A stretch of 64,000 nucleotides of DNA, from contig JBBRER010000003.1 in assembly GCA_038202745.1 (NCBI GenBank), forward strand, positions 676 to 64,675, written 5' to 3'. The translations under genes were made by a program, and so were the position numbers. Source of the stretch: Sphingomonadales bacterium. Its GTDB lineage: Bacteria > Pseudomonadota > Alphaproteobacteria > Sphingomonadales > Sphingomonadaceae. Of the stretch, positions 1 to 64,000 are shown piece after piece (the first letter of the stretch is position 1; every line of letters starts with the position of its first letter). The notes under the pieces are model-generated. The model saw only the letters and a list, made by a program, of their open reading frames with translations. It was not told where the DNA came from and did not search any database.

Positions 1-245
1 GCGGGGTCAGTGAGTTCGTTGAAGCGGAGGTGATTGGTGCGCCGCGCGCGCACTGTCAGCCGGTACGGGCCGACCGGCTCGCGATCGGTAAAGTAAACCA
101 TGATTTCGACCGCCGCGTCCTCGTCGCCGGCATTGAGGATGCACGCGGCTTCGTGGCTGAGCAGCGGGCGGTCGGCGCCGGGCAGGCTCTCGCCGGGAAT
201 GAAGCCTTCGGGAATCACCCAGCAGGTACGGCCGGGCGCGGTCAT
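1..245 (-). CDS. sensory-rhodopsin-transducer-like (ASRT family) protein, C-terminus cut by window edge
   Basis: Not in the ORF track because there is no stop in the window. Manual translation from ATG 245..243 gives MTAPGRTCWVIPEGFIPGESLPGADRPLLSHEAACILNAGDEDAAVEIMVYFTDREPVGPYRLTVRARRTNHLRFNELTDP. From memory this tracks the Anabaena ASRT N-terminal half (GRTCWAIAEGYIP, ILNAGDEDAHVEI, EPVGPYRLTVPARRT.H.RFNDL). ATGA overlap with the stop of the upstream TPP-enzyme gene. Confidence 0.65.
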   Translation of the reverse strand, partial: MTAPGRTCWVIPEGFIPGESLPGADRPLLSHEAACILNAGDEDAAVEIMVYFTDREPVGPYRLTVRARRTNHLRFNELTDP

Positions 246-2001
246 GGCAACAATTGCCCGAGTGTGCGCGAGACCAGCGTTCCGCGGTCCGGCTCGGCCC
301 ACATCGACGTCGCGAACGCTTTTGCTTCGGCGAGCGAAATGTGCGCGGGCAGCGGCGGGACGTCGGGATCGGTCTTGAACTCGATCACAACCGGACGCCG
401 CGCCGCCAGCGCGCGGTCCCACGCATCGCCGACCACCGCAGGGTTATCGCAGAAGATGCCCTCGAGCCCGATCAGTTCGGCAAACTTGTGATAGGCAACG
501 TCGGGGAGCGACTGCGACGCATCGAACCGCGGGTTGCCCGCCATCGCGCGCTGCTCCCAGGTGACCTGGTTCAGGTCCTCGTTGTTGAGCACCATCACGA
601 TCAGCCGCGGGTCGGCCCAGCGCTCCCAGTATTTGGCGATGGTGATGAGTTCGGCCATGTTGTTCATCTGCATCGCGCCGTCACCGACCATGGCGACAAC
701 CGGGCGCTGAGGGTGCGCGAACTTGGCGGCGATCGCATAAGGGACGCCCGCGCCCATCGAAGCCAAGCCGCCCGACAGCGACGCCATCATCCCGCGCCTG
801 ATCTTGAGATCGCGCGCATACCAGTTGGCGCACGAGCCCGAATCGCTGGTCAGGATGACGTCGTCGGGCAACCGCGACGAAAGCTCCCAGAACGGCAGCT
901 GCGGATTAACCGGCTCGGCTTCGGCGTGGGCGCGCGCGTCGAGCGTCTTCCACCAGTCGCCGAGCCAATCGGCGATCGTTTCGCGCCAGCCGGTGTCGGG
1001 CTTGGCCTCGAGCAACGGCAGCAGCGCCGCCAGCGTCGCCTTCGCGTCGCCCGTGAGATTGACCTCCATCGGATAGCGGATCGACAGCATGCCCGGATCG
1101 AGGTCGATCTGGACCCCGCGCGCCTGGCCTTCCTTGGGCAGGAACTCGGCATAGGGAAAGCCCGACCCGATCATCAACAGCGTGTCGCACTGCGCCATCA
1201 TATCGAAGCTGGGCTTGGTCCCGAGCAGTCCGATCGATCCGGTCACCCACGGCAAGTCGTCGGGCAGCACTTGCTTGCCGAGCAGCGCCTTGGCCCCGCC
1301 CGCACCCAGCCGGTCGGCTACCGCTATCGTCTCGTCCGCCGCGCCTTTCGCGCCGGCGCCGACGAGCAGCGCGACTTTCTTGCCGGCGTTGAGCACATCG
1401 GCTGCGCGGCGTAGATCGGCAGCGGTGGGAACCACAACGGGGGCCGTCCAGCCGACGCCCGAAAACACCGCCCCATGCTCGGGCGGCGGCTGCTCCATCG
1501 GCAGGTCCTGGAGATCGGCGGGCAGGATCAGTGCGGTGACGCGCCGGTGGCCGAGCGCGATCCGCACCGCGCGGTCGATCAGATGCCGCACCTGCGCAGG
1601 CACGCCGGCGGTGTGGACAAAGGCGCCGGCGACGTCGTGGAACATCGCGCCCAGATCGATTGCTGGTAATGCGCCCCGATCGCGGCGCGGGGGGCTTGGC
1701 CCACGATCGCCAGGACGGGCATGTGATCGGCCTTGGCGTCGTACAGCCCGGTGATCAGGTGCGATGCGCCCGGCCCCGAGGTGGCGAGGCAAACGCCGAG
1801 CTCGCCGGTGAACTTGGCGTGCGCCGAGGCCATGAACGCCGCCATCTCCTCGTGACGGACCTGGATCAGCTCGATTGCCTGATCGCTGCGCTGGAGCGCT
1901 CCGAGCAGGCCGTTGATGCCATCGCCCGGATAGCCGAACACGCGCCTCACGCCCCAGTCGTGCAGGCGGGCCCAGACAAAATCTCCGACCGTTTTGCTCA
2001 T
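242..2001 (-). pseudogene. thiamine-pyrophosphate enzyme (pyruvate oxidase / acetolactate synthase-like) interrupted by a 1-nt frameshift
   Basis: The N-terminal part (MSKTVGDFVWARLHDWGVRRVFGYPGDGINGLL...GPGASHLITGLYDAKADHMPVLAIVGQAPRAAIGAHYQQ) is in the frame of ORF 1579..2400. The remainder (IDLGAMFHDVAG...MVGDGAMQMNNMAELITIAKY...VLNNEDLNQVTWEQR, a TPP-binding GDG...NN motif) is in the frame of ORF 242..2191. The frames meet at about 1655-1665. Total length is 1760 nt, one short of a multiple of 3. Confidence 0.75.
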
Positions 2002-3185
2002 GCGCTTGCCGCCTTCCTGACCGGCGAGGCCGATTTGGTCGGCATCGCCGGTTGACCAAAGCGAGCGAGCAGGTGCGGCCCCAGCGCATCGACCGAAGCC
2101 GCGCCCAGCAACCCGATCGCGTCGCAGGCTTCCTCGTGAATAATTTCCAGCGCCTTGCGCGCACCGGCCCGCCCCGCCGCGCCCAGCCCATAGAGCGGCG
2201 CGCGCCCGGCCATCACCGCGTCCGCACCCAGCGCCAGCGCCTTGAGCAGATCGGTGCCGCGGCGCACCCCGCCCGACACAAACAGCGTCATCCGCGGACC
2301 GACCACATCGCGCACCCGCGGCAGCACGTCGAGCGGCGCCACCGCCCAGTCGAGCTGACGCCCGCCGTGGCTGCTGAGCACAATCCCATCGACCCCGCAC
2401 GATGCCGCGATGCGCGCATCGTCAGGGCTGAGGATGCCCTTGACGATCAGCGGCCCGTCCCAGCGCGCACGGATCGCGCGCACGGTGTCCCACGACAGCG
2501 ACCGGGGCATCTGCTTGCGAATCCATTGCGCGCTGGCGAAGAACCCGCGGCTGTCCTCGGGCACGAACTCGATAACGTTGACGAACGCGGGCATCCCGCG
2601 GCGCAGCGCGCGCCACAACCAGCCCGGGTGCAGCGCCGCCTCAAGCACGGTCGAAACCGAGGGTAGGCCATTGGCGCCGCGCGTGCGGTCGTCCCATTCG
2701 CGATTGCCGAAAATCTGCGAGTTGGTCGTCAGGACCAGCGCCTCGCACCCGGCGCGCGCGGCGCGATCGACCAGCGCGCGCCAAATCCGGTCTTCCCCGA
2801 TCACGTAAAGCTGAAACCAGTGACGCAGGCCCGCGACCGCGGCGACGTCCTCGATCCGGTCATTGGACATCGTGCTCTGGACGAAAGGAACGCGGACATC
2901 GCGTGCAGCGTTGGCCAAGGCGACGTCCGCGCCACGCTCGAACACGCCGTTGAGCCCGGTCGGAGCGATCGTCAGCGGCATCGGCGCGGGCACCCCGAAC
3001 AGCTCGACATCGAGCGTGCGCGCCGCGACGTCGACGAGCGTGCGCGGGACGAAGCGCCACTCCGCGAACACCTCGCGCTCGCGCCGCAGCGTCGCCTCGT
3101 CCTCGGCGCCGCCTTCGAGATATTCGAGCGCGAAGCGCGGCAGCCGCCGGTGCGCCCGCGCGCGCAGATCGGCGACGGTCCGCAT
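1998..3185 (-). CDS. FMN-dependent alpha-hydroxy-acid dehydrogenase (L-lactate dehydrogenase/glycolate oxidase-like)
   Basis: MRTVADLRARAHRRLPRFALEYLEGGAEDE... with the SSHGGRQLD and GGVRRGTDLLKALALGA motifs of the LldD/FMN-dehydrogenase family. ATG at 3185. ATGA overlap with the TPP-enzyme start at 2001. Confidence 0.85.
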   Translation of the reverse strand: MRTVADLRARAHRRLPRFALEYLEGGAEDEATLRREREVFAEWRFVPRTLVDVAARTLDVELFGVPAPMPLTIAPTGLNGVFERGADVALANAARDVRVPFVQSTMSNDRIEDVAAVAGLRHWFQLYVIGEDRIWRALVDRAARAGCEALVLTTNSQIFGNREWDDRTRGANGLPSVSTVLEAALHPGWLWRALRRGMPAFVNVIEFVPEDSRGFFASAQWIRKQMPRSLSWDTVRAIRARWDGPLIVKGILSPDDARIAASCGVDGIVLSSHGGRQLDWAVAPLDVLPRVRDVVGPRMTLFVSGGVRRGTDLLKALALGADAVMAGRAPLYGLGAAGRAGARKALEIIHEEACDAIGLLGAASVDALGPHLLARFGQPAMPTKSASPVRKAASA

Positions 3186-3247
3186 CCTTTCGAGGTTACG
3201 GCCCGCATAGAAACTCCGGCGAGGTGTGCCACCCAGTTGAGCGCCGT

Positions 3248-4138
3248 TCACGTGCGGCGCACCGTCGCGCAGCGGATGTCGCGGTCGGATTGCGAAAAAT
3301 AAATGCGGATCGCGCCGTCGTGCTCGACCGCCGAAGCGGCGAAAGCGATGTCGGTTCCGCCATCCTCGTTCACGCCGTCGGGCGATACCAGCGGTTCGTC
3401 GCAGCGCGCGACGACGCGCGAAAATCCTTTGTCGAAAGTCGCCCAGCCGATCCGCCACGCGGCGTCTTTGGTCGCGCCGTTGTAGAACATCACTGGCGCG
3501 TCGCCGTTCTCACCGATGACCGGTCCGGGGCTCAGATGCCAGCAATCCCATTTGTCCTCGCGCGGCTCGATCGGCCCGGCCTTGCGCTCGCGCCACGGGC
3601 CATCGAGCCTCAGTGCAGCAGCCTCGCCGATGAGCGAGGCTTCGTCGCGCGCGAACTCGAAGAACAGCCGCCATCCGTCCTCAGCGCGGACCAGCGTGGC
3701 TTCCTTCGGGTTCTTGAACGCCGCGGTCGAATCGAGCGCCACGCCCTGCTTTTCCAGCGCCCGCGCATCGTCCCCGCGCGCCATCATAATCCGCCCGGTC
3801 TGCTCCGCCTGGTTCCAGCCGGTGTACCAGACGCGCAAGCCATCTCGCCCGGCGAGGACCGTGGGGTCTTCGCAGCCGTCGAGATCGGGCTTGTCGGGGC
3901 CGGGAAACAGCGCGGGCGCGATATCCATCTCGAAATAGAGCCCATCGTTCGAGACCCCGTGCCAGATCTCGGCCATCTTGAGCCGCGGTTCGTCGTCGCG
4001 TCGCGGCACCGCGCGCACCATGATCCGCCAGCGCTCACGATCGCGCCACACGAACGGGCTCAGCACGTACATTTCGGCGAGGCGGTTGGTCCGCGCCATC
4101 GTCAACGGTTCGACCGAGACGAGCTCGAATCCGCTCAC
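3248..4138 (-). CDS. GH130/DUF377-like beta-propeller glycosidase or phosphorylase family protein
   Basis: C-terminal part of ORF 3248..4933. It carries a GCEDPTV motif (GH130-type G-x-EDPR-like) and repeated W/Y-rich beta-strand segments. The GTG at 4138 overlaps the SDR stop (GTGA). An alternative ATG start is at 4099 (MARTNRLAEMYVLSPF). Confidence 0.55.
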   Translation of the reverse strand: MSGFELVSVEPLTMARTNRLAEMYVLSPFVWRDRERWRIMVRAVPRRDDEPRLKMAEIWHGVSNDGLYFEMDIAPALFPGPDKPDLDGCEDPTVLAGRDGLRVWYTGWNQAEQTGRIMMARGDDARALEKQGVALDSTAAFKNPKEATLVRAEDGWRLFFEFARDEASLIGEAAALRLDGPWRERKAGPIEPREDKWDCWHLSPGPVIGENGDAPVMFYNGATKDAAWRIGWATFDKGFSRVVARCDEPLVSPDGVNEDGGTDIAFAASAVEHDGAIRIYFSQSDRDIRCATVRRT

Positions 4139-4923
4139 GCGCCCTGGCCCAGATTGCGGCTCAGCCCGCCATCGAGAGTGAACGTCGCACCGGTCGCGTA
4201 GTCGGCGGCGCTCGAGGCGAGGTAAAGCGCGAGCTCGGCGACTTCCTCGGGCTGCGCCGCGCGCTTCATCGGGATGCTGGCGGTCTCCTCCTCGCGCTTC
4301 TTGGGATCGTCGATCGCTTCCTGGTTCATCGGCGTCAACACCATCCCGGGCGCCAGGTTGTTGACCGTGATTCCGTGTTCGGCGAGTTCGAGCGCCATGC
4401 ACCGGGTGAGATTGCGCAAGCCGCCTTTGGACGCACAGTAATCGCCCGCCCCGGCGCGGGGAATGTCCTCGTGGACCGAGGTGATGTTGATGATCTTGCC
4501 CCCGGCTTCGGCGCCCTTGGCGGCGCGCACGAAGGCACTGCAGAACAGGAACGGGCCGACCAGGTTGGTCTCGAGCACCTTGCGGAACTGGTCGGCCGGC
4601 ATTTCGCCGACCGCGATGCCCGAGGCGTCGACTCCCGCCGAATTGACCAGCAGCGTGGGCCGCCCGAAGCTCTTTTGAGCGGCGGCGAAGACTTGGTCGA
4701 CATACGCCTCGTCGCGCACGTCGCCGCCGATCGCTTCGGCGCGTCCGCCCGCGGCCACGATGTCGGCGACCACTTGCGCCGCTGCTTCGGGGTCGTCGTG
4801 GTGCGCGACGATCACCGCGGCGCCTTCGCGCCCGAAACGGCGCGCGATCGCCGCGCCGATCCCCGAGCTGGCGCCGGTTATCACCGCGATCTGAGTGGCT
4901 AGCGATGGCATTGCATTCTCCAC
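4135..4923 (-). CDS. short-chain dehydrogenase/reductase (glucose 1-dehydrogenase-like)
   Basis: TGASSGIGAAIA Rossmann motif, NSAG, catalytic Y-x-x-x-K (YCASKGG), and a C-terminal ATGATFTLDGG. Confidence 0.85.
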   Translation of the reverse strand: MENAMPSLATQIAVITGASSGIGAAIARRFGREGAAVIVAHHDDPEAAAQVVADIVAAGGRAEAIGGDVRDEAYVDQVFAAAQKSFGRPTLLVNSAGVDASGIAVGEMPADQFRKVLETNLVGPFLFCSAFVRAAKGAEAGGKIINITSVHEDIPRAGAGDYCASKGGLRNLTRCMALELAEHGITVNNLAPGMVLTPMNQEAIDDPKKREEETASIPMKRAAQPEEVAELALYLASSAADYATGATFTLDGGLSRNLGQGA

Positions 4924-5109
4924 GGTCCGGCACGGGCGAGCGAAGACCGCGCTGGTTGCCTAACGCACGAAGCGTCTTGGCGGATTAGCCGATTCCGGGG
5001 CTGGCTTGCGCCATTGTGCGCGAACCGCGCGGTCTCGCGCCGGGTCGTGCGTCCGTTGGGCCGCCACGAAAGTTATCCGCTTCGTCACCCCCGCAGCCGG
5101 GGAGCCAAA

Positions 5110-5625
5110 GTGAGACAAATCCACAAGTTCGCCCTGTTGGCCGCCGCCGCGGCCGCGCTGCCCGTGGCCGCGATCGCCGCCAACATCGTCCAGACCGCCA
5201 AGAGCGACGGCCATTTCACGATGATGCTCAAGGCGGGCGAAGCCGCGGGTGTCGCCGGCTGGCTCCAGTCGCCGGGTCCGATCACCGTATTCGCGCCGAA
5301 CGACGATGCGTTCGCCAAAGTGCCCAAGCCGATGCTCGACGCGCTGATGAAGCCCGAAAATCGCACCAAGCTTAAGATGACGATGGGCAATCACGCGGTT
5401 GCCGGCCTGGTGATGGTTGCGGACATCGACAAGGGCTTGGCGATGGCTCCAGCGGTCGCGGTCCCGGCGATGAACGGGATGCCGCTGGTGATCAAGCGCG
5501 AAGGCGGCGTTCTCACGGTCAACGGCGCGCACGTCGTCAAGGGGCCGATGAAAGTCGATAACGGCCTCGTCTACGTGATCGACGCGGTGCTCGTGCCGCC
5601 GATGCCGATCCAGCCGCGCCTGTGA
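5110..5625 (+). CDS. secreted fasciclin (FAS1) domain protein
   Basis: GTG at 5110 preceded by GGAG. Signal peptide KFALLAAAAAALPVAAIAA. FAS1 motifs TVFAPNDDAF and NGLVYVIDAVLVP. Confidence 0.85.
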   Translation: MRQIHKFALLAAAAAALPVAAIAANIVQTAKSDGHFTMMLKAGEAAGVAGWLQSPGPITVFAPNDDAFAKVPKPMLDALMKPENRTKLKMTMGNHAVAGLVMVADIDKGLAMAPAVAVPAMNGMPLVIKREGGVLTVNGAHVVKGPMKVDNGLVYVIDAVLVPPMPIQPRL

Positions 5626-5643
5626 ATTTAGGGAGACTGAGAC

Positions 5644-6141
5644 ATGGCTACCGTTGTTGAAAACGATGCGGCATTGCGCCGCGACCGTTACGTCCTCACC
5701 GCCAATTCGGGCGCGCTGCTCGTCAATTACGCGCTCGTCCTGGTCTTCGTGTGGTTCGGTGTGCTCAAGTTCACCCAATACGAGGCAGCGGGAATCGCCC
5801 CGCTGGTGATGAACAGTCCGCTGGTCGGCTGGTGGCACCAACTGTTCGGCATCGCCGGCACTTCGCGCATGCTCGGCGTCTACGAAATCCTGACCGGGGT
5901 GCTGATCGCGCTGCGCCCGTTCAATCCGCGGCTCGCCGCGATCGGCGGGGCGATGGCCACGATCACTTTCGCGATCACGCTTACGTTCATGCTGAGCACC
6001 CCCGGCGTCGTCCAGCCCGGATTCGACACCCCGCTCGCGCTGTCGAGCAACCCGGGCCAGTTCCTGCTCAAGGACGTCGTGCTGCTCGCAGCTTCGATCT
6101 CGGTGCTGCTCGGCGCGCGAGCCGAAATGCGCACGCGCTGA
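5644..6141 (+). CDS. DUF417 (YkgB/RclC-like) inner-membrane protein
   Basis: Four hydrophobic segments with FVWFGVLKFTQYEA and LKDVVLL motifs that I recall from the YkgB family. Confidence 0.7.
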   Translation: MATVVENDAALRRDRYVLTANSGALLVNYALVLVFVWFGVLKFTQYEAAGIAPLVMNSPLVGWWHQLFGIAGTSRMLGVYEILTGVLIALRPFNPRLAAIGGAMATITFAITLTFMLSTPGVVQPGFDTPLALSSNPGQFLLKDVVLLAASISVLLGARAEMRTR

Positions 6142-6146
6142 AGCGA

Positions 6147-6233
6147 TGGTGCCCAGAAGAGGACTCGAACCTCCACGCCCTTGCGAGCGCCAGCACCTGA
6201 AGCTGGTGCGTCTACCAATTCCGCCATCTGGGC
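6147..6233 (-). tRNA. tRNA-Leu (anticodon CAG)
   Basis: The reverse complement reads GCCCAGATGGCGGAATTGGTAGACGCACCAGCTTCAGGTGCTGGCGCTCGCAAGGGCGTGGAGGTTCGAGTCCTCTTCTGGGCACCA. It has a 7-bp acceptor stem, a long variable arm, a TTCGAGT T-loop, the anticodon loop TTCAGGT and an encoded CCA. Confidence 0.9.
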
Positions 6234-6375
6234 ACGGGTGGCATCGCGCGCAGTCGCCGCGAGGTGCCGGGTAGGAGCGCGCCGATAGCGGGGGGCCTGG
6301 GAGCTGTCAACGCTCACGCGGGCGGTGCGCGGACGGCATTGCGCGGCGCGGCGCGAGTGTGCAAAGGCTCACATC

Positions 6376-7338
6376 ATGACCACACCGCTCGACACGCGTT
6401 TGCGCGACCGGCTGGTGGTGCTCACCGGCGGCAGCGGCTTCTTCGGACGGCATCTCGCGCAAGAGCTGCTCGCGCGCGGCGCACGGCTGCGGATCGCCAG
6501 TCGCCACCCCGAGCGCGCGTTCCGGGTTAAAGCGCTGGCCAATCTCGGGCAGGTTCAGTTCGTCCGCTGCGATGTGACCGATCCGGCCGCGCTGACCCGC
6601 GCGATGGCCGGCGCCGACGCCTCGGTTAACCTGGTCGGCGCGTTTTCGGGCGATCTCGATGCGCTCCAGGGTTCGGGCGCGGGGAAGATCGCCGCCGCGG
6701 CCAAGGCGACGGGCGCCGGGGCATTCGTGCACGTCTCGGCGATCGGCGCCGATGCCGAAGGCGAAACCCGCTACGCGCGGACCAAGGCGGCGGGCGAAGC
6801 CGCGGTGCTGGCGGCGTTCCCCGGCGCGACGATCCTGCGGCCTTCGGTGCTGTTCGGCCCGGACGACGCGTTTCTCAATTTGTTCGGGCAGCTGATCGCG
6901 CGGCTTCCGGCGCTGCCGGTGTTTGGGCCGGAGGCGAGGCTCCAGCCGCTGTTCGTCGACGACGCCGCGGCGGCGGCGGCGAACGCGCTGGCCGATCCGG
7001 CGCGTCATCGCGGCAAGACTTACGAGATCGCCGGACCCGAGGTGGTGACGATGCTCGAGCTAAACCGCCGCATCGCCGCCGCGCAGGAACGCCGCCGCGG
7101 GTTCGTCGCGCTGCCCGACTTCGTCTCGCAAGCAATCGCCACCCTCACCGGCTGGCTGCCGTTCGCGCCGATCACGCGCGCGCAGTGGAAACTGCTTCAC
7201 GCGGGCAACGTCGCCGCACATGGAACGCGGGATCTCAAGGCGCTGGGAGTGACGCCAAGGCCGCTCGGTCTGTTCCTCGATCGCTGGATGACCAGGTACC
7301 GCGGCCAGGGACGCTTCAGCGACCGGCTGGCGACTTAG
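6376..7338 (+). CDS. NAD(P)-binding complex I NDUFA9-like / NmrA-type epimerase family protein
   Basis: VVLTGGSGFFGRHLAQELLARG Rossmann motif, YARTKAAGE (Y-x-x-x-K), RPSVLFGPDD. Confidence 0.8.
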   Translation: MTTPLDTRLRDRLVVLTGGSGFFGRHLAQELLARGARLRIASRHPERAFRVKALANLGQVQFVRCDVTDPAALTRAMAGADASVNLVGAFSGDLDALQGSGAGKIAAAAKATGAGAFVHVSAIGADAEGETRYARTKAAGEAAVLAAFPGATILRPSVLFGPDDAFLNLFGQLIARLPALPVFGPEARLQPLFVDDAAAAAANALADPARHRGKTYEIAGPEVVTMLELNRRIAAAQERRRGFVALPDFVSQAIATLTGWLPFAPITRAQWKLLHAGNVAAHGTRDLKALGVTPRPLGLFLDRWMTRYRGQGRFSDRLAT

Positions 7339-8006
7339 GCGTTCACATCCGCGTAGTGGCTCGGCGGCTGGATCACTTCCATCCGCTCGGCGAGCAGCGG
7401 ACGGAAGCTCGGGCGGCTCTTGAACACCGCGTACCAGCCTTGCGCCTGCTCGTGCCCCGACCAGTCGAGACCCCCGAGGTAATCGGCGACCGAGACTTGC
7501 GCGGCGGCGGCCAGATCGGCGAGGCTCATCGTCGCACCGCCGAGCCATGGCCGGTAATCGATCAGATGATCGATATAATCGAGGTACTCGTGCGCGAGCT
7601 TCATCGCGCGGCGCAGCGCGGTGCTGTCGGGCGACTGGCGCATGAAGATGCGCTTCATCATCCGCTCCTGGAGCAGCGGCGCGGCAACGTCGGCGTAAAA
7701 GTTCTCGTCGAACATCGCCACCAGGCGGCGGATTTCGGCGCGCGCGGGCGCGGTCCCGACGATCAGCGGGGCGCGCTCGGTGGTCTCCTCGAAATATTCG
7801 CAGATCGCGCGGCTGTCCGACAGCGTCAGCGGCTTGGCCGGATCGTGGAGCACCGGGGTGCGCCCGGCGTGGTTGAGGTCCATGAACTCGTCGCGCCGCT
7901 CCCACGGATTTTCGCGGCGCAGTTCGTAGGCGACGCCTTTCTCGCTCAGCATCAAGCGCACTTTGCGACTGAACGGGCAAAGCGGAAATTGGTAGAGCTG
8001 CCACAT
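7335..8006 (-). CDS. glutathione S-transferase family protein
   Basis: MWQLYQFPLCPFSRKVRLMLSEKGVAYEL (thioredoxin-like N-domain with CPF) plus a helical C-domain. ATG at 8006; an alternative upstream ATG is at 8018. Confidence 0.85.
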   Translation of the reverse strand: MWQLYQFPLCPFSRKVRLMLSEKGVAYELRRENPWERRDEFMDLNHAGRTPVLHDPAKPLTLSDSRAICEYFEETTERAPLIVGTAPARAEIRRLVAMFDENFYADVAAPLLQERMMKRIFMRQSPDSTALRRAMKLAHEYLDYIDHLIDYRPWLGGATMSLADLAAAAQVSVADYLGGLDWSGHEQAQGWYAVFKSRPSFRPLLAERMEVIQPPSHYADVNA

Positions 8007-8130
8007 GGCCCGGTCCATGCCGCAGCGCGCCCGTGGCGTCCACCTCCGGGCAGCCAATTGCGCCGTGGATAACCGCGATTCCAAGCCCTAGAAGTCGCTC
8101 TTGACGGTCAGCTTGAAGGTCGGCTGGACT

Positions 8131-8550
8131 TCAGCGCCGACCGGCGTCGGGCAAGGCGCTGTCGAGGATCGACAGACAGGGACGCATGACCGCATCGAGC
8201 GCCGCCGCGCGACTGGGTGCTCGCGCCAGCCCGGCCTGGAAGTCGGCAAGGCTGCGCCGGGCGAGTTCGGTAACCTGGGCGCGGGTAGCGCCGGTATCGT
8301 CGATCAGCTTGGCGGTGGTGCGCACGAAGAACTCGCGCCCGCGCTGACCGAGCGGCGGGTAAGCGGCGGCGTAAGGCAGCCCCTTGGCCTGATCGGCGGC
8401 GACCACCGCGAAGGCGGTCGAGCAGCGCAGCGCGGTCTGGTGCGCGAGCGTGAGCCGAGGGAGCGGGGCGGGCGCGGGAGTTTGCGCGGCGAGCGCAGCG
8501 GACGCGAGCGCCGCGGCCAAGACAAAACGAGTCAACATCGCGCGGCTCAT
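8131..8550 (-). CDS. hypothetical secreted protein
   Basis: ATG 8550 preceded by GAAGG. Signal-peptide-like MSRAMLTRFVLAAALASAALAAQ. High GC3. I recognise no family. Confidence 0.45.
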   Translation of the reverse strand: MSRAMLTRFVLAAALASAALAAQTPAPAPLPRLTLAHQTALRCSTAFAVVAADQAKGLPYAAAYPPLGQRGREFFVRTTAKLIDDTGATRAQVTELARRSLADFQAGLARAPSRAAALDAVMRPCLSILDSALPDAGRR

Positions 8551-8642
8551 AACACCTTCAAGCTGAACCGCAGCCCCTGACGATTGACCGCGCCCACGCC
8601 GGCGATAGAGTGGCAATTCGAAACCCACGGAGGAGACGCGGC

Positions 8643-9020
8643 ATGTACAGCCACAACATGGTCGGATCGAACGACATCGACCGGTCGAAAAAGTTCTACG
8701 ACGCGACGTTCGAGGCGATGGGCGGCAAGGCCGGGATCAAGGACGACAAGGGACGCCTGATCTACATGCACGGCGGCGGCATTTTCCTCGTCACCCCGCC
8801 GATCGACGGCCAGCCGGCAAGCGCGGGCAACGGCTGCACGATCGGCTTGGCGATGGACAATCCCGAGCAGGCCAATGCCTGGCATCAGGCGGGCGTCGAG
8901 AACGGCGGGACCGCGATCGAGGATCCGCCGGGCGTGCGTTCGGGCGGGATGGGCGATCTCTATCTCGCCTATCTGCGCGATCCCGACGGCAACAAGCTCT
9001 GCGCATTGAAGCGAATGTAA
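8643..9020 (+). CDS. VOC (glyoxalase/bleomycin-resistance/dioxygenase) family protein
   Basis: GGAGGAG Shine-Dalgarno before ATG 8643. MYSHNMVGSNDIDRSKKFYD...YLAYLRDPDGNKL is typical of VOC-fold proteins. Confidence 0.8.
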   Translation: MYSHNMVGSNDIDRSKKFYDATFEAMGGKAGIKDDKGRLIYMHGGGIFLVTPPIDGQPASAGNGCTIGLAMDNPEQANAWHQAGVENGGTAIEDPPGVRSGGMGDLYLAYLRDPDGNKLCALKRM

Positions 9021-9146
9021 CCCCCTCCATCGTCCTGCGGACGGTCCCCTCCCCATCGCAAGTCGATGGGGAGGATCGAACGTTGCAAATCCTCCCCATC
9101 GACTTGCGATGGGGAGGTGGCAGCCGCGTAGCGGCTGACGGAGGGG
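9021..9146. repeat. REP/MITE-like compound palindrome between convergent genes (probable bidirectional terminator)
   Basis: CCTCCCCATCGCAAGTCGATGGGGAGG (9048-9074) and its exact reverse complement (9091-9117) are 16 nt apart. Each copy is itself a hairpin (CTCCCCATCG/CGATGGGGAG). Partially complementary outer arms lie at 9021-9047 and 9118-9146. Confidence 0.7.
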
Positions 9147-9737
9147 TCAGCGCCGCAGCAAAAACACCGCGTGTTCGGCGCGGAAGTTCGCCGCGGCCGC
9201 GCTGGTCTGCTTGTCGCCGCTCAGGAACCACGCCTGTTCCACCACAATCCCGCGCTTGGCGACCAGTTCGCGGAAATCGTCGATGGTCACGTGGTGGATG
9301 TTGGGGGTTTCGTACCACGCCACCGGCAGCAGCCGCGTCACCGGCATCCGCCCGCCCCACATCAGGCTCAGCCGCACGCGCCAGTGCGCGAAGTTGGGAA
9401 AACTGACGAACGCCCGCCGTCCGATCCGCAGCAGTTCGTCGAGCACCCGGTCGGGGCGCATCGTGGTCTGGAGCGTCTGGCTGAGGATCGCGTAATCGAA
9501 CGCGGCGTCGGGATAATCGGCGAGGTCGGCGTCCGCATCGCCCTGCATCACCGACAGCCCGCGCGAAACGCACGCTGCGACGTTGCCCGGATCGAGCTCG
9601 AGGCCGCGCGCATCGGCACGCTTGTCGTCGCGCAAGGCCGCCATCAACGCGCCGTCGCCGCAGCCGATGTCGAGCACCCGGCTGCCCGGCGCGACGTTGG
9701 CCGCGATCACCGCGAGATCGGGGCGCAGCGCGCTCAC
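9147..9737 (-). CDS. metW: methionine biosynthesis protein MetW
   Basis: [17 protein letters not shown]-methyltransferase-like motif and [10 protein letters not shown]...[14 protein letters not shown], characteristic of MetW. The GTG start overlaps the metX stop (GTGA). Confidence 0.9.
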
Positions 9738-10840
9738 CTCCCGAGGAACCCGGCGACCACAGCGTCCAGCGCGGGCACTTCGAGCAGGAAGCTGTCGTGC
9801 CCGTACGGCGCCGATAGCTCAACGAAGCTCACCGCTGCACCGCTGGCGTTAAGCGCGTGGGCGATCGCGCGCGATTCGCCCGTAGGATAAAGCCAGTCGC
9901 TGTCGAAGCTGACCAGGCAGAACCGCGCGCTCGACCCGGCGAAAACGTCGGCGAGCCGCCCGCCGTGCTCCTCGGCGAGATCGAAATAGTCCATCGCGCG
10001 GGTGATGTAGAGGTAGCTGTTGGCGTCGAACCGGTCGGTGAACGACAGTCCTTGGTGGCGCAAATAGCTCTCGACCTGGAAATCGGCATCGAACCCGAAA
10101 GTCTTGGCGTCTCGTCCCTGGAGCCGCCGCCCGAACTTTTCGGTCAACCCCTGCTCCGAAAGATACGTGATGTGCGCCGCCATCCGCGCCACCGCTAGCC
10201 CCGCCTCAGGGCCTTCGCCGCGCGCATAGTCGCCGCCCTGCCACTTGGGATCGGCCATGATCGCCTGGCGGCCGACTTCGTGGAACGCAATATTTTGCGC
10301 CGAGTGCCGCGCCGCGCTGGCGATCGCCAGCACCCGCGCCGCGCGGCTTGGCCAGCCCGCGGCAAGGCTGAGCGCCTGCATCCCGCCCATCGATCCGCCG
10401 ACCACCGCGTGAAGCCGATCGATCCCCAGCGCATCGATCAGCGCGACTTGCGCGCGGACCATGTCGCGGATCGTGATCACCGGAAAGCGCATCGCATAAG
10501 GCCGCCCGTCAGGCGCCGGGCTCGCCGGTCCGGTGGTGCCCATGCAACTGCCCAGGACATTGGCGCAGATCACGAAGAACCGGTCCGTGTCGATCGGCTT
10601 GCCCGGGCCGACCATCCGCGCCCACCAGCCGGGCTTGCCGGTGATCGGATGCGGGCTGGCGAGATGCTGATCCAGGGTCAGCGCGTGGCAGACGAGGATC
10701 GCATTGTCCTTGTCCGCGCCAAGCGCTCCGTAAGTCTCGTAAGCGACGCGCACGCCTTCGAGCCGCTGCCCTCCGTCGAGCGCGAGCGGCGCGGGAAGTT
10801 CCAATAGCTTGCTGGCAGTCAGGAACGCGACATCGGTCAT
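9734..10840 (-). CDS. metX: homoserine O-acetyltransferase
   Basis: VAYETYGAL...[10 protein letters not shown]...[10 protein letters not shown] nucleophile elbow...YGHDSFL. ATG at 10840; the Arg/Pro-rich upstream extension of ORF 9734..11146 is rejected. Confidence 0.9.
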
Positions 10841-10905
10841 CGCCTGCCGATTGAGCAAGCCTGGCGGGCTGTCAATCACAACGCGGGCTGCTATGCGCGC
10901 TGCCG

Positions 10906-12006
10906 ATGCCGGACACTCCCCGCCCCAAGCCGTGGATCGAGGCGATCCATCCCTACGTGCCCGGCAAGGCGACGGACGCGGATGGGCGCGCGCTGGTGAA
11001 GCTTTCGGCCAACGAGAACCCGCTCGGGACCAGCCGGGCGGCGCTGGCGGCGCGCGCCGATGCGCTCGAACCTTCGCGCTATCCCGATGGCGACAGCACC
11101 GCCCTGCGGCAGGCGCTGGGCCGGTTTCACGGGATCGATCCTGCACAAATCGTCATGGGCGCGGGTTCCGGAGAGCTGCTCTATCTGGCGGCAAGTGCTT
11201 ATGCCGGGCCGGGCGACGAAGTGCTGTTCGCGCAATACAGCTTTTCGCTCTACGACATCGTTGCGCGGCGCTGCGGGGCGCTGCCGGTCGAGGCACCGGC
11301 GCGCGATTACGGCACCGATGTCGATGCGCTGCTGGAAGCGCTTACGCCGCAAACACGAGTCGTGATCGTCGCCAATCCGAACAACCCGACCGGCACCTAT
11401 CTGCCGCGCGCCGAGATCGCTCGCCTCCACGCCGGACTTCCCGATGACGTGTTGCTAGTGATCGATCAAGCATACGCCGAATACGTCGCGCCCCAACACG
11501 ACGATGCCGCGCTGGGTTTGGCGGCAGGTCAGGCGAACGTTCTGGTCACCCGGACTTTCTCCAAAGCCTACGGATTGGCGGGCGACCGGGTCGGGTGGGG
11601 CACCGGCGCGCCCGGCATCATCGCAGCGCTCAATCGCATTCGCGGCGCGTTCAACGTTTGCAACAGCGCGCAAGCGGGGGCGCTGGCGGCCTTGAACGAC
11701 CAAGCCTTCGTCGAGCGGTCACGCCGACACAACGCCGGAGCCCGGGCCGGCTTCGGCGAGAGCATCGCCACCTTGGGCAATCACAGCATCTCGATGGTGC
11801 CGAGCGAGGCCAACTTCGTGCTCGTGCTGTTCGAGGGCGCGTTGAGCGCGGAAGAGGCTTACGAAGGGTTGGCCCAGCGCGGTTACATCGTGCGGTGGTT
11901 GCCGGGACAGGGGCTTGAGCACGGCTTGCGCATTACAATCGGCACGCGCGAACAGATGAGCGCGATCGCCGCGGCGCTGCGCGAGATGTCCGAAGGCGCA
12001 AAATGA
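10906..12006 (+). CDS. hisC: histidinol-phosphate aminotransferase
   Basis: [17 protein letters not shown] and [15 protein letters not shown] (PLP lysine) motifs. Confidence 0.9.
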
Positions 12007-12911
12007 GCTTTTCCCGCATCGCGGTGATCGGGCTCGGGCTGCTCGGCGGGTCGATCGGATTGGCGGTGCGCGAGCACTTGCCTGAGGCGGTCACCAGCGG
12101 CTGGGACATCGACCCCGAAAATCGCGCCCGCGCCGCGACGCGCGGCTTGGTCCAACGCGTGTGCAATACCTGTGCGGATGCGGTCGCCGGCGCCGATCTT
12201 GTGATCCTGTGTGTGCCCGTGGGCGCAATGGCCGTCGCCGCAGCGGAAATTGCGCCGCACTTGACGCAAAGCGTGGTGGTCAGCGACGTCGGTTCGTCGA
12301 AAGCCGCCGTCGCCAAGGCGCTAGCCGTAGCGCTTCCCGGCGTCACCGTGATCCCCGCGCATCCCGTTGCCGGGACCGAGCGATCCGGTCCCGACGCTGG
12401 CTTTGCTGCGTTGTTCCAGCAGCGCTGGTGCATCCTGACCCCGGCGGCCGACGCCCCGCCTGACAAAGTCGCGGCGCTCGCTGCGTTCTGGGAAGCGCTC
12501 GGCGCGCGCGTCGAAATCATGGACGCCGCGCATCACGATCTGGTGCTCGCGGTAACCAGCCACTTGCCGCACCTGATCGCTTACACGATCGTCGGCACCG
12601 CCAGCGATCTCGAGAGTGTGACCCAGGGCGAGGTCATCAAATATTCGGCGGGCGGCTTCCGCGACTTCACCCGCATCGCCGCGTCGGACCCGACGATGTG
12701 GCGCGACGTGTTCCTCTCCAACAAAGACGCGGTGCTCGAGATGCTCCAGCGGTTCACCGAGGATCTAACCGCGTTGCAGCGCGCGATCCGCGTGGGCGAC
12801 GGCGACGCGCTGTTCGATCACTTCGCCCGGACCCGCGCCATCCGCCGCTCGATCATCGCCGAAGGCCAGGACGACGCGCGGCCGGACTTCGGGCGAAGCG
12901 ATCATCTTTAG
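12003..12911 (+). CDS. tyrC: prephenate/arogenate dehydrogenase (TyrA family)
   Basis: [14 protein letters not shown] Rossmann motif, [30 protein letters not shown] overlap with hisC. Confidence 0.85.
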
Positions 12912-12942
12912 CCGGTGCGCCAATCGCCTCCGCGATTGGCTA

Positions 12943-13027
12943 GCAACACCAGCCCGCTCCCCCGGCCCGACCACCCGTTCAGGGTATCACTATGGGTGGC
13001 CGGGCCGGGGGAGCGGGCTGGTGTTGC
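12943..13027. terminator. 34-bp-stem inverted repeat between convergent tyrC and plsC (REP-like / bidirectional terminator)
   Basis: GCAACACCAGCCCGCTCCCCCGGCCCGACCACCC (12943-12976) pairs with 12994-13027 with one mismatch around a 17-nt loop. A separate 8-bp hairpin CCAATCGC-CTCC-GCGATTGG lies at 12920-12939. Confidence 0.7.
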
Positions 13028-13062
13028 GCGAGGGGCCAGCATTGCTGGACCCGATTAACGCA

Positions 13063-13740
13063 TCAAGGATTCAGCGCGTTGATCGCGTCGCTCACCCGCG
13101 CTTCGATCTCCTCGCGCGGCAGGCCCGCGGGGATCGGCTCGCCGAATACGATGCGGATCGTGCCGCGGCGCTTGATCCAGTGATGGTAGAACGGCCCGCT
13201 GAGCACGGCGACCGGCACCACCTCGCGCCCGAGTAGCTTGTACAGCCCCGCAAACCCGGCCTGAAGCGGTCCGTGGGCGCCGTGCGGCACGCGGGTGCCC
13301 TCCGGAAAGATCGCGATCAGCCGCCCGCCCGCGCCAAGGCGCTTGGCCGCCGCGATCATCTTGCGCAGCGCGCTCGCACCCGCATCGCGTTCCACCGCGA
13401 CGAGCCCGTAACGATCGGCCGCCAGACCCCACAGCGGAATGCGCATCAGCTGCGCCTTGGCGAAGACCACCGGGTTATCGAGCAGGACGGGCAAATCGAT
13501 CGCCTCGAAGAACGATTCGTGCTTCACCGCGACAAGCGTTCCGGGGGGAGGCAGCGCACCTTCGACTGCGACGGCAATTCCCAAAAAGCGCGTCACACAC
13601 CAGCGGTGATAGCGTGCCCAGGCGCGGACTGCGCCGCGAAACAGCGGCTCCGAACCCGTCAACAGCATCGCCGCCGCGTTGCTCACGACGAACACGCTGC
13701 CCAGATAGAATACCAAATAAAACAGCACGCTGCGCGCCAT
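13063..13740 (-). CDS. plsC: 1-acyl-sn-glycerol-3-phosphate acyltransferase
   Basis: VAVKHESFFEA (H-x4-D-type box) and IFPEGTR motifs. ATG at 13740; the track's TTG at 13758 is less likely. Confidence 0.8.
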   Translation of the reverse strand: MARSVLFYLVFYLGSVFVVSNAAAMLLTGSEPLFRGAVRAWARYHRWCVTRFLGIAVAVEGALPPPGTLVAVKHESFFEAIDLPVLLDNPVVFAKAQLMRIPLWGLAADRYGLVAVERDAGASALRKMIAAAKRLGAGGRLIAIFPEGTRVPHGAHGPLQAGFAGLYKLLGREVVPVAVLSGPFYHHWIKRRGTIRIVFGEPIPAGLPREEIEARVSDAINALNP

Positions 13741-13761
13741 TTCTGAGACGCGAAGCAAGGT

Positions 13762-14292
13762 TCAGCGCTCCCACAGCCGGGCGACATGCGCGGCGATCAG
13801 CTTGTGGTATTCGAGGAACAGTATGCGGAAGCTCGGCCGGCTCAGCACTGCGTCCTCGGTCACGCTCACCCCTGCCGGAAGGCGGGCGCGGAGTTCGTAA
13901 GCGGCGCGGCGCATGTGCCAGTCGTTGGTCACCAACCGCACCGACCGGGCGTGCTGCGCAGCGGCCCACGCGGCGATTTCTTTGGCGTTGCTGCGGGTAT
14001 CGACCGAATCGAAACCGAGCGCGACGCAGCAGGCCATCCGCGCGCTGTCGACCCGGTATTCGATCGCGAATTCGTGCGGCTTGACCTCGGGATCAACGCC
14101 CGAGACGAACACTTTGCTGGCTACCCCGCGGTCGAGCAACGCGAGCGCGCGCAGGATACGGCCGCTACCCCCGGTGGGCACGACGATCGCGTCGCTACGC
14201 CCACCGTCGAGCGGTCGCGGCAGCGTGACCGCGAAACCGATAAACCCAAACGCCCACAGCAGCAGGGCGAGCGCGGCGGCGCGGCGGATCAC
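13762..14292 (-). CDS. YdcF family (DUF218) protein
   Basis: N-terminal TM, then DAIVVPTGGSGR...VFVSG...DTRSNA...LVTNDWHMRRA. The GTG 14292 overlaps the ftsX stop (GTGA). Confidence 0.75.
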   Translation of the reverse strand: MIRRAAALALLLWAFGFIGFAVTLPRPLDGGRSDAIVVPTGGSGRILRALALLDRGVASKVFVSGVDPEVKPHEFAIEYRVDSARMACCVALGFDSVDTRSNAKEIAAWAAAQHARSVRLVTNDWHMRRAAYELRARLPAGVSVTEDAVLSRPSFRILFLEYHKLIAAHVARLWER

Positions 14293-15203
14293 AGCATTCG
14301 CCCGAGCGCGCGGGTCACGGTCACGCGCGCGGTCAGCATCGCCAGCAGCGTGCCCGCGACCGGCACCAGCGCCAGCATCGCCCAATCGAACCACGCGAAC
14401 GCGCCGCCGTCGATCAATCCGGCGCCAAGTCCGGCGAAGCGCCGCCCGAGCAGCAGCACCGCGGTGATCCCGATCGCCAGCCCGGCAATTCCCCCCAGCG
14501 CCGCGTCCTGCCCGATCGCGCGCTGGAAAATCCGCGCGATCTGGGTGTCGCTCCCGCCGAGCAGATGAACGATCTCGATCGTGTCGCGATTGGCGCCGAG
14601 CGCGGTCCGCACCGCCAGCAGAACCGCGGCCGAAGTCGCCGCGCCGAGCAGCGCGATCAGCACCAACGCGAGCCACTGGAGCGAAGCGACCGCGCCGAAC
14701 ACCGGGCGCAGCCAACTCGATTGCGCATCGACCCGCGCCGCCGGAGCAACCTCGCGCACCGAGCGGCGCAGCGCCCCCAGCGTCTCGCCGTCGACCGGAT
14801 GCGACAACCGCGCATCGACCAGCGCGGGCACCGGGATCGGATCGTCCACGCTCGCATCGCGGATGTCGAGCCATGGCTCAATCAGCTTGTCGAGTTGGTC
14901 TTGCGAGACGACGTGCGCTTCGGCCACCCCCGGCGTGGCGCGCAGCCGCGCGGCGGCGCGTTCGGCCTGGGCGTGGGCGAGATCGGCGTTGGCCTCGACC
15001 ACCTGGACAGTGACCCCGCCCGACAAATCCTCGGAAGCAGTGTCGGTCAAGTGACGCAGTGCGAGGCCGCCTGCCAGCGCGATCACGGTCAGCGCGACCA
15101 TGATCGCGATCACCCACGGCATCGGCCCCGAAAGCTGCGCCGGGGGGACCAGCGCCGCATCGCCGCGCTTTTGGCCGCGGAAAAGGTTGAGCGCCCTCGC
15201 CAT
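14289..15203 (-). CDS. ftsX: cell division ABC transporter permease-like protein FtsX
   Basis: N-terminal TM, periplasmic loop and three C-terminal TMs with the EIVHLLGGSD motif. TGATG junction with ftsE. Confidence 0.85.
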   Translation of the reverse strand: MARALNLFRGQKRGDAALVPPAQLSGPMPWVIAIMVALTVIALAGGLALRHLTDTASEDLSGGVTVQVVEANADLAHAQAERAAARLRATPGVAEAHVVSQDQLDKLIEPWLDIRDASVDDPIPVPALVDARLSHPVDGETLGALRRSVREVAPAARVDAQSSWLRPVFGAVASLQWLALVLIALLGAATSAAVLLAVRTALGANRDTIEIVHLLGGSDTQIARIFQRAIGQDAALGGIAGLAIGITAVLLLGRRFAGLGAGLIDGGAFAWFDWAMLALVPVAGTLLAMLTARVTVTRALGRML

Positions 15204-15931
15204 CAGCCCCGCGCCAGCGCGGGTCGCGGCGGGTAGCGCAGAGCGCCCGTGGGATCGCCGAGCCGGCCTTTGTCGAGCCGCATGATCAGCGAATTGGGCA
15301 CTTTGCGCAGCAAGTGCAGATCGTGCGTCGCGACGACGACCGTAGTGCCGAGTCGGTTGAGCGCCTCGAACAGGCGCAGCAACTTGATCGCCATGTCGGG
15401 ATCGACGTTGCCGGTGGGCTCGTCGGCAACGAGCAGCTCGGGCCGGCCGATCACCGCGCGGGCGATCGCGACACGTTGCTGCTCGCCGCCCGATAGCGTC
15501 GCCGGGCGCGCGTGCATGCGGTCGGCAAGCCCGACCCATTCGAGCATGTCGGCGACCGGGCGGGCGAGTTCGCGTTCCGAAACGCCGGCGACGCGCAGCG
15601 GCAGCGCGACGTTGTCGAACGCCGACATGTGCGCGACAAGGCGGAAGTCCTGGAACACCACTCCCAGCCGGCGGCGGAAGAACGGCAAACGTTGGCGCGG
15701 GAGCGTGATCGCGTCGGTGCCGAACATTCGGATCATCCCGCGCGACGGTCGCTGCGCGAGATACAGCAGCCGCAGCAGCGAGGTCTTGCCCGCGCCGCTG
15801 GCCCCGGTCAGGAAATAGAAGCTGCCCGGATAGAGCGTGAACGAGATGTCCGACAGCACCTCGCGATCGGTGCCGTAACGCAGCCCGACGTTGGCGAAGT
15901 GGACGATTTCCCCGTCGGCGGCGGTGGACAC
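15203..15931 (-). CDS. ftsE: cell division ATP-binding protein FtsE
   Basis: Walker A GASGAGKTS, signature LSGGEQQR, Walker B LLVADEPTG. GTG start at 15931. Confidence 0.9.
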   Translation of the reverse strand: MSTAADGEIVHFANVGLRYGTDREVLSDISFTLYPGSFYFLTGASGAGKTSLLRLLYLAQRPSRGMIRMFGTDAITLPRQRLPFFRRRLGVVFQDFRLVAHMSAFDNVALPLRVAGVSERELARPVADMLEWVGLADRMHARPATLSGGEQQRVAIARAVIGRPELLVADEPTGNVDPDMAIKLLRLFEALNRLGTTVVVATHDLHLLRKVPNSLIMRLDKGRLGDPTGALRYPPRPALARG

Positions 15932-16114
15932 GGCGGCGCTGGGCTCCGAACGGCGGCGCCCGGGGTGGGCGGTCTCGGGCGGGGCTATAGCGGCGCTTGC
16001 GCCCGCTGGGCAATCGATCCGGCAAAAATGGCAATGTGGAAAAAAGCCCCATTCGGGCGCGAGAGCGTGCGACGCGCCTTGCCGCGCGCAGCGATGCGCT
16101 GTTTAACCGCCTTC

Positions 16115-16972
16115 GTGATCATCGCCTGCCCCGCCTGCGCCACGCGCTATGTCGTCCCCGACAGCGCGATCGGCGTCGATGGCCGGACGGTGCGCTGCGC
16201 CAAGTGCCGGCACAGCTGGTTTCAGGACGGCCCGGCGCTCGGTGTCGAGCCGAGCGCCCCACCGCCGCCTGCACCGCCGCCTCCGCCCCCTACGCCGCCG
16301 TCACCGCCCCCCATCGCCGAACCGCAGCCTGTCGACGAAGAGCCAGCGATGCCCGCCGAGCAAGCGGCGCCCGAGCCGACCTCGGAGTACCCGCAGCCCG
16401 AACCGGCCGTTTCGGAGCCCGCCTCGCCCGACGTGGACGAGCCGCTGCCCGCGCCGCCCCCGGTTTACGCCGATCCCGAGCCCGAGCAGGTTTACGCCGA
16501 GGACGATTATTCGAGCTTCGCGCACGAACCGCCGTTCCGGCCGCGGCGCAACCCGGCCAGGATGTGGACGCTGGCCGCGGTGCTGTTCGCGGTGCTGGCG
16601 CTCGCCGCGATCGCCGCAACCGCGCGCTGGGGGCTGCCCGACTGGGTGCCGCTGGCGCGCCCGACATTCGCCGAGGCGCAGCCGGGGCTCGTGCTCGAAT
16701 TTCCGCCGAACCGCCAGGACCGCCGCCGCCTGCCCGACGGAAGCGAGTTTTTCGGCGCCAATGGCACGGTGACCAACGTCGGGCGCACCGGGCGCAGTGT
16801 GCCCGCGATCCTCGTGGTATTGCGCGACGCGCGCAACCGTATCGTCTATTCGGCCGAGATGGCGCCGCCCCAGCGCGTGCTCGCGCCGGGCGAGAGCGAG
16901 GCGATCAACGAGGCGCTCGCGGATATTCCAAAAGCCGCCAAATTCGCCGAATTCGGCTGGAAGCCGGGCTGA
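16115..16972 (+). CDS. MJ0042-type zinc-ribbon protein with Pro-rich linker, TM and C-terminal DUF3426-like domain
   Basis: (M)IIACPACATRYVVPDSAIGVDGRTVRCAKCRHSWF zinc ribbon, a PPPPAPPPPPPTPPSPPP linker, and the TM WTLAAVLFAVLALAAIAA. GTG 16115 is favoured; an in-frame ATG at 16094 is possible. Divergent from ftsEX. Confidence 0.7.
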   Translation: MIIACPACATRYVVPDSAIGVDGRTVRCAKCRHSWFQDGPALGVEPSAPPPPAPPPPPPTPPSPPPIAEPQPVDEEPAMPAEQAAPEPTSEYPQPEPAVSEPASPDVDEPLPAPPPVYADPEPEQVYAEDDYSSFAHEPPFRPRRNPARMWTLAAVLFAVLALAAIAATARWGLPDWVPLARPTFAEAQPGLVLEFPPNRQDRRRLPDGSEFFGANGTVTNVGRTGRSVPAILVVLRDARNRIVYSAEMAPPQRVLAPGESEAINEALADIPKAAKFAEFGWKPG

Positions 16973-17068
16973 GGTGCGCGCAGCGGGCGCGGCTTGCATG
17001 TGCCGGGGGGCTTTGCTAACGGCGCGCTCCTACCCCCCCGGGGCGCCGCGGCGCGCTCCGTCGATTTA

Positions 17069-17155
17069 GCGGTCGTGGCGGAACTGGTAGACGCGCAACG
17101 TTGAGGTCGTTGTGGGCGAAAGCCCGTGGAAGTTCGAGTCTTCTCGACCGCACCA
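17069..17155 (+). tRNA. tRNA-Leu (anticodon GAG)
   Basis: GCGGTCGTGGCGGAACTGGTAGACGCGCAACGTTGAGGTCGTTGTGGGCGAAAGCCCGTGGAAGTTCGAGTCTTCTCGACCGCACCA. It has acceptor pairing GCGGTCG/CGACCGC, the anticodon loop TTGAGGT, a long variable arm and an encoded CCA. Confidence 0.9.
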
Positions 17156-17314
17156 ATCATCCCCGAAACTGCCGTCTGCCCCGATCGGCGCTCGTGCCGC
17201 CCCTCCGCCGCGGGCAACGACCGGCGTCCTCCGGCCTGCGGCCTATTCCTATCGCAACACACAGCGGTTAAGACGCGGGCCGAAACCGTTCCGTTGGGTA
17301 GCCGGAGGCCGATC

Positions 17315-17779
17315 ATGCCGAAACTTTCGCCGCGAGTTCTTGCCGCCCTGCTTGCGTCCGGGGCGCTGTGCACGGTGGCCGCTGCCGCGATGACACCGGG
17401 CGACACCATCTTCGCTCGCCAGGCGAACTTCAAGCAGCTGGGCCGCGGGTTCAAGGCGATCGCCGACGAGCTCCGCAAGCCCGCGCCGTCGGTCGATGTC
17501 GTTCGCGCCACGGTCCCGACGATCGGCGTCGCGGCGGGCAAAGTCGCCAACTATTTTCCACGCGGGACCGGCGCGGAAGCCGGAACAAAGACCGCCGCAT
17601 TGCCGGCGATCTGGGAGCGCAATCCCGAATTCCAGGCCGCCGATCTGCGCTTGCTGACCGCCGTCCGCAATCTCCAGACCAGCGCGGCGAGCGGCGACCT
17701 CGATCGGATCAAGGCCGCCACGGGCGCGCTCGGCGGTGCGTGCAAGGGCTGCCACGACACCTTCCGGGCGCGCGAATGA
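17315..17779 (+). CDS. cytochrome c' (class II c-type cytochrome)
   Basis: GGAGG before ATG 17315, a signal peptide, a four-helix-type sequence, and a single C-terminal haem site CKGCH 6 residues from the end. Confidence 0.8.
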   Translation: MPKLSPRVLAALLASGALCTVAAAAMTPGDTIFARQANFKQLGRGFKAIADELRKPAPSVDVVRATVPTIGVAAGKVANYFPRGTGAEAGTKTAALPAIWERNPEFQAADLRLLTAVRNLQTSAASGDLDRIKAATGALGGACKGCHDTFRARE

Positions 17780-18453
17780 TACTGCCGGACGGTGCCGACA
17801 ACGCCACGATCCGGCTGTGGGATCTGCCCGTCCGGCTCATCCATTGGTCGCTGGTCGTGCTCATGCCGATGCTGTGGTGGAGCTGGAAATCCGGCGATTT
17901 GGCGCTTCACAAACAACTCGGGCTGGTCACGCTGGCGCTGGTCGCCTTCCGGCTGATGTGGGGACTTGTCGGTAGCCATACCGCTCGCTTCGCCAGTTTT
18001 CTGGCCGGCCCGCGGGCCATGTTGGACTACGTTGCGTGCAAGCGCGTCGCGCCGGTCGTGGGCCACAACCCCGTCGGCGGCTGGAGCACGGTTCTTCTGC
18101 TCGGGCTGCTGGCCACGGAGGTAGCGTTGGGGCTGTTCGCGCAGGATATCGACGCGATCGAGTCCGGCCCGTTGAGCTATCTGGTGACTTACGATGCTGC
18201 GGACGCGGCGCGCGAATGGCACGATCTGGTGTTCGATCTCCTGCTTGCCTTCATCGCGCTCCACATCGCGGCCATCCTGTTCTACCTGGTGGCCAAGCGC
18301 GACAATTTGATCGGGCCGATGGTGACCGGTCGCAAGGCCGTTGTCGACGGCCTGCCGTCCCCAATGCAGGCGTCGCCGCTTCGCATCATCGTTTGCGCGA
18401 TCGGCGCGGCGACACTGGCCTACTGGATTTCGCTCGGGTGCCCGGTCCTCTGA
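17776..18453 (+). CDS. cytochrome b561 family (CybB-like) membrane protein
   Basis: ATGA overlap with the cytochrome c' stop. VRLIHWSL...GHNPVGGW...HDLVFDLLLAFIALHIAAILFY give conserved His in four TMs. Confidence 0.8.
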   Translation: MILPDGADNATIRLWDLPVRLIHWSLVVLMPMLWWSWKSGDLALHKQLGLVTLALVAFRLMWGLVGSHTARFASFLAGPRAMLDYVACKRVAPVVGHNPVGGWSTVLLLGLLATEVALGLFAQDIDAIESGPLSYLVTYDAADAAREWHDLVFDLLLAFIALHIAAILFYLVAKRDNLIGPMVTGRKAVVDGLPSPMQASPLRIIVCAIGAATLAYWISLGCPVL

Positions 18454-18489
18454 ATCGTAGCGCGACGCAACCGAGATTGCAGGGGACGA

Positions 18490-19584
18490 TCAACCCGATC
18501 GTCCGCGCGCGGTTACGGACCAGAACCCGATCACCTGCTCACCTTCGCACACCGCGTAACGGTCGTAGAGATTGACCGTCGGATCGCAGTGCGGGGGCTG
18601 GAGCGTGATTCGCGCGCCGTACGCCGGATCGCTGCCGCCGGATGGAGTAACCAAGCAACCGTGCTCGTCACCCATGAACGCAAAGCGGCTCGCGGGGTCG
18701 GCGCCGGCTAGCACAACCGCGGGCCCGGCCTCGGTCGCCATCGCCTTGAGCCCGGCGTCGAGCGTGACCATTCCCGGCGTATTGGCGCTGACGACCCGCG
18801 TGTCGATGGCGAGCGCGGGTAGGAATTTGGGAGCGGTGGCGAACTCGCAATCGCCGTATTGGCGGTCGAGGAAGATGTACGAGCCGACCTGAAGCTCGCT
18901 CAGCACTCCTTGCTCGACGTCGATCGCGAAGCTGCCGGTCCCTCCTCCGCTGACGCTCGGCGCGGCAAATCCCGCGTCGGCGAGCGCCGCGAGCACGGTT
19001 TCAAGATATGCGGTGCGTTCGACGATCGCGGCGCGACGCTCGGCAAAGCTGGCAACGTGCTGCTGCATCCCGCAGTAGAACTGGACTCCGCGGTAAACGA
19101 GCGCGCCGCTGCCCGCGATCCGCTGTGCCAACTCCACGGCCGCGGCGGGCGAAGTGACCCCAGTGCGGTGCATTCCGGGGTCGATGTCGATCAGCACCGC
19201 GAGCGGCTTGTCCTGCGCGGCGTGCGCCAGCGCATCGGCGTTGGCCGGATGATCGACGACCACGCTCAGATCGGCGGTGCGGCGATTAAGCGCGGCCAAG
19301 CGGGCGACAGCCTGCGGCGGAACCACCGGCGAAGTAATCAGCAGCCCATCTACGCCCTCGGCCGCCAGCGCCTCGGCCTCGCCCAGCTTCGCGCAGCATA
19401 CGCCAACCGCGCCCTCGGCAAGCTGAAGCCGCGCGATGTCCGCACTTTTGTGCGTCTTGGCATGCGGGCGCAGCGCCACTCCCGCGGAGCGCGCGTAGTC
19501 CGCCATCGCGGCGATGTTGGCGGCCAGCGCGGCGCGCTCGATGATCAGCGCGGGGGTCGGCAGATCGTCGCGCAAAGTCGTCAT
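18490..19584 (-). CDS. DSD1-family PLP enzyme (D-serine dehydratase / D-threonine aldolase-like, alanine-racemase N-terminal fold)
   Basis: TPALIIERAALAANI...RPHAKTHKS (PLP lysine context)...GSYIFLD...HCDPTVNLYD. ATG at 19584. Confidence 0.75.
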   Translation of the reverse strand: MTTLRDDLPTPALIIERAALAANIAAMADYARSAGVALRPHAKTHKSADIARLQLAEGAVGVCCAKLGEAEALAAEGVDGLLITSPVVPPQAVARLAALNRRTADLSVVVDHPANADALAHAAQDKPLAVLIDIDPGMHRTGVTSPAAAVELAQRIAGSGALVYRGVQFYCGMQQHVASFAERRAAIVERTAYLETVLAALADAGFAAPSVSGGGTGSFAIDVEQGVLSELQVGSYIFLDRQYGDCEFATAPKFLPALAIDTRVVSANTPGMVTLDAGLKAMATEAGPAVVLAGADPASRFAFMGDEHGCLVTPSGGSDPAYGARITLQPPHCDPTVNLYDRYAVCEGEQVIGFWSVTARGRSG

Positions 19585-19648
19585 GCGCGGTGTCTCACCC
19601 AAACCCGCGCGTCCTGCAACCGTGATGCTTGCTCGATGCTTCGATTGG

Positions 19649-19663
19649 GAACATAAAGAGAAC
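19649..19663 (+). promoter_or_regulatory. alphaproteobacterial LexA (SOS) box GAAC-N7-GAAC upstream of imuA
   Basis: GAACATAAAGAGAAC lies 21 nt upstream of the imuA ATG (19684), inside the only AT-rich patch of the 19585-19683 intergenic region. Confidence 0.75.
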
Positions 19664-19683
19664 ATAACGATTCGATTCGCACG

Positions 19684-20496
19684 ATGCAGCTTGTCCCATT
19701 CCTTTCCCCCGCACCGCGCGCGGGGTCCACAGCTGCGAGCGCGCGGCATGCGCTGGGCGTTGCTTCGCTCGACGATGCCTTGGCGGGAGGGCTGGCGTGC
19801 GGCCGGCTGCACGAGATTTACGGTGCCCAGCTGGAGGATGCCGCCGGTGCGGCAGGTTTCACCACGTTGCTAGCGGCAGGCCTCGCCATGTCGGCGCAAG
19901 GTCCCAGAGCGGTAGTCTGGCTTCAGGAAAAGCGTGCGGTCCAAGCCTGCGGAAGCCTGCAGGGGCAAGGTCTGAGCGAACTCGGCGGCTTGCCGCACAA
20001 CTTGCTGTTCGTGCGCGCGCAGAACACCAAGGCGCTGCTCCAGGCCTGCCTCGACGCGGTGCGCTGTCCCGGGCTGGCGGCGGTCATTCTCCAGACGCAT
20101 GGCTCGCTGCCCGAACTCGATCTTACCGCCAGCCGCCGGCTGTTGCTCGCGGCGGAACGATCGGGCGTTACCGTGCTGATGCTGCGCGGCGGCGCGGAGC
20201 CCGTGCCGAGCGCGGCGGAAACGCGCTGGTTGGCGGCATCGGCGCCGTCTCGCGCGCTGGCCGCGAACGCGCCCGGCGCGCCGGCATTCGATATCGAACT
20301 GTTGCGCCAGCGCGCGGGTCCGTCCGGACTGCGCTGGCGATTGGAGTGGGACCGTGACCGACGCAGCTTCCGCGAAACGGAGATACTTCCTTTCCGCGAG
20401 GCGGAGATATTTGGCGCTGTGGTTCCCGTTCCTGTCCGCGGACCGGCTGCGGATTCAGGAGCCGGAGCGCTGCGCCCTATCCCCCACGCCGCCTGA
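19684..20496 (+). CDS. imuA: ImuA (SulA/RecA-fold SOS mutagenesis protein)
   Basis: GVASLDDALAGGLACGRLHEIYG...VVWLQ...LLFVRA... in first position of an imuA-imuB-dnaE2 cassette. The 3' end is uncertain because of a 143-nt overlap with imuB. Confidence 0.75.
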   Translation: MQLVPFLSPAPRAGSTAASARHALGVASLDDALAGGLACGRLHEIYGAQLEDAAGAAGFTTLLAAGLAMSAQGPRAVVWLQEKRAVQACGSLQGQGLSELGGLPHNLLFVRAQNTKALLQACLDAVRCPGLAAVILQTHGSLPELDLTASRRLLLAAERSGVTVLMLRGGAEPVPSAAETRWLAASAPSRALAANAPGAPAFDIELLRQRAGPSGLRWRLEWDRDRRSFRETEILPFREAEIFGAVVPVPVRGPAADSGAGALRPIPHAA

Positions 20497-21963
20497 GACA
20501 CCGCTCGTCCTGTTCGCGCGGACCGGATCGGCACTGCGGCTGGCCGCAGTGGACGCACTAGGCGCAGGCCTCGGGCTCGCACCGGGGATGACGCTGGCCG
20601 ACGCTCGTGCGCGCTGTCCGCAATTGATCGCCCACGAGCACGACGAGCCCGCCGACCGCCATTGGCTCGAACGGCTGACGCGCGCCTATTTCCGCTTTTC
20701 TCCCGCAGTCACGCAGCTTCCCCCCGACGGGATTGCGATCGACATCACCGGCGGCGGCCACTTGTTCGGCGGGGAGCAGGGGTTGGCCGATCTGGCGCAG
20801 GACCAGATGGCCGCACGCGGCATGACGGTGCGCGTCGCCTGCGCGAACACCCCCGAAGGAGCGCAAGCGCTGGCGCGTTATGCACATTGGCCCGCGCCCG
20901 ACGAACGCGGCGCGATCCAGGCGCTGCCGGTCGTCGCGCTGAATTTGGGCGAGGAGGCGACGCGCGGTCTACAGCGTGCCGGACTGAAGACCGTCGGCGC
21001 GGTCGCGGCGCGGCCGATGGCGACGATCGCTGCGCGCTTCGGGATCGAAGCGGTGCGCGCGATCGAACGGCTGACCGGGGACGAGAGCGCGCCGATCGCT
21101 TCGCTCATGCCGCGCCAGGCGCTGCGCTTCGAGCGCCGCTTTGCCGAGCCGGTCGCGCATCGGGAGAGCGTCGCGGTGACGCTGGCCGAACTGCTGCACG
21201 AGGCGGCATCGAGCCTGGAGGAGCGACGCCTCGGCGGTCGCCGCTTCGGGATCGAGCTCCACCGCAGCGACGGGGCGGTGCATCGGCTCGAGATCGCAAC
21301 CAGCGCTCCTACGCGCGATTCAGCGCTGGTCCTGCGGCTGTTCGCCGAGCGGATCGGCGCGCTGGCCGATCCACTCGATCCCGGATTCGGCTACGACAGC
21401 ATGGTCCTGACCGTACTGCGGGCAGAGCCGCTCGATCCGGTTCAGACATCGATTCCGGGCGCAACCGATGGAATGATCGACGATGCCCGCGCGCTCGCCG
21501 AACTGGTCGACCGGCTCAGCACCCGGCTCGGACCCGATGCAGTGCGGCGCCTGGTTCCGCGCGACAGCCATATCCCCGAACAGGCGCAATTCGCGCTCCC
21601 TGCCATCGAGCGCGGCGCGCCGGCTCCCTGGCCCGCCGATACCCCCGACGGCCCACCCTCGCGCCCGCTGTTCCTGTTCGATCCGCCGCAAGGTTTGCAC
21701 GATGTGATGTCCGAAGTCCCCGACGGCCCGCCCCGTCGCTTTACCTGGCGGCGCAAATTGCACCACGTCCGGCTTTACGAAGGCCCCGAGCGGATCGCCG
21801 GAGAATGGTGGCGACGCAAAGGCGGTGAGCTTGCCGGCCAAGGCGGGCTGACCCGCGATTACTACCGGGTGGAGGACGTGCGCGGGCGGCGTTACTGGAT
21901 TTTCCGCCACGGGCTTTATGAGGAGACCGACGGACCCCGCTGGTATGTCCACGGATTGTTCGC

Positions 21964-21967
<4 letters not shown>
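20354..21967 (+). CDS. imuB: ImuB (Y-family DNA polymerase-like, catalytically inactive type)
   Basis: RRYLALWFPFLSADRL N-terminus typical of ImuB, with IMS-like domains following. GTG at 20354, or TTG at 20411. GTGA overlap with dnaE2. Confidence 0.8.
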
Positions 21968-25212
<3,245 letters not shown>

Positions 25213-25221
25213 CCCGTGGCT

Positions 25222-26601
25222 TCAGGCGGCGCGAACCTGATTGAGGAAGCCGTCGACCCGCGCCTTGAGCGCGGCCGCCTGCTGTTCGAGCTGGGTCGAG
25301 GAGGCCAGCACTTGCGACGCGGTCGCGCCCGCCGCCAGCGAAGTCTCGCGAACCTGGACGATGCTGGTCGAAACGTCGTCGGTGCAGCGCGCCGCCATGT
25401 CGATGCTCTTGGCCAGATCCTGCCCGGCAATCGACTGCTGGTCGACCGCCGCGGCGATCGACACCGAGGTCGATTCGAGTTGTTGGATCTGCTGCGCGAT
25501 CCCGCGCAACGCGCCGACGCTGGCGTGGGTCGAATCCTGCATGCCCCTGATCTGGCGCGAGACTTCCTCGGTCGCCTTGCTCGTCTGCGCGGCCAGTTCC
25601 TTGACCTCGGACGCGACCACCGCGAACCCGCGCCCCGCTTCGCCCCCGCGCGCCGCCTCGATCGAGGCGTTGAGCGCGAGCAGATTGGTGCGCTGCGCGA
25701 TGTGCGAAATCAGCTCGACGATCTGCCCGACCTGGTCGGCGCTTTCGGTCAGCGCAGAAATCGTCGCGTCGGCGGTTTCCGCCGCGGTCGACGCGCTGCG
25801 TGCGAGCTCGGCGGAATTGGCCGCTTGGCGGCTGATCTCGCCGATCGACATCGCGAACTCGTCGCTCGCCGCCGCCGCCGCGGTTACCCCCGCCGACGCT
25901 TCACCCAACGCCGATGACACGTCGTGAGTCTGCAAAGCCGATTGCTCGGCCGCCGCGGCCATCGAGGTCGCGGTGGATTGCAATTGCGACGACGCCGATG
26001 CGACCACGCTGACCACTTCGCCGACCGAGCGCTCGAACTGCTCGGCCAGCTGGTCGAGCAATTCGCCGCGCTGGCGTGCCGCCTGCTCGCGCTCGGTCTG
26101 GGTCTGTTCGATCATTTCGCGTTCGTTGTCGGCGGCCTCGGTCGCGTCTCGGCGCGCCTTTTCCATCCATTGCGAAGCGTCGATGAACACCTCGATCGAA
26201 CGCGCCATGTCGCCGATCTCGTCGCCGCGCGCGGTGCCGGTCAGGCGGAAGTCGTGTTCGGACTTGGTCAGCCGGTGCATCAACTCCGAAATGCGGCTCA
26301 ACGGCTGGACGAAATCGCGGTCGGTCACGCGCAGGACCGCGAACGCGAACGCTCCCGATGTCGCGCTCAGCGCCAGTAGCGCCGCGATCATCCACTTGGC
26401 GGTCGCAAGCGCGCTCATCGCGGCCGCGGGATCGCTCGCGGCGCCCGCGCTGCGTGCATTCAACAAAACGAGCCCGCCTAGCCCGAGGATCACGCTCGCT
26501 CCGACGATCGTAGCCACACAGGATCCGATCAGCTTCATTCGCGTCGCCAGACGCTCGCGGCCGAACCAGTGAAACGTGGGCGTGAAATCGATTTGTTCCA
26601 T
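25222..26601 (-). CDS. methyl-accepting chemotaxis protein
   Basis: AAGGAAG before ATG 26601, two TMs, a HAMP region and the conserved signalling hairpin [34 protein letters not shown]. Confidence 0.9.
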
Positions 26602-26621
26602 CGTCGTGTCTTCCTTTGGGC

Positions 26622-28133
26622 CTAAGCGGCCGCGGCGCTTTGCATGCCGAGCAGCGTCTCCGAGAGCTCGCTCGCCGGCATCGCTTTGTAGTAAAGCCAG
26701 CCCTGGATCTGATCGCATCCCGCTAGGCGCACCATCGTTGCCTGTTCTTCGGTTTCGACCCCTTCGGCGGTGACATCCATGTTGAGCGAGCGCGCGACCG
26801 CGATGCTCGCCAGCATCATCGCGCGCGACCCTTGGTCGGTTGCGGCTTCGACCACCAGGGTGCGGTCGATCTTGAGCTTTTCGAAGCGGAACTGGCGCAG
26901 GAAGCCGATCGAAGCGTAGCCGGTGCCGAAATCGTCAAGGACGATGCGGACGCCGAAATCGCGGATCACTTCCATGCTGCGCCCGGCGATCACCGAATCG
27001 AGCACGAGGTGCGTCTCGGTGACTTCGAGCTCCAGCCGTTCGGGCGGGAATCCTGTTTCCTCGAGCAGATAGCCCAGGTCGATGGGGAATTCGGGATTGC
27101 GCAACTGCGCCGCGGAAATATTGACCGACAGCTTGATGTCGCCCCACGCCAGCGCATCGACCACACCCTGGCGCAGAACCCACAGGCCGATCGCGTTGAT
27201 CAGCCCCGATTCCTCGGCGATCGGGATGAACACGTTGGGCCCGATCTTCTTGCCGTCGGGGCGTTCCCAGCGGATCAGTGCCTCGACCGCGACGACTTCC
27301 TTGGTCGTCGCATCGACCAGCGGCTGATAGTGGACGCGAAATTCGTCGTTGTCCAAGGCGGCGCGCAGATCGTCGTCGAGCTCGCGCAGCGTCTCGCGGT
27401 GGCGGTCGAACTCTTCGCTGAACCAGGTGCAGCGCATCTTTCCCGCGCGCTTCGAGGCGTACATCGCGACGTCGGTGCGGCGCAGCAGCTCGGACGAGCT
27501 GATCGCGTCGCCGGGATTGGCGCGCGCCAGCCCGATGCTGGCGCCGACGGTGATCGCCCGCTCGTCGATGTAAATCGGCTTGGTCAGCCGCATCAGCATT
27601 CCGCGGCAGATGCCCTCGAGGATGTTGCCCGCGATCGGTCCACGCGCGACGAACGCGAATTCGTCCCCGCCGAGCCGATAGACGCGGGCCTCGTTCGCGC
27701 AGGCTTCGCTGAAGATCGCGGCGACATCCTTGATCAGGCGATCGCCGACGAAGTGGCCGTAATGGTCGTTGACGAGCTTGAACCCATCGAGATCGAGCAG
27801 CGCCAGCGCGGCTCCGCTTTCCCCGCCCAGTTCACCCTGTGCGGCGAATTCCTGGTGCAGCGCCCGGCGGTTGGGAAGCAGGCTGAGGCTATCGGTCAGG
27901 CCGAGTTCCTCGAGCTTGCGGACATTGGCGAAACCGAAGCGGAGCACCGCCAGAACCGTCGCGGCGTAGGCGGCCGCGGCGAGGAGAAGAAACGTCATCG
28001 ACGGCCGCTGCGGGGCGTCGCTTCCGGTCAGCAAGAGAGCCAACACCGCCGCGAACACCAACGTCAGCACGATCACCGGCGCAAAAACCGGCAACCTCGA
28101 CGAAAGTGTTCCTTCGGACTGACTGCGACCCAC
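26622..28133 (-). CDS. membrane-anchored GGDEF-EAL diguanylate cyclase/phosphodiesterase
   Basis: Two N-terminal TMs. The GGDEF site reads [12 protein letters not shown] domain motifs are [15 protein letters not shown] and KIDR. The start is uncertain: GTG 28133 sits behind GAGGGG, and the track start is GTG 28208. Confidence 0.85.
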
Positions 28134-28245
28134 CCCGTTATCCCCTCGTTGACCTCGTCTCCGGCGGTCGTTGCGACTTTGCGACCGGATCGGCGGCCTT
28201 TGCCGCACCTAGGCAGTAAGCTTTAAATTACCGTGAAGGCGGCGT

Positions 28246-29100
28246 TCACCACCGCGCTCCGCCCACGTTTGCCCGCCGCGCCGCGGCAAGGCTGTAAAGC
28301 CCCGCCAAGTCGGGATCGGCCGCCGAAAACAGGTCGGTGCGCCCGCGCGCGCTTTCTCCCGCGCCGAGCATCAGCAAGCCGTCGGGAGGCAGCGCCGTGG
28401 AGATCTGCTCGAACGCCCGCCGCCTGGTCGGTCCATCGAAATAAAGCAGGACGTTGCGGCACAACACGAGATCGAAGCTCGCCGCCTGGGGCAGTGGTTC
28501 CAGAATATTGTGAACCCCGAAGCGAACCATCGCCTTGAGCCGGGGCGAGACTTGCCACCCGGTCGGCGTCTCCTCGAACCAGCGGAGTGTCTGCAGGACG
28601 CTCAGCCCGCGCTGAACCTGGAACTGGGTATATCGGCCCGAGCGCGCCAGTTCGACCACTGAGCGCGACACGTCGCAGGCGTAAATGTCGATCGTCCAGC
28701 CCGCCCAGCGGGCCTCGTTTTCGGCGAACAGCATCGCCAGCGAATACGCTTCCTGTCCGGTCGAACAGCCCGCCGACCACACCGATATGCGCTTGGTCTC
28801 CGCGCGGCGCGCCGCGATCTGGGGCAAGATTTTCTCGCCCACCAGATCGAACAGCTGGCGATCGCGAAAGAAATAAGTCTCGTTGTTGAGCAGCGCTTCG
28901 ACGACCCGCCGCGAGAGCGAGCCATCGCGCTCGCGCTCCATCCGCGCGATCAGGGCGTCGATGTCCCCGACCTCGAGTTCGCGAACGAGCCCGGCAAGCA
29001 CCGTGCCGAACCGCCAGCGCCGGTTTTCCTGCATTTCCTGCCCTGTGTGCTCTTCGAGCAACCCGGCCAGGACGCGGCTCGCCGCGGGGCTCAAATCCAT
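28246..29100 (-). CDS. cheR: chemotaxis protein methyltransferase CheR
   Basis: NETYFFRD, ISVWSAGCSTGQEAYSLAM, CRNVLLYFD. Confidence 0.9.
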   Translation of the reverse strand: MDLSPAASRVLAGLLEEHTGQEMQENRRWRFGTVLAGLVRELEVGDIDALIARMERERDGSLSRRVVEALLNNETYFFRDRQLFDLVGEKILPQIAARRAETKRISVWSAGCSTGQEAYSLAMLFAENEARWAGWTIDIYACDVSRSVVELARSGRYTQFQVQRGLSVLQTLRWFEETPTGWQVSPRLKAMVRFGVHNILEPLPQAASFDLVLCRNVLLYFDGPTRRRAFEQISTALPPDGLLMLGAGESARGRTDLFSAADPDLAGLYSLAAARRANVGGARW

Positions 29101-30176
29101 GCCGCGGCTCCGACATGGGCGCCGATGCGCTGGGCGATCTGGTCCGGCGGCAGGACCGCGCTGGCGAGCCCCGCGGCAACGATCCCGCGCGGCATGCCCC
29201 AGACCGCGCTGCTCGCCTCGTCCTGCGCGAACACCGCACCGCCTGCTGCGGCGATTGCGCGCGCGCCGGCCAATCCGTCGCGCCCCATCCCGGTGAGCAC
29301 GACCCCGGTCACTCCGGCGCCCAGCGCTGCGGCGAGCGATTCGAACATCGGATCGACCGAAGGCAGGCAGCCGTTGTCGAGCCGGGTCCGGTCGAGCCGC
29401 ACGCGGAGCCGGCCGTGCTTGTCGTGCAAAGTCATGTGCGCGTCGCCGGGCGCGATCAGCACGAGATCGGCGCGCGCCTCGCTGCCTTCGGAGGCAACCG
29501 CGACCTCGCGCCGCGAAGCGAGCGCAAGCTGGCGCGCGAACACCGGCATGAACGCCGCGGGCAAATGTTGCGTTACGAAGATCGGCGCGGCGATGCGGGG
29601 CGGAAGCGCGGTGAAGAATTGGCCGAGTGCGTGAATGCCGCCGGTCGAAGCACCCAGCGCGAGCGCTTCGAGTGGACGGTCGAGCGAGCGCCGCGCGGGA
29701 ACCGGCAGCGGCGGAACGACTTCGGACAATCCGCCCCCGAGCGCGCGCACCCGATCGGTCAGCATCCTGCGGTAAGCGGTGTCGAAGCGGCCCGCTTCGG
29801 GCTTCTGGATGGTGTCGGCGGCGCCGAGCGCGAGCGCGGCGACGGTCTGTTCGGCGCCGGTGGCGGCGTGAGTCGAGACGACCAGAACATGCGCGCCGCG
29901 GCCCGCCTCGAGCAATCGCGGCAGTGCTTTGAGCCCGCCCATGCCCGGCATTTCGAGATCGAGCAGGATTACATCGACGCGGGTCGAGCCGAGCAGGTCG
30001 ATCGCCTGTTCGGCGCTCGACGCCGCGGCAACCACCGCCATGTCGGTCTCGCCCGCGACGAGCCGCGAAAGCACCGCGCGCGCCGTGATCGAATCGTCGA
30101 CCACGAGGACACGGATTTCGGGCTTCGCCGCGCTAGGACCCGAAGTCCTCGCGGCGCTGTCCGGAGCGCGCGGCAC
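29091..30176 (-). CDS. cheB: chemotaxis response regulator protein-glutamate methylesterase CheB
   Basis: Receiver domain (VLVVDDS...DVILLDLEMPGMGG) plus methylesterase domain (GASTGG, H, D triad context). Confidence 0.9.
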   Translation of the reverse strand: MPRAPDSAARTSGPSAAKPEIRVLVVDDSITARAVLSRLVAGETDMAVVAAASSAEQAIDLLGSTRVDVILLDLEMPGMGGLKALPRLLEAGRGAHVLVVSTHAATGAEQTVAALALGAADTIQKPEAGRFDTAYRRMLTDRVRALGGGLSEVVPPLPVPARRSLDRPLEALALGASTGGIHALGQFFTALPPRIAAPIFVTQHLPAAFMPVFARQLALASRREVAVASEGSEARADLVLIAPGDAHMTLHDKHGRLRVRLDRTRLDNGCLPSVDPMFESLAAALGAGVTGVVLTGMGRDGLAGARAIAAAGGAVFAQDEASSAVWGMPRGIVAAGLASAVLPPDQIAQRIGAHVGAAAWI

Positions 30177-30184
30177 GGCGGGTC

Positions 30185-30550
30185 TCAGACCGCGCCGACG
30201 AGCTGCAGCTTGATCTGGAGCGTTTCGCGATCGAACGGCTTCATCACGTATTCGTTGGCCCCGGCCTCGATCGCCGAACGGATGTGAACCACATCGTTTT
30301 CGGTGGTGCAGAAGACCACTTTGGGGCTCGCCCCGTCCTCGCGGGCGCGTAGGACGCGGATGAATTCGATCCCGCTCATCACCGGCATGTTCCAGTCGAG
30401 CAGGATCACGTCGGGCATGGCTTCGGCGCAGCGTTCGAGCGCTTCGCTGCCGTCGCCCGCCTCGGCCACGGCGAATCCCATGCCCTCGAGCAGGTGCCGC
30501 GAAACCTTGCGGATGACGCGCGAGTCATCGACGATCAGGCATGTTTTCAT
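30185..30550 (-). CDS. cheY: chemotaxis response regulator CheY
   Basis: MKTCLIVDDS...DVILLDWNMPVMSG...KPF. ATG 30550 is preferred over the GTG at 30559. Confidence 0.9.
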   Translation of the reverse strand: MKTCLIVDDSRVIRKVSRHLLEGMGFAVAEAGDGSEALERCAEAMPDVILLDWNMPVMSGIEFIRVLRAREDGASPKVVFCTTENDVVHIRSAIEAGANEYVMKPFDRETLQIKLQLVGAV

Positions 30551-30603
30551 TACGACCACTTTCTTGTTTGCCCGATGATTATCGCGGTTAGGTAACTTTT
30601 GAA

Positions 30604-31047
30604 TTAAGCAGCGCGCGCGGGCTTGACGCCGAGCGCGAGCGTTTCGCCGTCGAGCAGGAGGAGCGGGCCCGCGGCGGTCTCGACCATCCCGCGCGAGGCG
30701 GCGGCCCAGCCATCGCCGGGATCGGCGCGCGCCGGGGTGAGGTCGGACAGCGCGGGCGTGACGTCGAGCACTTCGTCGACCAGCAGTGCGTAGCCGTGAC
30801 CGCCGACTTCGACGACCACCGCGTGGCGGCCGCGAGGATCGGCGGTGTCGGGCGCCATGCCCAGCGCGGCGCGGGCGTCGATTACGGTCAGCACCCGGCT
30901 GCGCAACGTGGCCAGCCCCGCGACCGGTTGCGGCGCCAGCGGGATCGGCACGAGCACATCGATTTCGATGACCGAGGCGACCTCGGCCGCGCGCAGCGCC
31001 GCCTTGCGCCCGGCGATCGTGGTGACAAGAAGCAGATCGTCGATCAT
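30604..31047 (-). CDS. cheW: chemotaxis coupling protein CheW
   Basis: CheW-like domain of 147 aa. ATGA overlap with the cheA stop. The long N-terminal extension of ORF 30604..31863 is rejected. Confidence 0.85.
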   Translation of the reverse strand: MIDDLLLVTTIAGRKAALRAAEVASVIEIDVLVPIPLAPQPVAGLATLRSRVLTVIDARAALGMAPDTADPRGRHAVVVEVGGHGYALLVDEVLDVTPALSDLTPARADPGDGWAAASRGMVETAAGPLLLLDGETLALGVKPARAA

Positions 31048-33389
31048 CGCCGGGCTCCTGCGCGGGCAGCGGCGAGCGCGGCGGTCAGCCGGTCGCGGTC
31101 GTAGCGGTAAATGCTGTCGCCAGCGGCGTCGGCCTCTTCGGGTGCGGTGCACAGGCGGATCACTTGCGCAGCCCCCGCCCCCGCGGCAGCGCCGGCTTCG
31201 AACGCGAAGGCAACGTCGGCGCTGGCCTCGTCGTCGGGGCCAACCACGCGGTAGCCGGCGGCTTCGACCAGCGGGCGCAGGAAGCTGTCGACCCAGCGGT
31301 CGCCTTGGGGCAAGCGGCATACCGCGCGCGCCGCGCCCTGGGGCCGCTCGGCGCGGTGCGCGAACAGCCAGTGCGCATCGACCAGCTCGACCGCGACACC
31401 GTCGACCAGCGTCAGGCCTTCGATCTCGCCCGGCGCGGCCGAGAGGACGATCTCGTCGGTCAGAGTGCCGATCTCGGGCGCGCCGCGGATCGCATAGGCG
31501 ATCTGCGCCGATCCATCCCCAAGGCGCAGCAGTTGGACGCTGGCGTCGGCGATCTCGGCCTCGTCGAGTCCGGCGAGCGGGAGGATTTCGTCGCCGACGA
31601 CTACACGCGCGGTTGCTCCGTCGCGGTGGATCGCGCTCGCCGCGACGGTTTCGACACGCTCCGCCGCGGCCATCCGCACCGCACGGCGTTTGCCGCTCCA
31701 GGCGGTGAAGACCAGCACCGGCTCGCTCCGCGCAAGCGCTTCGCCGACGGGCTGAACCGGCCTGATCGTCGCTTCGTTCATGTTGAGATCGACCCCGCCG
31801 AGCCGGGCCACCCCGGTGAGGTCGATCAGCAGCAGCGGCATGCCATCGTCGCACAATGTGCAACCGGCGTAGAGCGTGGTCCCCATCACCGCGGGCGCGA
31901 CGGGCTTGACCACCAGTTCCTCGTGATCGAGCAGCCGGTCGACCGCGAGGACATAGCGGTTGCCGCCGGTCAAGCGGATCACCACCAGCGTGCGCGCACG
32001 CTCGGACGGCGCATTGCCAAGGCCGAGCACGTCGGCGAGGATGACCACCGGCAGGCGGCGATCGCGCACTCCCGCGACCAGCCCTCCACCGACTTCCTCA
32101 ATCCCCATCGCCTGCGAGCGCGGGTCGACGATCTCTTCGATATAACTGCGCGGGATCGCGAAGCTCTGGCCCCCGGCTCCGACCACCAGCGCAGGCGTGA
32201 TCGCCAGTGTCAGCGGAACGCGCAAGGTGATCCGCGTTCCGACTTTGGCGGTGGTGTCGATCTCGATCGAACCGCCGATCCGCTCGATATTGGCGCGCAC
32301 CACATCCATCCCGACCCCGCGGCCCGAAACTTCGGTGACGGCGTCGGCAGTCGACAGTCCCGGTTCGCAGATCAGCAGCGCGCGTTCGCGGCGGCTGAGC
32401 TGCGCGGCTTGCGCGGCGTTGATCACACCCGCGGCGATGGCTTTGTCGACAAGCTTGTCGGTATCGATGCCGCGCCCATCGTCGGCGCTCTCGATGAGGA
32501 TCTGGTTGCCCGACTGACGCGCCGAGATGACCAGCAACCCGATTTCGCGCTTGCCCGCGGCGAGCCGCGCGGCGGGCGGTTCGATCCCGTGATCGACCGC
32601 GTTGCGGATCATGTGGATGAGCGGATCGCGGATCAGCTCGATCATCTCGCGGTCGAGCTCGACGTCGCCGCCGTCGATGTCGATCATCACCTGCTTGCCG
32701 AGCTGAGCCGACAAATCGCGGACCAGCCGCGGCAGCGTCCCGAACAGCCCGTCGATCGACTGCATCCGCGTTCGGGTCATCGAATCGCGAACTTCGGCAA
32801 TCATCGCCGAGAGCCGCTCGAACGGTCCTTCGATGCCGACGTCGGCGGACACTTCCCTCAATTTACGGGCAAGCTCGTTGCGCGCGAGAACGATGTCCGA
32901 CACGCCGCTCATCACCCGGTCGAGCAGTTCGACCGGAAGCCTGACCGAGCGCTGCGCGGCCGCCGGGCGAGCGCCGGAGAGCGCCTGATTGAACCCGGTC
33001 ACGACCGCATCGGGCGCTTCGGCGCCGGCTTGCAGCGCCTGGATCAGCACGGCGTCGTTGCCCTCGGCAAACGGCTCACCGCGATCGATCGCCTCGATCA
33101 TGTCGGCGATCTGGTCCAGCACCGCGAGCACCCCGGTGACGAGCGCCGCATCGGCGCCGCGGCGGCCCGCGCGGACATCGGCGAGGACGTCCTCGGCAGC
33201 GTGGCTGAGCGCCTGGAGCCGGGGGAAATCGAAGAACCCGCAGTTGCCTTTGACGGTGTGGAAGAAGCGGAAGATCGCGTCCAGCCGGTCGCGGTCGCCG
33301 GGATTGCCCTCCCAGGCGACGATCTCGCCCCCCAGCGCCTCGAGCATCTCGCGCGTTTCCGCGACGAAATCGCCGAGCAGATCGTCCAT
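31044..33389 (-). CDS. cheA: chemotaxis histidine kinase CheA
   Basis: HPt domain (FRFFHTVKGNCG), HATPase motifs (HMIRNAVDHGIE, DDGRGID, GRGVGMD), and C-terminal CheW-like domain(s). Confidence 0.9.
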   Translation of the reverse strand: MDDLLGDFVAETREMLEALGGEIVAWEGNPGDRDRLDAIFRFFHTVKGNCGFFDFPRLQALSHAAEDVLADVRAGRRGADAALVTGVLAVLDQIADMIEAIDRGEPFAEGNDAVLIQALQAGAEAPDAVVTGFNQALSGARPAAAQRSVRLPVELLDRVMSGVSDIVLARNELARKLREVSADVGIEGPFERLSAMIAEVRDSMTRTRMQSIDGLFGTLPRLVRDLSAQLGKQVMIDIDGGDVELDREMIELIRDPLIHMIRNAVDHGIEPPAARLAAGKREIGLLVISARQSGNQILIESADDGRGIDTDKLVDKAIAAGVINAAQAAQLSRRERALLICEPGLSTADAVTEVSGRGVGMDVVRANIERIGGSIEIDTTAKVGTRITLRVPLTLAITPALVVGAGGQSFAIPRSYIEEIVDPRSQAMGIEEVGGGLVAGVRDRRLPVVILADVLGLGNAPSERARTLVVIRLTGGNRYVLAVDRLLDHEELVVKPVAPAVMGTTLYAGCTLCDDGMPLLLIDLTGVARLGGVDLNMNEATIRPVQPVGEALARSEPVLVFTAWSGKRRAVRMAAAERVETVAASAIHRDGATARVVVGDEILPLAGLDEAEIADASVQLLRLGDGSAQIAYAIRGAPEIGTLTDEIVLSAAPGEIEGLTLVDGVAVELVDAHWLFAHRAERPQGAARAVCRLPQGDRWVDSFLRPLVEAAGYRVVGPDDEASADVAFAFEAGAAAGAGAAQVIRLCTAPEEADAAGDSIYRYDRDRLTAALAAARAGARR

Positions 33390-33458
33390 CGCTTGCGCCC
33401 CCGTTGTTCGCGCCGCAGCTATGGGCGAACAATGGTTAACGAAGCGTTCGGAAGGCGG

Positions 33459-33902
33459 TTACCCTCGCTGCGCCAACCAGCGCACCGCCAGCGCATAGCC
33501 CTGCGCACCCAGCCCCGCGATCGTCCCGGTCACCACCGCGGTCATGATCGTATCCTTGCGCCACGCCTCGTCGCGGCGGTGGAGGTTCGAGATGTGAACC
33601 TCGACCACCGGGCAATCGACCGCTTTCAGCGCATCGAGCACCGCGTAGCTGGCATAGGAGAATGACGCCGGGTTGATCACCAGCCCGACAAGGCCGGTGC
33701 TATGCGCCTGCAGCCACTCGACCATCGCGTGCTCAGCGTTGGTCTGGCGAAAATCGAGCGTCAGCCCGGCCGCGTCGGTCTCGGCCCGGCACAGCGCCTC
33801 GACATCGGCGAGCGTGTCGATCCCGTAAACCTCGGGCTCGCGCGTCCCCAGCAGATTGAGATTGGGCCCGTTGAGGACCAGAATCGTGCCGCCCGCCATC
33901 AT
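33459..33902 (-). CDS. aroQ: type II 3-dehydroquinate dehydratase
   Basis: ILVLNGPNLNLLGTREPEVYG...VINPASFSYASYA...EVHISNLHRR. Confidence 0.9.
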   Translation of the reverse strand: MMAGGTILVLNGPNLNLLGTREPEVYGIDTLADVEALCRAETDAAGLTLDFRQTNAEHAMVEWLQAHSTGLVGLVINPASFSYASYAVLDALKAVDCPVVEVHISNLHRRDEAWRKDTIMTAVVTGTIAGLGAQGYALAVRWLAQRG

Positions 33903-34017
33903 GCGCTCCTGCGCTGCTGTGCCGATTGTCGCATCGTGGGAACCTCGCCGTCGGTGCGCCTATGGCGCAATAGCTACCGCGATGAAAGCCAGGCCGCTGC
34001 AATCAGGCACAGGGCGA

Positions 34018-34386
34018 TCACCGCCGAGAAAGCGATGGGGATGACGAACAGGAAGGTTTGGCCAATCGCCGCAAAGCGACGAATGCAAGTGCGAACGCCC
34101 AAGTGACAATCCGCAGCCGCGCCAGCATCTCCTCGGGCAGCCGCCCGAGTTGCCAAGCGAGGATCGCCGAAAACAGAAAGAAAATCCCGACGGAATATCC
34201 CGTCGCGAGAAACAGGTCCCAAAACGTCCGCCCGGACCCCATTGCGTCGAACCGCACCCCGCGCATCGCGTTCACGACGCCATCGGCATGCCAAGCGGGA
34301 TCGACCTGACTGAAGCCGAACGTGTGCCCGGCCGCGAACAGCAGCAGCAACCCGGCCGCCGCCCGGTAAAATATGGACGGTTTCAT
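34018..34386 (-). CDS. small hydrophobic membrane protein of unknown family, 3' end probably frameshifted (alternative end at 33974)
   Basis: MKPSIFYRAAAGLLLLFAAGHTFGF... contains three TM-like segments. The in-frame tail (RRLAKPSCSSSPSLSRR) has low GC3. The adjacent frame encodes a fourth TM (AAIGQTFLFVIPIAFSAVIALCLIAAAWL) with high GC3. Confidence 0.55.
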   Translation of the reverse strand: MKPSIFYRAAAGLLLLFAAGHTFGFSQVDPAWHADGVVNAMRGVRFDAMGSGRTFWDLFLATGYSVGIFFLFSAILAWQLGRLPEEMLARLRIVTWAFALAFVALRRLAKPSCSSSPSLSRR

Positions 34387-34581
34387 TCCTTACTCCCCCG
34401 ACGCTTCGATTGTTCGGGTCATTATTATCGCTGTGTGAAGGCTCACGCGAGCTCCCCGCGCCTCCATCATTCAAATGGCTTGCGCGCCCGTTGCCAGCGC
34501 GTATCGTTTCGCCAGCAACGAATGGACCCGGGTCGCGGCGGGCTCCGTTCATCCTTGCATTGATTCTGGGGGGAATAATCA

Positions 34582-35937
34582 GTGGCTGTCACCGATCACG
34601 TCGATTTCAACGGCTTCATGGCCGGCGTCCAGCGCCGCAATCCGCATCAGCCCGAGTTCTGCCAGGCGGTCCAGGAAGTCGCCGAGGACATCTTCGACTT
34701 CATCGCCGACAAGGAGCAGTACCACGAAGCGCAAATCCTGCGCCGGATCGCGGAGCCCGACCGCGTCGTCAGCTTCCGCGTGTGCTGGGAGGACGACGCC
34801 GGCAACATCCGCGTCCAGCGCGGTTGGCGCGTACAGAACAACAACTCGATCGGGCCGTACAAGGGCGGCATCCGCTTCCACCCCGACGTCACCGAAAGCG
34901 TGCTCAAGTTCCTCGCCTTCGAGCAGACCTTCAAGAACGCGCTGACCGGGCTGCCGATGGGCGGGGGCAAAGGGGGATCGAACTTCAATCCCAAAGGCAA
35001 GAGCGTGCGCGAAATCATGCGCTTCTGCCAGTCGTTCATGACCGAGCTGTACCGCCACATCGGCGCCGACATCGACGTTCCTGCGGGCGACATCGGCGTC
35101 GGCGGGCGCGAGATCGGCTTCATGTTCGGCCAGTACAAGCGGATTACCGGCGAGTTCACCGGCGTGCTCACGGGCAAGGGCCTCGAATGGGGCGGCTCGC
35201 TGATCCGCACTGAGGCGACCGGCTATGGCGCGGTCTATTTCCTCGCCAGCATGCTCGCGACCAAAGGCCAGGACCTCAAAGGCAAGACCGCGGTGATCTC
35301 GGGCTCGGGCAACGTCGCCACGCATGCGGCGGAAAAGATCGTCCAGCTCGGCGGCAAAGTGCTGACGCTGTCCGATTCGGCCGGGTTCATCCACGATCCC
35401 GACGGTATCACCCAGGACAAGATCGACTGGGTCAAGGCGCACAAGACCCATCGCCGCGGGCGCATTTCCGACTACGCGGACGAATTCAAGGGCGCGACGT
35501 TCACCGGGGGCAAGACCCCGTGGGGAGTCAAGTGCGACGTCGCGCTGCCGTGCGCGACGCAGAATGAACTGCTGGGCCCGGACGCCAAGACGCTGATCGC
35601 GAACGGCTGCGGCGCGGTCTCGGAAGGCGCCAACATGCCGACCGATCTGGCCGGGGTCCACGCGTTCAAGGCGGCGAAGATCCTGTTCGCGCCGGGCAAG
35701 GCCGCGAATGCCGGCGGAGTCGCAGTGTCGGGGCTGGAAATGAGCCAGAATTCCGAGCGGCGGGCGTGGAAGGAAGCCGAGCTTCAGCAGATGCTCAAGG
35801 ACATCATGGCCGGCATCCATTCGCGCTGCCTTGAGTACGGAACGCAAAGTGGGGGCTATTGCGACTACGTCAAAGGCGCCAACATCGCGGGCTTCAAGAA
35901 AGTCGCCGACGCGATGCTCGCCTTCGGGGTGGTTTGA
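34582..35937 (+). CDS. gdhA: NADP-specific glutamate dehydrogenase
   Basis: GPYKGGIRFHP, LPMGGGKGGS and GSGNVA motifs. 451 aa. GTG start behind GGGGGGA. Confidence 0.9.
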   Translation: MAVTDHVDFNGFMAGVQRRNPHQPEFCQAVQEVAEDIFDFIADKEQYHEAQILRRIAEPDRVVSFRVCWEDDAGNIRVQRGWRVQNNNSIGPYKGGIRFHPDVTESVLKFLAFEQTFKNALTGLPMGGGKGGSNFNPKGKSVREIMRFCQSFMTELYRHIGADIDVPAGDIGVGGREIGFMFGQYKRITGEFTGVLTGKGLEWGGSLIRTEATGYGAVYFLASMLATKGQDLKGKTAVISGSGNVATHAAEKIVQLGGKVLTLSDSAGFIHDPDGITQDKIDWVKAHKTHRRGRISDYADEFKGATFTGGKTPWGVKCDVALPCATQNELLGPDAKTLIANGCGAVSEGANMPTDLAGVHAFKAAKILFAPGKAANAGGVAVSGLEMSQNSERRAWKEAELQQMLKDIMAGIHSRCLEYGTQSGGYCDYVKGANIAGFKKVADAMLAFGVV

Positions 35938-35942
35938 CCGCG

Positions 35943-36479
35943 ATGGCGCAGGACAATCCGGCGGGGGGTGAAGCGCGCCCCTTTTCGGTCCACGCGATCC
36001 ATCTCGTCCGCACTTCGCAGCAAATCAACCTGACGCTGAGCCAGATGGCCGACGCCAAGGCCAGCCTGCTGATGGGCGCGACGTTCGTGGTGTTCACGAT
36101 CGCGGTCAGCCAGGCGGCCAAAGGCCCCGAGCCGCTGTCGCTGCTCGTGCTTGCCTCGTCAGCGTTCCTCTCGGCGGTGTGCGCGGTCTCGGCGGTGATG
36201 CCCTCGATCCGCGGCAGACCGGTCCCCGGCGCGGGCAGCAACAAGCTGTTCTTCGGGGTGTTCACGCAAAGGTCCGAGAGCGAGTTCATCGACGGCGTTC
36301 TCGACGAGCTGCACGCCGACGAGACGGTGTTTCGCACGATGCTGCGCGACATCTATCAGAACGGCCAGGTGCTCCAGCGCAAGAAATACCGGTACCTGGG
36401 CTGGGCGTACCGGATTTTCCTCGCCGGGCTGGTGCTGACGGTGCTGACCTTCGTGTGGGAGCACCGCGCCGCGTTTTAG
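35943..36479 (+). CDS. DUF5706 / Pycsar-effector-like two-TM membrane protein (orphan)
   Basis: ATG 35943 is 5 nt after the gdhA stop. The N-terminal helix carries the ADAKAS motif. Two TMs follow (LLMGATFVVFTIAV, LSLLVLASSAFLSAVCAVSAV), then a soluble segment FFGVFTQRSESEFIDG...IYQNGQVLQRKKYRYL and a final TM. The family assignment is from memory of the PycTM/DUF5706 pattern. Confidence 0.45.
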   Translation: MAQDNPAGGEARPFSVHAIHLVRTSQQINLTLSQMADAKASLLMGATFVVFTIAVSQAAKGPEPLSLLVLASSAFLSAVCAVSAVMPSIRGRPVPGAGSNKLFFGVFTQRSESEFIDGVLDELHADETVFRTMLRDIYQNGQVLQRKKYRYLGWAYRIFLAGLVLTVLTFVWEHRAAF

Positions 36480-38485
36480 CGCGCCGGGCCGAGCTTCACG
36501 CCGATCCATAGCGTGCGCGGCGCGCCGAGATCGATCGAGCCCGCCTGGTTGCGCGTGACGACCGCTTCGCCCGTCAGGTTCTCGCCGCGCAGCACCAGCG
36601 CCAGACCGCGCCGCAGCGGCACCTCGGCATAAGCATCGAGCGTGGTCGCGGCGGGCAGCACATCGGTTTCAAGATCGTCCTCGAACTGGCGCCCGACATG
36701 GCGAAGCGTCGCGGCGAGATCGCAGCCGTCGCAGGCGCGCCAGCTCAGCGTCGCGCTCGCCGCGAGGCGCGGGGTCTGCGCCGGGCGCTTGCCGTCGAGC
36801 GCAGCGGAAGCGCCGCTCGCCTCGACCCGCGCGTCGGTCCACGCCAGCGAGCCATCGAGCCCGAACGCGCGCCACCGGCCGCTCGCGGTCAGCTCGACGC
36901 CGCGCGCATGGATCGCATCGACATTGCGCCGCGCGCGCAAGTTGGGCGCGATCGTGACGTTGGCGATCGCATTGCGCACGCGGTTGTCGAACGCGGTTGC
37001 GGACAGCGTCAGTCCGGGCGCGGGGGTAAAATCGACGCCCGCATCGAACCCGCGCAGCCGCTCGTTGGCGAGCGCGGCGTTGGCGCGGGTCGTGACGGGG
37101 AACACCACGAACGGGCGGTACAGCTCGTTGAGCGTCGGCAGCCGCAGCCCGGTGTAGGCCGCCGCGCGCAAGGCAACGCCCGCTACCGGCTTGAACACCG
37201 CCCCGCCGCGCACGCTGGTGTCCCACCCGGCGCGGTCCGCGAACCGCGTGGCGGCGGTGACCACGCCGTTCGCAGCGATCTCGCGAAAATATCCCTTGGC
37301 GATCGACCAGCGGTCGGCGCGCGCGCCGCCGGTCAGGACCAGCCGACCGAGCGTGATGTCGTTCTGGACGAACAGCCCGAGATCGTCGTTACGCCCGCCC
37401 GCGATGCGCCGCGCAGTGACGAGGCCGGTGACCGCGCTGTAGGCGTCTTCCTGCAGGCCACCGTCCGAGCGACGCCAGTCGATACCGAGGCGCAGCGCCT
37501 GGTTTGCAGCCAGCGGCGGGCGCAGCTCGAGCTTGCCGCCGATGCCGGTCGATGGCGTACGGCGCTGGTCGAGCGTCTTCTTGAGGCTCGTCGCGCTGAT
37601 CACGACGTTCGAGAAATCGCGGACCTGAACGTAGCCGAGCGCGTCGAACTGCCAGCGCCCACGCCCGATCGCGCGCAGGCTGACATCGCCGCCGCGGCTG
37701 GCGCTGTCGGCACGAGCGAAGCGCAGTGTGCGCTCGTCTTCGAACGCGAGCCCGCGCGCCTGAAGCTCGATCTTGTCAGTAAGCGGCGCGGCCATCCGCA
37801 ACCCCGCCGACCAGCTGTCGTAACGCGCGCGCACACTTGCGGGGACGCGTTGCACCACCGGCGTCGTCCAGAACCCCCGCCCCCGGTCCCACCGCCCGCT
37901 GAGTACCGCGAACCCCGCGCCGAGCGTGGGCGCGAGCGAGGCCGACAGCTCGGTCTCGCCGCGATCGTCGATCAGCGCTTCGCCGCCCACGAGGCCGAGC
38001 TGCGCCGCGCTCGCGCTTTCGAGCTCGATCGCGCCCGCGACCGCGCCCGCGCCAAATGCGCTCGCCCCGCCGCCGCGGGTCACCCGCACCCGCGCGAGCT
38101 GCGCGGGATCGATTGCGGACAAAGGGATATAGCCGAAGAACGGATCGGCCAGCGGCACCCCGTCAAGCAGCACGAGCGCGCGGCTGGTGGCGTTGCCACC
38201 CAATGCGCGCAGCGTCACACCTTGCGCCGAAGGGTTCGAGCCGCGGCTGTCGTTGCGGCGGAACTGCTGAAAGCCGGCGACTCCGGCGAGAACGTCCTCA
38301 AGCCGTCCCGACGCCGCGCGCGCCAAGGCATCCCGGTCGAGCGTCACGACGTCGTAAGCGGGCTCAGCCGGGGTCTGCGCGAGGCCGCGGCCGGTCACGA
38401 CGATCTGCGCGGCGGGCTCTTCGGCGAGCGCGGGCGCGGCCCAAAGCGCGGCCGCGCAGCCAGCAAGAATCGCGCGGCTCCGCAT
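36476..38485 (-). CDS. TonB-dependent outer-membrane receptor
   Basis: Signal peptide MRSRAILAGCAAALWAAPALA, a plug domain (IVVTGRG...VTLRALGGNATSRALVLLDGVPL) and about 22 amphipathic strands. ATG at 38485. The substrate cannot be determined. Confidence 0.85.
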   Translation of the reverse strand: MRSRAILAGCAAALWAAPALAEEPAAQIVVTGRGLAQTPAEPAYDVVTLDRDALARAASGRLEDVLAGVAGFQQFRRNDSRGSNPSAQGVTLRALGGNATSRALVLLDGVPLADPFFGYIPLSAIDPAQLARVRVTRGGGASAFGAGAVAGAIELESASAAQLGLVGGEALIDDRGETELSASLAPTLGAGFAVLSGRWDRGRGFWTTPVVQRVPASVRARYDSWSAGLRMAAPLTDKIELQARGLAFEDERTLRFARADSASRGGDVSLRAIGRGRWQFDALGYVQVRDFSNVVISATSLKKTLDQRRTPSTGIGGKLELRPPLAANQALRLGIDWRRSDGGLQEDAYSAVTGLVTARRIAGGRNDDLGLFVQNDITLGRLVLTGGARADRWSIAKGYFREIAANGVVTAATRFADRAGWDTSVRGGAVFKPVAGVALRAAAYTGLRLPTLNELYRPFVVFPVTTRANAALANERLRGFDAGVDFTPAPGLTLSATAFDNRVRNAIANVTIAPNLRARRNVDAIHARGVELTASGRWRAFGLDGSLAWTDARVEASGASAALDGKRPAQTPRLAASATLSWRACDGCDLAATLRHVGRQFEDDLETDVLPAATTLDAYAEVPLRRGLALVLRGENLTGEAVVTRNQAGSIDLGAPRTLWIGVKLGPAR

Positions 38486-38487
38486 GT

Positions 38488-39396
38488 TCAGCGGACCCCG
38501 AGCACCGAGGCTTCTTGACGGAGGCGATCGGCCCGCGCGGGGTTGGCGGCAAGCGCGGCGGCGAGCGCGGCGGAGGCTTTGTCGCTCTGGCCGAGCACTT
38601 GACGGCTGCGCATCAGCATCACCCAGCCGTCGATGTCGCCGGGCTTGGCGCGCAGCTTGGCCTCGAGCTGCGCGACCATGCCTTCGGCCATCCCCCGCTG
38701 CTGGCTGGGCGGAATCGCGGTCGCCCGCGCGAGGTCTTCCGGGCCGGGACCGGGAATCGCGCGCGCGGCAGTGGCCTGGCGGCCCGGAAGCTTGTCGATC
38801 GCGGCAAGGCGCTGGGCGACATCGATCTTGTTGATCTTGCCGACCTGCTCGACCGTCCGGCGCAAGTCGCTTTCCCACGGCGCGCCGGGCGGGGTGTCGC
38901 CGAGCAGCGCCAGCCAATCGTCGATCGCGCCACGGTGGTCGCCACCAAGATCGCGCTTGACCGCGAGGAAGTAGCGCGCGCGCGGGTCCTTGGGGTCGAG
39001 CGCGATCGCATGCGCGAAAGCATCGGCGGCGGGCGCGGGCATCGGATCGCGCGCGCTTCCCATCACCCGCGCCTCGCCCAGCGCCGACCACGCCTGCGCG
39101 CTTTGCGGCTGCGCCAGCGCGGCCTGCTCGAACGCGCGCGCGGCTTCGCCGTAGCGGTTTTCACCGAACTGGCGCTGGCCGAGCGCGAGCCACGCCGCGC
39201 CGTCGTGCGGATCGGCGGCGACGCGCGCTTCGAGCGCCGCGAGACCGTCGCCGGCGGGGTCGGAGGCGGCAGAAGTGGGCGCCAAAGCCGGGCGATGCGC
39301 GATCTTGTACCCGACCGTCGCCATGGCGATCGCCGCCGCCCCGAACAGCGCCAAAGTTGCGGGCCGCCAGGCGCGCGTCGTCTCTTGTAAGGCCAT
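38488..39396 (-). CDS. ccmI: TPR protein resembling c-type cytochrome biogenesis factor CcmI/CycH
   Basis: One N-terminal TM and TPR repeats (AWLALGQRQFGENRYGEAARAFEQA). The C-terminal segment PSQQRGMAEGMVAQLEAKLRAKPGDIDGWVMLMRSRQVLGQSDKA resembles the CcmI C-terminus as I recall it. Start options are ATG 39396, 39411 and 39417. Confidence 0.6.
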   Translation of the reverse strand: MALQETTRAWRPATLALFGAAAIAMATVGYKIAHRPALAPTSAASDPAGDGLAALEARVAADPHDGAAWLALGQRQFGENRYGEAARAFEQAALAQPQSAQAWSALGEARVMGSARDPMPAPAADAFAHAIALDPKDPRARYFLAVKRDLGGDHRGAIDDWLALLGDTPPGAPWESDLRRTVEQVGKINKIDVAQRLAAIDKLPGRQATAARAIPGPGPEDLARATAIPPSQQRGMAEGMVAQLEAKLRAKPGDIDGWVMLMRSRQVLGQSDKASAALAAALAANPARADRLRQEASVLGVR

Positions 39397-39449
39397 GCAA
39401 TTCCGGTCCATAGTCATGCCCGGACGGGGCGGCAAGGAGGGGGATCAGG

Positions 39450-41900
39450 GTGGCGAATCGCGTCCGCGTTGCCATCGTCGGATCGGGGCCGGCCGGGCTC
39501 AGCGCCGCCGCGCATGCCGCGGCGCTGGGAATAAGCCACGTCCTCCTTGAAAAGACCGACCACCTCTCCGACACGATCTACAAGTACCAGAAGGGCAAGC
39601 ACGTGATGGCGACGCCATCGATGCTCGTGCTGCGAGCGGGCGGAAAGCTCGATTTCGAAGCGGGCAAGCGCGAGGTCGTGCTCGGCACTTGGGACGAGCA
39701 GACCGCGGCGCGGCAAGTCAACGTGCGCTACCACTCTGAAGTCCTGAGCATCGAGGGCGAGCAAGGCGCGTTCGCGCTCAAGCTCGGCGACGGGACCGCG
39801 GTGGAGGCCGAAACCGTGGTGCTGGCGATCGGCACGCAAGGCAATCCCAACCTCGTGCGGTGCCCGGTGGGCGAAGGCGCGGTTGTGCAATACCAGCTCG
39901 ACGACCCGGCCGAATACACCGACGAGCACATTTTCGTGATCGGCGGCGGCGACGCGGGGATTGAGAACGCGCTGGGGCTCGCGGCGGACGCGGCGCAGGG
40001 CAACGTCGTCAGCCTCGTCAACCGCTCGGCCGATTTCGCGACCGCCAAGGACGCCAACATCAAGGCCTTGATGGCCGCGCGCGACGCCGGACGGATGACG
40101 ATCCATGTCGAGACCACCTCGTCGCGGATCGACAAGGGCGAAATTGCGCTCGACACCCGCGACGGCGAAACCAAAGTGCGCTGCGACCGGGTGATCGCGC
40201 GAATGGGCTCGGCCCCGCCGCGCAAGTTCGTCGAAGCCGCCGGGGTCGCCTTCGCGAGCGAGGACCGGCTCGCCTTCCCGACGCTCGGCCCGACGTTCGA
40301 ATCGACCAAGCCCGGCATCTACGTGATCGGCGCGCTCGCCGGCTATCCGCTGATCAAGCATTGCATGAACCAGGGTCACGACGCGATCGAGTTCATCAAT
40401 GGAAATACGGCGCTCAAGCCCGCCGACGAGCCGATCCTCGAAGCCAAGTTCGCGCAGCTTCCGGGCAAGCGTTCGGTCGATGAGTGGCTCGAACTGCTGC
40501 GCAGCCAGGTCAGCATCCTCGAAGGGATGAGCCCGCTGCAGATGCGCGAATTCATGCTCGACAGCGAGGCGCGGTTCTATCGCCGCGGCGAAACGATTTT
40601 CCGCAAGAACGACCCTGGCTCTTCGCTGTTCGCCATCGCCAGCGGGAGCGTGCTGGTCCAGATCGATCCAAGCGACGCTTCGATCACCGTCGGAATCGAA
40701 ACCGGATCGATCTTCGGCGAAGTCGGGCTGATCTCGGGCCGGCGGCGCGGGGCGACGATCGTCGCCGCCGAGGACGCGATCTGCGTCGAAGTATCGCGCA
40801 CCGCCGCGCTGCGCCTGCAGTCGCAAGTTCCCGCGGCCAGGCGGGCGATCGACCGGATCGCGATCGAGCGCCAGCTGCTCCAGCTGTTCGGATCGGGGCT
40901 GACCAAGGACGATGTCGCCGAAGTCGTCGAGGCTGCGACGATCGAGTTCAAACGCGCGGGCGAAGTCGTCGTGGCCGAAGGCGACACCGGCGACGACATC
41001 TTCATCATCCGCCGCGGCTCGATGATCGTCGAAAAGCAGATCGGCGGCAAGCCGGTGTTCCTCTCGTACGTTCCGGCGAGCTCGTACTTCGGCGAAATGG
41101 CGCTGATCGACGGCACGGCGCGCACCGCGACGGTCAAGGCGACGATCAAGTCCGAAGTAATCCGCCTGCCGGGGGAGGCGTTCGCCCGCCTGCTGGCGCG
41201 CAAGCCGGCGCTGCTGCGCAAGGCGCAGACCGACATGGCCGCGCGGCGCGACATCAACGCATTCATCGAAGGCCGCAAGGAGAACTTCTCCGGCGCGGTC
41301 GACATGTATTCGGCGACCGCGCAGTTCCTGATCGACAACGGCATCGGCGACGCCACCGACGTGCTGCTGATCGACGAGACGCTGTGCGTCGGGTGCGACA
41401 ACTGCGAAAAGGCCTGCGCCGACAGCCACGAAGGGCTCAGCCGGCTCAACCGCGAAGCCGGGCGCAGCTATGCCCACCTCCACGTCCCCACGAGTTGTCG
41501 CCACTGCGAGCACCCGCACTGCATGGCCGATTGCCCGCCCAACGCGATCAAGCGCGGCCCCGACGGCGAAGTGTTCATCGACGAAACTTGCATCGGCTGC
41601 GGCAACTGCCAGCGCAATTGCCCGTACGGGGTGATCCGGATGGACAGCGTCCCGCCCAAAAAACCCCCGTTGCTCGCGTGGCTGGCGTTCGGCGCGGGAC
41701 CGGGACCGGGTGAGCCTTCGAAGAAATGGCGCAAGAAGCACTCGGATGGCACCGAGCAGGCCAAAAAGGCGATCAAGTGCGACATGTGCGCAGGGATCGA
41801 GGGCGGCCCGGCGTGCGTCCGCGCCTGTCCCACCGGCGCCGCGATCCGCGTCGCGCCCGAGGCGTTCCTGTCGGTCGCGCGGCTGGGTGAGGAAGCCTGA
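39450..41900 (+). CDS. multidomain cytoplasmic oxidoreductase: FAD/NAD(P)-binding domain + two cyclic-nucleotide-binding domains + four-cluster [4Fe-4S] ferredoxin domain
   Basis: AAGGAGGGGGA before GTG 39450. Dinucleotide motifs VAIVGSGPAGLSAA and FVIGGGDAGIE. Two CNB phosphate-binding cassettes, FGEVGLISGRRRGATIVA and FGEMALIDGTARTATVKA. Cys clusters CVGCDNCEKAC, CRHCEHPHCMADCP, CIGCGNCQRNCP and CDMC...CVRACP (DmsB/NrfC-like). No signal peptide. Confidence 0.8.
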   Translation: MANRVRVAIVGSGPAGLSAAAHAAALGISHVLLEKTDHLSDTIYKYQKGKHVMATPSMLVLRAGGKLDFEAGKREVVLGTWDEQTAARQVNVRYHSEVLSIEGEQGAFALKLGDGTAVEAETVVLAIGTQGNPNLVRCPVGEGAVVQYQLDDPAEYTDEHIFVIGGGDAGIENALGLAADAAQGNVVSLVNRSADFATAKDANIKALMAARDAGRMTIHVETTSSRIDKGEIALDTRDGETKVRCDRVIARMGSAPPRKFVEAAGVAFASEDRLAFPTLGPTFESTKPGIYVIGALAGYPLIKHCMNQGHDAIEFINGNTALKPADEPILEAKFAQLPGKRSVDEWLELLRSQVSILEGMSPLQMREFMLDSEARFYRRGETIFRKNDPGSSLFAIASGSVLVQIDPSDASITVGIETGSIFGEVGLISGRRRGATIVAAEDAICVEVSRTAALRLQSQVPAARRAIDRIAIERQLLQLFGSGLTKDDVAEVVEAATIEFKRAGEVVVAEGDTGDDIFIIRRGSMIVEKQIGGKPVFLSYVPASSYFGEMALIDGTARTATVKATIKSEVIRLPGEAFARLLARKPALLRKAQTDMAARRDINAFIEGRKENFSGAVDMYSATAQFLIDNGIGDATDVLLIDETLCVGCDNCEKACADSHEGLSRLNREAGRSYAHLHVPTSCRHCEHPHCMADCPPNAIKRGPDGEVFIDETCIGCGNCQRNCPYGVIRMDSVPPKKPPLLAWLAFGAGPGPGEPSKKWRKKHSDGTEQAKKAIKCDMCAGIEGGPACVRACPTGAAIRVAPEAFLSVARLGEEA

Positions 41901-42763
41901 TGGCGAGCGCTCCGCGCAGTGCGACGCAAGCCGAGCGCCGCGTCACCACCGATCACGAGGGATTCCTGCGCCACGGCGGTTTTGTCTGGCTCAAGGTCGC
42001 TGCGCTGCTCAGCCTCGCCGCGCTGATCGGTTACATCGCCAGCGACGTGAAGCCGCGCCCCAGCGGGCACAGTTGGTACGGCTACACGCTGGGCACGATC
42101 GGCGCCGGACTGATCGTGTGGCTGAGCCTGCTCGGGGTGCGCAAGCGCGCGATGACCCGCGGCGGTTGGTCGCTGAAGTCGTGGACCTCGGCGCACGTCT
42201 ATCTGGGGCTCTCGCTGATCGTCGTGGCCACGCTCCACACGGGCTTCCAGTTCGGGTGGAACGTCCACACCCTCGCTTACGCGCTGATGCTGCTGGTGAT
42301 CGCCTCGGGCACATTCGGGATCGTCGCTTATGCCCTGCTCCCCGCCGCGCTCAGCCGCAACCGCGGCGAGATGACCCAGGCGCAGATGATCGACGGGATC
42401 GCCGCGATCGACCGTCAGCTTCACGATGCCGCGCAGCCGCTGGAGCGCGCCTATGCCGACGCGGTGATCGACGCACTGGGGCAGGACTATTTCGCCGGCG
42501 GGCTGATCGCGCGGTTGACGGGCAGGCAGCGCAATGACGCCACCGCGCGCGCGGTGGCGCTGTTCGATGCGGCGCCGGTCGAACCCGCGATCGCCAAAGT
42601 CGAAGCGCTGCTGCGGCGGCGCAAGGCGCAGCTCGACCGGATGCGCCGGCACTTGCGCCTCAAGGCGATGCTCGAAGTGTGGCTTTATGTGCACGTGCCC
42701 GCGACGATCGCGCTGATCGCGGCGCTGGTCGCGCACATCGTCGCCGTGTTCTTCTACTGGTAG
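41900..42763 (+). CDS. five-TM membrane protein with conserved intramembrane histidines (possible b-haem binding)
   Basis: The ATG overlaps the upstream TGA by 1 nt. TMs include SAHVYLGLSLIVVATLHTGF, VHTLAYALMLLVIASG and LYVHVPATIALIAALVAHIV. I recognise no family. Confidence 0.6.
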   Translation: MASAPRSATQAERRVTTDHEGFLRHGGFVWLKVAALLSLAALIGYIASDVKPRPSGHSWYGYTLGTIGAGLIVWLSLLGVRKRAMTRGGWSLKSWTSAHVYLGLSLIVVATLHTGFQFGWNVHTLAYALMLLVIASGTFGIVAYALLPAALSRNRGEMTQAQMIDGIAAIDRQLHDAAQPLERAYADAVIDALGQDYFAGGLIARLTGRQRNDATARAVALFDAAPVEPAIAKVEALLRRRKAQLDRMRRHLRLKAMLEVWLYVHVPATIALIAALVAHIVAVFFYW

Positions 42764-42770
42764 GCGCGGC

Positions 42771-44537
42771 GTGAGCTTTCGCATCCGCACGATCGACACG
42801 CTCGCCGACGGCCGCGAGATCGTTCGCGACCGGACGATCGACAAGATGCTGCTGACGCTCGGCCGCAATGCCGAGAACGACATCCACCTGCCCGATCTCG
42901 CGGTCGATCCCGCGCACGCCACGCTGACGCGGCGCGCCGACGGGCGGATCGACGTCGCGGCGATCGAGAACCTGCGCTTCGAGGTCGATGGGCAGACTGT
43001 CACCGCCACGACGATCGACCCGGCAGTCGGGGTCGAGCTGCGCTTCGGCGGGTATCGCATCCGCGTCGGCGCGGAGGACGGCGCGCCGCTGCTGACGATC
43101 ATGCCGACCGAGACGTTCGGGCAGGCCCAGGGCGCCGATCCCAAGACCAGTTTTACGTTGAAGCGTGCGCTGCCGTCCAAGCGCGTCATGTCGTGGCTGT
43201 TTGCCGCGCTGGTGCTGGGGTTCTTCCTCGGCTGGCCGGTGGCGAGCAACTACCTCCATTCGCGCGATGCGAGGATGGCGGTCCGGGGCGACAAAAGCTG
43301 GACGCCCGGCCCTTTGAGCGCGGCGCATCACGCGCTCGAAGGCGACTGCAAGGCCTGTCACGTCAAGCCGTTCGTAGCGGTGCGCGACGCCAGCTGCCTG
43401 TCGTGCCACAAGGACGTCCACGATCACGCCCCGCCCGCCCAGATGGCGATGGCGCGCGGCATGGGCGGGCTGAGCGAGCGGCTGCTCGGCAGCGTCGCGC
43501 GACTGTTCCACAAACCCGCCGCGGGCGCCTGCGTCGATTGCCACACCGAGCACCAGGGCGCGGGCGCGATGCCGCCGACCCGGCAGAAGTTCTGCGCCGA
43601 TTGCCACGGCGATCTCAAGGGACGGGTAACCGGCGCGAAAATCGGCAACGCGGGCGATTTCGGCTCGCTCCATCCGCAGTTCACCGCGCGGGTAACGACT
43701 GATCCGTTCGCCAGGCAGACCGCGGTGGTCTCGCTCGACGCGCACCCGCAGGATCGCGACGGGCTGACGTTCCCGCACGATGTCCACCTCGCCGCGGCGG
43801 GGGGGGTCGCGCGGATGGCGATCAGCCTCGGCGCGGGGCGCGGCTACGGCGCAGCGCTGACGTGTGCGAACTGCCACCACGCGACCGAGGACGGCGTGCG
43901 CTTCAAGCCGGTGAACATGGAGCGCGATTGCCAGGCCTGCCACAGCCTCGGCTACGACCGCGTCGGCGGCACCGTGCGCACCCTGCGCCACGGCGATATC
44001 GACCAGATGATCGCCGATCTGCGCGCGTCGAACCACGCCGTCGCACCGCTCGCCGCGCCCCGGCGGCGGCCCGGGGCGTTCGGTGCCGAGGGTCCGTATT
44101 ACGCCACCTTCCGCGTCCCCGGCGCAGGGATCGATTCGGTCGCAGGCGCGCTATCTCCCGGCGGCGTCTGCGGCGAATGCCACACTGCGCGCTTCGACGG
44201 GGCCAAGCCCGGGGTCGTGCCGGTGACCCAGCCCGCGCGCTACATGGCGCACGGCTGGTTCGATCACCGCGCCCACGCGCAGGAACCATGCGCGAGCTGC
44301 CACACCGCCAAGTCCTCGCACGTCGCGACCGATCTGCTCCTGCCGGGGATCAAGACCTGCCGCGGCTGTCACCTCGGCGAAGACGCGCACGACGCAAAAG
44401 TCCCGTCGGGCTGCGCGATGTGCCACACCTATCATCCGACCCCGCTCGCCCCGCGCCCTGCTTCCGGCCGCCCGCGCGAGGTTGCGTTTGCCCGTTTTGG
44501 GTCCGGCCCCGCCCGCGCTTTCTGGGTGGGCCGCTAA
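42771..44537 (+). CDS. FHA domain - TM - decahaem c-type cytochrome fusion
   Basis: N-terminal FHA-like segment (LTLGRNAENDIHLPDLAVDPAHATLTRRADGRIDV...FEVDG), the TM MSWLFAALVLGFFLGWPV, then ten CXXCH sites: CKACH, CLSCH, CVDCH, CADCH, CANCH, CQACH, CGECH, CASCH, CRGCH, CAMCH. Confidence 0.8.
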   Translation: MSFRIRTIDTLADGREIVRDRTIDKMLLTLGRNAENDIHLPDLAVDPAHATLTRRADGRIDVAAIENLRFEVDGQTVTATTIDPAVGVELRFGGYRIRVGAEDGAPLLTIMPTETFGQAQGADPKTSFTLKRALPSKRVMSWLFAALVLGFFLGWPVASNYLHSRDARMAVRGDKSWTPGPLSAAHHALEGDCKACHVKPFVAVRDASCLSCHKDVHDHAPPAQMAMARGMGGLSERLLGSVARLFHKPAAGACVDCHTEHQGAGAMPPTRQKFCADCHGDLKGRVTGAKIGNAGDFGSLHPQFTARVTTDPFARQTAVVSLDAHPQDRDGLTFPHDVHLAAAGGVARMAISLGAGRGYGAALTCANCHHATEDGVRFKPVNMERDCQACHSLGYDRVGGTVRTLRHGDIDQMIADLRASNHAVAPLAAPRRRPGAFGAEGPYYATFRVPGAGIDSVAGALSPGGVCGECHTARFDGAKPGVVPVTQPARYMAHGWFDHRAHAQEPCASCHTAKSSHVATDLLLPGIKTCRGCHLGEDAHDAKVPSGCAMCHTYHPTPLAPRPASGRPREVAFARFGSGPARAFWVGR

Positions 44538-44538
44538 C

Positions 44539-45387
44539 ATGCTGATCGCGCAGATCACCGACATCCACATCGGCTTCGATCCGGGCAGTGCGGACGAGTT
44601 CAACATGCAGCGGCTGCGCAGCGTGATCGCGCGGTTGCTCGACGGCCCCAACCGTCCCGATCTGCTGCTGATGAGCGGCGATCTCACCGAATTCGGCGAT
44701 GCAGAGAGTTACGCGCGGCTCTCCGAAGCGGTGGCGGGGCTGCCGTTCCCGGTGCTGGCGATGACCGGCAACCACGATCTTCGCGAGCCGCTGCTCGCCG
44801 CGTTCCCAAAGACGCCGAACGAAGGCGGGTTCGTCCATTACGTCGTCGATTTCCCCGAGCTGCGGCTGGTGGTGCTCGACACGCTCGAAGAGGGGCGCCA
44901 CGGCGGCGCGTTCTGCGAGGCGCGCGCGGCGTGGCTGCGCGCGACGCTCGACGCCGCGCCGGCGCGCCCGACCGTGATCGCGATGCATCACCCGCCGTTT
45001 GAATCCGGGCTCGCCTGGCTCGACGGCAGCGCTGCCGAGCCGTGGATGCGTCGTTTTGCCGAGGCGACCTCGGGCCGCGCGCAGATCAAGGGAATCGTCG
45101 CCGGGCATCTCCACCGCACGATCCACACCGCGTGGAATGGCTTCTCAGTGACGGTGTGCAAATCGACCGCGCCGCTGGTCGCGCTCGACCTCACCCCGAT
45201 CGACGCCGACGTTCCCGATGGCCGCGCGCTGATCACCGACGAGCTCCCCGGCTACGCGCTCCACCGCTGGGACGGAACGCGGCTGATCACGCACTTCGAA
45301 AGCGTCGGAGAAATGCGCGTGCTCGCGCGCTTCGACGAAGGGCTGCTCGATACGGTGCAGATGATCGACCGCGAGCGGCCGAAGTAG
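44539..45387 (+). CDS. class III cyclic-nucleotide phosphodiesterase-like metallophosphoesterase (CpdA-like)
   Basis: ATG 1 nt after the upstream TAA. Calcineurin-fold motifs DIHIG, SGDLTE, TGNHD, AMHHPP and AGHLHR are in canonical order. Confidence 0.75.
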   Translation: MLIAQITDIHIGFDPGSADEFNMQRLRSVIARLLDGPNRPDLLLMSGDLTEFGDAESYARLSEAVAGLPFPVLAMTGNHDLREPLLAAFPKTPNEGGFVHYVVDFPELRLVVLDTLEEGRHGGAFCEARAAWLRATLDAAPARPTVIAMHHPPFESGLAWLDGSAAEPWMRRFAEATSGRAQIKGIVAGHLHRTIHTAWNGFSVTVCKSTAPLVALDLTPIDADVPDGRALITDELPGYALHRWDGTRLITHFESVGEMRVLARFDEGLLDTVQMIDRERPK

Positions 45388-45410
45388 GCTCGCGCCCAGG
45401 AACAAGTCCC

Positions 45411-45501
45411 GTCATCCTGAACTTGTTTCAGGATCCATCGCTCCCCCTGGTCCGAAGCCGCGTGGTGAGAGATGGACCCTGAAACGAGTTCAGGGTGACG
45501 A
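45411..45501. repeat. MITE/REP-like inverted repeat at the convergence point of the two operons
   Basis: CGTCATCCTGAACTTGTTTCAGGATCC (45411-45437) against the reverse complement of 45475-45501 (CGTCACCCTGAACTCGTTTCAGGGTCC) matches 24/27. Each arm contains its own CCTGAA/TTCAGG hairpin. Confidence 0.7.
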
Positions 45502-45521
45502 GGGAGGTTGCGCTGGCGTGG

Positions 45522-48500
45522 CTATTTCGCCCGCCACGCCCCCATGTCCACCTCGTCGCTGACCTTGAACGGGAAGCCCCGTTTGGTCATGAACAGCGCT
45601 TCCATCTCGGGGCGAGTGAACGGGCGCGAGCCCAGGCGGCCGAAGACTGCGATCTGGCCGCCGGTCTCGTCGACCGCGCGGTCGCGGTCGATGCCTTTGG
45701 ACAACGCCAGTGCGCGCGACGGGGTCTTGGCCCAGGCGATCAGCTCGGGCTTGGGCGCGGGGCTGTAGCCGTAGAAATTGGGCTGGCTGGCGGGCGAGGT
45801 CAGCTGGATCACCTTGAGCCCGTTGCGCCCGTCCGCCACGTAAGCGAACGCGCTGGCGTTGGTCGATCCGACGATCACGTCCTGCGCGTCGTTCATCTGC
45901 CCGCCGAACGTCTCGCGCAAATAGACCGTGGGCGCGCGCGGGCGCGTGACGTTGACGATCACCAGCCCGTCCGCGCCCGCCGCGACGTAAGCATACGTCC
46001 GTGCGAGATAGACCCGGCGCGCGTCGGCGAGCGGCACCGCGCCTTCGGGCACCGGTTGCGGATGCCTGAGATCGGTGACGTCGAACAGCTTGAGCCCGCC
46101 GCTATCGGTCACCCACAAGTAGCGGAACTGGACCGCGCTCGCGCGCGCGCCGGTAAGCGGCTGGACCGAAGCGAGCTTGGGATGGAGCGGATCGTGCAGG
46201 TCGACCGTCACCAGCCCGGCGTCGGCGGCGATGTAGGCGATCTCGCCCGCGAGCACGATGTGCCGCGCGCCATTGAGCACGCCGTTTTCGTTCCACGTCA
46301 CCGCGCGCTTGAGATGGTTGTTGGCGAAATCGCCGTCGGCGAGCGTTTCGATATTGACGAGGATCAGCCCCTCGGTCGCATCGGTTACCGCGGCGTAGCT
46401 GTAGATCGGCAGGAACGCCTGCTCCTGGTTGATCTGACGCATGATCTTGGTGTTGCGCAGCGGGTTGATCGGCTGCCCGGTCGGCAGCGCCATGCAGGTC
46501 GCATCGGTGGTGCCGACGTGGGTGTCCTGGCCCAGCGGCGAGAACGGCGCCGAGACGATCGGCTGCGATACGCCCTTGTTGGCGATTGAGGCGACATCGT
46601 AAACGCGGAAGCCGCCTTTCCCTTCGGCGACGTAAAGGTATTCGCCGCGCAATTGCAGGCATCGGGCCGCATCGCTGGTGCCGTGGGTGACGTTGCGGAA
46701 TTCCTCGGCCGGATCGGTTTCGCCCGATAGCCCCGACGACAGCGTCTTGCCGCGGACCCAGTTCTTGAGCTCGCGATGGTTCTGATCGACGTGGAGCTTG
46801 TAGTAATCGGGGTAGGCGTATTCCTGCAGGTACGACCCGATCACCGCTTGCGGTTCGCTCCATTCCGTCACGCGCACCGCCTCGATACCGCCCGCGAGGC
46901 CGGTCCACGCGTTGAGCCCGACGAAGTTGACGTAGTTCGAACCGAGCAACAGCGTCTGCGCCAGAATCGCGTTGTTGTCCTCGTCCCTGGACAAGTGGCA
47001 ATCGCTGCAGGTCTTCGTCTCCTCGGTCCGCACGGTGTGCGGGAAATGCGGCGCGAACGCCTGGCTCGAGAACCCGATCGCGCTAACCGGCGGCTGCTGG
47101 ATGTAAATCCGCTCGCGGTTGAGATTGGTCGAGGACAGCACCAGCGCGCTGGTCGATCGGACGGGGGCGACCTCCGCGCCCTTGGTGGTCATGTGCTTGC
47201 CCAGCTGGAACATGTCGTCGCGCGCGACTTGCGGGTTGTAGCTCGCGAAATTGCGCGTTTCCTCGCCCTCGTAACGATGCGAAGTGGTTCGCCAGTTGGC
47301 TTCGATCGGCAAGTGGCAGCCGCCGCAGCTCGTCGTCCAGCTGAGGTGGCAGGTGTAGCACGCGATCTTGGTGATATCGTGCGCGCGGTCGGACAGCTTG
47401 ATCCCCGGGCCGAACGCGAAACTGCCGTCCTGCGCGCCCGACTTGCTCATCAGTTTGGCCCGCGCCGCCTTGGCGTTGAAATAAGGCGAGGCCGGATCGA
47501 CGCTGTCCTTGACCAGGTGAATTTGCCATTCGAGCTTCGGATCGACGAGCGAGCGCTGCGTCAGCGTCCGCCGCCCGGCGTTGTCGAAGCCCCATTCGAA
47601 GCGTCGCTTGCCGTCGGGGTTGCGCAGCAGCGACAAGTCGTTGCCCTTGGGCGGCGCGGCCGGGCCCGAGGTCAGCAGCGTCGGGTAGGCGTCGGGAGTG
47701 CCGTGGCAATCCTTGCACCCGATCTCGATGGCGTTGGCGACCTCGCCGTAGATCAGCCCGTTGCCGTGGCTGTCCTGCGCAAAGTGGCAATCGGCGCACT
47801 GCAGGCCCTTTTCAGCGTGGATGTCCATCAGGTGGACCGCCTTGCCGGGGTTGACGCCGGGGGGCACGAACTTGCCCTCGCCCGCCTTGCGCCATTTCTC
47901 GGGGTCATCGGGGCTGACGATATGCGCGGTATCGGTCCCCCAGGTGGCCATGTTGCCGCCTTCGTCGAGCAGGTTGCCGGCGCGGTCGCGCTTGAACACC
48001 CCGCGGAAGTTCCAGCCGTGGCCGTGATAGTCGGCGAACTGGGTGTCCTTGAGCGTCGGGTTTAGATCGTAGACGTCGCGCAGGAAATCGAGATCGCCCC
48101 ACAGCCCGCGCGGGCTCGCGCCTTCGGGATTGCGATCCTCGATGTCGCGGACTTCGTGCGCGGTCGGATAGGCCTGCTGCTTGGGCCACATGCTCGGCGC
48201 GTCTGATTCGTAGTCCCACATCGTGTAGCCGAGGTAGCTGTTCAGGAAGATGTTGGGCTGGTGCATGTGGCAGTTCATGCACTGCGCGGTGGGGATCGCG
48301 CGGGTGAAGACGTGCTGGAGCGGGTGGCCCTTTTCCTTGACCGGCGGACCTTCGCGCCCGTCCACCAAAGCGCCGTGCTGCATCGCCCCGGCGATCGTCG
48401 GATCGGCGGTGATCGACTGCCCGTCGCGCCCGTATTGCGCGTAAGTCAGGCTGTCCCGCGGCTCGCGGTCGTTGGCGTAGATCACGTGGCACCCGGTGCA

Positions 48501-49511
48501 GCCCGAACTGCGATAATCGCCGGGCTGGTCGTTGGTCCCCATGAACCACATGTAGGGATCGTTGAGCCGGGTCTTGTGCATGTTGAGCAGCGGGATCGCA
48601 ACGCGCAGCCCGGTGCCGGGGCCGCGGTTCGACTGCTTGAGATCGGGCCGGCCCGGCTCCTCGAGCCGCTGGATCTGGCCCGAAAGATTGGGCAGGCCGA
48701 TTTCGGCAAACGTCGAATTGATCGTCCGCCCGCCGCGCTCGAACACGCGGAACACGTCGCCCGGCGGGGTCACCTGCCAGGTCGGCAGCGGATAGAGCTC
48801 GGCGAGCGCGCCGCGCGCTTCCTGCCGGGCGGTGAGCTTGCCCGGCGGATTGCCCGGCGAGACGACTTTAGCGGGCTTGCCGTCACGCGTGTAGGCCTCG
48901 CCGAAAATGTAGTTTTTGAACGGGACGATGCCGTTGTTGTACGCCGCCCCCCCCATGAACATCGCGCCCGAGGCCATCAGCGAGCGTTCGGCGGCTTCGA
49001 CGGTGGCAAGGTGGCAGGCGCCGCACGATTCGCGCGCGATGCGGTAGTCGCCCGGGTTGACGAAGCGCACGAACTCGGGCGCCTCGCGGTTGAGCAGGGT
49101 GTAGCCGCGCTCGGGGTTGGCGGCGCTGGGGTAGTGCCAGGCGGCCGGGTAGCGCGGCAGGACGTGGGCCTTTTCCATCGCGGCGACGTTGAACGGATCG
49201 GTGTAGCCGAGTTCGGGCCGGCCCCGCGCCGCAGGGGAGGCCGCATCGCCGCCGTGGCAATCGGTGCAACCTAAATGAACCGCCTCGCTCACGTGCATCG
49301 TGGCGGCGTCCGAGGCGGTGTGGCACGAGATGCATCCCGCCGATTTGGCCCCGGCTTGGGCGAACGTCTGGTTGCGCGGTGCATCGGGCGCGGTAACGTA
49401 AGCGCGCGCGACCGGCTTTTCCTCCTCGCTTGCGCGTCCCGCTGCGAGCGGCAGGATCGCCGCCGCTACCAGCACCATCAGCCAGCGCAGCAAAGGCCGC
49501 CGCCCGCGCAT
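45522..49511 (-). CDS. 1329-aa secreted decahaem c-type cytochrome fused to C-terminal LVIVD-type beta-propeller repeats
   Basis: ATG 49511 (TGATG junction with the upstream gene). Signal peptide MRGRRPLLRWLMVLVAAAILPLAAG. Ten CXXCH sites: CISCH, CTDCH, CGACH, CTGCH, CMNCH, CADCH, CKDCH, CYTCH, CGGCH, CSDCH. The C-terminal roughly 450 aa carry repeats GFRVYDV, GLILVNI, GLVTVDL, GLKLFDV, GLVIVNV and GLKVIQL. Confidence 0.8.
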   Translation of the reverse strand: MRGRRPLLRWLMVLVAAAILPLAAGRASEEEKPVARAYVTAPDAPRNQTFAQAGAKSAGCISCHTASDAATMHVSEAVHLGCTDCHGGDAASPAARGRPELGYTDPFNVAAMEKAHVLPRYPAAWHYPSAANPERGYTLLNREAPEFVRFVNPGDYRIARESCGACHLATVEAAERSLMASGAMFMGGAAYNNGIVPFKNYIFGEAYTRDGKPAKVVSPGNPPGKLTARQEARGALAELYPLPTWQVTPPGDVFRVFERGGRTINSTFAEIGLPNLSGQIQRLEEPGRPDLKQSNRGPGTGLRVAIPLLNMHKTRLNDPYMWFMGTNDQPGDYRSSGCTGCHVIYANDREPRDSLTYAQYGRDGQSITADPTIAGAMQHGALVDGREGPPVKEKGHPLQHVFTRAIPTAQCMNCHMHQPNIFLNSYLGYTMWDYESDAPSMWPKQQAYPTAHEVRDIEDRNPEGASPRGLWGDLDFLRDVYDLNPTLKDTQFADYHGHGWNFRGVFKRDRAGNLLDEGGNMATWGTDTAHIVSPDDPEKWRKAGEGKFVPPGVNPGKAVHLMDIHAEKGLQCADCHFAQDSHGNGLIYGEVANAIEIGCKDCHGTPDAYPTLLTSGPAAPPKGNDLSLLRNPDGKRRFEWGFDNAGRRTLTQRSLVDPKLEWQIHLVKDSVDPASPYFNAKAARAKLMSKSGAQDGSFAFGPGIKLSDRAHDITKIACYTCHLSWTTSCGGCHLPIEANWRTTSHRYEGEETRNFASYNPQVARDDMFQLGKHMTTKGAEVAPVRSTSALVLSSTNLNRERIYIQQPPVSAIGFSSQAFAPHFPHTVRTEETKTCSDCHLSRDEDNNAILAQTLLLGSNYVNFVGLNAWTGLAGGIEAVRVTEWSEPQAVIGSYLQEYAYPDYYKLHVDQNHRELKNWVRGKTLSSGLSGETDPAEEFRNVTHGTSDAARCLQLRGEYLYVAEGKGGFRVYDVASIANKGVSQPIVSAPFSPLGQDTHVGTTDATCMALPTGQPINPLRNTKIMRQINQEQAFLPIYSYAAVTDATEGLILVNIETLADGDFANNHLKRAVTWNENGVLNGARHIVLAGEIAYIAADAGLVTVDLHDPLHPKLASVQPLTGARASAVQFRYLWVTDSGGLKLFDVTDLRHPQPVPEGAVPLADARRVYLARTYAYVAAGADGLVIVNVTRPRAPTVYLRETFGGQMNDAQDVIVGSTNASAFAYVADGRNGLKVIQLTSPASQPNFYGYSPAPKPELIAWAKTPSRALALSKGIDRDRAVDETGGQIAVFGRLGSRPFTRPEMEALFMTKRGFPFKVSDEVDMGAWRAK

Positions 49512-51406
49512 CAGTAGGCGACCGTCAGGTTGGCGAGGATCGAGACGTACGCCCGGTCGCGCGGCTGGTTGGTGAACAAGTCCTTGAACCCCGCCCCCGG
49601 CAGCAGCGCCGCCGCCGACAGCCGCGCGACGATGTTCTGCGTCGCGCGCGGACGCCAGATCGCCGAAGTCGATAGGTCCCACCCGATCGATTTGGGGATC
49701 GAACCTTCATTGCGCAGCGTCTGGAGCACGATCGTATCGTCGAACCACAAGTGGTTGGCGTTGGCCGAGACGCGCAACTGCGGCGTGAGGTCGAAATCGC
49801 CGCCCGCGCCGATAAGCACCGTGCCCGGATTGTTGAAGTTCGACTGCCCTTGTTCCTTCGACGAACGCAGAGAATTGAGCACGCCGTTGCGCCCATTGAT
49901 CGAAATCACCCGGCCGCCGCCCGCGAATGGGATCGTCTGTCTGATCCAGTAACTCGTGTCCGCGCCCGCGAAGACCGGGTTTTCGAACACCGCGTCGAAC
50001 CCGCCTTCGGTGTTGTCGTACGGATCGGAATCGCCGGTCGCGTAAAGCCCCGACAGCCGAAAGCGCATCCAGTCCTTGTCGTACGACAGTTCCGCCGCGG
50101 CGAACCCCGCGCGCACTTTGGCCTTGCGCCCGGTGAAGAAGCTGTTCCGGTCGCTGCCGAACGCGCCGTAAACCGATCCGGTCAGGTTGAGCCGCCCGAT
50201 GTGTCCGTCGGTGTTGTAGCCGACGTAAAACACGTCGTAATCGCGCCCGCGCAGCGTGCCGAGCAGCGCCGGGCGCACCGGAAAACCGTTGTCGTCGATC
50301 TCGATCTCGTTGCCCTCGCGGTTGCGGTTGTAAACGAGCGTAACCTGCCCGGTCAGCCCCGGGCGAAGAAAATCCTGGCGATAGGCGTTGGCGATGAACA
50401 CCCAGTCGTCACGCGGGCGTACGGTCAAGTTGTTGAGCCCGCTATTGGTGTCCTTCTCGAGCCGCCAGAACGCAGCGAGATTGTATTGAAAGCGGTTATT
50501 GTCGCGATTGCCGAACAGCCGCACGCCGAGCTGTTCGTCGTTGAACAGGAACCCCCGGAAATCGGCTTGAAACGGCTGGATTCCGATGCGCAGCGAATCG
50601 AAATCGTAGCGGTCGGAGACGTTGCGCAAATGGCGGTCGACGAACAGTTCCTGCACGCCGAGGAAATCGTCGGTGCGGCTCGTGCCCTTGCTCGGTTGGA
50701 CGAACAGCACGCGCCGCTCGGGCACGCGGACATGGTTGACGTTGAACGCCAGCGTCACCTTGTATTCGATCTCGGGCGGCTTGAACGCGGTGCTGCCCTT
50801 GAGCAGCGAGGCGCTGGCGATCACCGTCTGCGACAGCACGTAGCTAGCGTCCTTGCCGAACACGTCGATGCTGTGCGGGCGCTGCGTGGTCTGCACCCCC
50901 ACGGGAATCGGGAACGTACGCGGCTCGATTACCGTATCGCTGACGAGGCCGAGGTTGAGGAACCAGTCATCGCCGTGAAGGAATCCCGGACGCTTGCCCT
51001 CGGGGAGCGGAATGTCGCCCTTGAGCACGTTCTGGTGATAGGGATCGCGGCGCGAATGGCAGACCTCGCGCATCGCCTTGAACACATCGAACAGCGACTG
51101 GTCTGCGCCTTTGGGACACAGCCCGGTGAGGATGCGCCAGCGATCGGGAACGGGGAACGCCTGATCGACGGGGAACGCTTCGGGGGGCGGAGCGCGCACC
51201 GCGCCTTCGTTTGTCTGGCGGGCCTTGTCGGGAAGATTGGGATTGTAGCCGGGCTTGCGCCGCCCCTCGATCACGCCGGAATCGACGTCGGGCGGCGTGG
51301 TCTCGTCCGCGTCGGGCGTCGCGGTGGCGACCGGCTCGGGCGGCGGCGCGGCGGGCGGCGGCTCGGCGCCGAGCATCAGCAGCATCAAGGCCAGCCCCGC
51401 GATCAC
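49511..51406 (-). CDS. large outer-membrane beta-barrel protein (porin-like), family unknown
   Basis: Alternating amphipathic strands run throughout and the C-terminus is aromatic (LANLTVAY). The N-terminus is (M)IAGLALMLLMLGA followed by a Pro-rich linker. The start is uncertain (GTG 51406, ATG 51385 or 51376). The stop forms a TGATG junction with the decahaem gene. Confidence 0.65.
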   Translation of the reverse strand: MIAGLALMLLMLGAEPPPAAPPPEPVATATPDADETTPPDVDSGVIEGRRKPGYNPNLPDKARQTNEGAVRAPPPEAFPVDQAFPVPDRWRILTGLCPKGADQSLFDVFKAMREVCHSRRDPYHQNVLKGDIPLPEGKRPGFLHGDDWFLNLGLVSDTVIEPRTFPIPVGVQTTQRPHSIDVFGKDASYVLSQTVIASASLLKGSTAFKPPEIEYKVTLAFNVNHVRVPERRVLFVQPSKGTSRTDDFLGVQELFVDRHLRNVSDRYDFDSLRIGIQPFQADFRGFLFNDEQLGVRLFGNRDNNRFQYNLAAFWRLEKDTNSGLNNLTVRPRDDWVFIANAYRQDFLRPGLTGQVTLVYNRNREGNEIEIDDNGFPVRPALLGTLRGRDYDVFYVGYNTDGHIGRLNLTGSVYGAFGSDRNSFFTGRKAKVRAGFAAAELSYDKDWMRFRLSGLYATGDSDPYDNTEGGFDAVFENPVFAGADTSYWIRQTIPFAGGGRVISINGRNGVLNSLRSSKEQGQSNFNNPGTVLIGAGGDFDLTPQLRVSANANHLWFDDTIVLQTLRNEGSIPKSIGWDLSTSAIWRPRATQNIVARLSAAALLPGAGFKDLFTNQPRDRAYVSILANLTVAY

Positions 51407-51407
51407 C

Positions 51408-53336
51408 CTACAAACCCTGGCAGACGTTTTGCTGGCTTGTGTCGAGGAACGGCGCGAACGGACAGTTGATGAAGCGCAGCCGCACTCCGCCCGCGCCAAA
51501 CGGCACCACCACGGTGTCCGAGCGGATCGCGAGCGGAGCGTTGCCGAACCCGCCGAGCGCCGCCCCGGCGTTGTTCAGCCCGAGGAAGCCGATCATGTCG
51601 TCCTGATCGATCCCGTCGCCCGAGACGCCGATCCCGCCGATCAGCGTGCTCCCGCGGTAGATCGGCACCGAGCCGGGGAATATCTGGATGCCGTTGGCCA
51701 CCCGAGCCTGCGCAGAACAGCGCCGCGGCGCATCGCTCGCGCTCGCGCCGGTGCTGAACTGCAGCCCCTGGACGATATTGCCCGCGATCAGCGCGGACTG
51801 CAGCCCGGTCGAGAACGGGTTGAACTGCGTGATCGGGCGCGACAGCGGACCGTTGGGCGTATTGAGCTGCCCATCGGGAAAGTAGGGCCGTGAGAGGTTG
51901 CCGCCCGCGCGGTCGGAAAACGCGATTTTGCCGGTGAGCGCGCTCGGATCGGCGAGGAACGTGCGCAGTGCGGGCACGAAATGGCGCACATCGGCGCTGG
52001 GATCGGCGGACAGCTCGGCGCCCGCGTTAGGGTGCGAAAAGAACGCCGCAGTACGCGCCTTCTGGAGCGAGACGTCGGTGCCGAAGATCGGCGCGTCGGG
52101 CGCGCGGACGATGCCGAGGATCTGGCCGCGCGTATCGACCACCGAGATCGACACTTGCGCGCGGCTGTCGAGCGGCTGACGGATTTGCCCTCGCGCCCGG
52201 GTCATGATCGTGAACGCCTGGACCAGCGTTTCGCGCACTTCGGCTGCGCTGAGCGGCTGCGCGATATCGCCCGCGTCGGTGCCCGCGCGAACCGGAAAGC
52301 GGTTGTTGCCCGCGCCGTCGGACAGCACGAACGCGTCGGGGTTGGGGAACTCGGCGGCGCGCGAGGGGCGGATACCAGAGGTTTCGGTGCCGTAAGCGGT
52401 CCCGGCGATCACCGCGCCGCCGGGATAATAGCCACGATACGGGACCAGCGCGCCGAGCGCGGGGACAGTCGCGGCAAAGCTCGCGCCCGCGAGCGAGGTC
52501 AGCGCCGGGTAGTCTACATCGGAGAAACGCAGCTGGGTACCGTCGACATAAACCCGGTCGGCGCGGATCGCGGTCGGTGCTTCGAAGCCGACGGTCCCGG
52601 CGAGCGCAATTTTCTCGTCGCGGTCGGAATCGATGTCGAGCACGTCGGGATCGAAAGCGTACTGCCCGTCGGCCAGAACCCCGACCCCGCCGACGAGCAC
52701 GCCGTTCTTGTAGAGCGGGAACCCGCCGGGATCGGCGGCGAGCCCGAGCGGCGAGCGCTGCGGCCCCATCGGGCCGTCGGCGGCGCGGGTCGAAAGGTCA
52801 GAGCACGGCAGCTGACTGAACTGGACCCCGAACAACGGCCCGCTTTCGAGCCCCGGGGTCGAGGCCGCGGGGGGAAAGTGCTGCTGGACGATCTGGCTCG
52901 CGGTGCGCGAGGAGAACGCGTTGCCCGCGCTCGACAGGTAAGCCCCGGTGATCGCCTTGGCGATCGCGGCGGCCTCGGCGGGGACCACCGCGCCCTGGAT
53001 GTCCAGATCGGCGCCGCCCGGCGCGTGAGACACCAGCGCGGTCGCGGGCGCGCCGGTCATTTTGAGCACCGCGAGCACATTGCCGACCCGGTCGGTCACC
53101 GCGATTACTGCGGGCGCGCTGTCGGCGCGCGCCTGCGCGGCGGCTTCGGCGAGGACTTTCTGGACGTCGATCACGCTCAACGATTCGGCGGCGGGGACCG
53201 CCAAGACGCCGCCCACGGGTGGCGGCGTTGGCGTCGGCGTCGTGCCTCCGGTCGCGCCGCCCCCGCTTGTTCCGCCGCCCCCGCACGCGACGAGCGCGAA
53301 GCACGCCAGCGCGGCTATCCCCCGCCTGCCCCGCAT
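51408..53336 (-). CDS. lipoprotein with two GlcG/HbpS-like (DUF336, haem-binding/degrading-like) domains
   Basis: Lipobox FALVAC followed by a Gly/Thr/Pro linker. Domain 1 reads AVIAVTDRVGNVLAV...AAAIAKAITGAY. Domain 2 reads SISVVDTRGQILGIV...SLQKARTAAFF...IGGIGVSGDGIDQDD. Confidence 0.65.
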   Translation of the reverse strand: MRGRRGIAALACFALVACGGGGTSGGGATGGTTPTPTPPPVGGVLAVPAAESLSVIDVQKVLAEAAAQARADSAPAVIAVTDRVGNVLAVLKMTGAPATALVSHAPGGADLDIQGAVVPAEAAAIAKAITGAYLSSAGNAFSSRTASQIVQQHFPPAASTPGLESGPLFGVQFSQLPCSDLSTRAADGPMGPQRSPLGLAADPGGFPLYKNGVLVGGVGVLADGQYAFDPDVLDIDSDRDEKIALAGTVGFEAPTAIRADRVYVDGTQLRFSDVDYPALTSLAGASFAATVPALGALVPYRGYYPGGAVIAGTAYGTETSGIRPSRAAEFPNPDAFVLSDGAGNNRFPVRAGTDAGDIAQPLSAAEVRETLVQAFTIMTRARGQIRQPLDSRAQVSISVVDTRGQILGIVRAPDAPIFGTDVSLQKARTAAFFSHPNAGAELSADPSADVRHFVPALRTFLADPSALTGKIAFSDRAGGNLSRPYFPDGQLNTPNGPLSRPITQFNPFSTGLQSALIAGNIVQGLQFSTGASASDAPRRCSAQARVANGIQIFPGSVPIYRGSTLIGGIGVSGDGIDQDDMIGFLGLNNAGAALGGFGNAPLAIRSDTVVVPFGAGGVRLRFINCPFAPFLDTSQQNVCQGL

Positions 53337-54679
53337 CAGCGCAGCGACCCGATCGCGCGCGCGGCTTCGCCCAGCGCGGCGCGGAAGCCGGCGGGATCGT
53401 AAGTGTTGGGGTTCTTCACCGCGGCATAGGCGCGGTCGATATTGCCGCGGATCCCCGCCGCCGCGCCGACCGTCACCCGACCTTCGCGGACCAGCGCGCC
53501 CAGCAGAGTATCGACCGCCATCACCGCCTGAACCGAACCTTCATAATCGGTGAACCGCGCCGCGGTCGTCCGCTCGGCGATCCGCGCGACCACGGTGAAC
53601 GCGGTGTCGGGCGAATAGCCGTGGTCGAGCCGTCCGGCGAGTGCGTTCGCTGCGGCATTGAGCTTGACCGCCGCTGCCATCGCTTCACCGCGTCCCGCGC
53701 CCATCGCGCCGTGGAAGGCGCGACTGGCGGACGCGAACCCCGCAGCGGATTCAGGCGCCAGCGTTTTTGCGACCGCATCGAGCAGGATCGCATTCTCGTC
53801 GTTGAACGGCGGCGTCGCGAACGGGATCGGGCGCCCCGGATTGGTCTCGAACGTCAGCTTGCGCGCGGGGCCGTCGGTGATCTGGCGGTGGCACGAATGG
53901 CAATCGAAGAAATAGAATTCGGGGAACAGCCCTTGCGAACCCAGCTGCGGGCGCGTGAACAGCGCGGTCTGGCGCGCGACCGCTTCGGCCTGCCCGACCG
54001 CCCACAGCCGTACGCTGTCGGTCCTGGGCTTGCGCGCCGTGTAGCGCGCGTCCTCGGTCCAGTGCTGCTGAAGCGCGGAAAACAGATCGAGCTCGAACGC
54101 AACGCGCGGATGTCCCGCGGCCATCATCTTGTGCGTCACGAACTGCCCGGGCGCGGCGCTGCCGAAGTGGCAATCGAGGCACACCGAGGCGCGGCGGCGG
54201 GCGTCGACGAGGTCGGTCATCCCGTTACGGACGTTGGCGGCGTGCGATCCGGCCAGCGCGTAGTGGCTCGCGAGCCAGCCCGACGCCGCTCCGTGGCAGC
54301 TTTCGCAGCCGACCCCGTCGCTTATCTGGAACTGCGACCCGTGCGCGCTGCCGACGGTGGCGTGGCAGCCAAGGCACTGCGGCGCGGAAGTCGCGCTGCC
54401 GAGCCCGAGCGTCGCTGCGATCTGCCGACCGCGCGCTCCGCCGAGCACCGCGTAAGCGCGGCTATGCGCACCCGCCTGGCTCGACGGGTCCTGCCAGTGG
54501 AGGATTTCGTCCTGGCGGACATGCGCGCCGTTGCCTTCGGCGCGGCCGTGGCAGGTCGATCCCGCGCAGCTGGCGACGCCTTCGAACGTGCCCGCCGCGC
54601 CCGGCCCCGCGAAGGCCAGCGCCAGCAGCAGCGCCAGCGCCGCCCAAACTCCCGCGCTTCGCACTTCCCCCAACCGCAT
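53336..54679 (-). CDS. periplasmic multihaem c-type cytochrome (4 CXXCH + 1 CX4CH)
   Basis: ATG 54679 is 2 nt after the tpsA stop (an alternative GTG is at 54706). It has a signal peptide. Haem sites are CAGSTCH, CLGCH, CESCH, CLDCH and CHSCH. The C-terminal half is helical and has no haem sites. Confidence 0.75.
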   Translation of the reverse strand: MRLGEVRSAGVWAALALLLALAFAGPGAAGTFEGVASCAGSTCHGRAEGNGAHVRQDEILHWQDPSSQAGAHSRAYAVLGGARGRQIAATLGLGSATSAPQCLGCHATVGSAHGSQFQISDGVGCESCHGAASGWLASHYALAGSHAANVRNGMTDLVDARRRASVCLDCHFGSAAPGQFVTHKMMAAGHPRVAFELDLFSALQQHWTEDARYTARKPRTDSVRLWAVGQAEAVARQTALFTRPQLGSQGLFPEFYFFDCHSCHRQITDGPARKLTFETNPGRPIPFATPPFNDENAILLDAVAKTLAPESAAGFASASRAFHGAMGAGRGEAMAAAVKLNAAANALAGRLDHGYSPDTAFTVVARIAERTTAARFTDYEGSVQAVMAVDTLLGALVREGRVTVGAAAGIRGNIDRAYAAVKNPNTYDPAGFRAALGEAARAIGSLR

Positions 54680-54681
54680 CG

Positions 54682-57600
54682 TCACCCGCCGTCGTTGTCG
54701 GGACACTCCCCGCCGGAGCCATCCTTAGCGCGGTTGCAGCGCTCCTGCCACAAGTCGTCGTTGCCGACGCCGGTCACCGGCTCGTCGATCAGCGGGGGCG
54801 AATCGAACGGCTCGAGCGCGCGGTATTGGAGCAGCGGGAGGAGCAGCGCTAGCGAACCCTCGCCTTGGCCGGTAAGCGAGCCCGAGATCGTCGACGTGCC
54901 CGGTCCGACGCGCATCGCGAGCACACAATCGAGCCCGATGATGCAGCCGTTGATCGTCGAGAAGCGGTCGAACTGCCCGGTGCTGAGCGCAGGTCGGCCA
55001 TTGATCAGAATCGTACCCGCGGTGTCGAGCCCGTAGTGCGGCACCCCGCCGGCGAACGTCATCCCGTTGATGACGATCTGCGTCGCCGCGCTGGTGGTCG
55101 TGATCGCGATGCCGTTCGCGGAGAACCCGCGGCGATCGGCGTAGGGCGCGCCCGTCCCACTGTTCTGGATGAACAAGCCCCCAGTCGCAGTCAGGTTGAT
55201 TTGCCCGGCCTGGAGCCAGCCGCCGGCGATCGGAGCCACGTCGTTCACCGCCAGCCGCGCGTTGATCGCGTCGGTCGACTGGCCCGCGATGTCGGTGAGC
55301 GCCGCTTGGCTCGCCACCGCGATGATCCCGCCGACGAGGTCGAGCGTCCCGCCAAGCGCGCCCGCAGCGTCGCGCATGACGATGCTGCCGGTGTCCGCGA
55401 CAACGTCGATCCGTGACGGGTCGATCGAGAAACGGTCGGCGGCGCTACTTGTTGTCAGCCGCACCGCGCCGGTGACCGCAACCCGCCCCGGGGTGAGTAG
55501 CTTGAACTCGCCCCCAGTCCCGATGTTGGCGTTCGCGCCATAGCTCAGTGCGAGTTGTCCGACGATGAAATCGGCGACGGTCGCGGGGTTGACGGTGACC
55601 GGCACCGTGATCGTGATCCGCTGGTCGGCAAACAGCTGCAAGGCTTCGCTCGCCGACAGGCTCCACGCCCCCGCTTGCGTCGCGCCGCCGATGAAGGTGC
55701 GGCCCGTCGAAATGCCGTTGGTCAGCACGATCGTCTGGGTCGTCCCGCGCAATCCGACCCGCGCGGTCGCGCCCAGCACGATGTCGCTCGACGTGAGCGC
55801 GATCGTCCGGCCCAGAATGAGGCTGCCTGCGGTGAACGCGCCGCCCGCGCGCGCCGTCAGCGCGTTGATAGCGGTCACCGGGGCGTCGGCGGTGATCGCG
55901 CCGCCCGCGACCAGCGTGACCGAATCACCCGAGACCGCACCCGTCGCATGAAGTGTGCCGCCGGTGCTGGTCAGCGTGGTCGCGCCGGTCGCGCTCGCGC
56001 CGGCGATATCGAGATTGCCCGCGGTTCGCACCGACAGCGCGCCCGCGCTCGCGGTCGCGCTGGTTACAGTCAGCGCGCCCGGCGAAACCAGATCGACGCT
56101 GCGCCCTTGCGCGGTCACCGCGCCAACCGAAGTCAGGTTCGCAACGCCGACCGCGCCATTCACCGCGCGCAGCAGCGTCGTCCCACCCGAAGCGAGTTGC
56201 GCCAGAGTGACCCCCCCGGGTGCGATGATCTGCGCGTTTCCGTTAGCGCTCAGCGGAGTGGTGGCGACCACCGTCCCGCTGGCCGATGTCACCGCCAGCG
56301 CACCGTTTGAAGCGACCGAGCCACCCAGCACGACGTTGCCGTTCGCGCTCAGCGTAATCCCCACGCCGCTGAGCGCGCCCGCGGTCGTGAGTGCGCCGCC
56401 GGTCGATGTCACTCCTAGCGCACCGCTCGCAGCGACCGAGCCGCCCAGCACGACGTTCCCGTTCGCGCTGAGCGTCACCCCCGCACCGCTGAGCGGGCCG
56501 GCGGTCGTGAGCGCACCATTGGTCGATGTCACGCCCAACGCACCGTTGGAAGCGACCGAACCGCCCAGCACGACATTGCCGTTCGCGCTCAGCGTAATCC
56601 CCGCGCCGCTGACGGCGCCGGTCGTCGTGAGCGCCCCGCCGGTGCTGGTCAGCGCCACTGTGCCTGTCGCGCCCGCGGTGCCCGTCGTCAGGTTGCCCGC
56701 GGTGGTGACCGCGAGATTGCCCGCCGTCGCTTGGGCCGAGGTGAACGTCAGCGCGCCGGGCGAAGTCACCGACGCGCCGCGCCCAAGCAGCGTCACCGCT
56801 CCGGGCGAAGTCAGCGCGTTCACGGTGACATTGCCGTTCGTCGCGCGCAGCAGCGTGGTCCCGCCCGACTGGACGCCCGCAAGGTTCATGCCCTGCGCGG
56901 CATCGAGGCTGACGTTCCCAACCGCGCTGACCGTCCCCGGCGCGCTGAACGTTCCGCCCGCGGTCACGCTGAGCGCCCCGAGCGAGGCCAGCGCCGCGTC
57001 CGACTGGACGTTGCCCGCGGCGGTATAGGCTATCCCGACCCCGTGGACCGCGCCGGTGTTGTGGATCGCGCCGGCGGTGCTGGCCAGCGCGACCGACCCG
57101 GTCGCATCGACGGTGGTCAGATCGAGGTTGCCCGCGGTGCGGATCGACAAGTTGCCCGCGGTCGCGTCGGCGTCGGCGAAGCTGAGCGCGCCGAGCGAAT
57201 TGAGATCGACCGAAGTGCCAAGCACCGTAACGAGCCCAGTCGAACGCAAGTCGTTGCTCACGCTCACCGCCCCGCCCGGCGCGCGCAGCAGCGTGGTCCC
57301 GCCCGAAACGAGATCGGTCAGCGAAATCCCGGTGCCGGCGACGATGCTGACATTGCCCGCGCTCGTCAGCCGGCCGCTGCCCGCAAGATTACGGCCGATG
57401 GTGAAATCGATCGGACCCGCCACATCGAGGCTTGCGCCCGGAGCGATCGTCAGCGCCGCGGCGCGCGGAGTGACCAGCATGAACTGCCCGCCCACTTTGA
57501 GCGGCGCACCAGCGATCGACCCGGTAAACCCATTGCCCGCCGCGCCGGTCGCGCCGTCGCCGCGCACGCTCAGGTCGCCCGCGATGGCCAGCCCGGCTCC

Positions 57601-60600
57601 CGCGTTGCCGACGGTGACCGTAAGCCCCGTCGTCCCACCGACGTCGGCATTGCCCGCCCCGTCGACGCCTTGCGCCTCGATATCGAGGCTGGCGAGCTTG
57701 CGCGGGGTGACTGCGCCGCTCAGCGTGTCGGTCAGCGCGAAAATTGCGGTGCCCCCGGCGCCGCGCCCGATGATCGAGCCCGCGCCGCCGAAGCCGCTCG
57801 CCTCGACCAGCGTCGGCCCCAAGTCGAATGCCCCATCCGCGACCGCTATCGCCGCGCTTCCCGCTGCCGCGTTGCCGCCTGCGCCCTGCGTCGTGGTGCC
57901 CGGACCGCCGTTGCCGCCAAATGCGTCCGCAAAGACGGATACGCCCGACGGCGCGGTCACGCGCGCGCTGCTCCCCGCGGGCATCGTCAGCGTCGCGGTG
58001 CCGCCCGTTCCGTCACCGCCGTTGCCGCCGGCGCCGAACGGATTGCTTGCGCCGTTCCCGCCGAAGCCGCCCGCGTCGATGTCGATCGCGGGCGTGTCGA
58101 GCGTGCCCGCGCTTGCGGTCAGCGATGCCATGCCGCCGAAGCCTTTGCCCGCGACCGCTGCAACCTCGCCAGCAGCGGCTACGCGAGCCGCCGAGCCGCC
58201 GAACCCGCTGGCATAGATCGCGAGATCGGTCGCGGTCGCGCTCCCCCCGCTCAGCACGAAGCGCGCCGAACCGCCCCGGCCGTCGCCCGCGGCATAGGCC
58301 GCTCCGGCACTCGACGCCGAGGTTCCCCCGGTTCCAAGCGCGCTGATCTCGAGCGCGGCGCTGTTCAACTTGCCCGCGCCCACGGTGATCGAGGCATCGC
58401 CTCCGGTGCCTTTGCCGCCGTTGCCGCGCACCGCGACTTTGCCCGCGCTCGCGCCCGCGGCATTGCCGTCGGCGCTGACCCGCGTGAACCCGCCGAGCGT
58501 CATCGTCCCGAGAACGCCGGTGACGTCGATCGAGGCGATGCCCCCGGTTGCGTTGAAGCCTTGGCCGGTTAGATCGGCGAAAACCCCGTCGCTCGCGTCG
58601 GCGGTGACCGTCGTCGTCCCCGCGATCGACACGCTGCCGTCGCTGGCGAATAGCCGCGCGGTGCCGCCGGTCGCATTCGATGCCTGCGTCCCGTTGCCGC
58701 CGAAGCCTTGGGCGCCGATCAGCGTGTCGCCGCTGCCGATCCGGCCTGCGCGGATATCGAGCACGCCGCCGTTCTGCGCGCCCGCGACCGCACTGCCGCC
58801 CGTCGCTTGCCCGGCGGTCGTGCTCGCGCCGATCCCCGTGGCGTTGGCGTTGAGCGCCAGGCCGAACGCGCGAATTGAACCGCCGTCGGCGATCAGCGAG
58901 ACGCTCCCGCCGCGCACGTCCGGGCTGGTCGTCGGCTTGGTTCCGAAGGAGGGCACGAACACGCTGGCGTTGGCATGAACGTCGATCTTTCCCGCGACGT
59001 TGAGCGCGCCGCCGCCGCTCGCGCGGATCGTCGCGGTCCCGCCCTGGGCGAAGCTTCCCGCGGGTCCATCGACCCCGCTCATCGCGTCGAGGCTGACGAT
59101 AAAATCGCCCGCCACGTCGAGCGAGCCCGGCCCCGCGACGTCGAGCGTGAACGTTCCCCCGGTCGGATCGAGCGCGCCGGAGCCGTCCATCGCGTCCCCT
59201 ATGCTTTGGAACGAGGTCCACGACTGCGCCTGCTTGGTCAGGCTGATCGCAACATTGCCGCCGAAAGCATCGCCCGAGGTCGAGCCGAAGCCGCCTCGCG
59301 CGTTCGAATAGAGAGCGACATCGCCGAGTTTCAGGAACCCGCCCAAAGTGTCGGCCGGTTGGGCTTTGTCCTGTCCGGTGTCGCCGATCGAAATCGAGCC
59401 CCCACGGGCATTGCCGCCGATCGTCCCGCTGCCGCCGTTGGCGGAGGCAACGAGTGTCGTCGAACCGGCCGACAGCGTTCCGCCGTAACCCGCCGACAAA
59501 GCGATCGTTCCGCCGATCCCGTCACCGCCCGTATCGCTGCCGAACCCGCCGTAGCCCGAGGCATCGATAAAGAGCGAACCGAAATCGAGCGTGCCGCCGT
59601 TGGCCGCGAACGAAACGCTCCCGCCGGTCCCGGCCAATCCGAATTGCCCGCTGTCCGACGACGTGCCGTAGCCGGTTGCATACGCTGTGACCGATCCTGT
59701 CACACGGATCAGCCCGGGCAGGGTGTCGATGTCCGACGGCCCCGCGACCATCGAAATCGTGCCACCGTCGGTCGAAGTCCCCGCGTAAAGATTGAGCGCG
59801 CCATTGACCACAATGTTCGAGCCGGCGCGCGCGTTGAGTGAGATTTGGTGCGCCGAAACAAGCGTGGTGTCACCGCCGAAGGTCAGATCGGCGCCCGGCT
59901 TGGGCGCAAGCGAGAGCAGGTTCTCGGCATAAATCGTCGAGCGGTTGAGGATGGCCGCGTTCGACAGTGAGAGGTTGGCGAGCGCCGGACTGGCGGTGGT
60001 GAGCGAGTATGGATTGCCCGCCTGGAGGATCACCGAGCTGCCGTCCTGCGCCGCGACCGCCGCCGGGGTGTAGCCGATCGTCCCCGACAGCAGCATCGTC
60101 AGCGCGGTGTTCTTCGGCACCGCGACGATCTTGACTTGTTGCTGATCGCCCAGGCCGGTCGAGGCCGGGCCGCCGGTGGTCCCGGTATGGACGATGCCGT
60201 TGGCGTCGTCGGTCCCCTCGGAGATCGTCATATCGATATCGACCAGCCCAGCGTTGAAGCTGATTTGCCCTGCGTTGCCCGCCGCAAGCAACGCCTGGCC
60301 GTCGACGTTGATCGTCCCGCGCTGTTCGACGCGCGGCGAGAATACCGCGACGTAGCTGGCCGCGCCGGCCTGCCCGGCGTTGATCGTCGCGCCCGGCTGG
60401 ATCACCACCGAACCACCGGCGCCGCTGAACGATGCCGATAGTTTGGTGTCGAGCGTGCCGCCATTGGCCTGCAAGTCGTTGGTCGTCAGCAGCAGGCTGC
60501 CGACGTTGAACGTCGCGGTGCCGCCGATGACGATCCCGGTCGGGCTGTAGAACCACACCCGGCCCCCCTGCACGCCGTTGATCGTGCTGTTGACCGTGCC

Positions 60601-60990
60601 GTTGAAGGCGACCCGGCGCGCTACCGGGTTACCCTGCGCGTCGACCGGGATGATCCGGTTGAGCACGGTGAAATCGGGTGCGCCGCTGGCCCCACCCATG
60701 AAATTCGCCGTGGTGCCCGCGGGCTGGAACTCGATGTCGGTGGGCCCGGCCCCCCGGTCGGTCGGGGTCCAGTTGATGATCGATTCGCGCGAGAACGGCG
60801 TAATGTCGGTCCGTCCCGAGCTGGTCGACACCGAGGCGCTGCCCGAGACGACCGTGGCGCTGCCCTGGAAAGATTGTGCGTCGAGTTCGGAGCCCACGGA
60901 CAGCGCCAGCAGCGTGGCGGAGGCACAACCCGCGAACAGCATCGCTCGGTACTGATTACGGCGCTCGGATTGGGCAAGGCGGGTGGTCAT
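54682..60990 (-). CDS. two-partner-secretion exoprotein (TpsA, filamentous-haemagglutinin-like beta-helix), 2102 aa
   Basis: ATG 60990 (ATGA overlap with the tpsB stop), a signal peptide, and a divergent TPS domain (IINW...FTVLNRI...VWFYSPTGIVIGG). About 1900 aa of Gly/Ala/Thr/Ser-rich repeats follow, ending in a Cys-containing C-terminus CNRAKDGSGGEC. Confidence 0.8.
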   Translation of the reverse strand: MTTRLAQSERRNQYRAMLFAGCASATLLALSVGSELDAQSFQGSATVVSGSASVSTSSGRTDITPFSRESIINWTPTDRGAGPTDIEFQPAGTTANFMGGASGAPDFTVLNRIIPVDAQGNPVARRVAFNGTVNSTINGVQGGRVWFYSPTGIVIGGTATFNVGSLLLTTNDLQANGGTLDTKLSASFSGAGGSVVIQPGATINAGQAGAASYVAVFSPRVEQRGTINVDGQALLAAGNAGQISFNAGLVDIDMTISEGTDDANGIVHTGTTGGPASTGLGDQQQVKIVAVPKNTALTMLLSGTIGYTPAAVAAQDGSSVILQAGNPYSLTTASPALANLSLSNAAILNRSTIYAENLLSLAPKPGADLTFGGDTTLVSAHQISLNARAGSNIVVNGALNLYAGTSTDGGTISMVAGPSDIDTLPGLIRVTGSVTAYATGYGTSSDSGQFGLAGTGGSVSFAANGGTLDFGSLFIDASGYGGFGSDTGGDGIGGTIALSAGYGGTLSAGSTTLVASANGGSGTIGGNARGGSISIGDTGQDKAQPADTLGGFLKLGDVALYSNARGGFGSTSGDAFGGNVAISLTKQAQSWTSFQSIGDAMDGSGALDPTGGTFTLDVAGPGSLDVAGDFIVSLDAMSGVDGPAGSFAQGGTATIRASGGGALNVAGKIDVHANASVFVPSFGTKPTTSPDVRGGSVSLIADGGSIRAFGLALNANATGIGASTTAGQATGGSAVAGAQNGGVLDIRAGRIGSGDTLIGAQGFGGNGTQASNATGGTARLFASDGSVSIAGTTTVTADASDGVFADLTGQGFNATGGIASIDVTGVLGTMTLGGFTRVSADGNAAGASAGKVAVRGNGGKGTGGDASITVGAGKLNSAALEISALGTGGTSASSAGAAYAAGDGRGGSARFVLSGGSATATDLAIYASGFGGSAARVAAAGEVAAVAGKGFGGMASLTASAGTLDTPAIDIDAGGFGGNGASNPFGAGGNGGDGTGGTATLTMPAGSSARVTAPSGVSVFADAFGGNGGPGTTTQGAGGNAAAGSAAIAVADGAFDLGPTLVEASGFGGAGSIIGRGAGGTAIFALTDTLSGAVTPRKLASLDIEAQGVDGAGNADVGGTTGLTVTVGNAGAGLAIAGDLSVRGDGATGAAGNGFTGSIAGAPLKVGGQFMLVTPRAAALTIAPGASLDVAGPIDFTIGRNLAGSGRLTSAGNVSIVAGTGISLTDLVSGGTTLLRAPGGAVSVSNDLRSTGLVTVLGTSVDLNSLGALSFADADATAGNLSIRTAGNLDLTTVDATGSVALASTAGAIHNTGAVHGVGIAYTAAGNVQSDAALASLGALSVTAGGTFSAPGTVSAVGNVSLDAAQGMNLAGVQSGGTTLLRATNGNVTVNALTSPGAVTLLGRGASVTSPGALTFTSAQATAGNLAVTTAGNLTTGTAGATGTVALTSTGGALTTTGAVSGAGITLSANGNVVLGGSVASNGALGVTSTNGALTTAGPLSGAGVTLSANGNVVLGGSVAASGALGVTSTGGALTTAGALSGVGITLSANGNVVLGGSVASNGALAVTSASGTVVATTPLSANGNAQIIAPGGVTLAQLASGGTTLLRAVNGAVGVANLTSVGAVTAQGRSVDLVSPGALTVTSATASAGALSVRTAGNLDIAGASATGATTLTSTGGTLHATGAVSGDSVTLVAGGAITADAPVTAINALTARAGGAFTAGSLILGRTIALTSSDIVLGATARVGLRGTTQTIVLTNGISTGRTFIGGATQAGAWSLSASEALQLFADQRITITVPVTVNPATVADFIVGQLALSYGANANIGTGGEFKLLTPGRVAVTGAVRLTTSSAADRFSIDPSRIDVVADTGSIVMRDAAGALGGTLDLVGGIIAVASQAALTDIAGQSTDAINARLAVNDVAPIAGGWLQAGQINLTATGGLFIQNSGTGAPYADRRGFSANGIAITTTSAATQIVINGMTFAGGVPHYGLDTAGTILINGRPALSTGQFDRFSTINGCIIGLDCVLAMRVGPGTSTISGSLTGQGEGSLALLLPLLQYRALEPFDSPPLIDEPVTGVGNDDLWQERCNRAKDGSGGECPDNDGG
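56281..56640. repeat. 3 x 120-bp in-frame tandem repeat inside tpsA
   Basis: Units start at 56281, 56401 and 56521, and a partial fourth starts at 56641. They are aligned by eye with roughly 85-90 percent identity. Each encodes a 40-aa unit, GALTTAG.LSG.G.TLSANGNVVLGGSVA.NGAL.VTST. Confidence 0.8.
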
Positions 60991-62759
60991 GAACCCCTCC
61001 AGGGAGTGAGGCGTGTGGTGATGGTGAACAGCGCGCGGACGTCGCCGCGCCGCGCCTGCGTGCCGGCGCGGTCGAGCGGGACCGCCAGCGTGAAATTGAA
61101 GTCGGCATGGTCGCCCCAGCGCGTGCGCACCCCGCCGCCCGCCGACCAGACGTGACGCGGATCGTCGGTCGCGCCGCCGTCGTTGGTCCATACCCACGCG
61201 GTGTCGAGGAACGCGAACGGCTGGAACCGCCATTGCTCGGGGGTTTGCGGGGTCAGACGCCCGGCGCGCAGCTCGAACCCGCTGCCCACGCCGCTGTCGC
61301 CCTGGACCACGCCCGGATCGAAGCCGCGCCCGATCGTGTAGTTGCCCAGGCTGAACTGCTCGTAGCTGAGCAGCGGGTCGGGCGAGTATTGCACGCGTGG
61401 GGTCAGCGCGAAAGTGATCGCGGGACCCGGGCGGAACTCGATCGCGGCTTCGGCGCGCGCGACGAACCCGGTTGGGTCGGCGGTGAAGTTGCTGATCGGG
61501 ATCGCCGGGAACAGGCACTTGGTCACCGGGCGGCAATTCGGGCTCGCGCCGAGCACGTCGAGTCCCTGGCGCACTTCGGCGCCGAGTGCGGCGCGCCAGC
61601 GCGGCTCGCTCGCGGTAAAGCCGCCGCGACTGCGCAGGCTGGCGGAATCGAACGCGTCGAGATCGAGCCGTGCGAACGCGACTCGCAGCTTGTCTTGGGA
61701 GAGCGGATTGGGGCCGAAGCGGATTTTCTGGTCGATCGCCTCGAGACCGACGGTCGCGCCGAGCGAGAGCGCCTGGCGGCGGATCAGCGCGTCGCGCAGA
61801 TGCCCTTCGAAAATCCACGTCTCGGTGCGAAACGCGCCGCGCGCGATATCGGGATGACCGCGTCCGTAAACGACTTGCCCGCCCAATCGCAGCCCGTTGG
61901 CGTTGAGCGCGAATTCGTGGGTCAGCTCGGCGACGGTCTGCTCGCGGGTCTGGAAAGTGTTGTAGAGGCTCAGCGTCGTGCGGTCGCCGAGCCCGGTCAG
62001 GTCGTTGAGCACGAGCTGGGCGAAGCCGCCGAACGGCCCGGTGGTCTGCGCGCCGAGGTTCTGGACGGTCGCGTAAAGCTCGACCGGACGCCGCGTGACG
62101 ACGACGTCGCCGACCACCTCGCCCGGTGCGGTCCCGGCGGGGCGGAGCACGAGGCGGACGTCGTAGCCGGGCAAATCGCGCGCCAGCAGCAGGCTGCGCT
62201 CGGCCTCGTGGGTATTGAAATATGGCCGCGTGGTCAGCTTGCGCAGATGCGCGGCGATCAAATTTTCGGACTTGCCCGGCTGTCCGCGCACCTGAATATC
62301 GACCAGCTTGGCGATCAGCACATCCATCCGCACGGTGCCGCCGGTGTCGATCCGCTGCGGCGGGATCTGGACCGCGGCGAGGTAGCCCATTTCGCGCAGC
62401 CGGGTCGCGGCGCGGTCGCGGACTTCGCACAGCGCCGAAATCGGGACTTCGTGCCCCGCGTACTCGGCCCAGGTGTCGCGCAGCGCTTCGGGCGGGACCG
62501 CGCTTTGGCTGCCGAAATCGACGCTTGCGAAGTTCGCCTTGACGTTCGCGTAAGCCGGATCGGCGAGCGGGCAAGGGCCACGTTCGATATCGCCCTCGAT
62601 GGTAAGCCGCGAGCCGCGCGTCTCGTCGCGCGGCTGCGCCACGCGCAGCTCCTCGCGCGTCGGGGGAACCGTTTGCGCGAGCGCAGGAGCCGCCCAGCCC
62701 GCGAGCGCGAGCGCGGCCAGCGAAACCGCCTGGCGTTTTTGCCCTATGCCATTGCGCAT
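60987..62759 (-). CDS. ShlB/FhaC/HecB-family two-partner-secretion outer-membrane transporter (TpsB)
   Basis: Signal peptide, a POTRA region (VPISALCEVRDRAATRLREMGYLAAVQIPPQ...GTVRMDVLIAKL), then a 16-strand-type barrel ending in an aromatic-rich C-terminus. Confidence 0.8.
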   Translation of the reverse strand: MRNGIGQKRQAVSLAALALAGWAAPALAQTVPPTREELRVAQPRDETRGSRLTIEGDIERGPCPLADPAYANVKANFASVDFGSQSAVPPEALRDTWAEYAGHEVPISALCEVRDRAATRLREMGYLAAVQIPPQRIDTGGTVRMDVLIAKLVDIQVRGQPGKSENLIAAHLRKLTTRPYFNTHEAERSLLLARDLPGYDVRLVLRPAGTAPGEVVGDVVVTRRPVELYATVQNLGAQTTGPFGGFAQLVLNDLTGLGDRTTLSLYNTFQTREQTVAELTHEFALNANGLRLGGQVVYGRGHPDIARGAFRTETWIFEGHLRDALIRRQALSLGATVGLEAIDQKIRFGPNPLSQDKLRVAFARLDLDAFDSASLRSRGGFTASEPRWRAALGAEVRQGLDVLGASPNCRPVTKCLFPAIPISNFTADPTGFVARAEAAIEFRPGPAITFALTPRVQYSPDPLLSYEQFSLGNYTIGRGFDPGVVQGDSGVGSGFELRAGRLTPQTPEQWRFQPFAFLDTAWVWTNDGGATDDPRHVWSAGGGVRTRWGDHADFNFTLAVPLDRAGTQARRGDVRALFTITTRLTPWRGS

Positions 62760-62786
62760 CGCTATCGACCCCCGCCCGCGTTCGCT

Positions 62787-63530
62787 CTAGCGCCGCGCCA
62801 GCGTCGTCGACATCAGGTCGAGCTGGGCCTTGCAGCCTTTGTCGATCAGCGCGGCGGCGAGGTTCTCGGGGCCGACGGGCATGTTCGGCAGCTGGATGAA
62901 AGTGACGTAGCTCGCCGCGCCGCTCGCGCCGGTGATGCGATACGTCGCGCCCGGGCGGATCGCGAGCTTCGCGCCGTCCCACGCCGCGACCGGGGCGTCG
63001 GCGGTGAACGCGACATTGGTGCCGGCTCCGCTTTTTTCGTCCTTGACCGTATAAGCCGCCGCTCCGGCCGAACTGCCGCGCCACAGGCTGACCGCGGATG
63101 CATCGACATAGCAATGCGGCCCCGATTGCGCGGTATCTACGTACCACAGGTTCGGGCTGGGCATCCGCCCTTCCGTTCCGGGCGCGCCGCGCACCGCCCC
63201 GGTGCGGACGCGCGAGGCCGCCATCGGTCGGGTGAACATCGCGAATGTCGCGCTCTGCGCCGCCGCCGCGCTGCCGTTGAGGGTGAAGGTTCCCCCGCCG
63301 CGCAGCACCCGCGTGCCCTTGCTGTCGAGCACGGTGACAATGTCGCCCGCGCGCAAAGTGATCCGGGCGTTGTCGTCGAGCTTGCGCCCGGCGGGATAGT
63401 CGCGCGCCGAAGGCCCGCTCGAGGCGACGACGATCGCCGCGGCGGCGAGCGTCGGGGCGGCGAGGAGGAGCGCCCCGGCGACGGCCAACGCGGCGCGGCG
63501 GACGAAATGGTCATGCGAGGATCGAGGCAT
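62787..63530 (-). CDS. secreted protein with FecR-like N-terminal beta-sandwich segment
   Basis: Signal peptide AALAVAGALLLAAPTLAAA. YPAGRKLDDNARITLRAGDIVTVLDSKGTRVLRGGGTFTL resembles the FecR-domain pattern. The family call is weak. Confidence 0.4.
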   Translation of the reverse strand: MPRSSHDHFVRRAALAVAGALLLAAPTLAAAAIVVASSGPSARDYPAGRKLDDNARITLRAGDIVTVLDSKGTRVLRGGGTFTLNGSAAAAQSATFAMFTRPMAASRVRTGAVRGAPGTEGRMPSPNLWYVDTAQSGPHCYVDASAVSLWRGSSAGAAAYTVKDEKSGAGTNVAFTADAPVAAWDGAKLAIRPGATYRITGASGAASYVTFIQLPNMPVGPENLAAALIDKGCKAQLDLMSTTLARR

Positions 63531-64000
63531 CGTTCTCTCCCAGATCGCGGATTCGCGACAACAAGTTCAGGATTGCACTATCGTGCGGAAAAGTCTTGGC
63601 GATTGTCGCCAGCGCGGTAACCCGTTTCGCGCCCGCCTGCCCCAACGCGGTGACCAGATCGTCGCGCGCCGCCTCGGGAAAATCGGGCGTCGCTTCGAAA
63701 ATGTCGACCGGCTGGGCGCGGCCGCGCAGCACCACCCGGCCCAGCGGCCGCCACCAGTCGAGCCCCGAGCGCTCGACGAACTCGCGGCTCGCCAGCACGC
63801 TCGAGCCGAGTTCCTTGTTCGCGGCCTCGAGCCGGGCGGCGGTGTTCATCGCGTCGCCAAGCGCGGTGTACTGGATGCGGCGCTCGCCGCCGAAGTTGCC
63901 GACCACCGCCTCGCCGTAATGCATCCCCACGCGAGTCTTGCCGATCGGGGGAATCCCGGGGCCGGCGCTGGCGCGGAAATCCTCGCCCGCGCGCCACATC
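63511..64000 (-). CDS. class III adenylate/guanylate cyclase, C-terminal part only (5' end outside window)
   Basis: GMHYGEAVVGNFGGERRIQYTALGDAMNTAARLEAANKELG is the canonical cyclase-homology-domain C-terminal motif. The stop at 63511-63513 overlaps the next gene by 20 nt. Confidence 0.75.
   Translation of the reverse strand, partial: MWRAGEDFRASAGPGIPPIGKTRVGMHYGEAVVGNFGGERRIQYTALGDAMNTAARLEAANKELGSSVLASREFVERSGLDWWRPLGRVVLRGRAQPVDIFEATPDFPEAARDDLVTALGQAGAKRVTALATIAKTFPHDSAILNLLSRIRDLGENDASILA

Follow-up and report, generated by a model that had tools for sequence, protein, structure and literature searches.

The window (the whole 64,000-nucleotide stretch of Sphingomonadales DNA that we analysed) carries a minus-strand array of genes that runs from 64000 to 45522, or about 18.5 kb (Table 1). 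The array includes a nucleotidyl cyclase, an exported protein from a family without a name (which we will call X), a two-partner secretion (TPS) pair, and multihaem cytochromes with their companions. Sequence matches and motif counts bore out the identities that the first-pass annotation had given to the cyclase, TpsB, TpsA, and the cytochromes. The region under study corresponds to the upstream half of a gene array that is conserved in Sphingomonadales.

Table 1. Features of the array and of the convergent genes beside it, with positions in the window
Feature	Position	Strand	Description
Class III nucleotidyl cyclase, 3' end	63511-64000 (cut by window end)	-	162 codons; PF00211 E=6.6e-5
X	62787-63530	-	247-aa secreted/periplasmic protein, family without a name
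tpsB	60987-62759	-	590 aa, Omp85-type two-partner-secretion transporter
tpsA	54682-60990	-	2102-aa Gly/Ala/Thr/Ser-rich beta-helical exoprotein
TpsA TPS (secretion) domain	60016-60873	-	aa ~40-325; FxxPxG variant (WFYSPTGI) and LNRI motif
TpsA tandem repeat	56276-56643	-	120 nt, 3.1 copies, 82% matches; 40-aa beta-helix coils, variable stalk
TpsA C-terminal beta-helix module	54931-55809	-	aa 1728-2020, conserved; terminates in STINGCxIGxxC
TpsA C-terminal tail	54685-54798	-	PPLIDEPVTGVGNDDLW-x3-C-x10-C, after Pro-rich/low-complexity linker
cytA	53336-54679	-	447-aa secreted multihaem cytochrome c, 4 CXXCH and 1 CX4CH; PF13435 Cytochrome_C554 8e-9
hbpS-like lipoprotein	51408-53336	-	642 aa, three HbpS/GlcG-like domains; PF03928 2.9e-22, 3 stretches
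OMP gene	49511-51406	-	~630-aa conserved protein, putative outer-membrane beta-barrel
Decahaem-LVIVD cytochrome	45522-49511	-	~1329 aa from ATG 49511; 10 CXXCH; C-terminal beta-propeller
37-nt inverted repeat	45410-45446 / 45464-45500	.	86% complementary arms, 17-nt loop; between convergent gene ends
Calcineurin-like metallophosphoesterase	~44539-45387	+	Pfam
Second decahaem cytochrome	42771-44537	+	CXXCH count
Cytochrome b561-like membrane protein	41900-42763	+	Pfam
FAD/NAD oxidoreductase	39450-41900	+	Pfam; 2 cNMP-binding domains, 4Fe-4S clusters; convergent to array

Gene packing and the extent of the array

The junctions are tight. The cyclase gene overlaps that for X by 20 nt and tpsB starts 27 nt after the X stop codon; rechecking the coordinates gave the distances that had been claimed. 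The same is true of the ATGA overlap between tpsB and tpsA (with GGAGGGG 5 nt upstream of the tpsA start) and of the 2 nt between tpsA and cytA, where the order is TGA, CG, and the ATG at 54679. The three junctions further downstream are as tight as these four: cytA and the hbpS-like gene meet at TGATG, the TAG of the hbpS-like gene is 1 nt from the GTG start codon of the OMP gene, and the OMP and decahaem genes overlap by TGATG.

A terminator scan found nothing terminator-like at any junction of the array, and terminator-like sites were fewer than expected from shuffles (8 observed, 12.6 expected). The only hairpin lies 3' of the last gene, and the inverted repeat at 45410-45500 is likely the end of the transcription unit. 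(The two terminator-like sites on the minus strand are inside tpsA, at 59126-59105; we gave them no weight as evidence.) A sigma-70 scan returned no promoter-like sites. The 27 nt between X and tpsB, or the 3' end of the tpsA coding sequence, may still hold a promoter. In relatives, the spacing between X and tpsB is mostly ~94 nt, which would leave room for a second promoter and hence for two nested units. The X-to-tpsB and X-to-cytA intergenic regions have no CRP- or Clr-like palindrome in common. (CCCAA-N2-TTGGG occurs in 13 of 43 X-to-cytA regions; because these sequences are related, we gave it no weight.)

All relatives have a CHAT-domain gene immediately upstream of the cyclase gene. It encodes a TPR-CHAT protease, whose signal-peptide-like N-terminus suggests that it is secreted. 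Because orthologous cyclases are preceded by this protease, the unit should start outside the window; the source contig (64,933 nt) stops before the cyclase's N-terminus and the CHAT gene. The region had been proposed to be one minus-strand operon of ~18.5 kb, headed by the cyclase module. The packing is indeed operon-like, but the array begins beyond the cyclase, and the module does not head it.

The cyclase, protein X, and the secretion pair

The 162-aa cyclase fragment matches the class III catalytic domain (PF00211, 23 bits against a cut-off of 21.9), and its orthologues contain the full catalytic domain. The orthologues are membrane proteins of ~675 aa that combine CHASE2 with the cyclase, and the fragment is 59-64% identical to the C-termini of such CHASE2 and Guanylate_cyc proteins from three relatives (L002, L005, and L006). 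CHASE2, which had been named as a candidate for the sensor domain, is present in all orthologues (PF05226); the corresponding region of this cyclase is beyond the window end. In the alignment, the fragment reads YTALGD, with Thr in place of Asp, and the orthologues carry the Lys of KxxGD. The CHASE2-class III cyclase is probably an adenylate cyclase. Features linked to cAMP recur in the array region: CHASE2 with the cyclase, the Lys/Thr signature, the two cNMP_binding domains of the oxidoreductase, and the Metallophos gene. No Clr/Crp regulator was seen within the window.

The first-pass annotation described X as FecR-like, which did not hold up. PF04773 matched 0 of 30 members of the X family even at E < 5, and 0 of 10 atypical members at E < 0.1; genuine FecR proteins of sister loci do match it (5e-7 and 8e-8). 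When X was compared with the FecR-domain proteins of the sister loci, hhalign gave a probability of 0.33% (E = 0.18). We found no match to X in Pfam or NCBIfam. X has a signal-peptide-like N-terminus and two invariant cysteines, and its AlphaFold2 (AF2) model (pLDDT 83) predicts a small beta domain at the N-terminus, then a linker, an Ig-like beta sandwich, and a pair of helices; Foldseek found no match to this fold in the PDB at E ≤ 1e-3. The family is large, with 1448 cluster representatives at E ≤ 1e-3. The sole record of an identical X protein is a 1.9-kb Logan contig.

TpsB has both the barrel and the POTRA domain of a two-partner transporter (PF03865 ShlB, 3.1e-18, 66.8 bits, cut-off 22.7; PF08479 POTRA_2, 2.1e-5, 24.7 bits, cut-off 24), with an L6-type GRGF motif at residue 477. 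Its partner has the N-terminal TPS domain. The LNRI and FxxPxG motifs are found in 16 of 16 TpsA orthologues, and conservation peaks at aa 100-325. TpsA scored 2.9e-8 against NCBIfam's adhes_FxxPxG, which is under the cut-off, and the window protein is under the Pfam cut-off as well; its homologues carry PF05860. The two genes are adjacent and co-oriented, in the same order, in all loci. On sequence grounds, TpsB and TpsA are a genuine two-partner secretion (type Vb) pair.

TpsA orthologues from more than 25 loci align over their full length at 37-47% identity and range from 1351 to 2431 aa. TpsA contains no CXXCH, five cysteines, and only 0.3% histidine. We modelled its C-terminal module with AF2 from an alignment of 7 sequences (6 homologues from a word-indexed search), which predicted an all-beta structure with pLDDT mostly above 85. 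A fold search with this model returned nothing significant, and the best sub-significant hits were beta-helical adhesins and tailspikes. The tail is disordered in the AF2 model. The tail motif (PLIDEPVTGxGNDDLW and the Cys pair) occurs once per locus in 29 loci and is exclusive to TpsA C-termini. The tail motif is kept in loci where tpsA does not adjoin cytA, too. In Bordetella, the FhaB prodomain likewise has a Pro-rich stretch ahead of a conserved extreme C-terminus.

The TpsB-TpsA gene pair, and CdiB being the only solved relative of TpsB (6wim, E = 0.008), would fit a CdiA-type toxin of contact-dependent inhibition or a ShlA-type cytolysin. But neither a VENN nor an ELYN pretoxin motif is present in 16 TpsA orthologues, Pfam finds no toxin or haemolysin domain in TpsA, the C-terminus is conserved instead of polymorphic, and the start of cytA, 2 nt past the tpsA stop, leaves no small immunity gene. 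On motifs and gene context we rejected the contact-dependent inhibition and haemolysin readings of TpsA; a toxin of this kind is extremely improbable.

The closest solved relative of the TPS domain belongs to HxuA of Haemophilus influenzae, which is secreted by the HxuA/HxuB system and binds haem/haemopexin (4i84, E = 1.2e-4; PMC4873976). Together with the HbpS-like lipoprotein, a member of a haem-binding family that is encoded two genes downstream, this raises the idea that TpsA captures haem or iron from the surroundings for the lipoprotein and the barrel. However, the resemblance is confined to the generic secretion domain (query aa 122-249), and the HbpS-like gene is a core member that also occurs without TpsA. 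The array has no haemopexin context, no HxuC-type or other TonB-dependent receptor, and no haem ABC importer. We consider haem capture very unlikely.

The cytochrome core and the distribution of tpsBA

The cytA gene, which encodes a pentahaem cytochrome, was found in all 80 species loci. The HbpS-like protein has a lipobox (LVAC, read off the sequence) and at least 505 relatives in species genomes. The ~630-aa protein has no match in Pfam or the PDB, profile search included; of 21 orthologues, 5 match Alginate_exp weakly (E = 0.0089 at best). It ends in NLTVAY, with alternating hydrophobic residues, and its mean column identity is 72%. The decahaem-LVIVD protein matches PF08309 (LVIVD, 2.5e-15) and PF14522. 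Searching the solved structures by sequence was uninformative for CytA, the ~630-aa protein, and the decahaem protein. The convergent companion genes accompany the core in 29 of 55 loci with a full downstream flank.

As in porin-cytochrome conduits (MtrCAB, PCC, and the beta-propeller clusters of the uet or DFE type; bioRxiv 10.1101/2022.05.06.490989), a periplasmic multihaem cytochrome, a large outer-membrane-type protein (here a putative barrel), a large multihaem protein, and a beta-propeller module are encoded together, here downstream of tpsA. What sets the array apart is that its propeller forms part of the decahaem protein, that it also encodes an HbpS-like lipoprotein, and that it shows no homology to MtrA, MtrB, MtrC, or PCC proteins beyond sub-threshold hits (MtrC domain, E = 0.0061; DmsE family, E = 0.0028). 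Among the papers that we could search, none describes a porin-cytochrome conduit linked to a TPS pair or to a CHASE2 cyclase.

The gene order recurs in 4 loci that we fetched via homologues of X, in ~10 species-level genomes, and in 39 metagenome contigs. Five loci (L002, L003, L005, L006, and L167) encode CHAT, the CHASE2-cyclase, X, TpsB, TpsA, the cytochrome C554 protein, and the HbpS-like protein. In metagenome loci seeded with X, the gene after X was tpsB (39) or cytA (33) in all 72 informative cases, the cyclase was upstream of X in 59 of 59, and cytA directly followed tpsA in each of the 7 that showed the end of tpsA. The arrangement is conserved far beyond chance. The full array is also present in several cultured strains, among them Novosphingobium sp. 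BL-8A, N. flavum NBRC 111647, Sphingobium fuliginis DSM 18781, and Altererythrobacter sp. Root672. The first-pass annotation knew of no such cyclase module fused in an operon to a multihaem conduit. The fusion is there, but it is no oddity of one genome; it is the rule for the cyclase-X module.

The tpsBA cassette is optional, and its position is always between X and cytA. In 15 loci, the spacing between tpsA and cytA, stop codon to start codon, is -8 to +68 nt; in loci without the TPS genes, X and cytA are separated by a median of 222 nt. A tree of 95 X sequences divides into a TPS-linked clade and a TPS-less one, and the state changes only 3 times. Judging from the tree and the spacing, tpsBA is inherited vertically and coupled to cytA. 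About half of the cyclase-X-cytochrome loci, and many loci with a bare cytochrome core, have no TpsBA, and in Sphingopyxis the cytochrome core occurs without any cyclase nearby. Because the core occurs without tpsBA and without the cyclase, TpsBA is an accessory cassette. This rules out that TpsBA is an obligatory scaffold of the cytochrome complex; a scaffold for the extracellular cytochrome was one of the roles that had been suggested for TpsA.

Given this patchy distribution, TpsBA could be an ordinary adhesin cassette that came to rest at a permissive site behind a good promoter, co-expressed with the cytochromes and functionally separate from them. Most of the genomes that we sampled have the four-gene cytochrome core without TpsBA (such as Erythrobacter/Porphyrobacter-type loci), TpsA has no redox motif, and the site or its vicinity can also take up unrelated genes (among them DabAB and those for a TPP enzyme and an aldehyde dehydrogenase). 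In some Sphingobium and Parasphingorhabdus loci, 3.4-6 kb of unrelated genes separate tpsA from cytA. On the other hand, the site of the cassette does not vary among Novosphingobium, Sphingobium, Altererythrobacter, Rhizorhapis, and Porphyrobacter. The cassette is retained vertically and mostly overlaps or abuts cytA, and those homologues of this TpsA subfamily whose context was checked all adjoin this cytochrome cluster. We think that a functionally separate cassette is unlikely, if the most serious of the alternatives.

A proposed surface fibre under cAMP signalling

Taking all of this together, the best explanation, which we hold with somewhat better than even confidence, is that TpsA is a surface fibre or adhesin that is produced with the cytochrome complex under cAMP signalling. 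TpsA would cross the inner membrane via Sec; TpsB would bind its FxxPxG-type TPS domain and thread it through the outer membrane; and the exported protein would fold into a long beta-helical fibre, whose length would be lineage-specific. Through translational coupling of tpsA to cytA, the fibre would be made alongside the cytochrome/barrel complex. As an accessory adhesin or spacer of that complex, it would keep either the cell or its surface cytochrome up against a neighbouring cell or a solid redox partner. The Cys-containing tail probably anchors the fibre at TpsB or in the periplasm. In CdrA, C-terminal cysteines have been implicated in retention. By analogy, the adhesin role and the tethering of the tail are plausible. 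The CHASE2 cyclase, X, and CHAT would sense a periplasmic cue and form cAMP, which would act on the cNMP-binding FAD/FeS oxidoreductase encoded on the opposite strand. The neighbouring metallophosphoesterase is a candidate for cAMP degradation.

In FhaB/FhaC of Bordetella and other type Vb systems (PMC5422565), as here, an Omp85-type TpsB with POTRA is encoded directly upstream of a beta-helical exoprotein of over 2000 aa with an N-terminal TPS domain. But the TPS domain of TpsA has FxxPxG (WFYSPTG) instead of NPNG, TpsA has no Fil_haemagg repeat from Pfam, tpsBA lies between cyclase-sensor and cytochrome genes, and the host is an environmental alphaproteobacterium. In Sinorhizobium meliloti (CyaD1/CyaD2/CyaK with SMc02177, which has a FecR domain, SMc02178, SMb20495, which has TPR, and NsrA), as here, CHASE2-class III cyclase genes lie beside those for small exported partners; a large exported TPR protein belongs to the cAMP-dependent Clr regulon, and an outer-membrane protein is needed for signal perception (PMC5498481, PMC7529298). 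Unlike that system, the partner X has no FecR domain, and the candidate outputs are a TPS pair and multihaem cytochromes, not infection-control genes.

TpsA might instead be the antenna of the cyclase. Its periplasmic tail would be read or cleaved by X and TPR-CHAT on surface contact, as the input to CHASE2, and contact would turn on both the synthesis of cAMP and the flow of electrons. Behind a Pro-rich linker, the tail carries a short linear motif that is invariant, along with a Cys pair, and CHAT and X both appear to be exported. There are also precedents: CHASE2 cyclases rely on envelope partners (PMC7529298, PMC5498481), and in Pseudomonas aeruginosa the periplasmic cysteine protease LapG cleaves the TPS adhesin CdrA of the CdrA/CdrB pair, so that LapG/LapD and a nucleotide messenger govern a surface adhesin (PMC4694147). 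This likeness is of mechanism only; here the candidate protease is a caspase-like CHAT protein and not LapG, and a CHASE2 adenylate-type cyclase, as messenger enzyme, stands in place of the c-di-GMP receptor LapD. In 33 loci, CHAT, the cyclase, and X are all present and conserved although TpsA is absent, so TpsA cannot be the primary input of this trio. We doubt strongly that TpsA is the cyclase's antenna. A fuller version, in which X and TPR-CHAT bind or cut a periplasmic tail and contact of the fibre with a solid redox partner, via cAMP from the CHASE2 cyclase, opens a cNMP-gated electron path to the surface, strikes us as just as doubtful. That path would begin at the cytoplasmic FAD/FeS oxidoreductase, pass via cytochrome b and the two decahaem proteins, and end at the cell surface. 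If this version were true, aerobic Sphingomonadales would have a contact-activated switch for extracellular electron transfer.

Our literature searches (CHASE2/CHAT/haemagglutinin, LVIVD cytochromes, sphingomonad multihaem proteins, and TPS with multihaem proteins) found no description of the array. To our knowledge, nearly all cases of two-partner secretion concern adhesins, toxins, or haem capture in pathogens, and we know of no ligands for CHASE2. Multihaem outer-membrane conduits are known mostly from metal-respiring anaerobes. Here, a TPS pair and conduit-like genes are locked in one array, alongside genes for a CHASE2 cyclase, a caspase-like protease that is probably secreted, and an oxidoreductase with cNMP-binding domains, in common aerobic bacteria of soil and water and in dozens of Sphingomonadales genomes. 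The layout points to an unstudied, signal-controlled redox machine at the cell surface. If these genes do cooperate, CHASE2 would gain a tractable output, a TPS exoprotein would have a new job, and a large and ecologically important order would have a signal-controlled surface redox system.

An operon-like array and its start

The final 18.5 kb of the window, which has a G+C content of 65–72%, is an unbroken series of minus-strand genes. They encode a fragment of a class III nucleotidyl cyclase, a 247-aa protein that we call X, the two-partner secretion (TPS) pair TpsB and TpsA, and a cytochrome core: the multihaem cytochrome c CytA, an HbpS-like lipoprotein, a 630-aa protein that is a putative outer-membrane barrel, and a decahaem-LVIVD cytochrome. 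The four junctions upstream of cytA that were listed in the first-pass annotation are exact, and the three downstream of cytA are just as tight (see the table). We retain the proposal that these genes would form one operon-like unit. A consensus scan, which is a weak method for a high-GC alphaproteobacterium, found no promoter-like sites and no terminator-like sites at any array junction. A large hairpin appears only past the stop codon of the decahaem gene (45522), where a 37-nt inverted repeat separates the array from convergent plus-strand genes; this repeat may act as a terminator in both directions, or it may be a small repeat element.

Junctions of the array and other features of the window
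Feature	Position	Strand	Detail
Cyclase/X junction	ORF end 63511, X start 63530	-	20-nt overlap
X/tpsB junction	X end 62787, tpsB start 62759	-	27-nt gap
tpsB/tpsA junction		-	Shared ATGA; Shine-Dalgarno GGAGGGG 5 nt upstream
tpsA/cytA junction	cytA ATG at 54679	-	tpsA TGA, CG, cytA ATG
cytA/hbpS-like junction		-	TGATG
hbpS-like/630-aa-protein junction		-	TAG, 1 base, GTG
630-aa-protein/decahaem junction		-	TGATG
Rejected ORF	54682-63147	-	2821 aa from GTG
Large hairpin (37-nt inverted repeat)	45410-45500		Arms 86% complementary, 17-nt loop
Four convergent genes	39450-45387	+	Opposite the array
CcmH/CycH-type TPR protein	38488-39435	-	Cytochrome c biogenesis
Long ORFs	36476-39091		Overlap the CcmH/CycH-type region
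Glutamate-dehydrogenase-like gene	34582-35937	+	N-terminus VAVTDHVDFNGFMAGVQRRNPHQPEF
Chemotaxis-like gene series	25222-33389	-	Read by eye
tRNA gene	6150-6233	-	Sole Rfam family match across the window

A long open frame in this region was rejected as an artefact. The frame of tpsA stays open for 719 codons further upstream, through the whole of tpsB, and the true start is the ATG at 60990. This spurious ORF illustrates that a long ORF in 70% G+C DNA is no evidence for a gene.

The cyclase fragment passes PF00211. The source contig is 64,933 nt long, and we read the N-terminal part of the cyclase from orthologous loci, which indicate what sensor domain probably lies beyond the window: the orthologues (668–690 aa) have CHASE2 and cyclase domains with transmembrane segments. 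Directly 5' of the cyclase in these loci, with a gap of 5–19 nt, is a gene for a CHAT-domain protein of ~1020–1050 aa with a signal-peptide-like N-terminus. The array therefore begins with CHAT, and the idea that a cyclase-led module heads the unit was not borne out. The catalytic domain of the cyclase has the KxxGD lysine, and Thr replaces Asp ahead of (A/I)(L/W)GD. We take this pattern to be the class IIIb signature of class III cyclases, which suggests that the substrate is ATP.

Protein X and its linkage to the cytochrome core

X had been described as FecR-like, and this label failed every test that we applied. X itself has no match in Pfam or NCBIfam. The FecR model PF04773 hit none of 30 members of the X family at E < 5 and none of 10 unusual members at E < 0.1. 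X is modelled (pLDDT 83) as a small beta domain, a linker, an Ig-like sandwich and two helices, and this model had no fold match in the PDB at E ≤ 1e-3. When the X family was aligned with genuine FecR-domain proteins from sister loci, hhalign gave a probability of 0.33%. X belongs to a separate family of exported proteins, for which 1448 cluster representatives were counted at E ≤ 1e-3; the named members are hypothetical proteins from Sphingomonadales throughout. CHASE2 sensors are known to be paired with small exported partners: a CHASE2 kinase of Burkholderia has a LysM-FecR protein (PMC5192318), and CyaD1 of S. meliloti is paired with SMc02177/SMc02178, in a system where SMb20495, an exported TPR protein, and NsrA, which lies in the outer membrane, also take part (PMC5498481, PMC7529298).

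We examined gene neighborhoods in two independent samples. The first was seeded on the hbpS-like gene, with one genome per species. This gene has at least 505 relatives, and the best 80 of these loci are all from Sphingomonadales, barring metagenome-assembled genomes that are labelled only to class or phylum. Every locus that reached far enough encoded CytA, the HbpS-like lipoprotein, the 630-aa protein and the decahaem-LVIVD cytochrome. Upstream arrangements were scored for 69 loci, those whose upstream flank extends to 7 kb or more. tpsA abuts cytA in 10 loci; in another 8, tpsA or tpsB is nearby, but it is degraded or unrelated genes intervene. The genes for CHAT, cyclase and X abut cytA without a TPS pair in 10 loci, and in 2 the cyclase and X are followed by an insert encoding DabAB. 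A paralogous CHASE2 cyclase abuts cytA in 3 loci, and 10 have a genuine FecR-domain protein and a 422-aa exported protein upstream. About 26 loci, mainly from Sphingopyxis, had none of these arrangements within the flank.

The second sample comprised metagenome loci seeded on X, and is unbiased as to cytochromes. Wherever the contig continues upstream of X (59 loci), the cyclase is directly 5' of it. The gene after X is tpsB in 39 loci and cytA in 33 (8 further contigs stop within 350 nt of X), and cytA follows tpsA in 7/7 loci that show the end of tpsA. Co-occurrence in other genomes, the absence of which was to refute the original proposal, is clearly present, and the cyclase-X module is as a rule linked to the cytochrome core. 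Cultured strains that carry the complete array include Novosphingobium sp. BL-8A, N. flavum NBRC 111647, Sphingobium fuliginis DSM 18781 and Altererythrobacter sp. Root672.

In other Sphingomonadales, a different sensor module lies beside the same cytochrome core. Its components are a genuine FecR-domain protein (PF04773) and an exported protein of 422 aa without a Pfam match, often accompanied by a paralogous CHASE2 cyclase of ~750 aa. One example is locus L025 (6182-8198), in which cytA directly adjoins the FecR gene. This second module is also found in L009, L010, L012, L034, L053, L059, L067, L068, L070, L075, L077 and L083.

The TPS pair as an accessory cassette

A neighbor-joining tree built from 95 X sequences groups the TPS-linked loci and the TPS-less loci in two large clades, and the state changes only three times along it. 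In composition, the tpsA region does not stand out, and no mobile-element genes flank it. TpsBA is an accessory cassette that has been kept vertically, not an integral part of the system. The distance from tpsA to cytA is -8 to +68 nt in 15 loci and 115–166 nt in five more, and the gap from X to cytA in TPS-less loci has a median of 222 nt. The gap from X to tpsB has a median of ~94 nt in relatives, versus 27 nt in the window. A reasonable reading is that relatives carry a regulatory region after X, with tpsBA between that region and cytA, and that this spacer has been reduced in the window genome.

Other genes are found near the same site. In L036 (4725-7316) and L055 (3268-7249), a DabAB-type inorganic-carbon transporter (DabA and a proton-antiporter-like subunit) lies between X and cytA, where tpsBA is found elsewhere. 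In the Sphingobium-type loci L028, L035 and L069 (about 5000–8200), genes for a TPP-dependent enzyme and an aldehyde dehydrogenase lie between tpsA and cytA; the observation extends to L012, L053 and L085, and these two genes are also 5' of cytA in some loci that lack tpsA. A CCCAA-N2-TTGGG palindrome occurs in 13/43 of the X-to-cytA spacers of TPS-less loci (~220 nt) and in none of the shuffled sequences. Because the spacer sequences are related, its recurrence might merely reflect shared ancestry.

TpsB (590 aa) scores above the Pfam cut-offs for ShlB and POTRA_2, and has GRGF at the site of the Omp85 L6 motif (V/I)RG(Y/F); its sole solved relative is CdiB. TpsA itself lacks a Pfam match, yet its predicted TPS identity is well supported. 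Residues 122–249 match the TPS domain of HxuA (E = 1.2e-4), NCBIfam's FxxPxG-type TPS model gives 2.9e-8 (under the model's cut-off), and many homologues of residues 1–500 contain PF05860. The motifs LNR(I/V) and WF(Y/F)SPxGI are present in 16/16 of the full-length orthologues that we extracted. TpsA is 18% Gly, 16% Ala, 11% Thr, 9% Ser and only 0.3% His; it has no CXXCH, and a 120-nt tandem repeat in its gene corresponds to 40-aa coils. Orthologues range from 1351 to 2431 aa, with conservation peaking in the TPS domain (aa 100–325) and in a C-terminal module (aa 1728–2080). The C-terminal 403 residues, modelled from a shallow alignment, are predicted to form a confident beta-helix to about residue 2020, followed by a disordered tail. 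A fold search with this model gave nothing significant; the top non-significant hits were beta-helical adhesins and tailspikes. In three loci (L008:2607-8484, L050:2092-6978 and L167:10001-15847), tpsA is broken into two or more ORFs, which could be pseudogenisation or assembly error; L167 additionally lacks an intact cytA.

The layout of the TpsA tail is strikingly conserved. STINGCxIGxxC leads into a Pro-rich linker, which some orthologues have as poly-PT or poly-P, and the linker is followed by PL(I/V)DEP(V/I)TGxGN(D/E)DLW-x3-C-x5-10-C. The PL(I/V)DEP motif was found in 29 loci, in one copy each, and exclusively at the C-termini of TpsA. With a short motif and a Cys pair beyond a flexible linker, the tail looks like a docking or retention element. 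This reading draws on analogy: CdrA is reportedly retained in a cysteine-dependent way, and the prodomain of FhaB has a Pro-rich region and a conserved extreme C-terminus. CdrA is also cleaved by LapG (PMC4694147).

Redox and signalling neighborhood

The four genes that converge on the array encode an FAD/NAD oxidoreductase of 816 aa that carries 4Fe-4S clusters and two cNMP-binding domains, a membrane protein resembling cytochrome b561, another decahaem cytochrome, and a calcineurin-like metallophosphoesterase. This set accompanies the core in 29 of the 55 loci with a full downstream flank. Together with the cyclase, these genes would cover the synthesis, the receptor and the hydrolysis of a cyclic nucleotide. 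They also allow a plausible route for electrons, starting at cytoplasmic NAD(P)H and ending at the cell surface, with every step predicted from domain content. The cyclase and the convergent set suggest that this route may be gated by the cyclic nucleotide.

Several other genes in the window were noted. The CcmH/CycH-type gene is divergent from the gene for the cNMP-binding oxidoreductase. The glutamate-dehydrogenase-like gene was identified by reading the sequence; proteins with near-identical N-termini are encoded just 5' of cytA in L016, L007 and L053, which hints at an ancestral neighborhood that may have been rearranged in the window. The apparent chemotaxis series includes a putative receiver domain (MKTCLIVDDSRVIRK) and CheB-, CheR- and CheA-like starts.

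The cytochromes of the array have no detectable kinship to MtrA, MtrC or PCC proteins. Porin-cytochrome clusters with beta-propellers are already known, as is a TPS adhesin, CdrA, that is controlled by a second messenger and a protease. A literature search found no description of a TPS pair linked to multihaem cytochrome genes and no account of the present Sphingomonadales array. The idea that TpsA is a fibre survives from the first-pass annotation. On balance, we lean towards a surface cytochrome system linked to CHASE2/cAMP, for which a beta-helical fibre, co-expressed and exported by TpsB, would be the adhesin or spacer.
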